A DNA stretch of 58,445 bases, filler included, from Sluysia triapertura (lineage: Eukaryota), in assembly GCA_046118255.1 (NCBI GenBank). It is 4 parts of 4 records of this genome, joined end to end, with 100 filler letters (N's around TTAATTAATTAA, not from the genome) between each part and the next. Parts side by side here need not be neighbours in the genome. Positions count along the whole stretch, not along the records: positions 32,151 to 43,382 come from JBJNIA010187069.1; 3 more parts are not named here. One strand, given 5' to 3'. Under the pieces are notes generated by a model that saw only the letters and a program-made list of their open reading frames with translations, did not search any database and was not told the DNA's origin. Both the position numbers and the translations under genes were made by a program. This document shows positions 1 through 58,445 of the stretch, piece after piece (within the stretch, counting starts at the first letter, position 1; each line of letters opens with the position of its first letter).

Positions 1-1245
1 CTGGATTAGACAGGTGGTTCTTAAATTGTAGATGATCATTAAGTGTAGAATCTTACATCTTCACATTTAGAATCACGTTATCTTAGATGTCGATACAGTT
101 TTCTTCGTGCCGATCAAGCGTTTCTTCATTTTATATCTTAAAACTTTCAATTTTATAATCATTATTCATTTCATTTTGATTTCAATAATGATATTCCAAT
201 TTCATTTATTTATGATATTTACATCGTCATAATTTCGCCAGTTTTAATGTAGTGATTATTTGTTTTCTTAGATCTTTACCTTTTCTTCTCAATGATCATC
301 ATTGTATTTCTTGTATCAACGTCATTATCGTCGTCATAATCTTCATCTTTATTTTTACTTTGAACAGTAGCTTTCTGGCAGCAGATACTTTTGTCTTCAA
401 CAGATTTTATATTTAATTTCAAGAACATCTGAAGTCATTTTGAATACAACTTTCTTGTGGTAAGGATCAGAATGTTTTTCGTTTTATGACCTTAGATATT
501 GTGGTAAGATATTTTTATAAATTAAAAATTAAATTAAATATTTTTCTGCTAATCTGCATGCATTGCTGTCAAATAATAGTAACTTTAATAATTTCTTATT
601 ATCCTAAAAATTCAATTTTCTAAAATAAAATGTTTTCAATTTGTGTCTTGTAATGATTATCAGTTAATTTTGTGCTTATATTGCTCCAATGAAATATGAA
701 TTAGCAGTCAATGTAGCCAATAGGCTAAAATATTGCTTGTCTTTGTGACAATAATGAGAATGATGAGTATTATTGATATTATTAATACTGTCATTGTTAT
801 ATTTGTTATATTATTATATTATTATCAAATCGGCTTACATTTAGCTCACTTTCAGACAATCCTCCAAGTAAGATTTTATTAGCAATTTCTCCTTTGTCGC
901 ACAATATATCTATGAGAATGTCTTAAAATAATGAAAATCAGATAAATGAAAATTCTGCCGGAACTTTGGAATCCAGTGTGACTTGCAAGACATTACAGAG
1001 GACGACGATAAGATCATCTTTGAACGATTTATAGTTAGTGGTGTTTTTAAACACACACACATGTCATTCATTTTCATGTTTTTTGTATACTTAGAAATTT
1101 CATATAATTCTCTACTTCGTAACTTTGTTTTTCGATAGATCAAAATAGAACATTCCCCAAAAAGTAAGCCCTAGTGTAAAAAGCTTTTTTTACAATAAAA
1201 AAAGTAAGAAATTGTTTTAGTTATAATAAGTACAAGTGTGTGGAG

Positions 1246-1587
1246 TAGGGATAGCGAACCTTTTTTGATATTCCTGCCACAAAGTCAAAAAAAATTCTTT
1301 TTTAAATAGCTAAAAAAATGTTTGCGTGTTGAAACTAAACGTAAGTATAATTAAATAAACAAATGAAAATTTTATCTAATGCGTATCTTTATATACAAAA
1401 TAAAATGTCTAATTTGGCGGTTCTAGTTAACATACTAAAATAGCTATTCAGTACTACAAATTTATATCATAAATTATAAATTAAGTGTAGATTAATAATT
1501 TTAAATTCATTTCTATCAAAAAAGATAACTTATAAAAAAATTTTTTTCTGCGTGCTATCAAAACTTTCAAACGTGCCATTGGTTCGC
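1246..1587 (+). mobile_element. hAT-type MITE remnant
   Basis: Left end TAGGGATAGCGAACCTTTT and right end CGTGCCATTGGTTCGC form an inverted GCGAACC/GGTTCGC pair. Internal GCGTGC/CGTGCC motifs are typical of Buster/Charlie-type hAT ends. Confidence 0.55.
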
Positions 1588-2189
1588 AAAGTAGTATTCC
1601 AATCTGAAAGGGAGAACGATCCCAGATTTCAAGCGCGGAGTAAGAGAGGATTCGGTAAGTGTAACAAATTGGAATGCTTTAGCTCAGATCAAGACTGATA
1701 GATACTTGCTTTCTGTTTAAGATATTGGGAAATTTCGATCCCCAATTCAATTCATTAATTACTTTCACCTCACATGGACTTCTGAAGGTGTGTCAAGAGC
1801 TTCGATATTATATTAAAATAAAGATAAAATTACTACATGCTAATAAATTTAATGAATGCAAAATTTGAATTTGAACTTATTAAGTCACTCATAATAGAAC
1901 TAAGTCAGGATTTACTACTTATTAAGAATTTCAAATTTCAAGATTCAATTGTTTTATTTTAATCATGTTTTTCGATAGATTGAATTTCCTCTATATTACA
2001 AGTAATATTAAAAAGCTACTATAGAATCGAAACTGATGATTTAGAGAAAATCACTGTTCTAGAAGTAGTATAGTTAAACATTAGCGGTAGAAGTTGTAGA
2101 AGTTAAACAATAAGGCAAATTTAAGTTGTACTTAAATAAAGCATACATAAAGTGTAATAAAAATATATTTTTAGTTTTTATGTTACACA

Positions 2190-2600
2190 ATACATGGAAA
2201 TTGTGGATTGTCATAAATTCCATGTTGTTATTTGATGAGTAACTGAACTATTTTGGTAATTGAAAATTATTCGGAATTTGTAAAATATAGTTCAATGAGA
2301 GAATATTTGTGGTCAATGGAAATTAGCAGCAAGAATTTGTGAATAAACATTTTAGATACACCGATAAGTATTGGTATTATTTAAAATAGGGTGTTTGTAA
2401 ATTAATGAGATTTGTTTAATTAATTAATTAGGTAAATTAAGTACCCTGCAAATACTATCGTTAAACAGAAACCATTTGTCTGTGTGGCGATTGCGAGCAT
2501 AACAAATGTAATGTCCCATTTGTAAATTACCCAAGTGACAAATCACTGCGAACAAACTATAACAGGATTCACTGGAAATCGAATTCGACATTTCAGAGTA
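2190..2600 (+). pseudogene. Possible leucine-rich-repeat gene remnant
   Basis: GKLSTLQILSLNRNHL (2431-2478, after an AG) fits LxxLxxLxLxxNxL. The flanking frames are broken. Confidence 0.3.
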
Positions 2601-5600
2601 GTTATCTTCACAGTTTCGATCTTCTTAATATAGGAATAATAATAATAATAATAATAATGATCCAAATCCTCTCACGTAAAACTAAGACCACCCTCCGCTT
2701 TAAATCACTAGAAACTCAATTCGTTTTGTAATTACTAAAATAGCTGAATGTTTACAAATACATATGCCTGAAGTAGAACTGTTGTCCTTCACTTCTCTAC
2801 CACCGCATAAATGTATAAACATTACAAATAACCGATAAAAGCAATTATTCAATACTTATGATAAATTGCTTAAGTAAACTATACACTTCTGAACGGTATT
2901 GAAAGTTTAAAATACACAAATAATTATGGAGTCTCGTGCTTTAAGACCACTATGAATAATAATAACTGTGGTACTTGTGTGCAGTTCCCAAAAATTAAAA
3001 TAGAGACATAATTGTTCATTATAGACAAAAAGTTTATGAACACATCAAGTATAATTAAATATAAATAAAATTTTGTGGAAAGCTGGTAGAGCTTATCAAG
3101 GATCATGTTATCTACTAATATCAAAGCTTGGATAATTTTTAATAAAATACATCTTAAAAAACGTAATTTGTTTTATTTGAATCAAAACAAAAAAAATTAT
3201 ACACAGTTATATAAATGTATACGAATTGTTCTAACTGTTGTGGGTGGAAGATTCATTATTCGTGCAAGCTCGCCTCTTTTAAAACGATCTAATACATCTA
3301 ACTTAATCTTTCAACTACTTTACTAAGTTTTCTTAAGTTTTAAAGTGAAATACCATCTTTTTACTGTACATTTCAATAAATTATTTTTAATATTTCGTAC
3401 ACTATTAGCTTTAAAGATAAATAATTTCTTTTAGACAAAGATTCATCTAACGAAATATCTCAGCAAAAAAATAATTGGTTAAATCCTTAATTTTCGATCA
3501 CTTAAGTATTTTATTTTTAACGTTACATCGAAACTTAAAGCTTGGATTACCTGTATTTTCTAACATGAATAACTGAAAATTCTAATTTATCTATCTGTAT
3601 GACAACTTGAATTAGATTTTATGGATAAAAATAACGAACCTTTTTATTGCTATTCTTATATATTGTTGGTAATTTGCAATTCTCAACGTGATTTACCCTA
3701 ATAGTGTGGCCAACCTTACTAGCTTAAAATTATTACTATTGAAATTATACCTAGACTTCACAGTTATACTATGTAAATTAAATTTATAATAATTAATTAC
3801 TTCATTTTGTAAAAACACATAATAATAAGGTCTTCATATGTCATAATCGGACAAGATAGGATCATTTTCTACATGTTATATCACTTTTGTACTCTAATTT
3901 GTTATTTTTATTAATTACTTCACAATCTTCATTAATATTTTTTAATGAAAATCGTTAAACAAATCTTTTACAGAATAATTTTTTTAAAAAGATGAAAATA
4001 TAACCTTGACATTATATAAACAAATGAACAAAAATAAAATGCAAAAATTAATTATATCAATTTAATTTTAAGGTAAATGGAAAGATTTAAGAAATAGAAA
4101 CAAAAAAATTATGGTTAAATATAATTAATTGAATTTTTGCAAAAATTAATTATATAAAATCCATAGATATTAGAGTTGCATCACAACGATACCAAACATT
4201 CCATAAATTATAAATTACGTAACACATTTTCTTGAATTATTAAGTATGATTCCAAAAATTGTTGCCTCTTCAATAATAATATTATTATTATTAAAATAAT
4301 AACAATATAAATGTAAATAAAAAATTAGAATAACAGTAATAGTAATGAATAATATCCGTAATATAATAATAATATTAAATAAAGGCCTTGCTAATAATTA
4401 TAAGTACAAAAACGCATTTAGTACTAATGTATCGAATGACTTTTATGATCATAAGCACAAAATAAATACGTACATGAATATTTAAAATTCGCATCATTGA
4501 TTGATTAACGCACAAATGATTAAGAGTAATGTGTCTGAACCACAGCGATTTTATTTTTTGGCAGAGTAATGAATTGATATTACACAAAAATAGTACAATT
4601 AGTCATACAATGATAGATAAAGCGCAGTTTAGATTACAACTGTAAATAATTAAACTTGACAATTAAACACAATTAGCCATTCTTTGCAATTGAATTATTA
4701 ATGCGAATTTTTTCGCTTAATATTCTAATAACATTTACAGTTTCATCCACTTAACTGATATTCTGTACATAAGTAGCTGAAAATTACTTCTGATTTAAAA
4801 ACAAAATTGACGTTATTTTTTTATTATCGGAAGCGGGCACATTTTAAATAGTGCGATTAACTGATAGTTAGAATCTTTTTGTGAATCATTTTTGCAGATC
4901 ATTTTAAAGAGGCTTATAAAAACAAATTAAATTTAAAATGTTTTTCAACTACAGAACTCTAATCTAGTAATATTTTATTTTTATCTAATTTTTAGTGCTT
5001 ATTGTTCTTTATCTGTAAAAATATTAATTGATTTATTTAAGTGCTGATCTGTCAACACAATAATTCCACCCATTATTAAATATCAGAGTCTATTTCCAAA
5101 AGTATTTTAAAGATGACTGTAAAAGATCAGTAGATATTCTAATTTAAATAGTTATAAAGTCATAATTTTTTTCACTTTAAAATCTCTTTTAGATGTTACT
5201 TTAAATACTGTAAAAACGTTGATAAAAAAGTTTTTTCCGAATATTATACACAAAATTTTGACGAGTAGTGTAGTAAATTACAATCAATCAATTAATAATC
5301 CTTAGAATATTCGCATTTTATTTAATAACATGTTAGTCATTTAGATCTTAATTTTTGATCTGAAGAAATCAAGGAAATATAAGAGATAGACTTCCATAAA
5401 CTTCTATAACTTGATTCTTTTCCAAAATCATGTGGACCTGTATCACAGACGAACTCTATTAAACTATATTATTTATGATAAATCATTTGATATAAAATCA
5501 TAATTTTTATATTAGTGCTATCGTTATAGCTATTATTAAAATTATTTTCTATCAATTATTATTTAATTTAAACGTTTCAAATATAATAATTAAATAATTA

Positions 5601-8600
5601 AATTGGTTTTAAAATAATAAATTTTAATATAATTAACAAGCTTTACTAGTTAAAAGATTTAGAAAATAATGTTTGTGCTCAAATAATCACATTACAAAAA
5701 TAATTAACGCAGCACTATTGGTAATTAATATATTTTTTATTGGCAAATTATCTGCATTAAAAATTTTATTCGCATTTATAACATCTTATTAGTGCATTAA
5801 ATTTTTAAGATTTCATGGAAGGTATAAAAGGTATGGCACACAAGTAAAACCTTCTTACAAACTATATTGCCAAAAAGAGTAAAGTTTCAAAGATTCACAA
5901 GTGTATCGTCAAATTTAGTTTAGAAGTCAAATTTAGTTTAATACTGTTAATTTTGGTCAGTGATCTTTATTCCATCAAGTAATTCTAAGTGGTAATCAAT
6001 CAAAGAACATAATCGAGTCATTTTTATCTGTTCCATGAAATCATAAGATATTTATTATTAAGTTTTTAATCCTACAATTGCTGCAGGATCAACTTTGAAG
6101 TAAACTATCGAAATTTTGAATCCAAGAATTAATCCTGGATTAATCTTTAAATTAAAATCTTGAAATTTATATCAATTAAAAAAGATCTTAATAATAATAA
6201 TAATAATAATTATTATTATTATTGAAGTTGTTTTATTAATTTATTTCGATCGATTTTATAATAAAATATTCAGTTTTTAATTATTCACTTTCATAAGATT
6301 AACGTGAAGAGATAATTAATTCAAAGATAAAGAAATAATCATGAGTGTTTTATTTTAAAGTTTAGAAATTAATTCGCAAAAATATAATTAATAATTAAGA
6401 AAGACTATAGTACATTGTTATTTAATTATTAATACAATTTAATTATTAATAAAAAAATAAAGGAAAGATCTTCACTAAGAATAATAACGCATTAAAGCAT
6501 ATGTAACCGTTATTAATAAATAGAAAATTTTGCATTAAGAACAGAGGACTCTTTATCGCAGAATTTGGGGACCAAAGCCTTCTTTGCATACAAACCACTG
6601 ATTTTAGGCGAACCCGTATAATTTAACTATTTTTGCCGATTTAAGTTGAAATCGCAGCAGATAATTTAAATGTAGAAATGTTAAAAATTGGTGGTATGGT
6701 TATATTTTAAATGTTTTTAAAATCAGCTTGGATTTTAATATTATAACCAAAGTTATAATATTAACTAATTCTCTTAGGATCAGAATTCTCAGTGGCTGTT
6801 ATTTAGAAGTTAAATAAGAACTTAATCTCAGACGTCTTTTTAAAATTATCTTTAAAATTGAATGTAATCTTAGAATTACAATAAGAGTGATACTTCATCA
6901 ACACATGCTATTGCTAAAAGTAATAATTTCATTCAATTTTATTTTATATTTCAGTCGTTCAGTAATACAGTTGAGGTTTCTTTCCAACTCAATACCTGAT
7001 AACGAAGAATTGCCGGAATTTTTTAAATTATTATAATCGTTTCTATATTAAACATAACTCATTTTAAAACTTTGTTCGATAACTTAATGTACTTCATCAA
7101 ATGGGACATTTTGATTTTTAATTTTAGAGGGAAATGATCTATCCTTAAACCAATTAGAAAAATAAAAACTCATAAGTATCATATTAATCATGTTAAACAC
7201 TAAATATATAAAAGTTTTATCAAAAATATGACGAAATCGAAACTGTTTGACTTGACATTGTCATATCTCAACAAAATAAAAGATGATAACAGTTGGAATA
7301 ATGTAATAAAATAATAATTAATGATATAAATTATTAAATAAAATGAAATTTAAGATTAGGGCATTACGCCCATTAATCTGTTGGGCTTGGTTAAAGTTGA
7401 AGTAAACACAAGGGTTATAACAATTAGTATAAAAACAAAATTAGGAATTAAGATAAAACATTACGATGAATTGTGATAACAAACTAAATCAAAATAAAAG
7501 AATGAAAGAAACGAAGAACTAACTCTTTATAAGTGTTACTTATTAAAATATTATTTTACATTTATTAATTAATTAAATTAAAAATTTTTTAATTTAATAA
7601 TTTAGTGAAAAATGTCTATACATGATAAATAATAGTAGAATTTGTGTATAATAATGAGTTTTATTAGTATTTTTAATGCTGAGCACGTCCACTCAGATAG
7701 GGTAAAAATTAGTCTAATTAGTTTTATAATCTAAAATGAAATTTATATATGCTGTGATACCTAAGTGTAATTAAAGTATATATTAAATTAGTGCTCATTA
7801 AGATACCAACTCAAATATGTTATTGAAATCGACATAAAGCGTACGTTTTACACATGACATATTATATAAAATATTCTTATGGAAAAGAAATTTAATATTT
7901 AATTAGGTTTATGCTTATTTTAAGTTGATGAATTATTTTAATTATAATTATTATTATATAAAATTTTGATTAGATCATGCTAATAAGATAAGGAGATTGT
8001 TCATCGCAAATCCCACTTGTAGTGTCACAGCTGTAAACCGTAAACCTCATATTTTAGTAAGCACAATCTAAACATAAACATAAGCACAATTGCAAACATA
8101 ACTCACATCAACTTCATTTATAAATATTTCATCCACCTCATAACTTCACCACATTCCATTTAAACTATAAAACTTAGATAACAGGATCACCAATACGTAA
8201 AATCATCGTAATCTACAAATTATATTAAGCTATCATAGGTATTTTTGTTGATATCTCCTTTTTCGTCTACTTTATCAGCACGCCAAAAATTCTAATATTG
8301 CCTATAATCTATTATGCAGATGTATTTATTGCTAAATGTTGAATCAGAACTTTTTTGTAAAACCTTTAATGCTTGTTATATGTTTAATCATATTATCGTT
8401 GTACGAAAGTAAAAGAATGTTTAAAAAGAAAGAAAATTGAACATAAATTTTAAAGTCTAGCAGTGTACATATTTAGAAAATTCTCTTATTAATGCATTTT
8501 TATGATTCAATTTTTATTTAAATATTTGCGAATGTTGAAAAATTTATTTATGTATCATGTTAAATTAAAACTTTTCAATAGACATTTTTTTAAATGAAAT

Positions 8601-9924
8601 ACAAAGTACTCGTGAAATCTTTTTGTAAGAGATGTTATGAACAAATTTTGTGAACAATGTTTTATCAAACAATTTAAAATTTGTTGTTTATTTGATTATA
8701 TTATTTTATTTGATAATGTAAATATTATAAATAGAATACTAAATTAACAAAAATAGTTCAAATAAAAAATTAAAAAAAACAATTTAATAAAATATTAAAA
8801 TGATACAGTTTGCCAGTGATAACATGAAGCAAGAAGTATCACATTCGAATAATGCGACGTTTTACTTATAGGAACACTTAGATGTCAAGTTTCGTGTTAC
8901 GATTTGTTAAATATCTATGTAATTGTTTCCTTGCAAAGTTATGTCGATGTTAAAGATATTATATGTGCAGTTTTGAATGAAATGAACTGTGTGAACAATG
9001 AGAAATTAAAGTGATACGAAATTTATTTGCTTTGAAGTGTATTTTTTAAACCGTAAAAGTATCAAGTCGAATGAAGATAAGATCATATTACAAAATCCAG
9101 ACAATGATATCATAAATACATTTTTAAATATAAATTTTCTTAGTATAAATGAAGTCATTGATTTTAAGACTTCTATTTACTCGTTGAAACTTTTAGTAGT
9201 TTGATTGTAATGTCATGTTGAGTACGCGTCTTTGAATATAATTTTTAACGTATTGGAAGATAATCGCGATATTGATTGCATGAATGGAAATTCTTGGTTC
9301 GATTACCACGAACTCACGATTCGTGTCGAAACTTTACTACGTGCATCTGGAACTTATCCGAAAGCTGCGAATACGAGGTATTAAGAACTTTAAAATTATG
9401 AATTTATGTTGTATACGTTCAATATATTTCAACTGATATTATTTAAGCTTATTTACTTTTAGCAACTTTTAAAATGATTTTCACTCGGTCAGTAAAATTT
9501 TTACAAAAAACAAAATTTCTTCAACTTTTAAATTTTATAACAATATCCAGGACCTTAAGTCCAATTTATTATCATAAACTAAACGCTTTAATTTTATAAG
9601 ATTGTCATAATTTTCCAAAATTAATAATGACTAACGCCTCACGCTACAGTTTTTATACTTTTCTTCTTTCTTACAACCAATCTTGCGATTGAAGTTATTA
9701 AATTTCATCTGTTTTTAATTCGTCGACGTAAATCCAATTATATGCTTACGAAATAGTATAATCTACCTGCGTAGTGGTTCGTTCTACGCAGCTGATCTTG
9801 TAAAGTTGAAGATATAGTTATTTAAATTATCATCGCAGAGTAATTTCTTTAACATTTACATTGGTTTTTATTACTTTACGTAAATTGTGCAGCTTATTAT
9901 TTTTTGTGTATAATAATATGAAAC

Positions 9925-10265
9925 GTGAGTCTCCTAAGATCATAGTTTTACACACTTAAGGGCTAGTCCGCAGGTTTCAGAGAAATTAACTGTTATTGGA
10001 GGTTTAATATCTATTTTGAGTACTTATTTAAATTTTTCTTCGCTTAATTTATACTGTTACTTATTAGTAATTGTAATAATTTACTACCGCTTATTCTTAA
10101 AATTCAATAATTTATCGTATGAAGGTAAAATAATGTAGATTAATTCTATAAAAATTTTTCGCTCGGGTAAGTAATTTTGTTTAAATTGAATTATATTTTG
10201 CTATTGTATATTTAAAAACACGTGACTTATAAATTTTGCGACCGATTAAAAAATTCGGCTCGACA
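9925..10265 (-). repeat. Dispersed AT-rich repeat with a 45-bp conserved motif
   Basis: 10020-10265 (reverse complement) aligns with 33710-33975, for example ATAAATTATTGAATTTTAAGAATAA. The motif at 9925-9970 recurs at 28862-28907 and 33521-33561. Confidence 0.7.
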
Positions 10266-10959
10266 ACTATAATTTATAATTCTTCATAGATTTAATTAAG
10301 TTCACTATATTCTTTATCTTCAAGAAACAAAATAATTTAGACAAATTATATTAATAAACTTATGGATACAATGTGATATAAAAAGACGATAACAAATTAT
10401 ATTAATTATTAATTATTTTAATTTTGTTATTGTACAATAAATAATGAATTAAATTTAATTTTAAATATTTCGAAATCATATTAAAAGATTCGAACATAAA
10501 TAATATTAAATTTAATTTAAGTACATTTTACTACCATTAATTAAAGAATGGTAAAAAATTATTACAATATACTAACAATTAGCTTATTACTCAAGAAGTA
10601 TAAAGTATTGTATCAACCCGAACTAGAGTAAAACAATTTTCCAACAGAATAACGATGATGTTCGATCTCAAATGATAACAATATGTAAACAGAAGGTTGA
10701 ATATTTTGTGTGATATTAACATAATTTTGTATGTATATATATTATGCAATATTTTGAACTTGTAAGGTCGAATGAATTTATATAAACATTAAAATTAAAA
10801 AAATATTTTGTTAATTTTTCATTCTTATTTATTATTGTAATTATTAAACATAAATAATTTTATTATTATAATTATTAATAATAACAATTTTAAATATTTA
10901 AATTTAGACAATAACAAAATAATTGAATTTGAAATGTCAGTTAGTTAACCAACTACATT

Positions 10960-11950
10960 ATTAAACATTGAACAGTGATATTTGATGAGCATGTATTTGT
11001 TTTGTTTGAAAAGGTTTGTGTAATTGTGGTGGGTGTACGTATTGTTATATCTGATGTGCTGGTGTGCTGTGGTGATAGTTTAGGAATTGCAGTGTGTGGT
11101 ATTTTTGTGTCGCTTTGTGAAAATGATAGTGTGTTCTATTGATTGTAAAGGGTACATACTTATTAAGTTAAGGTTGATCCGTGTCTTCGTGATAGTTTAT
11201 TGGTTTGAAGTTTATTGGTATTATTTTCATGTGATAGTTTACCAGGAAATATTGATTGAAATTTGTTGTAAGTTTTCGTTCATTTGGTGGATTACGTTTA
11301 TTAGTTGTTCTCGGTCGATTTTGTTGATGTATTTGTTTTGATGGTTTCTGTTGGGTGATATAGTTCGGTACGTGTTTGAATTGAGTGCCCAACAGACACG
11401 CTTTTGTTGAGTAGTTGTATTGTTGAAATTTGAGCTGTGGTATTTTTAATATCGATTTTGTCCCCTTGTGGCGGTTTGATAATATAAAATTAAATGTAGG
11501 TATATTGTTGATTGTTGATTGACTTAGTGTCCATTTGTTTGTTGGTTTCTTAATTGTCTGATTACGTTCGGCAAATGTATACTTGTTCTTGATGAGAGTT
11601 GTTTTATCCGCTTGTACGGTATGATTTTGTTGATGTATTGTGCGGTTATAGAGTTTTGAATTTATTTGTTGAGATGTTTGTATGGTAGTTGGAAGATATT
11701 ATCGCTTGCATGTGTAGATTTATGAATAGATGTAGATTTGAAAGGAGTTGGCTTTCCGTGGGGTAGTCTAGTGTTGATGTGATGTATTGGTAAAGTATTT
11801 GATAATGTGACTACATGTTGTTTGTTGATGTTATATTTTATATTTTGTGATTCATTGACGGTTAGGTGGGTTATGTCTTTATCCAAGGTTAATTTCATTG
11901 TTTTGAATTTTCCTGAATATGTTGTCACTTTCTGTGACGCTGGGATTATA
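10960..11950 (-). mobile_element. Decayed non-LTR retrotransposon (reverse transcriptase region)
   Basis: The minus strand is strongly C/A-rich, with broken frames giving INTRLPHGKP (GvPQG-like), QADKTTL (YADDT-like) and QYFLVN (KYLGV-like) in RT order. Confidence 0.45.
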
Positions 11951-14900
11951 AATGATTTTATTGATATTATTGATATTAATATTGTTGATATTATTATTGA
12001 TTTTATGACTTTTGTTAATATGAACACCGTTGTGATCCTTATCATCATTATGAACACCACCAAGAATAAAAATTAGAACGTTGAAAGATTCAAAATTGAC
12101 TATGAACTTTTCATCCTGACACCATTTTATTGTGGAAAACAGTGGATTATTATGATTTTTATGTTTACTATTAAGTTTATTATAAAAATTATTATCTTTA
12201 TCCATGTAATTATAATTATAATAATGAAATGAGTGCTTCAGACACGTAAAAAATTTATTATTACAGTTGTTATTATAAATATACAAGTACAAATAACTAA
12301 AGAACATTTTATTAATTTCAAAAACATAGTACACGCTTGTTCATAAGTCACTTTACGTCAATGTATAACAGTATATCGATCATAACAGTTATTAGACTAA
12401 CGAAATTGTTCAAGAGCACGGTAAAAGATGATGTTGCAACGCACCTGTAGGTTACCGTGTAGGTCATGTCTCGGAGGATGCGTGATTTCGGAAGACCGTC
12501 CTAATCATACGTTTCATCACTTTACAGTAATTAGTTTCTTAAAAAGTGAGCTTAACGCATCTATGTCAATCTTTATATCATCACATACTTCACAGTCTTT
12601 ATTAAGCATTCTGAAATGACATGTAATCCGGTTTCTTATACTGTACAAACCATAAAAACTATAAAGACTAAAAGTAGACTCAATAGTCATAATGAAAACA
12701 TAGCTTTATAAAAAAATTTGTGATCAGAGCATAACATTTAGCTAAATATTGTATTGATGACTGTAAAACCATTTTTACATTTTCACCTTTCATAGGCACG
12801 GCACACATACTCGCCAGTTCATTGTCTATGACTACTCTGACTTATTATATTAAGACCATAAGAATGAATCGCAAATCTTTCGAACTTTTAATTCGATTAG
12901 GTTCTTATTCAAAATAGCACTTATATTTACAGTTACATATGGTCAAGTCGGGTGTTATAGAATTAATTTTGAAAGCATTCTAAAGGATTTTAATTCAAAC
13001 ATATATAAAGTATTAAGCTATAAAATCGTTGGGCTCGAATAAATCAAAATTTGTTACTAAATAATTCATAAATAATTTTTTGGTTTATTTTCTTTCTTTC
13101 TTATTTGTGACTGAACTGATATCAGTATGTCTTAGTTATCTGAGCATTAGTGAAAATAAGTACGACTTTAAATACTATTATCCTCTTGGATGCTTTTAAC
13201 ATAAAAACTTCAATTTTATTTTTCAATGCCAAAAAATTTTTAAAATAAATTAGGCTTCTTCTATAGTAAGCGATTTATATCGCTAGGAAGGTCGTTTTTG
13301 ACTTTGGTGCTACTCCTCTAATATTACCATAGGTAATTTTTATTTGACTAGTCCGAATATATTCGATTTTTCCTATTTATGGTTAACTTTACTATTTTGA
13401 TTTGTGCGAATTTCCCTTTTCAATTGAATGAATTTAAAGCAACCAGACTTATGATATGCTCGTACAACAAAATTATATTATTCTGAGAAACAAATATTTA
13501 TAAGATAGAAAACTTTGTATTTTATTCCTTACTAACGAAGGAAGAAGTTATTAAATTAAAACTTATGAATTTTCTTAGAAGATTATACTCTTCTGAACTG
13601 TTTAATCTTTCAAATCAAAATTTGAATACGTGTAGATTTCCCAAGTAAAATTGAGTGTGCGCATATTTATACCAAATAATCAATCGAATATAATTATTTC
13701 TTCAATGATTAGTTTCAGCATTATTGTTAATATATTTCAATGCCACATTCTAAATTTTTTTACAATAATTTTACTCTTTGTTTTTGTTTCAGCGATATAC
13801 AAAATAATTTTATATTCCAAAGTCGTATAAAATTATATTACTTCAATTTTATTACCATTATAAAACTTTATTTTTAAATGTCTTATTATTACTTATTAAA
13901 TATTTAAAGCGTGCCAGAAAGTACTGTGACAATTACAATGATGATATAGTGACAGTGATGACCTTGATAAAAATAATAATGATGATGATGATAGTACAAT
14001 TTTAAATATTACTATGACTATTCGTAATTACAATTATATTATGATTATAATATTGTAAAAGTTAGTTAAAATAAAATGCAACTAATTTTATTAATATTAA
14101 TATTACTATTATTATAAAATTTAATTAATTATTACAATAAGACCAATATACCTTATTATATTTACCATAGCTGTAGAGAAATATTAAAAGTTTGACATCT
14201 ATCATTAATAAAATAAAGATAAAATATGAATAGATTGTTAGACATATGGACTTGACTTGGCATAATTAATGGATAAGATTTGTAATAGAGGTATTTTGAA
14301 ATGTAATTCGAGAAAGAGAACATGAAACGTAAAAAATGTTGGATATTTGTTGGATGAGTATATTGCTGGCGTTAGCTGACATTTTTATTTACTGATATTT
14401 TGTTTTTTATTTTTATGTTTATTTTTATTTATTTAAATGATTTTATAATATTGGTATTTAAATATTTTTTAAATATTAATATTTGCTCATTGTAAATATC
14501 ATTATTAAAATATTTTATATTATTTACTAAAATAAGTAAATAGTTTTAAAAAATAACATAAATATTCAAGATGGCGATTTTTTTAATATATAAATACAAC
14601 ATTTTTTTGATATAATTTGGATATAAATTATCAAGGAATTAAAATCAATCTTCGACAATGACTGACGCAATTTCAATGCCCATGGATAAGTGACGTTCTT
14701 TGCATTAAGTTTTTTAAATTATCCTTAAATTTTTACTTAAAATCTGTTATTTTTTCCTAGCTTAACTTCAACTTAAAATCACTTGTATTCACATCTAAAA
14801 AGTAATCTTAAGGTGTTAAAATCATTATCGTTATTATAAGTATTATTTTATCATTTTGTTATGCATTCTTGTAAATTTTAGTTCATTGCATAAAATATAT

Positions 14901-15662
14901 TTTGAAAACCAACAACTATATTTTCATTTTGAACGTTTTTTTGAATATGTTAAAATATAGTAAATTTGATCAGACCGTAACTATCTGATTTAATATCTAA
15001 ATTTAAACTTGTTTGAACTGGTTGACTTAATATTTAACATCTAGCATAATTTGTCAGACCGTAACAGGCTGACTTAATTTTCATACATTACAATGTATTC
15101 GCACTAATTAGCACTAATTGAGCTTTCACAAACCACGATTTGTAAGTGTAATAACTACTTTTTAATTTTACTATAAAAACCTAATATAATGCCTCTTTGC
15201 AGATTTAAGTCGTGTTTATTAGGCGAACTCACCTCCAGAATTATTTTGTAAATGTAAGTTTTAACTTTCTTGGCATAAAAGAATGTGTATAAATCTAGAG
15301 AGAACGCACATAGAATTATAGAATATTTATACAACACATCATAAACAGCTTCAAAGGTGTTAAACTTTGAAGGTAATTCTATAGTGGTTGGAAAAATGTA
15401 AAGAGTTTTTGAGTTGCACTGAAGCACGCTCAAAAAAATTAAGCTATTAAACTGTACCAGATAACAACTATGTATCATACAAGTACAAAATATCAGGTTA
15501 CGAAAAATATAAGTAATGTTAAATATATTTACAAAATTTACTAAGTACAAACGCTATAAAGATAAAATAAGTGGTTTCTACCTGTGTGAATTTCACTAAT
15601 TTGACAAATAGTTTAAGTTTTATTGTCATTTTATGATTGACAAAATTTAATTCTTAATCAAT

Positions 15663-15700
15663 TTAAACCATTCGCTGCCAACCACAAATACACTCGTGAT
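15663..15700 (+). mobile_element. piggyBac-like element end, second copy
   Basis: Shares CCATTCGCTGCCAA after a TTAA with 43310. Confidence 0.5.
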
Positions 15701-16246
15701 ACTTTCAATATATTATAACTTACAACTTATGGAGCTTGAAAACCTGTTATGGCCACAAACATAAATATACAAGTGTAAAAACTTGGAAAAAATGGCTACA
15801 AATAAATGGTTTTTAAAAATATTCTACTTTATTTATTAATTAGTTATGGTTATTTCTTCCCAAATAATAATTTATTGATAGGTACACTTCTGACTCTACG
15901 AAACTCTACTGCTTACTGATGAGAGAGATGATACAGATAAACTCCTCTTATCTCTGAGACGAAATAGAATCTAAGTAATCATCAGCAGTGAATAACCAGC
16001 CTTTGCAAATTTACAGAAAATTGTGTCCCATTTTTTAGTATTTTTATATTTTCATCTATTTGTGTGACTCATGATTTGTTTTTTTTGCTTAAACGTGTGC
16101 AAATTTGTAAATCGCCAGCTTTTCAGCTTGGATTGAGGTTAAAATAGCCCACGCAGAATGTATTGTTAATACGAAATTGTAAAACAAATTAGTGCAACTC
16201 TAGTAATAAAATAACACAAAGAACTAACCCTGATTGGAATACTCAC

Positions 16247-19173
16247 TTGGAGGATTTCTTACAATAAATCTAGATAGGTCTAAGGGTTGACTGGGAAATT
16301 TCACAAATCGGTTTGATTTCTGCCATCGATTATTGGTAAATTGAAATCGCTTCAAATGGATTATCTGAAATAACAAAACCATTTGATAATTATATAGAAA
16401 ATGAACAACCGGCCATATTTTAAATTAAATTGTTTTATTACACAAACAAAATTCTTATTGTGATCACATATTCAGAAACATGAACTAGTATTACGGCTAT
16501 ATGAAAACTGTTTCCTTATGGCGGATTGGGAAGTAGAAAATAAGATTTAGAAACACTGTAAAAGTTATTATACGAAAACTTTCCTAATTCATTCATTTTT
16601 ATTTTAATATTTTACTTTTCCAGAAGTGAAACTGTAATACTTGACTTCGAAAATAGTGTTGATTTGTCTCACTTGATTTTAACATTCACACGCGTACTTT
16701 TCCAAATTTCTAAAGCAGATCATTTGAATACTCGAATTAACATGTCTGAACGTTAAAGCTGATGAAGTGCGTGTGCAATTTGTACGACACGTTATAAATA
16801 ACGTTATAAAATCCTCTCCATTGTAGGCTAAACAGAGAGGTGACTTTATGACATTTTACACTGTTTAATTCGATGAGTATCAATTAAAAGAGATATTACT
16901 TCATTGTGACAACGTATATTTACTTTACTCGGTTTATATTTACACCAAGCTAATTTGAATTTATTTCAATTTAGGTCATCTACATTAGAGCTTTACAAAT
17001 ATTCTGATCTGTATTTCGCTGTATATAAGTTAATTTCCAAAATGAAAGTGTCACCATTGAAATGCTTGACATATGTTAATTTCCATATCTTAAAAAATTT
17101 TCCAAACAATAGATGATGAAATTCATATAATATTTTAATCATGTATATCAATGAAATTACTGTAAACATTCTGATCATTGGTTTCATTTCATGGATGTTG
17201 AAATTGTTCTAATTTGTCTTAATTATTAGATGAGAATTAAAAATTTGTTGCATTTTTATCGGTAAGGAATTTGATGTAGTAACTTTCTGCAAAGCACCAC
17301 TTTGAGGATGATATATTAACTGGTAGTGACTATTGTGATTACGACTCACGATAACAAGCTTTTTATCGTAAGCATACATTGTATGCATTTTTCATGGATA
17401 ACGTCGTTCTAGGTCATTTCTAAAATGAGTTTCTCATTACCTTCCACACTAAGTAGTTGAGTACAACTACCATATTCTTAGATTATGTTTTTTCAGGTCA
17501 CTTCTAACAAAAGTTAAATTGACTCCGCTTAATAAAAAATTCTGATTACACACTTACAATTCCTTTGACATGGAATTGTAACTTCCGCTTTCCATTAACA
17601 CGGAATGGTCGTGCATTTTCTAAATAAATGGATTGCCGACGAATTCGCTTATGAATAGGTAAAATGATTGTTCTTTGGTTGCCATGCTTAACAAAATGGA
17701 CGCTTCTACATAATATTCTAAAGAATCTAGCCTTGTTGTTGGCTATTTATTTATCTCAAATTTAATAAATTTCATTAATATTTTGCACCCAATGATTAGG
17801 TGGTAATATTGATTTGTAAAAATAAGTCAATATATAAAACGGTCAACATTAAGCAGTGCTAGCCCAAACGTCCACGAGTGCCAAAGTTTTACAATAGAAA
17901 AAAGAATTTTTAGAAATTAAAAATAATCAATGAGCTTGAAGATTTCACTGAAAGCACGATTTCTAAAACCAGAATATCAATAATAAATTGTAGTAAATAA
18001 TTATAACATCAAGCTAACAAGGACAGGCGGTAAATTCCACAAATCAAGTTTTTTATGAGCTGCTTGAGGTTGTGCACATTTTGAGCATTGATAAGGTGTG
18101 TCTTTATCGAGTGATTCTTTTGCGACAAAATGATCCACACAATCTATCAGGTTTAAATGATCTTTGTGCTCAAATGAAGCCTTGCATAGACCTGCATTTG
18201 AACTAGGTGTTACACTAGAAATCTGAATTAACGGAATTAAAATAGAATAAAATGCTATTAAATTTATTTCAACAAATCTAAAATCAGAAATAAATTTAAC
18301 ATTTAATTTAAATATTTAAAGAACATACAATAGTAATTATATTACGTTGGTACCTCTACTAACAAAAGGCTCTACGAACGAAATTTTCAGATTGCGAAAC
18401 GGAAAAATATTACCTCTAGTTAGAAAAGAAATTTCAGGATACGAAAGGTAAAAACTTTGACGGTAAACTGTGACCGAGGCCATCTTTAATGACCTCCTGA
18501 AGGAGAATGCAGACGAGGAACCGATTAGGGCATTTAGAAGGAAAAAGAGACTCTACTTACGAATTTTTCTCGTTACGAAACGACTTCCAGAACGAATTAA
18601 TTTCTAATTTAATTTGTGTAATTGTAGTTTGGAATAATTAAGTATTAAATCTGCAAAGTCCTTATTCAATGGTCAGTAATCGACTAGAATGAGTGTGTAA
18701 GCCTGATTAATTACAAAAAAATTTCAAAATCTAAAATATAATCTATAATTTCGGCTGAATGTGTCAATCGATATAAAGTAATTAATGTTACAAAGCCTTT
18801 ATTTTTCATTGACATAATTTAAACTGTTTACTTAATCAGTTAAATAGAAATGTTTATAAATCTTCACAATGTTAATTGTTACACTTATTCGAAGAGTAAC
18901 GATTCAAGAAAGCTCGTAGACGTTTTAAGAAAGGTTTCTAATGTGTGTTTGTTGATGGAGTAAAGGTATAGATGATTTATTTTATGATAAATTGTGTCTT
19001 TCTATAAAATTTTAGATCAGCACAAAAATAAACTTACTAAATATTGAGTTGGATATGATTTTATGTGTAATGTAGCTAAAGGCCAATCAATGGCGAGATA
19101 ATGTGCTTCATTGGTCGAATTGACATCTTCATACACGGAATTGTTAAAGGGGATTACACAACCGTAGCAGAAT
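16247..19173 (-). CDS. USP32: Ubiquitin carboxyl-terminal hydrolase USP32-like, three internal exons (19173-19038, 18222-18019, 16364-16247); partial gene
   Basis: Manual translation gives (R)FCYGCVIPFNNSVYEDVNSTNEAHYLAIDWPLATLHIKSYPTQYL | ISSVTPSS...HLNLIDCVDHFVAKESLDKDTPYQCSKCAQPQAAHKKLDLWNLPPVL | IIHLKRFQFTNNRWQKSNRFVKFPSQPLDLSRFIVRNPP. All exons have canonical AG/GT borders and the two junctions join in phase 0. The motifs follow the USP32/USP6 order (FCxGC...IAVDW...LHL, CSKC...KKLDLWxLPPxL, IIHLKRFQF..RW.KS...VKFP). The 5' part runs into the (AAT)n tract and linker at 19253. Confidence 0.9.
17200..17420 (-). mobile_element. LTR-retrotransposon integrase relic
   Basis: TTS.YHPQSG (YHPQSG at 17313-17296) resembles the rve motif T.YHPQSNG. 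The rest is heavily decayed. Confidence 0.35.
17854..17890 (+). mobile_element. hAT terminal fragment inside a USP32 intron
   Basis: CAGTGCTAGCCCAAACGTCCACGAGTGCCAAAG resembles the CAGTG...CACGxGTGCCAAA hAT end. Confidence 0.35.
18343..18610 (+). mobile_element. Tigger/pogo-like MITE remnant in a USP32 intron
   Basis: TA-flanked GGTACCTCTACT start, repeated TACGAA motifs, and a 3' CTCTACTTACGAA...GAACGAATTAATTTC segment typical of such elements. Confidence 0.5.
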
Positions 19174-19179
19174 CTGGTC

Positions 19180-19252
<73 letters not shown>
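19180..19252. repeat. (AAT)n microsatellite
   Basis: Perfect trinucleotide run ending at the contig edge. Confidence 0.95.
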
Positions 19253-19352
19253 NNNNNNNNNNNNNNNNNNNNNNNNNNNNNNNNNNNNNNNNNNNNTTAA
19301 TTAATTAANNNNNNNNNNNNNNNNNNNNNNNNNNNNNNNNNNNNNNNNNNNN
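19253..19352. other. Artificial contig linker
   Basis: 44 N + TTAATTAATTAA (stops in all six frames) + 44 N. Confidence 0.95.
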
Positions 19353-21591
19353 CAATAATGTTTACCATGTTCAATCCATCACTTTGTATCAGTTTTCTCT
19401 TGATTTTATAGTTCTATAAGTTTCTTACTTATTTCCTGATCCACATTTGGGCAATCCCAACAAATAAAATGATTCGTACATGCATGAGATAGATAATAGT
19501 TTGTTGGGATTGCTCAGCTGTGAATCAGGTTGCTGGTGTTTTATATGAATTATCTTGTACTTAACAGCAAATTACCTGAGGGATCGGTCCACTTAATATA
19601 TACGCGTTATATCAATTCTGGAGACGTATTATTAGGGTTTTGACTCAAAAATTTATATTAAGCTAACTTATTGACCGATGCAACTAAATAAGTTCGATCT
19701 GATTTTTTAAGTTTGGTAATTTTATTAAATTGCACAACCCTATATTAAGGTGTTGTTTCTAAATAGAAAATTATACAACTCCCCTTACTTAGATGTTGTA
19801 TTGAAAAAAATATGTTACGCATATTTCACAACCCTTTTATTAAGGTGTTGTTAAACAAATGAGATTTTAATACCTTATTATGTTGCACCGTTCTTTAAAT
19901 CACTAATGTTTGATTAACTAATGAAATCCGGAAAACAATACTTTATTTAAATTAAGACAACTATAAAACTTATGATAATCGACGAGTAATAAAATTATAA
20001 TAATAATAGCACGTTAAAACAACTCGGCACCTGGTCGGTTATTAATATAAAATTTAATTGAAAGGTTTCCTAACCCTATATTAAGGTGTTGGTACAAAAG
20101 AATATAATTAGTTTGAGTGATATTTTAATATTCCAACTTAGAGTGAATATATGTAAAACTTATATAATAATAAATAACTTTGTAACTGGCTTTGAACTCA
20201 TTTTTGCATCAAACTTGGACATTTAAAATTTTTAGAAATTTTTCTACTGTGTCTAAATTGTTTAATGTTACCCTATTCATACTTACTTTTATCTGCTTTG
20301 TTTAAAATTTTTTCTTTATTAAAATAATTTCTTTTAAATTCTTTCTAAAATAATAATTTTCTTTATAATAATTTAAAATTTTTTCTTAATTCTAAACTAA
20401 ATTATTTAATTTAAACAAAAAACAAAAACTTACATAATTTTCTTTATTTTAATTTTAATATTTAAATTAATTTATATTTTTATCTTTTTAATTTATTTTA
20501 TATTATTTTTATATTTTTATTTTAACTATATAATAATATTTACAATAAAATTTACCATAAAATCAAAAAATATAAAAACATAAAAACATGAATTCTTCAC
20601 AAATTACTTTCCCTTTCGGGAAGATTTGTCCTCCAATTAAAAGATTATTATTATAAATCACATTATTATAAATATTATGTTAGTCTAAAAAAATTCATTA
20701 TTATGAATAATCACATTATTATTAATGTTATGTTATTCTAAATCAACTGAATCACTGTCTTCTTCTAGGAGATAATCGTGGCGGATTAGCACATGTGTCT
20801 TACTTTCGTCGCGGAATTTGAGTGGCGATAACATCCTCAGGTCATTTGATGGCTTGCGTGATGTAAGATGAGTTGTTATCTATTTTTTCATGAATCACTT
20901 TTTATATTAAAATAACAATTATGAATTAAAATTACTTAAAAATTATGAATTAATTTGATTAATTTTAATTAATTAATTTTCAATTCCTCAGTCTCAATTA
21001 TCAAACAGGCCATTTCACAAACACTGAGGAGTTCTCCTATTTCACAGCAATCGCCGTACTCAAGTCATCATCTTTTCATCATTCGAAATATGAAACTCTC
21101 ATCATTTTTTAATTAAAAATTAATTAAAATTCGACTTTGCTCTATATGGATGCTTTCCTCCGATGAACTCAATCAGAACTTATCTTCATCAGAAGGTCTC
21201 TTTAAAACACATGCACTCACAATTACAATTGTAACAAAACATTCCTCATTCAAAAGTTATTGACACAAACATATTTTTTCTTAATTAAGTTAATTAAAAT
21301 TTTTAATTAATTAATTATTTTAACTTATTTAATTCTAAGTTTAAAGGTTTTATTATGGTTATAAAATTGTTAAATACTTTATAAGGTACTCAGGAGGCTA
21401 TAGATGTTTTCTACTTCATTACTCTGATTCATTTTTCTACTTTTATATGTTAAACAATACAAGAAGTAACGGTGAGAAATTTCAAAAAGATACCAAAATT
21501 TACGAAATGACAGAATAAAAAATTTGGAGTATATACTATCGAAAACTCAAATCCTCTCGATCGCGACACTAAATTAGATTAGTATTATAAC

Positions 21592-22002
21592 ATGCTTTTT
21601 AAAGGTAAATTTGTTTTAAGTGAATCTTTTAAAGCCTTTAATGATATATTATCATTCATTGATATATCCGATGATGTTAAACTACACATTTATAATTTCC
21701 ACCAAGAAATCGAATCTGATGAAACAAATCATATGGGAGAATTAAGAAGAATGATTAAAGCCATTTATGATCCTAACCACTTATTATATCTTATTAATCT
21801 TACTTTAGATCCAGCTATTAGTTATAGTTTTAATTCAACATGGTATTATCTTATGATAATTAAAAATGATTATGTTGTGATTCATTCATATAAATCAACA
21901 TGCGATATCGTCACTGAGTTAGTAACTCAACTAACAGAAGACGAGACTTTGAATTTTGATCCAAATAATCTGGTTGTTTATCATACCAAAAAAAGAAGTT
22001 AA
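21592..22002 (+). CDS. Hypothetical protein fragment within a larger decayed gene (about 20590-23010)
   Basis: A 136-aa ORF with normal composition. ELRRMIKAIYDPNHLLYLINLTLDPA is reminiscent of EIRSQVYDDDDL..VQLRFTLDPA in the U2 cargo. Confidence 0.3.
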   Translation: MLFKGKFVLSESFKAFNDILSFIDISDDVKLHIYNFHQEIESDETNHMGELRRMIKAIYDPNHLLYLINLTLDPAISYSFNSTWYYLMIIKNDYVVIHSYKSTCDIVTELVTQLTEDETLNFDPNNLVVYHTKKRS

Positions 22003-24176
22003 GCGATTCCAAAAGCTATGATGAAATTAACTATGAAATTAACTATGAAATTAAAAGGAGCACAAGTCGAGATCGACATGCTGAATAAAGTTTTTAGAAA
22101 TGCAAAAAACTACATATATTTCATATGCAAGCTACGGAAAGTTTAAATAACGCTGAAACTGTTTATGTACTAACTAGCTCATCAACAATATACCAATTGA
22201 TGTGTGTTACTCGTAATTCAACTATGTCTGGAGAATGACGCTCATTTATGAGAGACTATTAGGTCACGAAGAGGTATTTCTATATCTAACGAACCCCTGA
22301 TACCAGCCTTACCCACGTGATCGTCAATCAACAACGAAGTTTATAATTATTTCTAATGCTTTTAATAAACTAACAAATCTCAAACGTAATTGCTCAAATT
22401 CAACGAATGATCATTCTAAAATTAGTAAATTATGGTAACATTCATGCGAAATTAAAATTTAAGATATTATTGATTCTATGAATATATTAGTCAAATTCGT
22501 TCCGGGTTTGGTCAATATTGTTCGCATAATTTATACCACATTTCCTGTAAACACATCATTAATGGTCTTCGGATTCGAGACAAATATTCAATTACTGACC
22601 AATGATTTTCACATCAAAAGACTTTGTACTATGAAAGATAAATCTACATTGTCACAGTTTATACAGAATCAATCAAACACCATTTCCTATGAAACATTAA
22701 TAACAGTAAATTTTATTTTTATTAATCTTGATTTCTATGTTAATCTCATAAATTTTTTAGAATGCAATTCCAAGACAGGGCCAATGGACATAACGAAAGA
22801 TGCAGTACCGGAATCGTCAATGATTATCAAAATTTTAAATAAAAATTTGTACTTTATAGTTATACTGTTCTACGGCTTAATAAATAATATTCCTTGTTTA
22901 ATTAATAACGTTTTAATTAATAAATATTCGTTCAATGAATCAAAGTTTGTATTAGATATAATAAAAAAATTAAGTAATAGCTTATTTCGTCTTTATAAAT
23001 CACAGTACTAAAATTAGATGTAGTAATCTAATAAGAGACATTCGACAAGTACCATTCGTATACTATAACTTTAGTTTAAGATTACTGGGTATGTAAAAAT
23101 AATATTTAAGACTTTAAAGTTTTCAATTTTATATCAACTCAACAATGTCCTGAGTCAATATTCAATGAGTTTAAACATTAATACCCTAAAGAAATATGTC
23201 ATTTGCGTCAATTGAGACGCACTTGGTCCTTCTAGTATTAATTATTTTTATTATTAGCATTATTTTATTATTATTCTATTACTGTTATAAATAATATAAT
23301 AATAATATTATTATTATATCACTAATAATATTATTAATAAAGCACTAATATTAATATTATTTTAATATAATTAATAATATTATTATTAAAATGAAAACAT
23401 ATTAATTTCAGTTATCAGTAGTAAATCATTAATATAATCATTTCGTATGTCCATCATCTGAGTCACTATTTTAAATAAGCATAAAATTTTTAACAATAAT
23501 GAAATTATTATGAATGTGTTTATGTTTTGTATATTTGAGTCATAGTTTGTTTAATAACTTGTTTATGTTAGATGTGTCGATTTGTGTTGAAGTTTGTTTA
23601 TGATTGTTATGAGTTGATTTGGAGGTCACTACAATAGTGAACACATTTAAAGCAATAATGACAGAAGAAATATGGTTGAATTTTTAAAACAAATATGTTA
23701 CAACAAAATTGTTGTTACAATTTACGAATATAAATTTATGTAAATAAAATATCAGAGACTACTAAAAGATAAAGAATTGTTTATAATTTACTTCATCTTT
23801 GTAGAATGTAGAACTAGAAAAATTCTAGAGGATATTTTGTTTAAACCTGGTCATAATGTAATTGTATTAATGATTTTATTCTATATTTTAACATTGTCAA
23901 ACATTCTAAACTTTTAAGGATATGGAAACTTTTGTTTATACTAATATAATAGAAGGACATTTGAATGTACTCAAAGATTAAATCACCAATTCCCTACAAT
24001 AACAAAGCAACTTGTAAATATTTAATCACTTATGTTTATTATATTTAAAACAATAAATAAATCCATTTGAAATTAGAATCAATAATTTTTTCAAAACTAT
24101 GGCAAATTATTGAGATGGTTAGACTACCGCTTTATTTTAGGGGAACTGGGTAACTTGTACCTCTCTTATTTATATC

Positions 24177-25440
24177 TGTAGTGGCCAACACTCATAATTT
24201 AAAATTAATCAAAATTTCATATGTAATATTCACAAATTAAATTACTCTAAAATCCAATTTTCACAATAATCACACTTTTTACTATCGAACTACACCAACT
24301 CAAACATCAGAAAATTAAAATTCGATATTTACAACACCTCATCAATTCACATATATCAACAATTCAACTAACATTTCAACCATCCATAGCATAACAAACT
24401 TTGTCATTTAACGTCGATTAATTCACAACATTCATTCACCAGATATTTCAACAAACAAATCACAATCACAATATAAAATACACAAATCATAAACATAATA
24501 GCATTATTCTACAACACCAACAACTACCTAGAAACATAGATCATTTCCATCTAAAACCTTAATCACAACACCGACCTAAACCCACTTCATATACACATAT
24601 TCATCATTAACAATTACTCACAATAACATTATAATATATTAAGATTTATTTTGTAATCGTCATTTAAAATTAAATTAACTTCAACCTTCAATAAGCATTT
24701 TAAACCATTAAATCTAATGCATAAATCTTGTTTTCAAATTATAAACCTTTAATAACTTTCAATAAATTAATCTAACATTCTTCATTTTACTTACAACCTA
24801 AACCATTACATCTTTCAAAACAAATTTTAAATAACTTTAAAGAATTCATTATTCGACTGTGAAGCAACAACGATAACCGACATTTACTATGTCTTATTAC
24901 CGTTGCTCCCTCACAGTGTATTATTTGTTTGTTGTTTCTCTATTAATTTCATCATTTTTATATGTAGAACAAGTTAAAAATACAAAGAAAAAGATCGTGT
25001 TGGATTATGTATAAAGAGATTTATGTATTTTATATTTTTACATACATTAATAATCATAATATTTTCGTTGTTATTATTATTATTATTGTGACTATTATTA
25101 TTTCTCATTAAAAATTTAAATCAATTTTGATTGTCGCCATCATCAGTAGTGACATTTCATTAACACCCAATCACAACAAGAAAATGCATATAAGGTCATA
25201 TCAGTTGTGATTGGACAATCAATCATATGCAAAATTTCTGTGCTTTCTCAGTTGGAATTATCAGACAGTATAACACACACCACCCAATCAGATTGATCAC
25301 TGTCTATCTCATTAATTAGTAATCTGATTGGGTGGATAATAAAAAATTTTTTAAAAATACAAAAATTTTTGGCTTACAATAAAAAATCAGACAATAGAGA
25401 AATTGTAGAAAATTGTTTAAAAATTCAATTCTTCTTAAAA
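24177..25440 (+). mobile_element. Cassette U1 5' module: TGTAGTGGCCAAC terminus, C/A-rich arm, hairpin 0, conserved spacer, inverted repeats
   Basis: Collinear homology with 37263-38400, for example AATGCATAAATCTTGTTTTCAA and TCTAACATTCTTCATTT(T/C)ACTTACAAC in both copies. Inverted repeats at 24861-24910, 25167-25214 and 25280-25335. Confidence 0.75.
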
Positions 25441-26700
25441 TGGATAAAGATTTCATTAAACCATGTATTAATATCGATGTAAGACTAATGCAGCTTTCAA
25501 CGCATGTCTTAACAGGCTTTTTATGTCATTTTAATCATTATATGATGAAAGTTGATACAAAACAAAAAGATAAAGAATTTTCTTCGCTATTATAACTTTA
25601 AAAGTGTTAATAATTCTACGATTATGTCAAGAACTAAAGATTTTAAAGTGTACAGTTTGGATTTATCAAAGGAGTCATTTGAAGAATTAAATATTTTTAT
25701 TATTTCTAATCAAGAGTATTAACAGCGATAAGATAGATGATTTATATCCATTTGTATTTGAACCAATTTTCAAGATTAATATAAATTGTTGGAATCGATT
25801 TAAACCAAACCATGAATTCTTAAAATCTCTAATATCAAGAAAGTGGGCCCACCTTCCAAAATCGTTATATTCTAATAATTATAATTATGGTATATATATT
25901 ATGATTCCATTTTGTGTTAGTCATGAAAATAATTTTATATCATCCAGAATGTATATAAATGATCGTTTTTCAATTTTAGTATATTATCATGATAGAAATA
26001 GGTCTAGTTTAATGAGATGTAGTCAATATTCAAATGTGACATTAAAAATGAATCCCATTGATCCGATAACCAAATCATTGCTACATGAATATGAATTTAA
26101 GCATTTAAGAATAGAATCCACTTTAATTAAAACTCCAACAGTAGGAGTTAAACTATTGAAGAATAATGATTTAGTATTCGATAAAGTGGCAAATATACTG
26201 ACAGATCTTCACAAGTTATTCGAAATTGAACATGATAACTGCGACATTAAATTAGCTAATCAGAATATAAATCGATGTTTACTTCTAGTAAATGGTTCTA
26301 CCGAATGCTGAACTTGATTCGAGTTAATCAAATATTAATACTATGGATTCTTAGTCATCCTGGCATAACCTGCGTATTGATAGGCGAAAAGGAATATGAT
26401 TACGAACTGATTTCGTCAAGTAATGTACAACTAACTTTGTTAGTAGAGACTATGACTATGGAAAGAAGCCTTCAATATATTTTGGCAATAAGTAAAGACA
26501 TAAATGCGGTCACAAACAGTTCTTATAAATTTTCACGTAATATTAATTCTGTTAGTTTTGAATTTATTTTTTTTATTTTTATTTTAATTATTTTTTAGTT
26601 AATTTAGGCAAATACAGGACCATAAACTGGCGGCGAATCGCGGTCATTATGATACAATTATTCGTGTTAACCAAAATTTAGAAACCAATTTTCAGGTTCA
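25440..26700 (+). pseudogene. Orphan cargo gene of cassette U1, with several stops and frameshifts
   Basis: Consecutive ORF pieces (25413, 25901, 26275) start about 105 nt after the last hairpin. There is a 48-nt GT-AG intron at 26551-26598. QNRYILIIYNYGIYIM resembles KDRYIVLMFLNPEIYII in the U2 cargo. Confidence 0.5.
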
Positions 26701-27568
26701 CAATTTTATTTATCTAATAATAAATATTAGAAATAGATTTTTAATTTTAGTTCATAAATTTAGTATAAAATCTTTAGGTATGGGAGTAAAAACTAAATAT
26801 ATTATAATAAATTACGCCAAACATAGATTTAAGGTATGTTATTGTTCGAATAATTCTGAAAGAGCTGTAAAAATGTGACAATAATAAAAATAAACAAAGT
26901 AATGAATATATTCTTTTACCAAATGCTGAACTTCAGTTTAAATAACTTTATGGGAAATTATATGTATTAATAATCTTTAAGATACTACTCAATCCTATCT
27001 TTCGTAATAAAATTTATAAGACGCCCTCAAATACCTCTCATATCTTAAAAACAAATATTAAATTTGGAAATTTTGGTTCAAAATTACATTTAAAATATAA
27101 CTCATCACCATTCAAACCCACAACACCCATAAAATGGTGTCTTTTAAAACATTGTCTATTACAAACGAAACATCTATCCCCCATATTATAATTATCTCCA
27201 AGTTTTACAGTAAAGACAATCCCCACGGTCATCCCTACATCATTATAGCACTACACCTTGTATTTTTATATTTTTATACAGCAATTGTTTCAATGTATAA
27301 AAATTGTTCAAAACATTGACCTTATTACTAAAATTAGTTTTCAAAAATTTTTTAAAATGAATTTTATAAATCTAAAAACAAAAATGGTGACTAACATGAG
27401 CTACAGTTATGTTTTGAATAAAATCGCGATGCTGTGTCGAAGTATCGGTTTATATATTGTCAACGAAATATCTTCTGTTTTAAATTTCTACATTTTCTGT
27501 TTATATTTATATTTATGCATTTGTATTTTTTTAATAATTTATACAATTATTAATATTAGATTTAATTT

Positions 27569-27569
<1 letters not shown>

Positions 27570-27636
<67 letters not shown>
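27570..27636. repeat. (AAT)n microsatellite
   Basis: Perfect run; it produces the spurious poly-Ile ORF. Confidence 0.95.
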
Positions 27637-27639
<3 letters not shown>

Positions 27640-30600
27640 CAAATAGTAATCTATTAGAAATTAAAACATTTTAAGGTCAACATCATTCTTTCAAGTTAAC
27701 TAATCAAGACTTTTTATAAGGTCACGAACTTTATATAAATAGTAGTTAAGAAACTACTAGAAAAATAATAACAATAGACAATCTGCATCAACATTTTATA
27801 TTACTTCAGCTTTGTTATAATATTGGTCTAACATAGTTTGATTAACCCGACAGAATTTTCTAATTTTTTACAGGATGTTAAATAAATTAATCGTTAGTTA
27901 ATATTTGTTAAGATTCACTTTTTTAAAATAGTGTTGTAAATTAAACGTAAACAATTTTGATAGATTTTTTAATGTTTCCTTTCTTAAAATCAACTTTTAA
28001 AATTTATTATCTCGATTACGAATATTCTCATATACTGTATAACATTTAATTTAAATTAAATTAATTAAATTGTATTACTTTATAGTAATATTCAATTTGA
28101 GTTTTATTTATAAGTCAACATTTATTTTATTACGTATTTTAATAAAATTTATTCAATTCTAGTTTGATCCTTAAACTTTATTTACATAGCTATAAACTCA
28201 TAAAATTGGATGGACTTGTTTTAGAAACCGATTCTACGATCCTTATCACGTAGTTCTTTTTTAATTGCGATCAAATTTAAAATCTTAATATTAAGATCGC
28301 GGAATCTTAGCGCAGTTTAAATTATAAAAGATGTAACTAATAATCTTTGTTGCTCAACTTAATTTTTTAGTCCTTTAACTACAAACATCTTTATAACGAC
28401 GAAAGTATCATATTGGATCACCATCTTTATCTTTAATATTGATTATTTCACATTTGAATAAAATTTGATCCAAGTTGGTTTTAACTTAACAGAGACTATC
28501 TAATCTAAATTATATAGTCTCGAATTTTTAAAAATCAATTTCTCTTAGTTTAATACACCGGTTTTAAAATCGGTCGTAAATATATTTTTGGTAGATCTTG
28601 TTTAAAGAGAATCGAATACAAAATAAAACAAAACTAATCTTGCTTAAAAGCGGAATTCTAAAATCTCCAGCATTTAATTTTAATTTATCGCGTAACTTCA
28701 AAAATAATCCACATATTTTTGTTAAGCAACCACTCTTAATCTAAGATTTAATTTTACTACTCAATTCAGTGAATAAAATATTATCAGTACTATAAAAAGG
28801 TGTATCTTAGATTAAACTATTTTTACCATAAGCTTTTGTTCAAGTTGAATTTTAAATCCTACGGACTAGCTCTTAAGTGTGTAAGACCAGGATCGTAGGT
28901 GAATTCATAGCTTTAAAATGATCTGTTTATCGAGTGTCGAAATATTTTAACGTAAAATCCACACAAAATATTTATATTTAGTTCATTTTCTCAGTGACAT
29001 AACGACTACACTTTTCATTGTGAATATTAAGTGCATCTTAATTGAATTTGTTGAAAATTTATTAATTTTCAATAAAAAAAATTTAACTAAATAATAATAT
29101 CACTTTGATTTTATTTAATATTTATAAATAGAATTTTCGTCGTTTTATTACATAATAAAATCAATAAAATGAAATTTTATTGTTTATTTATTACTTTATG
29201 ACAATAATATTTCTGCTCAACATTGAATAGAAGTCATATCTTTAAATAATTAAGATAATATTCACTTATAGTACAGTGTTACGCATTAATAAGATATATG
29301 AATTAAAGTAGAGAAACATTAACGTTCTGTGGTTTGTTTTTATTTAGGATAATGTCTTCAAAAATTGCTACAAATTTAATTTAAAAAATATAAATAAATC
29401 AAAATTAAATCAAATAAACTTATTATTTTTATTGTAGTATAGTGTAATATTTATTTCCATGATTTTGTGATTGTAGGATTCTGGAAATAATTAATAATTA
29501 AATAAATAAAAAATAATTTTAATTTTCAAATGTTTCTAAAATCTATGAAGATTTTGTAATTTCTGCAGCTTATTTACTCTGTTTATGCTTAGGATTTCTC
29601 ACGACCGTGGTTTGATTAAAAGGTTTTCGACTTTTAAAGCCTCAGTTACTTGAGTAGAATTTGTATCGATACTAGCTTTGGATTTTCCTCAACTACGGAC
29701 TTGGTTGATATTTTATATTTTATTGTTATGGAGAACGAAATTAATAATGATTATTTTGAATAGTGTTATTAAGCTTATTAACTCAATATTTTAAAGATTT
29801 TATACACTTTATAATATTACTCAAATATTTTAGATGCTTATTAAGGTGTGGTGGCCCAGCCCACACCTATCTACATATCAAATAATTCATGTACACAAAC
29901 CTCAACACCAAAATTACATCATAACAAATTTTATACATATCACTCACAACATTACACCACTCATCATTATAAAATTACAGATGCCCGGCAAAATTCTTAT
30001 CAACATTTTTAACCAGAATATTAAACTCAGTGTTCATTGCCGTTTTTATTATCATCATGACACGCTACCCTTGTTCTAGTGTCTCCCAATTTTTCATTTT
30101 TATCGTTTTTACGATTTATTGTTGATAAAGTCCATTTAGTCATATTGCTATTGCCTTAGCTTCTTAACGTCCGCACCCAACGAGATTCGAGTGAATGTTA
30201 CTGACGGAGTACTGGGTCAAATATTGCAACTAACGATTTATCAAATAATCCGTACTCGTTACTCGGCCAAATGACTGGTAGAACCAATGCTACAATCGGC
30301 CCAAAACGTTGTTAAAAAATCAACTGAAGCTCTGGTGCAAAGTTTGAGACAATTAAAAAGCGGCCGAAGTAAATCAGTCAGTCAATGTTAAATGTATGAG
30401 TTTGTAATGAAATGTATGAAGATGTTCTAGATGTTTACAATGACAATTCCCTAAACATAATGGAACAAAATGTAAAATTACAAGGAATTCGTAAAAAGTA
30501 TCCAAAAGAAGAAATTGAATCTTTTTGTAAAAAAAGAGATCCTATTTTATCCTCAATCCTATTTAAAAATATTTCGCAGAATCTTTGGAAGATCAATACA

Positions 30601-31428
30601 AACAATCTGCTGAAAATGTACAAAACACTGAAAATTTGGAACAGTGTGTTATTTCATAAAAGGTATTCTAAATTTACTTTGCCATCAAATTTTTCGCTAA
30701 TGATTCTAATTATTTTTTAAATTTGGAATATTTATTTATTTTATGTTTTCATTTTATCTTGTGTCCGCATTTGTTCGTGTTTATCTTTTTACTTATTTTT
30801 GTGCTTATATTTATTTTACTTTTAATTCTGTTTAGACATCGATATCTATCTTTATACTTACCTTTAGATCTATGTTAACACTGAATTTCAGATTGGACTT
30901 TTCTTTGGCATTGGCATTCATCTTTGATTTCTCATTTGACTTTGCATTTGTGTAGGGTAGAGAAAGACAACGAGCTATTACATCAATTTTTATAACAGGT
31001 ATAGTAAAGTAGTAAAAATTAATTTATCAAAAGGTTTGAGATAGCATTTGATACTAAAACAGGTAATCCGTATTATATTATCGATAAATTATATATCCTG
31101 TCATAACAATACCAGTGCCTACTCAACCTGTAACATGTTCCAACAATTTAATTTTTATACTGTTGTTAAAGCTGAATTACTACTACTATTAAAATCGGTA
31201 GTAGTAGAAATAATGATAATAATGATTGTTTATAGTGACGATGATGTTGATGATGATGATGTTAATTGAATCGACCAACCAAATTAACTTTGTAGATGCA
31301 AACGTATGCATCTTTATAAATAGTGGAACTATTAACTTAGTAGGTCATAATCAAGAAATGTTTTGAAAAGATTTTAAAAAATTGAGAAAAATTTGAAATA
31401 ATTTGAAATGTGTAATTACAATTAGATC

Positions 31429-31665
31429 ATGATGAAGTATGGCCATGGTTATAATTTTCCATCAATCGTCCTGGCAGCATCGATTGCGTTGATGACCATG
31501 TTGGAACAATTTATCAACCAAATTTGTACTAATGGAGATAAGAATCATAATGTTGCTCGACTTTACAGCTTATCACTTAGTGCCCATACACTAGACGATG
31601 AACAGCGTGATAATGAGAATGAACCGAAAATGCTCCCAACTAGTGTGAATGGCGTAAATCAAGAT
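31429..31665 (+). pseudogene. Possible ZIP (SLC39) transporter exon fragment
   Basis: YNFPSIVLAASIALMTMLEQFI resembles ZIP1-3 TM3 (YP..E....GF.L...IEQ) and is followed by a polar loop and a GT donor. No other exons were recognised. Confidence 0.3.
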
Positions 31666-32050
31666 GTAATATGGCATTATCATTTTGAATTTTTTACTTA
31701 TTTTACTGATACCTTCTATGCTAATATAAGTGGTACTGAGATACTCCTCAACGATCATCACGTAATATGACAAGATATTAGTGGAAAACGAGGAGATTAT
31801 GGTGGTAACGGAGACAAGTTTAAAATGGAGTTTAAAATTTTAAAAATTTAATAAATATTGAACATATTAAAAATAAAAATTTAATTAATATTTATGTGAG
31901 AATTAAGTTAAAGAAGTGATAGAATAAAAGTTGATTTGAGATATCGTGAGTTCACCAACGAACTGGACTTACCAGCGAGGGCCAGCCGTTGGATTTTACG
32001 TAAATAAAAAGATATCTAAAGCCTTGAAAATTTAACAATTTTCTAACTAT

Positions 32051-32150
32051 NNNNNNNNNNNNNNNNNNNNNNNNNNNNNNNNNNNNNNNNNNNNTTAATT
32101 AATTAANNNNNNNNNNNNNNNNNNNNNNNNNNNNNNNNNNNNNNNNNNNN
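32051..32150. other. Artificial contig linker
   Basis: Same 100-nt structure. Confidence 0.95.
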
Positions 32151-32223
32151 GTAGAGCAGTCGGACTGCGCAGACGATGGTCCCGGGTTCGATCCCCGGTC
32201 AGTCCATTTTATGAAGTCTAACA
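32151..32223 (+). tRNA. Second tRNA-Ala-derived copy, 5'-truncated at the contig start
   Basis: GTAGAGCAGTCGGACTGCGCAGACGATGGTCCCGGGTTCGATCCCCGGTCAGTCCA has TGC at the anticodon position. It shares the 3' tail TTTTATGAAGTCTAACA with the copy at 55073-55161. Confidence 0.7.
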
Positions 32224-33520
32224 AAATTAACCCGGCCATTTCATACTATTATAAATATTTTCAATATTTTATTTTATTCTTTTTATCCTTGTTTAAAAAA
32301 TCTTAATTAAAATTTATTATTATTTTTTTTATTTGTTTAAAATCTTAATTAATTAAAAAACAGTCATAATCATAATATAACAAGTATAAATAGGCATTAT
32401 AAAATGATCTAATCACAACTGTTAAACATCACTTTTAATCACAAGTTTATTTAAAAGTTTTTAAACAAGAAATTTCGACCACAAGTTATATAATTCAAGT
32501 TTTGATAACCCAAGTGATAATAATTCAAATTTTAATCACACAAGCTTCGCTTATACAATAATTCTTTGAATACAATTTTAAAGGATAAGTTGATCTGTAA
32601 CCATACCAATTTAAATTAATCTGAACATTTTACTGACAAATTCTTTTCTGTGGACAATCCTTGACTTAAATTTTGATTAATTAATTCGTTAGTTTTTTTG
32701 CGAATTAAGTAACAGTTCTTAAATATTGCATAAAAATATACGTAAATTTTCGTTTACATTTTTTGGGATACCTTTTAAGTTGATAGGAGAGCAAATAATT
32801 AAATTTTTTAAAATAACTAAACATTCAAGGATAATGAGGATAAAATACAATTTTTATATATTGTCATTGCATATTTTATAGTGCTTGCTCGATTTTATTT
32901 ATTAATAGTTAACAATACTTATTGCAAATTTTTTGATAAATTTATTAATTCTTAAATTTTGTTTTATAAGAGATACTTTTCATAATTATTGAAATAGAAG
33001 ATAAATATAACCTTTTTCATCACAATTAAAAAGAATTTTATGAAGTAACAAGTTTTAGAGTTTATAGAAGCCTTAATAAAATAATTATTAAAATTCATTC
33101 AAATTGTAAAACAATTTAAAGGTTTCATTTAATCAAACCACCATTGAAATCTTGGTTCTATTTAATTAAAAAATCAAAATAAATTATTGAACTAAAAATT
33201 AAATAGGTTCTCTTTTTTAATAACCTTAATAAAATATTACAGAGAACCGCAGTAAAATAGTGTTAAACTTTTGGTTTCATTTAGTAAAGAACCATATTAA
33301 TTTTCATTAACATTCAAGATTCATTTTGGTCCGAATTTTAAGAGGATCATAATAATACACTTAATCATAAGATTTAAACATTAATTATTAGGTTTATAAT
33401 AATCTTTATAATATTGAAGGATATAAGTTGAATAAGTGACTAAGAACTTACTCAAGAGTTAAAATAATATATTTAGTGGACCTCTATTAGCTATAAATTG
33501 TTTTTCTAAAAATGCTAAGA

Positions 33521-33975
33521 ACTAGCCGTAACTCGTAAGTCTAGGATCTAGGTGGACTCACTTAATTTTCAAAACATTTTATTGTTATTCATATACATAT
33601 TATTCACAATACTGTATCTCTAAGTTTATTAATATCCTTTATTTGTTTAAATTATATTGTTATAGATCATAGTCAAATTCTATATATTGCCAAAAAATTA
33701 TAAATCATTATTGTTAAACCGAATTTTTTAATAAGTAGAAAAGTATAATAAGTCACGCCGTTTTAAGTATGCGGTAGCAAAATATAATTAAATTTAAATA
33801 ATATTACTTATTCGAGCTCTAACTTTTATCGAGTTAATTTACATTATTTTACCTCCACGTAATAAATTATTGAATTTTAAGAATAACCGTATTTACTAAA
33901 CTTTAATAAATTATTACAATTCCTAATAAGAAGAACTATCAATTAAGCATACAAAGAAAATTTTAAATAAGTACT
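33521..33975 (+). repeat. Second copy of the dispersed AT-rich repeat and motif
   Basis: ACTAGCC...GTAAGTCTAGGATCTAGGTGGACTCAC plus the block homologous to 10020-10265. Confidence 0.7.
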
Positions 33976-34559
33976 AAACTGTTATGGCATTTTTCGATCA
34001 TCACTTATTCATTTCAGTTATCTGCCGTTTTTTCATCATTATTTCGTTATCTTCGATTTCTATTATTGTCTCTTGATTCTCACATTCTTCTCTGTTATTT
34101 CTTCTTGTTGAATATTTGTCTTCGTAATTATTATAGTTTTCTTGTTCCTTACGATTTTTGAACGAAATTACATTTTATCTGTTCTCTGTAGTTGCTATTA
34201 TTTGTTATGTTCATCCAATCTTACTTTCGAATATAAATATTAGTAAATAATTAAAATAAATTAAGAGAAAAAAGGCTTTGTTTGATGAGGTGTATATCGC
34301 CTTTTAAGCCTTTAATAAAGAACAAGTAATTAAGAAGAATATCAAATGGAAATAATGAAAGATCAAAATAACATGGAAAGAGGAATAAGGTCGTTCTGAT
34401 ACTACATAATGTGATAAAACTATCAAGATAATTCAAGATAAAACTATCAAGATATTGACTCTTTTTAATAAAACTACTGTTAAAAAATTTAAAAACATAA
34501 TCTGACTGAAGTCGTTTTATAAACAATGAATCCCTTATGTTTGATCAACTAAGATGAAA

Positions 34560-35330
34560 TAGAAATATAAATATAAAAAGTGCAAGATTCTGATTATGGA
34601 TTTTTCTGAAATATGATTTAAATTACTTAAGTTTAAAGCATGATTTCGAAAAGATGGCTCAGCTAACATACCAAACATTGTTAGACAAGCGAGTCAGATC
34701 CTTGTCATATCATATTTTGTTGCAAAATTTATGATATGTTGGATGTGAGCAGAACTTTTAACTCTGAATGATATATAGAATTAATTAAAGCATCTCTTGA
34801 ATTTTGTATAATTGAAACTTCAGATTTTAAACGAATTCATGGTAATGCTCATCATCACACCCATAAAGATAATACATCTTCAGATATCATGAAAATTTTC
34901 ATAAACAAGATTTTGAGTTGTATGTTACAGTTCCCGATCATATGATAAACTACTTTGGATTTCTGAGTGAAAGAAAACTAAGGAAATGCATGCTTTAGTA
35001 GAACATTGTAATGGCGTTATTATAGCTATCTTAACTAATTTTATAATAGTTTTGTCTTACATAAATATGTAACACTTAACAATTTCATTACTATTGATTT
35101 TAATAAAGTAAGGTAGCAAAATGTGGGTTAATTTTTAGAACGAAAGAAATCAATTTGAATAAATGAAAAGGAAACACTATTGTAATGAATGTATGTCAAT
35201 GATATACGTAATGCACATTGGACCGGAAATGGTTAATAAATTGCTACTTTGCAAGTTGTCATTTTAGAGAACATCATGAAATAATTAACTAAAGTCAAAT
35301 ATATGCACTTCGCATATTTTTTGCAAATTA
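34560..35330 (+). mobile_element. Decayed hAT transposase
   Basis: Broken frames give SKRWLS...ILVISYF and DIRN.../IGPEMVNKLLLCK, resembling the hAT RW motif and the C-terminal dimerisation domain. Confidence 0.4.
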
Positions 35331-35829
35331 TTTAACCGATTAGATCAAAGTGTCGCATAACTTATAACTACCATCGCAACTAAAATAGCAAAAATAAAAA
35401 CAATAAACCGAAATATTTGTTACTGCATTTAAATATATCTTTAATAATTTTTTCCACTTATTTTATTTCAGCGAACTCAAGGATAATGATTTACATTCTT
35501 TTAGTTCAGTATAATTGATGAATTTCTAAAATGATTACCTTAATCGAAATATCGAAATATGACATAGGATGTAGAATAATATAACTAATATTTTAATGAT
35601 ATTAAGATTGTTGGGAGTGATATGGAGTATCAGGGTTCATGTGAACTCCTGATACCAATTTTGTTGTGATAAATTTGGTTTAGGTTGTAATTTCAGAAAT
35701 TTTGGTAATTTATAGTTATATGGAACACAAATGAGCTTCTCATTATGGTATTTTTTTAATAAATAAAGAAAATATCCATTAAATTTTATTTGATTATTAT
35801 TTACGATTAAAAATTGCGTATACTTATTG

Positions 35830-36649
35830 AAATTTTGTTCGAATATAAAATAAAACACATATATAAACTTCTATTTATAAAATTTACAAATATTAAACGT
35901 GTCACCGTTTCCATGTCTTGTTTCACCATCTGAAAGAAAAACATTATTTTTAATATTATTATATTTTGTAAGTGGATTAATTTACTTTATGAAATTTCAA
36001 TGTAAATCTTTTGTCAATACACGTCTCTGTCCTCCGATTAAGACTCTCGGGCAGCTCGTTAATTTCTGATTCGCTGGCCTTATGTGTGTTTCGACACTTA
36101 ACTCCATTCTTCATGCACACTCATGATAATATGCGGAGAATGGGCAAAAGGCGATCACTTTGGTTATGTAATCTTCTTGTCTAGTGACAATTACTTCGTA
36201 ATGATGAGCATTGTTACTTTTGGCTTTTAATCATCCTCTTTGTATTAATTAACATTGATGTTGCCGTCGTCATATTCTTCAACTTTATAATCTTCATCTT
36301 TGTAGTGCTTAGCATTATTGTTATCATCTTTATATTCTTCGAAATTATAATCACCATCTTTATATTGTTTAACATGATTGCTATCATCTTTATATTCCTC
36401 AACATTACCATCTTCATCTTTATAGTGCTTAACATTGTTACTGTCGTCTTTATATTGTTCGACTTTATAATGATCATCTTTATATTCTTCGACATTATAA
36501 TGGTCATCTTTATATTGCTTAACATGGTTGATGACTTCTTTGTATTCTTTGATATTACAATCTTCATCTCTATAGTGTTTAACATCGCTACTGCTATCTT
36601 TATATTGTTCGAGATCAGTACAGCTCACTTCAACTTTATTCGAAAACAT
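35830..36649 (-). pseudogene. Paralog of the acidic-repeat CCCH gene (cargo of cassette U3), disrupted
   Basis: About 12 repeats of a 30-nt unit (VEEYKDDHYK, VKHYKDEDGN...) are followed by a stop at 36245 and frameshifts. Next comes VIAFCPFSAYY/VCMKNGVKCRNTH, homologous to the U4 finger. A 56-nt intron (35985-35930) is followed by ATGGTGAA, as in U4. Confidence 0.7.
36225..36612 (-). repeat. 30-nt coding tandem repeat (about 12-13 copies)
   Basis: CATCTTTATA/CATCTTTGTA recurs every 30 nt on the + strand and encodes YKD(D/E) units on the - strand. Confidence 0.9.
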
Positions 36650-36819
36650 TGTAAGGCTTTGATAGTTTTGATTATGTTTATTAATCGTTAGAAATAATTG
36701 AATAAATTGAAATAAATTGAAATTCGTGAATTAGACAATTGTTTTTTGGTATAAATTTTTATACCAGTACTTTTAGAAATTGAGAATCATTATTTTTGTG
36801 CCTAAAAAGTATTTCGTAT

Positions 36820-37262
36820 CTTGATTGGTTTTCCAACCAAAATCGTTTAGAGGCAATCAGTATGATAACTGTTGGTTGGACAGCCAATACGAGTAGTTAA
36901 TTTATTTCATCAAAATCGACGATTGAGATCATACTGTGATGACAACCATCATCAACAGTGACATGGAATTGTAAATGTAAACCAAAATGTCACTGCTGAT
37001 GATGGAAGTTACTCTGTGATTTTGAGATGCATAAATAAAATTTAAATTAACTTAATTATGTTAAAATGATGATAATAATAATAACAATGAAGTGTTATTA
37101 TTATTATTAATCGAAAAATACATAGATTTCTTTTAAATACTATTTTCACATGAACTTTCTTTGATTTTCTTAATATTTCTGATCATATCTAAATTGTAGA
37201 AGCGAAAGGAACTTGCAGACTTATGGATTTGTAGTGTTGAAGCTTTTTTCATATAGATCTTA
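36820..37262 (-). promoter_or_regulatory. Cassette U3 spacer and double inverted repeat upstream of the CCCH paralog
   Basis: Hairpin 1 arms at 36946-36964 and 36987-37005 match 18/19 (CCATCATCARCAGTGACAT). Hairpin 2 arms are at 36824-36840 and 36872-36888. The spacer 37010-37260 is homologous to about 49070-49310. Confidence 0.7.
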
Positions 37263-38103
37263 TGTAGTGGTCAACACTCATAATTCAAAATTCACTAAAA
37301 TCTCACAACATCTAAATCATAATCACACTCAACATTATCAATTTACAACAGCTCATTCACAAAAATCATAACTCAACCTTCACACAAACTTAACAATAAA
37401 CTCACATGAAATAATACATTTAATATTCCCAAACCCTTCATCTTACACTACATTTCGGCAATCAATATTTAACATTCGAGAACACCATTTAATAGCTTAT
37501 TTTCTTAAACCGAAACACAACCATAGACTAACAACATTAAAATTATAAAAGCATTAAATATCATTTCACAACACCAACAAATATACTTGAAATATAGAAG
37601 GCATTTATTTTACATCTTCGAACCAGTTATAAAATTTCAAACACACCATTCATCAACATAACCATTATCATCATTTTACAACAACATCGTAAATACGTCA
37701 AGATTTATTTTAAATTTAAATAAACTATAACCTTTAACAAGCCTTTCAAACCATTATATTCAATGCATAAATCTTGTTTTCAACTATAAAATTTAAATAA
37801 ATCTCAAGAATTTATTCTAACATTCTTCATTTCACTTACAACTTAAATCATTTCTTTTATCTTCGAAAATAAATTTAATACAGCTCTAAATAAATCAATT
37901 TCAGAAATGAAGCAGCAACGATAACTGAAGCATAGTATACCACGTTACCGTTGTTCCTTCCCATTATACCAATATTTTTTATTTTTCATTTTATTTTATA
38001 TATGTCAGAAATAAAAGAATTCGAAAGAAAAGTTCGTGTCTTTTATTCGAAAAGAATGATTTATGCATTTTTATTGGTAATAATAGTAATAACAACAATA
38101 TTA

Positions 38104-38169
<66 letters not shown>

Positions 38170-38400
38170 ATCATTAAATTAAATTAACAAAATTTTTATC
38201 AACATTCAAATTAGTTGCCGCCATCATCAATATTGACACTTCACAATTCTATTAATGTCAATATTCATGATGGTTAATCATCACAAATTATTACTCTTAA
38301 CCACCCCCCCCCCAATAACGACAGATATTACTGTTTGGAAGTCGTGATTTGATGGCCAACCACAATCGATTTTATATGAGTTAATCTTTAAAACAATTGA
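37263..38400 (+). mobile_element. Cassette U2 5' module
   Basis: Starts TGTAGTGGTCAACACTCATAATT (U1: TGTAGTGGCCAACACTCATAATT). Hairpin 0 at 37909-37960, (ATT)n at about 38100-38165, hairpin 1 at 38221-38273. Confidence 0.75.
38100..38165. repeat. (ATT)n microsatellite within the cassette U2 spacer
   Basis: Near-perfect run; it produces the spurious poly-Leu ORF. Confidence 0.95.
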
Positions 38401-38412
38401 TATAAACTATTA

Positions 38413-39415
38413 ATGTTAGCTATTCCAAAACATTCTAATACACAAAGACTGATAAAAATGATTTCATTTCAACCTAGTCATGGATCGACTTTATCAGAAA
38501 TATTTGATGCTTAAATTTTGAAATCACATTTTTTATTAAAAGCACGAGTTACAGATGAAGTTTTTTTGAAAATTATAAATAAAGACAGCATTGTTTCGAG
38601 CAGAGGAAAGCGTGCTAAACATTGAACCTTCGATGAAAAGTCAGCATTCAATGATTGAAGATATTTGTTTACAGGTTACAGCATTGGCTGATATTAGAAA
38701 TAATGTTTTGATCACATAAAGTCAATATTACATTATGAACGTGAAAATTATTGTGGAAAGATAAATCGTGAGATCGATACATTAATACAGTCAAAGAATC
38801 AAAATAATATCCAAGTAACAAATCCATCACCTCTTAATGTTAAGAGAAATGTCAAAGATCGTTATATTGTGCTAATGTTTTTGAACCCAGAAATATATAT
38901 AATACATGAGTATCTAAGATGGAGCTTTAGAAGTGCATATTATTTGTTTTATCTGATATGGCAACATAAATCAAATTATTATTTGAATCCAACATCAGAA
39001 CAACTTTATGGCGAAATCATTGATAAGACTGCGAAAACATTTTTATTTATAACTAATCTACGTAGATTTATTAAGGAAATTAACAACAATTTGTTATCCT
39101 GTATACGACGCACATCGAGATCAGTAGTAAAGAAATGTACCAGCAAAAGTCTTACGTTTAGTTCGGAAATTCGTAGTCAAGTGTATGATGATGATGATTT
39201 ATGCACAAAAGTACAGTTGCGGTTTACATTAGATCCCGCGTTCAAAACATGTTTATTTGCACTTTGCTTATCGAAGGAATTCTTCAGGATCCTGTTATCT
39301 CATCTTGTAAGACTTGATGTTAAATTTATATTAATTTATATTTTAGATATCAAGTTCAGATTTTGTATCAATGGAAGGTAATGTGGTGCAGTAGTCAAAA
39401 GTGGTTTATTAACTA
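38413..39415 (+). pseudogene. Orphan cargo gene of cassette U2, disrupted in its 5' half
   Basis: An ATG at 38413 follows the hairpins. The frame is interrupted by stops, then continues as the long frame containing ORF 38869-39381, with a 40-nt GT-AG intron at 39307-39346. I recognise no domain. Confidence 0.5.
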
Positions 39416-40109
39416 ATTTTTTTAAAGTTTATTGTAAGGTTTCGGCTTTTTTTACGAAAGTCATAATTTATTATGTAAATTGCTATTTGCTGACTCTAGT
39501 TTACACTAGAGAAAATACCATTTAGATTAGTAAGAGAGAACTTTGTATAAAATTTGTGTTATGTAAAAATTAAATTCAAAGATTAATTCATTCATGAAAT
39601 TAAAATTGTCTACCTTCATTTTGTAACATTCTTTGTATATGATTTTGATACATGTAAAAATTTGAAAGGAGGTCCACTAAGAAGTAATTACTTCGAAACA
39701 AATTTTATACAGTAAACTACAGATTATTAGGAATAATGATGGTGAGGGTCGACACGGATAATCCGCAAAGTAATAATAAAAAATACTAGTATAATACAAA
39801 AACAATGAAAATACATTCAATGTTTTATTAAAAATTGGTAATTTTGGTTTGTTTAAGTGAATTTCTCAATGATTTTAATATCTCGAATTTTTCTTAAAGA
39901 TATTACATCGTTATAGTCGAAGCTCCATTGATCGATATATTCTAGTAAAGTATCGACAGAAGTCAGTGCCGCGTCGTGACTTTTAAGAATTTATGTGTTT
40001 ATAATGATAATAATAATAACATTTTGTTATTATCACTATTTTTAATTTTTATTATTTTTATATTTAATTAAAAAGCCAAAAACCGGATGATTAATTAACT
40101 GGATAACGG

Positions 40110-40287
40110 CCACCATCGGCAGTGACATTTTTCATTTACATCTATAAATTCATGTTACTGTAGATGATGGTTAGCATCACAGTTTAGTTTGCTTGTATGG
40201 TATTTATGTATCTTCTTTAAGTGGCCAACCAACCAGAACAAATATCACAGTGTTTTCTTGTAAACGATTCTGGTTGGATGACCAATC
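40110..40287 (+). promoter_or_regulatory. Cassette U4 double inverted repeat upstream of the CCCH gene
   Basis: CCACCATCGGCAGTGACAT (40110-40128) pairs with ATGTTACTGTAGATGATGG (40152-40170). TGGCCAACCAACCAGAA (40222-40238) pairs with TTCTGGTTGGATGACCA (40268-40284). Confidence 0.7.
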
Positions 40288-40545
40288 AACTATTACAAGT
40301 TCATGTTAAAAATTTTCGTACTCAATTATTAGTATACAATCAAATGAATTAAAAATAAAGCACACAATTACAATTTGTTGGCAGCGATATTATACAAAAA
40401 TTTTAGTCACAATAAAAAATTAAATTGAAAAAGACTTTCTCAATATAAAAGAGCATATTACTCGTAATTCAAACTGAACAATGTATGCTAAAAATTAATA
40501 GTGAAAAATTTTGTCTATTTTAAAGATAAGAATATTAACTAATTG

Positions 40546-41093
40546 ATGTTTGATTCTGAAAATAAATCCATAAACGACAATGATGTTCATAAAGATTATA
40601 AAGATGCTAACAATGAGTTTAAAGACTATAAAGATGATGATTATCAATCTAGCTACTATAAAGATGATGGCCATAAAGTTAAAGATTGTAAAGATGATGA
40701 CAATGAGGTTAAAGACTATAAAAGTGATGATTATAAAGTTGAAGTTTACAAATATGATTATCATGAGGTTAATGGTAGCAAACATGATGATTACGAAGCT
40801 AACATGATTTCCTTTTGTCCATTCGCCACAGATAAATACGGTATATGTGTAAAGAACAGAAATCATTGTCGTTATGCGCATACAGTATACGAATTAGTAT
40901 CCAAGAAAAAGATTGAAACAAGTTGTGGTCATCAATCAGCGAGACTAATCGGACTACTCAGAGGTCTTACAGCACCGACAACTAGCTCGATCGACAGCAA
41001 TTCAACGAAGAATAACCAACAAGTATATGATCCTTTTATTTACATTCATAACATCATGAACTTTCTTTTTAGATGGTGAATATGAAAACCTAG
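40546..41093 (+). CDS. Acidic decapeptide-repeat protein with a CCCH-type zinc finger (cargo of cassette U4); exons 40546-41022 and 41073-41093
   Basis: About 8 degenerate 10-aa repeats (KDYKDDDYQS, KDCKDDDNEV, KDYKSDDYKV...) precede CPFATDKYGICVKNRNHCRYAH (C-x9-C-x6-C-x3-H). A 50-nt GT-AG intron (41023-41072) sits at the same position as in the two paralogs. Confidence 0.7.
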
Positions 41094-41897
41094 AAGGTGT
41101 ATGCAGGATCCAGTCTTTTGAATGTAAACTAATAAATAATAATAAATTTTTCTGTAATTTTTATTTCTTTTTCAATAAACAGAATAAAATCATATATATT
41201 AGTTTTGAAAGTCTAAAAAATAATTTTTTAATAAACACTAATAATATAATATATAAACTTAATAAAAATTATCAATTGAATTTTAAATTTAATTTAATGT
41301 TTAATAATCATCATACAAGAACTTAATTAAACTTAATAACGTATTTCTGTATAGACGCAAGCATTATAGTAAAGTTCAGAAAAATTTTCATAAACTTTCC
41401 ATGAACTTCTTGGTTCAAACTATCAAATTTAGTCCTTAGCAATCTTATTTTAGCATTAGTTTTTAATGATACTTTTAAATTTTTTAGCCAAAACATTTTA
41501 ATTATTTTCTGAACTGTTAAAATTATGCTAATTTTCTTATTTTGTTCCTAAATTTTAGATTGAGAATAATCACTTTTCTCTAACTGTTTTCAATTGTGTA
41601 TTGGCATTCTCGTATTTTAATTGAGACTTAATCTTGCTGCTAACTTTTTAATTCGTTACTATTTTCATTTAGACTAATTTTCTTGAAACTAGTTTAAATG
41701 AATAAGTACTTTCTGAATTATTTAGCAACCATTTTATTTTTAAACAATCTTTTATAATTTTATCTATAATTTATCAATCACATGCACCCATACACTTATA
41801 CTAATATCCTCTGACATAAATATCCAATGAAATGTGTGAATTGGCACTGAGGTAGCCAATTTGGATTTATCGATTGTAAATAAATAAATGCATAATA

Positions 41898-42062
41898 NNN
41901 NNNNNNNNNNNNNNNNNNNNNNNNNNNNNNNNNNNNNNNNNNNNNNNNNNNNNNNNNNNNNNNNNNNNNNNNNNNNNNNNNNNNNNNNNNNNNNNNNNNN
42001 NNNNNNNNNNNNNNNNNNNNNNNNNNNNNNNNNNNNNNNNNNNNNNNNNNNNNNNNNNNNNN
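41898..42062. other. Scaffold gap (165 N)
   Basis: Plain N run without the linker. Confidence 0.95.
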
Positions 42063-43047
42063 ATTTGAATTTGAATTTCTTTTCATCTTGTGATTTATTT
42101 AATGCTTTGGTTTCTTCTATTTACGATATTCACGAACGTTTAGTACAGTTTCCAAACTAGTATCATTTTTTATAGTGGCCAATATCTGTTTTCATAATCT
42201 TTGAAAAAACAATAAACGTAAAGCTTTTAATTCTCTTTTCAGATTTATATTTTGGCAGTTTATTCATCAATTCTTTGCCGAATTCGAGCTCAATTAGATT
42301 TTCTCATTCTAATAATAGGATTCACGGATCAACATGATTTATCATTTGAATCTTTAAATAATGATTTTCCTGTATTTTCTTTGATGTCACATTAAATACG
42401 TTACATTTCATTATTATTGTTGGCATTCCCGTAGAACTGGTGGTGGAACTTAAGTTCGGTTTGTGATTATGAATGTGCTGCCTACAGCTGCATCCGGTAG
42501 TACTTGATTTGTCGGAGCAGTTTTTGCTAACTTATAAACAGTAATCTGTGCTCGAAGTTGAGCCAAGTTGATTTCTTTACAAATCTTATTTCAAGTTTTA
42601 ATTGAGAACACCATTTGATTTTGTTGAGTTCCGGTTATTCAATATTATTTCTTTTCTTTATTCCTACCCTTTTTAGGTTGTCATAGGAATTTCATTGTCA
42701 TGTTTTTCATTCCTTTTGTTACGTTATTTTAAATTTGTGCGATTTTAGGCGTTGCCGTTTAAGTTTAATTAAGGTTTAAAGTTTAATTTGTTATGATATG
42801 TGATATTTTGTTGATGTTTGTAATAAAATTTTTGTGTGAAGGGTTGGACAAGCACAAATATGAAAATTGTGTTTTGAATGAAACTAAAGCGAGTTTTTAT
42901 TGAATATCAATCATTCATATTATTATTTTTTGATCATTTCTATTATTATTATTTTTTTTTCATTTTTAATTATTACCTCATTATGTGAATTCTTTTATTA
43001 CTATTTACATTAATTTGTTAATATATTGTCATTATTAAGTATTATTA

Positions 43048-43048
<1 letters not shown>

Positions 43049-43102
<54 letters not shown>
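43049..43102. repeat. (ATT)n microsatellite
   Basis: Perfect run. Confidence 0.95.
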
Positions 43103-43106
<4 letters not shown>

Positions 43107-43309
43107 TATTACAATTTAAAAGAGATTGTGAGTGCAACCTAACAGTTTGCATTATTTTAATTTGGTTGCAGGACCTAATTGTAGATTTATAATAATAATA
43201 TTTGTTTAAGGTGCAATTTCATACATGTCTGTCAGTTTGAAAATAAATATCACATATCACGATTTATTTACGTAGTTGTATTTCTTACCAATTCATTTGG
43301 AGTTTAACT

Positions 43310-43382
43310 TTAACCCATTCGCTGCCAAGCCCAAATTATATGAAATCATCCCCATTGCCATTTATATTTATAATTTGCTTAT
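43310..43382 (+). mobile_element. piggyBac-like element end
   Basis: TTAA|CCCATTCGCTGCCAAG at a contig end. A second copy (TTAA ACCATTCGCTGCCAAC) lies at 15663. TTAA target plus CCC start is the piggyBac signature. Confidence 0.55.
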
Positions 43383-43482
43383 NNNNNNNNNNNNNNNNNN
43401 NNNNNNNNNNNNNNNNNNNNNNNNNNTTAATTAATTAANNNNNNNNNNNNNNNNNNNNNNNNNNNNNNNNNNNNNNNNNNNN
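43383..43482. other. Artificial contig linker
   Basis: Same 100-nt structure. Confidence 0.95.
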
Positions 43483-46400
43483 CTCTGTTAATTTATATTT
43501 TTCTGACAGGGTCTATTTTATTTGCGATTGTTAGTTTTAAATTAATCAATTAATGCTCAATCAGTTAGTTCACATATTAACAATCTTTATTAAGGTTTAT
43601 TAAACAGAAGGCTATGAACAAAACAAATACATTATAACGAAATAAAACACACACAAAAACGAAATAAAATACACAGAAAACAAAAATAGGATTTTAAAAT
43701 TAAAACCTTTAAGATATTAAATTTTTCAATTTGTAAATTTAAATATAAATGTTTTGACTCCTATTTATTTCTTAATATAAAACATAAAATTTTTTTTCAT
43801 ATCCAATATGTCGGATATTATCTTGCAAAAATTGATTTTGTGTGCATGGTTAAATATTTTCATTGATATTTATAATAAGAACCTACCAATAAAATTCAAT
43901 CATCTTACATATTTTAAGTGCTTATATTTGTAAATATTTTTAAAATTTAGAATTTAAATGAGTAGATAATATTTATATAAAATTTAATTTTATTATTAAA
44001 TTTATCCAAATTGGGTTAAGAAGTGCAAAAAACAACATTTTCTAAGGGCGAGGTGTTGCACTCATTGAAAGAAACATTTACCATAACTAAAGATAAAAGT
44101 AAAGTGATTTTTATTTGGTTTTTTTGGTTAAAATTACAATTCGACTCTTGATTACAACACTTCATCTAAAATTGCATCGAGTATTGTCAAAATTTAGTGT
44201 TTACCCAAACACATCTGGTTTGCCACAATTTCGTCTCGCAGCTATTGGAATTTAATTATTCTAAGACTTACTCATTATTTATTGGACAAAATGACACTTT
44301 GTAGATATGAAATCGTTAATTAAATTCTCTTAAATAAATTATACTATAACTTGCACACTTAAAATGTCTAATTATGTTTGCTAGGATAAAGCTAGCATTA
44401 AAATCTTTAATACAATATTAAAGAAAATCTTAATATATAATATTATGTATTGTTATTATTATGTATTCTTATACCATTTTTATTGTACTAAGTATAGTAA
44501 AGGTTGGAATTATAATTTTATAAATAAAAGGTAGGTTTAGTTTGTAATACATTTTAGTTGTTATTTGATTATGTAAGCCTTTATAAAGAAGGAGTATCGA
44601 AGGTATTCAATAAAATACGATACAAGCGTTAATCACAATCGAATTAAACAAAGTTAATTAAGTGAGAATTAACTTAAGGATAAATAATTTATTATAAGTG
44701 TTAAAACTAGAATGACATTTCAAATAATTACAAATAAAGAAACAAATATCAACCATTCTCAGAATGATGTTAAATAAGTGACCAGCTTCAAGTTAACATA
44801 TATCGAAATCCCATAACATCGTCTTCCTTGATGATATAAAGCGTTGATTATAGGTTAGTTGGTCCATAAGTTAGTTGTTACCATTTTGTAAGGTAGTTTA
44901 AAGGAAACACTTACATTACTATTTTTATAAGGTCCATATGACTTATTTGGATACTTCTAAAAATAGAATTTTTATTTTTAGAATTAGTTATTAAAAGTTT
45001 TTTATTAAAAAACAAAAAATTTTCAGTTCTGAATTTAAATCCGAATGTCTTTAACAAATAATAAAAAGATTTTTTTCTTCATTTCAAAAACGTTTGAAAC
45101 CAAATTTTAATTTAAGGTGAAATTTAATTTAATATGGAATCATGATTAATAAACTCATTCATAATATTACGAAATTTAAAATAATTAAAATAAAACCATT
45201 ATAATTAAAAAAACAAATTATATTTCCAGTAGCTCTAAAGAAATATTTTAGAAGTCTGAAATTAAGAAATGCATTCATTTAATGAGAAAGAAAAAGGAAA
45301 AAAATAGAATATAGAGGATATGATATGGAAGCATCGTAAAAAGTGAAAAAACATTCGAAAATTAGTTTCTTCATAATTATTTTATTTTTCAACTTTTTGT
45401 GTAATTCGTTTCGTCTTTATTTTTCAATTTTTTGCAACAAAAAATTAACATTGATGATGTCCATAAATATTGATCAATATATTTAAAGGATACATTTTAT
45501 AACATCTTTGCAAATAGATCCGTATCACTGCTAGGCTTGTCTAAAGCAAAGTCGTTCACAATATAACAATAGTAAAGAATGTCATTCATAAATAATATTT
45601 TAATAATGTCCTATTACATTGTTTTTTTCAGTTATAAGAAAACGGTAACGAATAATAAAGTAACAACAATGCAATATAATTATTTAATTATCTTTAATTT
45701 ATTTAAATGTTTTATAAAGTAAATTTTAATATTTACGTTTTTTTGTAGGGTTTATTTATGTAAACGTTAAATTGTATTGCCATTATCTTTGATTTCTGAA
45801 AGTTGGCGTTACATAAAACTCATTAATATTTAAGAATACTTTCGCAGTAATAAACAATGATCTCAAAATAGTTATCTTAAAAAATTAAATATTCCATCGA
45901 GTTTACGATGATATTATTTAGTAATTCCGTTTGTATTCTAAATTCATGAATATTTAAACGTTTATTTCTGGATTATTTATAAATTATTTAAAAGATAAAA
46001 TAAATATGAATATGTAACAAATGAATATTAATTAGTAGAATAATTATAAATTGTAAATGTTTTACTTAAGATACAAAAACATTAAAAGTTGAAACAGAAT
46101 TTAGTTTGGTTTATAAATAAAATCATATTACATATTACTTATAAAAATTAATTTGATATAAAATTGCAAAAATAAATCCGAAAAATAAACATTATTAAAA
46201 AAATTCTTGTCAAATTAACATCAAATTAAAATATTTAGATCAAAGAAAACATACTAGAATTATCTTACCATCAAATTTTGTCATAAAAACAACAAAAAGT
46301 AACAAAATGATATAATCAAGAAAAAATAGTATTTTAGTAATATTAAAAATTTAATTCATTTAATGTATGATTGAATATTAATATTGTGTTTCAGCGCTAC

Positions 46401-47899
46401 TTAACCTTTAGTGTACGAACGTTAGATATATCTAACATTTAAATTAATGGTCGAGATAGACGAATGATATATATAGCATTTATAAAATTTAATTCAAAAG
46501 ACAAATATTATTTATAAAAACGTAATAAGAACAATAAGATTGTTCACAGAAATGGTTCAAGTATGAAGCGTTGAGTTTAAAAAATCGGTTTCTATAAATT
46601 CTTATACTAAAGGTTAAACTGTGAGTCACGAAAATCTTCTGGCGATAATCATGTAACACCCATCAAGAGACCCTTGCAGTGGCGAAATTATCAATTAACC
46701 CTGTCAAAATTATAAACGTTATTGTTTAAACTCAAAATTGAAAATTTTTTTATTACTGATTAAATGTTTTGAGAGCTAAATTTAAATTTAAAAGACGAAA
46801 CCGAAGAAAAATATGATGTTGCTATTTTTTCATAATGATATTTTTGAGAAACTAAACGAAGTATTTTTTTTGAGTGATAAAATTTAAACTTTTATTAAAA
46901 GAAACAACACCAGTAACTTATGATGTAATGTTTTCCATTATCGACAATTTTAAAATTGAAAAAAAGCTACTTTAAAATTTTGATTTCAAAGGTGATCTTG
47001 AATTAAGAAATAATTTTTAATAGACATTTATTGTCTAATTTACTGAGCTGTAAAGTGGCTCAAACTTAAGAGTTGATTTTTCACAAAAATATCTGATTGC
47101 ATTGCGGATTTGAGCTTCTTACAATTACTACAATTCAATTAAATATTGTTCTAACATTTTTTTGCAGCTTTTTTTGAAATTTTTGACAGAAAAGTTACTT
47201 ATATGCACCAGAGGTTCTGTAACAATATAAAATTATGTTCAAATTATATTTTTAAAATATTTTATATATTAAACTGTGAAATGTACCTGATATATTATTT
47301 GTACCAAGTGGTGCACGTAAAATTCTTAAATTAATGAGTTAAATCCAAAATTATTAATTATTAAATAGTGTTGAAGATGCTTTTGTTTAGAACTGTTTAA
47401 TTTGTTACGTATTATAAAAGCAAATATACATATTTCATTAGCACAAAGTTTACCACGATTTTGTATATACGCTATTTCGATGAAGAAGTGTATATTTATG
47501 TCTAGGATGAGCTAAAGGAAAATTATACCGCTAAATAAATTTAATAATTATTATATGAAAAGTCAAAACATGAATTGAGAAAAAATGGTTAAACTTAGAA
47601 AATAATTTCAAATTAAAGTGTTAAAAGGTGTTTTTTGACACCTTTGGTAAAAATAGTGTTGCAAAAATGATTTTGCTTAGAAAACTTTGCATATTTTTCA
47701 TGTATTTAGGTTTAAGATTTTTCAGAAAGTTTTAATATTCGTTGATTCATAAATTATGCCTAAAGATTCGAATTGATATAAAAAAATTATATTTAAACTT
47801 TTAACTATACAGATATTTACATAATTATGAAGGTAATAACAAGAAAAATATAAAGTTCTATTTTTATAGACATTAAATTTAATTACACACAATTTTGTA

Positions 47900-48683
47900 T
47901 TTCGCATGTTATATATTGATGTTATTAATTTTATCTATAAAGTTTAAAAAAGAATTAAAATTACATTATAAATAATACTAGAACAATTGTAAATGTTGTC
48001 CTCTACATTGGTGTGAAATTGTCCACGTAATTGTTGATGCTCATAATTCAATAAATTAACCAGTTTTTTTAACTCTTATTATATCTCAATTCAAAATCAT
48101 GAGTGCCACGGATCTTGCGCCATACATTATACTTCTGCTAAAACGATCCAGTTGGCTGGAGTATTGCATCATTGGTGGTCGGTTACCGGAAATTGTATTC
48201 AACGAAGGCATAAAGACAAATTCATCTCGCATTGTCCGACATCACTTGATGAGTGTTTTAGATACAATATTACATGCAATAATCTCTTTAACTTTTGAAA
48301 ATAATCATATGAAACTGATTTCGTGAGTATTAGCCAAATATTATTGAAACGCATACACTTTGAGTTATAGTGTGGATAACTTTTGTTAGTTTTCGTGTAA
48401 ATTGCACATCGATTAATTCATAGGTATAATTATGAAATGGTCTAGTTTTGATAACAAGTAGCATCTGTGATTTATATTTCGGCCATTGAGAAGACTTTGT
48501 CATTAATAATGAAGTTGCACAAAAAGTTATATCGTAATCGACGTCGATAAATAGAATCGTAATTAAATCAAATATTAACCTGTCTATAGATTTTTCATTT
48601 GAGTATACTGACAGACGTGACCTTTGAACTTGGTCTAATTTCGAATCAGCATTATCTTGTATTGAATTGAGGTATTTTTTCAT
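47900..48683 (-). pseudogene. Orphan cargo gene of cassette U5, frameshifted
   Basis: A 117-aa ORF begins at ATG 48683, about 180 nt after hairpin 2. Coding-like sequence continues in another frame to about 48000, with a probable short intron near 47935-47965. Confidence 0.45.
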
Positions 48684-48699
48684 TTATGAAACATGTAAC

Positions 48700-49845
48700 G
48701 TTTTCGTTTTGTCTTGTTAAATAAATTAGACAGTCTGAATTTTTGTTAATTATATAATCTTTAAAATCGATTTTCTGCTGTTACACACAAATAAAAATTT
48801 GTGTACTTGCGTGTTCCATGATTTGTTATAACAAAAATTTGATGCAAAGAAATCGACCTGATTGGCCGTCCAACCAGAGAAAGATATAAAAATATTGTTG
48901 AGTAATTTGGTTGGACGAACAATAATAGAGATCAAAAATTGTAATATTGGTTTGCGAAATCAATGAGAACAAATGTTGCTTTATGACTGATGAGTGTACA
49001 TCTATCAGTGGTGTCAGTGATTAGCAACATATTTTAATGAAATAGTCACTGATAGTGGTAGTTAGTGGATAAAATTTTACAATTATAATTAAAAATAAAA
49101 TTAATAAAAATTATTAATGGTAATAATAATAACAGCAAAATGCTATTATTATCATTATCCCAAAAATGCATAAACTTTGTATTCTGTAACTTGAACATGA
49201 TCTTTCTTGTAACTCTTATTTTTTTTAAAGATATTAAAGTTGTAGAAGCAATTGAGTCTTAAAGAATTATGAATTTGTGATGTTAAGGCTTTTTAATATA
49301 CATCTTAAATGCTATTTTCTAGTTTTACGTAAAATTTGGATAATTAAGCCTAATGTTCTAAATGAAAATGTTGATAGGTCATAAGTTATTAATATGTTAA
49401 AAGGGTGTAATTTGATGAAAATAAGTTTTAATATGTTCAAGAAGTGATTGTATGATGTTGAAATGTGATAAGTTTGGAGATTTGAAATGTTTTGGGTTAG
49501 TTTTAGGATATGTTTTTGATGGTTTAAGGTGTAAGTTGTAATTCTGGTGTTATAAAATTGTGGATTAGAATGTTTTGAATAAAAATGTTTGTCATAAATT
49601 GTAGCTTAAAAATGTATTAAAATGAAAATAGTTCTAGTGGATCTGAAGAAATAAAATAAAAAAGTTTTGACAGAAAGATGGGTGAAATGTTATGGAATGT
49701 ACAATATGTTAAATTAATTTTAAGTCTTTCAATTTAATTTTTTAAGTGTATGTTTGATGATAAAAACAATTGAAAACATTCTGAAGAATGATTTTATTGT
49801 ATGTTGATGAAATAAAATTATTGGAGTATTGGGTTGGCCACCACA
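48700..49845 (-). mobile_element. Cassette U5 5' module (minus strand)
   Basis: The minus strand begins TGTGGTGGCCAACCC at 49845, then a C/A-rich arm and a spacer (AAGAAAGATCATGT...TTTATGCATTTTT...ATAATAAT...TTATTATT) shared with U1, U2 and U3. Hairpins at 49002-49061 and 48861-48923. Confidence 0.7.
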
Positions 49846-49875
49846 TTAATTTATTCCATGATTAAGTTAGTAACT

Positions 49876-50029
49876 ACCACTACCAGTGGTGACTACATTA
49901 AATTACATTTACAGTCACTGTCACCACTGATAATGGTTCATCTATCAATCAATTCAACAACGATTATTACTGGCTGTCCAACCAGGGCAAACTTTATCAT
50001 TGCTTTTATATATCTCTGGTTGGATACCA
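49876..50029 (+). promoter_or_regulatory. Cassette U6 double inverted repeat
   Basis: ACCACTACCAGTGGTGAC (49876-49893) pairs with GTCACCACTGATAATGGT (49920-49937). TGGCTGTCCAACCAG (49971-49985) pairs with CTGGTTGGATACCA (50016-50029). Confidence 0.7.
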
Positions 50030-50163
50030 AGCCAAACTAAAAAAATTATAAGGCACAATAAAAAATTATTAGCAAAAATTATTTCGTCTAAAAGGTTATT
50101 CAAATTAAAAAATTATTTCAATTAAAAGGTTTCAAAAAAATACCAGTTGATAAAACTGAAACC

Positions 50164-50675
50164 ATGCATGATTTTTCTCGCTACTTATCAATAACCCTCT
50201 TCAATGATAGAGTCTCAATAAAATTTCAGTATTTAATCCCTTAACATTATTAAAGGATAAAGCAGCTTTGGAGACGATAGAAAAGAATAAAGATGAACTT
50301 AATGATAGTAACAATAATGATATGATATCATCAGATGAATTACAATGTAATTTATGTGAAACTCGTTGGCTATTCAAAACCGACCAAGAAGGAAATTGTA
50401 TCAAATATGGGAGTAGTTGTATGAACTAGTGATTCCTAATGCTGATTTCGTACCGTACATCGATCATTTATCTCGAATCGGAAACATCTTGAGAATTCTT
50501 GAAGAATCAGATTCGAATGTGAGTAAGGACAATGCGAGTATCAATGAACTGAAAGTAATTAATTTTTATACTGATAATAAAGATATTACAATTTATTTTT
50601 TAGATAGCGGAACATATGAGACAAATGCACATTATTCGGGACAGCATTTCTCATAAATATATTTATGTTAAATAA
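50164..50675 (+). pseudogene. Third, diverged paralog of the CCCH cargo family (cassette U6), disrupted
   Basis: An acidic/Asn-rich segment is followed by WLFKTDQEGNCIKYGSSC, a frameshift, then YELV...SRIGNILRIL (compare U4 FATDKYGICVKNRNHC..TVYELV...ARLIGLLRGL). A 49-nt intron (50555-50603) occupies the equivalent position. Confidence 0.55.
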
Positions 50676-51079
50676 AATTTTATGTAATTTCTGTGTATTA
50701 TTGTCATAAAGTTAAAAAATAAATTTCAATTATATCTAATAGTTTTGTATTATAATAAAGACAACTTTGAAGACAACGTTTAAATTATCACAAATACAAT
50801 ATCTAAATTAAAACAAAATAAAGTTAAACTGTAAAATGGATCTAAAGTAATTCATTTTATATCGATTTGACTATATTAAATGACAATATTAAAACTTTGG
50901 TGAACTAAATGAAGTTTTAATTCATAAATATGACATAGTAAATATAATATCTAAATAATTATTAACGCCAAAGCTTTAAAAATAAACCAGAAGAAAATAT
51001 TTTTGTTTTAAATTAATGTAGTTAATATAATGTAATATATTATAGTTAATATAATTAACACATTAAAGGAGGGGGATAA

Positions 51080-52010
51080 TAATTACTGTATGTAGAATTT
51101 GAACAACCGAGCAGCTTCAAACCACAAAACATACTAAATACAAATGTAAAGTAGCGTATGGATTGCGCAATATGGTTCCACCGTTAAGCTACAGTAGATA
51201 AATCGTAGTATTACGACTCCTGACTATAATGTGTTAATATAATAAATGAGACGTGTTAAAGAATTATGATTTATATTCTAAATACATAACTTCTATAATT
51301 GATATTTAGAATATGAAATTGCGGTATCTAAGGATTCATATTTGAAATTACTTGAAATTATAAAATGTATATTGAATAGTGATTACATAATCCGACAATA
51401 TTTATACTGAAATAGAGACCAGCAACCACAAATGTATTGAAAAAATTAAATTAAATTAAATTAGCTCACAAATGATAAATAAATACTTATTTTCAATGCC
51501 ATTAAGAAACCAGAACCAATAACTTTGAAAAAATGAAATATCTTTCGATAATAACAAATAAGTAATTGAAAGAAAAAATGCCATAGAATGCACTGTACAG
51601 ATGAACGATAACACCGGTAAAACCGGTTTTGAATATTATTAAATAATTTATATGGTAAAATTTATAATTTAGAACGAAATTAAGTATTATATCGAAGAAA
51701 TTGTCCTTACAGTCAGGGAAATCCACATAAAGAATGTGTATATAAATTTCGATATAATAAAAGTAGCCAGAATGAAATTCATTGCTTGTAGAAATTCACT
51801 AGAATTAAGATATAAAAAATTAAGAAATTAATTGGTCATAGTATAACATTAATGAAAACCTACTTTTCATTATAAAACGCATATTTAAAAATATTAGAAA
51901 AAGAAACTTTATATTATTTTTACACGAAGGTGTTGATTGATTCTTTAAATAGTAATAATATTGCAAAGTTATTATTAAAAGAATTAGCATTATATTTATC
52001 AGCAATTATT
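51080..52010 (-). pseudogene. Decayed class A (rhodopsin/opsin-like) GPCR
   Basis: In order: INIMLILLII...KNQSTPS (TM1/ICL1-like), SEFLQAMNFIL (TM2-like), GF...FYGIFSFNYLFVIIERYF (TM3 with ERY), FKYESLDTAIS (ECL2-like) and FIYCSL..PY (TM6-like). Many stops and frameshifts. Confidence 0.4.
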
Positions 52011-52955
52011 ATTCAGCTGTAAACTTGTTTCATGGATTATTTGATTGCTAAAAAGCATTAAACGTAACTTGTAGCTATAAAGATTTGTCAAAAAGTGTAA
52101 TTCAGTTATTTAACATTGTTTGAAATGTATAATGCCAAACAATTAATTATAGATAAGTGCAATAGATAGTTTTAAAATAAGATAATATAAATTGTATTGA
52201 ATAACATTTCAAATTTTGAAATCATCTATAGTAACTTTCGTATTTTTATGTATAGTAATCATTACTGTATTAATTTATTTGAAAAATTAGTTTTAAAGTA
52301 AATATATTTTATTATCAGTACACTTTTACATTTAGTAGGTAAAAGTTATTTGAATAATTTAGAACATTTTTGAATAATTCCAAGAAATTTCGAACTCCGA
52401 ATGACGCTAACTTTAAATAACTTTGAAATCACATAATTTTGCATTTCCGAAATGAATTCAAAAGTATTTACAATAACTAAAATTAATACAAGTCTAATGA
52501 TTATCATTCAAGCGTTTCCTACTTGATTATTTTGTGAATAAAATTCTTACATATATAATAACATTTTGTAGTTTAAGAGAAATAAAATAAAGACTAGAGT
52601 ATTAAATAACTTTTAATTACAAATAAAATAACGCACAATCCTAATGTGCCAAGAGACTAGATATGCATATACCTTACATAAAATTACTAATCATTCAAAA
52701 AATTAAATTTTAACACAATAATTTTTATTTTAAATTTTACGAGGTATACGTAATATCATTCGTTATATTCTACCTTTTGGAAAGAATTGACTTTCGCATT
52801 TTAAATGGTTAATATAATATCATACAATTATAAATATACTTTTGTTTAATTTTACAACTCAGTAGGCTTTACAGAATTTTATTTTTATTATATAATATTT
52901 ATGTTTGAAAATTCGAATACAGCGCATTAAAAATTATACACAACTTTCAACATAC

Positions 52956-53774
52956 TTCTTTAATTCCATCTAGAATTAAAATAAATCGGTATCGCTTAGC
53001 TAATTCAGGCCAAATATTAATATCCATATTTATCGTGTTCGAAAAACTGAACACCATCATATCTGCATCTGGCAAGATATCTATACTACTTCGGTTTCCA
53101 AATCTACACTGTTTAAACCACAGGGAAGTTTTGTAACGTTGACACCATGCTCGATCTAATGCATAACTATTAAAGAGTATACATAACTTAAAATATGATA
53201 CATGTATTCTGACCAATGATGACATAAATCCATAGTATAATACACAATTTTTCTAGATTCACAACGGCATTGCAGAAATGCCAGAAAACCAGCAATATCT
53301 GATCCAGGACCTACACCTATACTAATTACTTTGTTTACTTCATTTACTAAATATTTTTCAATTTTTGGATTTTCAGGAATAACTCTTAAAATTAATGCTT
53401 GTATAAACGAAGTTGCACTATTTAAAAACCGATGACGAGCATAAGTGGCTCGAAAGTACTCGTTATCATAATATGATGTCATAAATTCCTTTTTACTCGA
53501 ACGACCTAACAAAAATTATTAAATAAAAATAAATACCCCATTCTTTATATAAGAATATTCCTTTGTTTTTATCATCAGATTTCAAATTTTCCTTAACTAA
53601 AGCATCTACAGGATTATATAATTTAAGTAAAACTGCTGATTCTTGATTTAACAAATGACGCAAATGATCGAATGATTCTACTTTCCAATCAACTTTTTCA
53701 TCTTCAGAAACCTTGCACAAGTATTCCCATAGCTCTTTATTTATATCATCAATTTCACTATCACATTCATTCAT
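52956..53774 (-). CDS. Class I SAM-dependent methyltransferase-like protein; exons 53774-53537, 53505-53202, 53166-52956; last exon not located
   Basis: Three ORF-track pieces join in frame after removing 31-nt (53536-53506) and 35-nt (53201-53167) GT-AG introns: ...LYKEWG/RSSKKEF...YARHRFLN...KVISIGVGPGSDIAGFL...IVYYTMDLCHHWSEYI/YALDRAW...DILPDADMMVFSFS...RFILILDGIKE. VISIGVGPGSD fits the glycine-rich motif I, followed by an acidic residue at the end of the next strand (YTMD). Confidence 0.8.
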
Positions 53775-54704
53775 ATTAAATACTTAATTAAATATAATCA
53801 TTAAAAACATGAAACGAACCTCTTCCAGTAAAAATAGAGTTTAAACAATAAAATCTAAAATGAATTATTTTATTAAGTTATTTTTACCTATTTTATAATT
53901 TTAAATTACTTAAAATGATTTATTAATTTATTATTTCTTAAAAAATAAATTAATTAGTTTTTTATTTATTAATTATTTAAACAAATTATTAAATTTAATG
54001 TTAATAGAATAACGAATAACGAGATTTTAAATAAATGAGTAAAACATTTAGGTCACTTTCTATATGTGCACATTTAAAATTCTAATACATTAAATGTGAT
54101 CTTAATAACACTGCTTTATTAAAATCAATTTTTCTCAGCTAACTTTTATACAATATTTGTACTTTCTTGTGGAATGTTTGGTCGTTTGGAAGGTAACGCA
54201 TTGTAAGACGTATCAATAAACAATAAAGAACAACTTAATTTTGGTTGCTTCCATTTTCCCAAATATGTGAAATTAAAAAAATTGTAATAATTTATTTCAA
54301 ATTAAACGAACTTTTGCATTGCGAAATCAACCTAAAGCCTAAAAGTAAAGTTATTTTATTATCAAAAAATTTTTAAGTATTGAATTTGATGCTGAACATT
54401 AAATTATGTTCAAATGCAAAATGGTTTCCAAATTTAGGAATCCTAAATACTTCTGAAATTTTTCAATATTTATAATAAAATTATTTAAAACTCAAGAAAT
54501 CATCTTAAAAGCTAAGTAAGTCAGATAAAATCTTCAAAAATGGAACCTGAATAGTTTAAATATAAAAAATTAATTGTTGTGCAAATATTTCAAAATTGAA
54601 ATACTATTTCAAGATATGCATTATCATTTTAAAGTGTTCGACAATTTCAAAAGAATTCCTGTCTTGGAATTATCCAAAAATAGTGAGTATTGTGACAAAC
54701 AAAC

Positions 54705-55420
54705 TGTGGTGGCCAACTTTATTATTAAAAATTTTAATACATCACAGTACACTAAAGTTTATAATTTTACAACATCAAAACCATGAATAACATCAAAATA
54801 ATTAAATTTGCTTTTTGAATCTAGTTGGAAAAAGTAAACTAAATGGAATTTCTTTTAACACATTTAACAACGTTGTTACTGTCTTCTTAATCTTCATTAC
54901 ATTTTCACTTTACTTTTATATCACCTCATTTACCTGTAAGAATAGAAAGAGAAATATTTTGAAAAAAGGAAGTGCGGAATTTAAAGAAATTTATGTAAAA
55001 AATTTATCCATTTTTATATTATTGTAATTATTTTATTTTATTTTACATTATTAATTATTATCATCATTATAGTGTTAGACTTCATAAAATGGACTGACCG
55101 GGGATCGAACCCGGGACCTTCGCTGCACAGTTCGAATGCTCCACCACTGAGCTATCAGCCCCGTCTAACGATTCTATTTTATTATAGTCAATTTTACCAA
55201 ATGGCACTTTAGGCCTTTTTACCCCAACAATAGTAATTATTGTCAACTCTGACAGTTTTTATTAAAAATTAATTTAAACTCTGTCAAACAATGACATTTT
55301 TCATTTACTGCCATCGTTTGACAGTTCTTTTTAACTGGAATTTTGTATGGCGACAAAATTAGCTGTCTGTGTATTGGCCATTACTATTTGCTTTGTTCCT
55401 GCTTTAATTGGCCAACGAAT
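54705..55420 (+). mobile_element. Cassette U7 5' module, interrupted by a tRNA-derived element
   Basis: TGTGGTGGCCAAC at 54705 and a spacer AAATTTATCCATTTTT. The hairpin CTGTCAAACAATGACA / TGCCATCGTTTGACAG (55281-55324) contains TGACATTTTTCATTTAC, identical to U4 40123-40139. ATTGGCCA sites at 55373 and 55407. Confidence 0.6.
55090..55161 (-). tRNA. tRNA-Ala-derived pseudogene or SINE head, with a degenerate anticodon arm
   Basis: GGGCTGATAGCTCAGTGGTGGAGCATTCGAACTGTGCAGCGAAGGTCCCGGGTTCGATCCCCGGTCAGTCCA has a 7-bp acceptor stem with G3:U70, an intact D arm/A box, a T arm/B box (GGTTCGATCC) and a TTTT terminator. The anticodon stem does not pair canonically and U33 is absent. Confidence 0.75.
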
Positions 55421-55599
55421 AAAATTCAATTAATACAGTCACAATACAATTTTTATTGTCACAAATATAAAGGTTCACAGAGTCACATTTAAAAATTGTA
55501 CCAAAATAAACATTGGCAACTTGCTCTTTTTCTATCAAACGAATTTAGATAGAATATTTTAATAAAATTAGTGTCAAATTCTATTAATAAAATTGATCA

Positions 55600-56383
55600 A
55601 TGCCTTAGTCATGAACATTTTCAAAAGATCATTTTAATTCAAAGTCATATACTCAATTGATGTTAAAAAACAATAATATGCTAAATAAATAGTAGGTATG
55701 AAGCTATTTATTATGATTTAAAGAATGGTTTGTTTGCTTTGATTGAATTAAAAAAAGATGTAGACAATATTTCTCTAAGAATTAATGCAATAAAAGATGT
55801 CTTAGCTAAAGAGTGTTCAAGTAAATACGAATTAGTTCAGACAAATAATTGTAAACATGATTTTGATGAAGAACGATGTAATAACACTAAAGCTCAAGTT
55901 AATAAAGCAAGCGGCAATATCACTATTAGCCCTATAATATTTCTAAAAGAATCTTTGACTATGAATAGTGAATCAAAATTAATATTGCTTATTCAAAGTC
56001 GTTAGATTCTTTTATATCAGACATTAACAGTAATCTACCCGATCAATCTATACATGTAATTACAACAAATTTTATAAGCAGTATTCATGAGTCAAAATAT
56101 GTCGCAAGCTTGTTCAATGAACCTCTTCAAACAGCAATTTCTGCGGGTACCGGCAATCCACATCTAATTAGTTCAAATATGTGTCCGTACATCACTTTTT
56201 TACGCCATGTACTTAATAAGAAGATATATGTGAAGGTATATTATTATATATTATTACATTATTATTACATTTTGGTGATGATCATTCTTACTTTTTATTT
56301 TTTTTTCATATGTATTTGCTTATCTTCCTAGACTATGGATCGAAACATGTTCAAAAATGCATCAACGTTTATTGTTACATAAT
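55600..56383 (+). pseudogene. Orphan cargo gene of cassette U7, disrupted
   Basis: ORF pieces 55730-56005 and 56110-56235 lie downstream of the hairpins. There is a GT-AG intron at about 56236-56331 and a short last exon. Confidence 0.4.
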
Positions 56384-56686
56384 TTTTGTTTGATAAAACA
56401 ATTTTTATTAAAATGATAAGTTTGTTCGCTTTCTTAGTTTGTGGAGGGCAAGAAATAGACAAATTTGCAGTCTATTATTATTTTTTTATCTTTTAATTAT
56501 TTTTGATATTTATCTGAAAATTTAATTGAAACGTAACTTCTTAATATTAGTTTAACAATTTGTAACAAAATTGGCTTAAGGCCTGTGAAAATTAGACAAT
56601 TCAATATTATAACAAAATTTAAACTTACAACCAAATTTGTTGTTTTATTAATAAAAATTAGGAAATAATAAAACAAATATAGTTAG

Positions 56687-58260
56687 TCACAATAATAAAA
56701 CTACGTGTTTTAGGACAGGACTGGTACAAGAATTTTCATGTGAGAAATATACTTTATAAATACCGAGAGGCATTTGATGTTGTAATGATGATAAATTATA
56801 CTGAATACGTGGAAGATAAAGTGACTGATTAGTTGGAATTGGATATGCACCCTCAAACATGGAACCAGTTGACATTGGATTAAACAAGTTATCAGGATGA
56901 ACCATAGTCGGTAAACCGTTGAAATTATGTGATTGTTGACTGGAATTTGTACTAGGTAATTGATTGTTATTATTGTTATTCTCCCGCTTGAATAGTTTTT
57001 CATTACAAGAACTAAAAAATTTACTCTCTTCAGTTTCAGTCATAATATTAGGCCTGGCTTCTGTGATATTGGTTTGATTATATAATATTAATTGCTGTTC
57101 AATTTGATTAGACAAAAGATTGGTTGGATTTCTTTCAAAACGAGTTATTACGCCATCTAATCCGCAATACTTAGACATGCTAATGCACCATGCGAGGATC
57201 AACGTGATTAGGAACTGTATGATCATGAATTATAGCACCTCGTGTTATTTGTAATACTGGATAAAGGGATTGTTTTAAAAGAAGCATCAAAGTAATGTCT
57301 GCATCAAATGAAGTAAAAACTACTTTTCGAGCATAACCATGATCACAACTTCTACTAACTACCTTTAAAATTTTATCAACTAATTTGTTTTTTGCATATA
57401 GTGTAATCTGGAATCTTTCGATTTTTCATCATTTTCGAGATAACCCGTTTCAATCCATTGTGGAAATTTAACTTCCAGAAACAATCCAAGATACGGATTT
57501 ACAAGATTAAATACATCTTCAAGTGTCGGAAATAATGTTCCATATACTTGAACGGGACCTTTAACAATACACATCTCATTCAATTTCATGGTTATTTGAT
57601 CAAGAGTCATTTGCCGCAATTGAGCCGGTTCCATTCCCACTTTTTCTTAATAATAATAATGATAAAAATAATAATTAATACTTCAAAATGAAAATTCATT
57701 TAAATAAATAAACCCGTCAACTAAATTATTGTTTAAAAAGTAAATGTTTACAAAATGTTAAAATTTATTATTACAATTTATGTTTGTAAGTCATTAGAAG
57801 AACATAGAAAAACTAATAATTTCGATTTTAATGTAAAGTAATATCCAGAAATAATAATACTCGAAAAAAATACTGCTAATTATAAAAAATTATTGCCTTA
57901 AAGAAAATTTAAACAAACGTATTTTAAAAAATATGATAATTGAATATTTTTAAAGCACTTCTGCATTAAATTTGAAAACCGTTTATAAAAAATTTTTTTA
58001 AGTTTATAAGAAAAAATACGTATAATAATAAAATTATTCCTAAATGATCTTGATGAGGTTAGCCAACAGCGTCAATTTGCACAAAATCATTAATCTACTG
58101 TTTCTATTTACTTTTCAATTATATTTCTATATTCTTATCTATAAGATTACTTTTCTTTCCATTAAGACATTATAACTTCTTCAAATATTAAAAATTATCC
58201 ACATAACAATTCACAACCATCGGTAAACCTTTACATCTTCTCGAGCCAAACCCAATCTTA
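56687..58260 (-). pseudogene. GPCPD1: Glycerophosphocholine phosphodiesterase GPCPD1/GDE5-like (GDPD domain), frameshifted
   Basis: FPTLEDVFNLVNPYLGLFLEVKFPQ is followed by a frameshift in an A-run near 57385, then NKLVDKILKVV...RKVVFTSFDADITLMLLLKQSLYPVLQITRG...DPR. A second frameshift near 57195 leads to AWCISMSKYCGLDGVITRFERNP. These match the GDE5 motifs FPTL, EIKYP, VFSSFDAD and KQ.KYP. Degraded upstream pieces (IGFGSRRCKGL, DFVQID) lie near 58060-58260. Confidence 0.75.
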
Positions 58261-58369
58261 AGAACATTAAAATTACAATAAAATGAAAAATTAAAGATTG
58301 TTACGATTTTTATGTTTATCTATAAAAGTAATTTATTAATCCCATTCTTTTATGTAAGAGTATTTAAAA

Positions 58370-58372
<3 letters not shown>

Positions 58373-58430
<58 letters not shown>

Positions 58431-58445
58431 GTTGTTGTTGTTGTT
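58373..58445. repeat. (ATT)n(GTT)n microsatellite
   Basis: Compound run at the window end. Confidence 0.95.

Follow-up and report, generated by a model that had tools for sequence, protein, structure and literature searches.

Several described systems come close to the repeat family that we describe here. LTRs of the CsRN1 clade of Gypsy/Ty3 (Metaviridae) elements begin with TGTGGYG, much like the TGT(A/G)GTG of our cassette, and they likewise have promoter-like motifs inside the LTR, a G/T-rich tract towards one end and a high copy number; their mean length is 330 bp in the training set of that work, whereas the cassette runs for about 1 kb or more to its hairpins (PMC3601003). The giant Gypsy elements of planarians known as Burro, compared here by description only, share with the cassette an AT-rich animal host, thousands of copies and accessory or captured host-like domains, but no polyprotein sequence was seen and the excerpted account of Burro mentions no LTR hairpin (PMC6431247). 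Template-switch mutation at hairpins leaves compensatory clusters without selection and shares with the cassette clustered complementary changes, mirrored length change, stem-edge duplication and palindrome formation within an arm; in the published studies, however, 4-nt loops are enriched among instantaneous compensations, while cassette loops measure 12-26 nt and show no inversion (PMC8794818, PMC5453318). LTR-mediated retroposition likewise places a host-like fragment, in sense and with no visible intron, directly behind an LTR-like promoter, but the element flanks on both sides and the junction micro-similarity that mark such cases were not seen for the cassette (PMC5131818). The Ginger1 and Ginger2 DNA transposons share its TGT terminus (PMC2836005). 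The processes involved are already known, and our literature search returned no earlier description of the cassette family or its layout. The primary description of Burro, which reportedly includes AAT tracts and AC/TG-biased LTR ends, was outside the scope of that search and may bear on novelty.

The window, a stretch of 58,445 nucleotides from Sluysia triapertura (GCA_046118255.1), comprises four contigs, each 11-19 kb long and separated by spacers (19253-19352, 32051-32150 and 43383-43482), with one other N gap, and has a GC content of 25%. Its ubiquitin-protease exons lie about 15 kb apart and, together with a glycerophosphodiesterase-like piece (match below cut-off), indicate a eukaryote whose introns are long and which is most likely an animal; its base composition and AAT tracts hint weakly at a planarian-like genome. 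The seven cassette copies (U1 to U7; Table 1) follow one order: a TGT(A/G)GTGG terminus, about 600 bp of C/A-rich sequence, hairpin 0 where present (U1 and U2), an AAT/ATT tract, hairpins 1 and 2 and finally a reading frame. U1, U2, U5 and U7 have a terminus of their own; U3, U4 and U6 have none, and the frame behind each of these three is CCCH-finger-like. The alignment of U1 with U2 extends over 911 bp at 67%, and leave-one-out profiles recover six of the seven cores at E<0.001 and U7 only at 0.31.

Table 1 Positions of cassette features along the window
Feature	Position	Strand	Remarks
U1 cassette	24177-25345	(+)	terminus T1, C/A-rich segment, hairpin 0, lone hairpin-1 5' arm
U1 inverted repeats	about 25166-25214; 25280-25335		the former a different repeat; the latter a perfect 15-bp repeat replacing hairpin 2
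U1 downstream myotubularin-related (MTMR9-like) fragment	25625-26110	(+)	
U2 terminus T2, TGT(A/G)GTGG, and C/A-rich segment	37263-37900	(+)	abuts truncated U3 head-to-head; high-copy in sequencing run X1
U2 hairpin 0	37905-37962	(+)	U1 homologue at 24856-24917
U2 hairpin 1	38221-38273; arms start 38221 / 38256	(+)	17-nt loop
U2 downstream open frame	38704-39381	(+)	no Pfam or Atlas family
U3 hairpin 1	36946-37005; arms 36987-37005 / 36946-36964	(-)	22-nt loop; 19-bp arms, 18 Watson-Crick pairs and 1 G-T on the ORF strand
U3 hairpin 2	36824-36888	(-)	two TTGG-N4-CCAA palindromic sites (CCAAT-like), spacers unmirrored
U3 (AAT)n/(ATT)n inverted repeat	37064-37110		low complexity; also upstream of hairpin 1 in U1, U2, U4 and U5
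U3 downstream ORF	36245-36649	(-)	acidic decapeptide repeats; ends before the CCCH-like part
U4 hairpin 1	40110-40170; arms start 40110 / 40152	(+)	23-nt loop; 15 of 19 stem pairs Watson-Crick, 2 G-T
U4 hairpin 2	40217-40289	(+)	
U4 downstream ORF	40546-41079	(+)	decapeptide repeats and UNK-like CCCH zinc finger
U5 cassette	48850-49845	(-)	terminus T5 (49845), C/A-rich segment, hairpins 1 and 2
U5 hairpin 1	about 48999-49058	(-)	3-nt deletion in 5' arm, unmirrored
U5 hairpin 2	48861-48923	(-)	
U6 truncated copy	begins about 30 bp from T5		head-to-head with T5
U6 hairpin 1	49876-49937; arms start 49876 / 49920	(+)	26-nt loop
U7 cassette	54705-55430	(+)	terminus T7, third palindromic site, hairpin 1, short hairpin 2
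U7 hairpin 1	55281-55324; arms start 55281 / 55309	(+)	12-nt loop
Terminus T8	29847-29990	(+)	TGT end, C/A-rich interior
Further TGT terminus	23633	(-)	
Further TGT terminus	8018	(+)	

Compared with the CsRN1 Gypsy integrase motif TGTGGYG, three of the seven termini match exactly and four with one mismatch; no hairpin-1 match at E<0.1 follows T8 or the termini at 23633 and 8018. From its sequence, the cassette resembles an LTR end in the way it would act and is a candidate LTR. It differs from CsRN1-clade LTRs in its row of four inverted repeats and in what was looked for and not found in the window. No second end (matching CA, direct repeats or target-site duplication) was identified in the four contigs; a CA at about 27257 was discarded, being by inspection the intron acceptor of a minus-strand exon and having no target duplication. 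Beside the seven ends we found neither a primer-binding site nor a polypurine tract (longest purine run at most 4 in all seven outer flanks, other-strand TGG in one), both of which host-junction ends and solo LTRs would lack too, and no Pfam match to gag or pol (RT, RNase H, integrase) was obtained among 19 ORFs and 37 frames picked from 219. A Helitron end was rejected by eye for want of a CTRR end, and the idea that the C/A-rich spacer is inverted between the U2/U3 and U5/U6 pairs was dropped, the layout being the same in both.

At two places, U3/T2 (36946-37263) and U6/T5 (49845-49876), a truncated copy that carries a hairpin meets a TGT end head-to-head, and the distance between them varies. 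In X1, the one sequencing run that contains the region and that is possibly the assembly's own source and so not independent, three contigs join U3-side positions 36726, 37085 and 37110 to 37262-37263, with short sides of 21-29 letters at 80% likeness, and no tandem join to a terminus is among the X1 joints listed. The head-to-head abutments may reflect orientation-biased self-targeting. The termini at 23633 and 24177 face away from each other, 543 bp apart. By eye, 39880-40005 is like the region upstream in U3 and U5, inverted relative to U4 and joined at the AAT/ATT palindrome, and is possibly a fold-back junction.

Hairpin 1 very probably belongs to a high-copy mobile repeat. At 80% likeness, 3899 X1 contigs were placed on 36600-38070. 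Against a depth of about 20 for a unique contig, summed depth, which is not equal to copy number, is 8751 over hairpin 1 and about 1000-1600 over hairpin 2, and it rises to 32,000-42,000 at the terminus and to as much as 189,000 within the C/A-rich segment, a scale that points to hundreds to thousands of cassette copies. The highest X1 peak (126,000-189,000), far above the hairpins, lies at 37750-37850, which is either the best conserved or the most often repeated segment of the family. Because the hairpin-1 bin is 7-9 times deeper than the flanking bins (1300 and 973), some constraint on hairpin 1 is likely. Of 203 X1 variants 40 are listed, and among those listed the loop has two and the arms have none.

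All ten arm strings quoted in the initial annotation are present, each once and at the places claimed, and its loop lengths of about 12-26 nt agree with those that we measured in U3, U2, U4, U6 and U7 (Table 1). The span that it gave, 36824-37005, covers two inverted repeats of U3, hairpin 1 and hairpin 2. A scan across the window found ten hairpins, nine of them in the cassette, whereas 25 local dinucleotide shuffles averaged 0.2 (at most 2). The hairpin-1 stem is kept in five of the seven copies and broken in U5 and in U1, which retains the 5' arm (25137-25155) and has lost its partner; in U1 the corresponding places are taken by new stems that differ in sequence, one being perfect across 15 bp. 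The loop has the same orientation in every copy and is never inverted, and its motif CATT(T/A) is kept in six of seven; in two of seven it contains the strict initiator TCAKTY. Folding z-scores range from -3.1 to -7.8 across the five intact copies and are better for the ORF strand in three copies, for the opposite strand in three and tied in one. On the ORF strand, ten stems with 183 pairs hold 4 G-T, 12 A-C and 7 other mismatches, and over the same stems the G/T-rich strand has 12 G-U pairs versus 4 on the ORF strand, a comparison confounded by strand bias.

The claim that pairing is conserved across copies by compensatory change holds in part: the arms co-vary beyond chance, but the changes come down to about three events and do not show selection on an RNA stem. 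Within copies, mismatches over 18 aligned pairs number 1, 4, 1, 3 and 4 (mean 2.6) versus 6.95 across copies, and the natural pairing of 5' and 3' arms is the best of 120 permutations of the five paired copies. A covariance model built from four window copies (U3, U4, U2 and U6) finds U7, absent from training, at E=7e-4. In the alignment of the same four copies in register (U5 and U7, out of register in the MAFFT alignment, were left out of this count), two-sided changes affect four pairs and five cells; 8 of 500 shuffles reach the former and 3 of 500 the latter, a significance inflated by the relatedness of the copies, and sliding the partners gives at most two two-sided cells. The changes group in about three clusters, in U2 (columns 11 and 13 two-sided, column 10 a one-sided repair), U6 (columns 5, 11 and 12) and U7 (a 5-nt spacer in both arms), rather than in many independent columns, and U5 and U6 have a duplicated stem edge in common. 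Seven of the 18 stem pairs are invariant. Column 10 occurs as G-C, G-U and A-U, with G-U common to U3 and U4, and a mismatch at column 4, common to U4 and U6, favours the opposite strand from column 10.

The design of the arms bears on how these changes are read. Each hairpin-1 arm is a self-palindromic site, YRTCA-N4-TGAYR, and four of the five two-sided cells fall within its 4-nt spacer while the half-sites are nearly fixed. The U2 spacer is self-complementary, so its change could have arisen by direct copying, and the new spacer makes the arm more self-palindromic. Six YRTCA-N4-TGAYR sites occur in the window, all in cassettes, versus 1.3 expected, and four TTGG-N4-CCAA sites, again all in cassettes, versus 0.4 expected, both enrichments being partly circular in that the motifs were derived from the same copies. 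CCAAT occurs 12 times per 1846 bp of cassette zones, as chosen by us, versus 83 times per 56599 bp elsewhere. Hairpin 2 is built like hairpin 1, yet its spacers are mostly unmirrored, and their lack of mirroring in U3 and U4 means that paired palindromic sites alone can yield a hairpin-like repeat. U7 has a third palindromic site, at about 55240-55255, with an unrelated spacer.

Altogether, the model that we tentatively prefer, at a little under an even chance, is that hairpin 1 is a pair of inverted sites to which a protein would bind, that it lies in the promoter of an abundant LTR-like retroelement and that template switching mirrors its arms. In this model, the cassette would be a Gypsy-type LTR or LTR-like end that drives the frame following it, including captured host mRNA fragments. 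Selection would act on DNA motifs, namely the half-sites with their TGAC core and, in hairpin 2, the CCAAT-like sites, and would leave the 4-nt spacer free. Inverted sites 28-44 bp apart might then fold back while single-stranded during replication or reverse transcription, and a template switch could write several complementary changes in one go, making the hairpin the route of arm mirroring and not necessarily the selected function. Support for template switching comes from the clustered changes in U2, U6 and U7 and from the stem-edge duplication in U5 and U6, which match known template-switch patterns. Arm homogenisation, which the initial annotation put forward as an alternative, fits the pattern at least as well as RNA selection does. 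Against our preferred model, the mismatches at column 10 (U3, U4) and column 4 (U4, U6) in diverged copies show that copying was not frequent or complete, the rebuilding of stems of other sequence at the same places in U1 and U7 suggests selection for the stem itself, the three states of column 10 are the classic RNA route, and the loop has one orientation throughout. The evidence base is five readable paired copies, and protein binding and promoter activity are predicted.

In the main rival model, compensatory selection would keep hairpin 1 as an RNA stem-loop that acts like TAR or a poly(A) hairpin in the leader or the R region of the transcript made from the element. The likelier strand would then be the G/T-rich one, on which the CCAAT-like sites come first, followed by the hairpin, the G/T-rich tract and an ACA end; this order of CCAAT, hairpin, GT-rich tract and CA fits the LTR layout described in PMC3601003. 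The strong folds of the five intact copies, the passage of column 10 through a G-U state, the 12 G-U pairs on the strand opposite to the ORF and the replacement of the lost U1 stems all agree with such a stem-loop, and of the initial annotation's case for RNA selection the co-variation of the arms and a likely constraint stand. The case is weakened by the grouping of the changes in about three clusters concentrated in the spacer, by the mostly unmirrored hairpin 2, by the 3:3:1 split of z-scores between strands and by the two of seven copies in which the stem is broken. The A-C excess is equally expected from the bias of a G-poor, C-rich strand, and some of the mismatches are inherited. Moreover, transcription starting at the strict TCAKTY in the loop (two of seven copies) would leave the 5' arm untranscribed, so that the RNA stem could not form. 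We regard an RNA stem-loop as somewhat unlikely. Small-RNA precursors, miRNA- or siRNA-like, fit worst of the proposals in the initial annotation and are extremely unlikely: hairpins of about 60 nt with strong folds would suit them, but the stems of 16-19 bp have large loops, flanking or lower stems differ by copy and strand, the loop motif is conserved whereas the arm spacers change, and only tRNA reaches an Rfam gathering score. The weak match of U2 to the MIR172 model, a plant family, was rejected at 32.9 bits versus a gathering score of 70. We likewise discarded a hammerhead ribozyme of the Penelope, Terminon or retrozyme kind (a loose CUGANGA...GAAA core in 2 of 14 strand-copies, no Rfam match) and a box C/D snoRNA (C and D boxes in 1 of 14 strand-copies, in U3 only), and put down to chance the matches in viral contigs (9 and 2) and metagenomes (0 and 3), 14 loci of 40-60% GC that are little alike beyond the pattern.

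The unclear strand preference would also suit a DNA hairpin or cruciform selected in its own right as a strand-independent signal for replication, reverse transcription or integration. Such a signal is compatible with the four inverted repeats in line per cassette, mostly 35-51 bp between arm starts, and with the truncated copies that meet TGT ends head-to-head at two places in the window and in three X1 contigs, although each X1 joint has just 21-29 letters at 80% likeness to support it. Extrusion of a cruciform is disfavoured by loops of 12-26 nt and by internal mismatches, no enzyme gene was found in the window, and we consider this very doubtful. Alternatively, the cassette could belong to a DNA transposon of a Ginger- or Pack-MULE-like kind and form its long terminal inverted repeat, with palindromic sites that bind the transposase. 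Inward-pointing promoters at captured fragments, as the cassette would have, are typical of Pack elements, and the lack of a primer site or polypurine tract beside any of the seven ends agrees with a DNA element. Ginger termini likewise start TGTNR, but the hairpins lie 580-960 bp from the end versus Ginger TIRs of 40-270 bp (PMC2836005), and neither a short TIR pair nor a transposase was found in the window. The Ginger1 target signature, CCGG or CCGT, is absent from all seven flanks, so that Ginger1 itself was rejected, the MTMR9-like piece is intronless over 135 aa and among the ends in the window no two were seen to face inward as a pair; a DNA transposon is just as improbable as a cruciform. 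A broader scheme, in which the portable promoter cassette of an undescribed giant retroelement would capture host mRNAs and insert head-to-head into other copies of itself, and in which a fold-back of the DNA at hairpin 1 would serve as a signal regardless of strand, with template switching and selection jointly renewing the stem as its sequence changes over time, is speculative and quite unlikely.

The frames after the cassettes are unrelated to each other and often broken. Full cassettes lead into the MTMR9-like fragment, two unknowns and a weak KxDL match. The MTMR9-like fragment aligns over 135 aa in one frame with no intron, amid stops and frame breaks, and its best match is P0001 at 34%. 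The CCCH zinc finger of the U4 ORF matches PF25427 at E=1.2e-6, below the curated cut-off; the U3 and U4 ORFs are paralogous, with a YKDD core in their acidic decapeptide repeats, and a weaker CCCH-like piece follows U6 at 50211-50426. Homologue searches gave no match, with none of eight ORFs in the protein collection and all Atlas leads below 0.9. Facing away from T7, a broken, frame-split ORF at 52950-53783 (-) has a glycine-rich motif, seen by eye, that is suggestive of a SAM-dependent methyltransferase, and no Pfam or PDB match to it was found. Other repeats share the window. Two tRNA-like copies, at 55090-55161 (-), inside the U7 cassette, and 32151-32223 (+), are 92% identical, have an irregular anticodon loop and are possibly a tRNA-derived SINE head or pseudogene. 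A second dispersed repeat lies at 10016-10370 and, inverted, at 33613-33978 (73% identity across 377 bp). The strongest inverted repeat of the window, at 19435-19529 (30-bp arms, 35-nt loop), showed no relation to the cassette in BLAST and profile searches. A long G/T-rich, strand-skewed segment within a ubiquitin-protease intron (10950-12070) has a bias like that of the cassette but lacks the cassette's terminus, and perhaps represents another family.

If the hairpin is an ordinary LTR leader stem-loop, it is of modest interest. Covariation is usually taken as proof of RNA structure, and paired palindromic sites together with template switching can imitate that signal. Given hundreds of copies in a single genome, this family could be used to count one-step versus two-step compensatory change. 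Finally, the cassette looks like a promoter placed before captured host genes, through which new genes may have arisen in this lineage.
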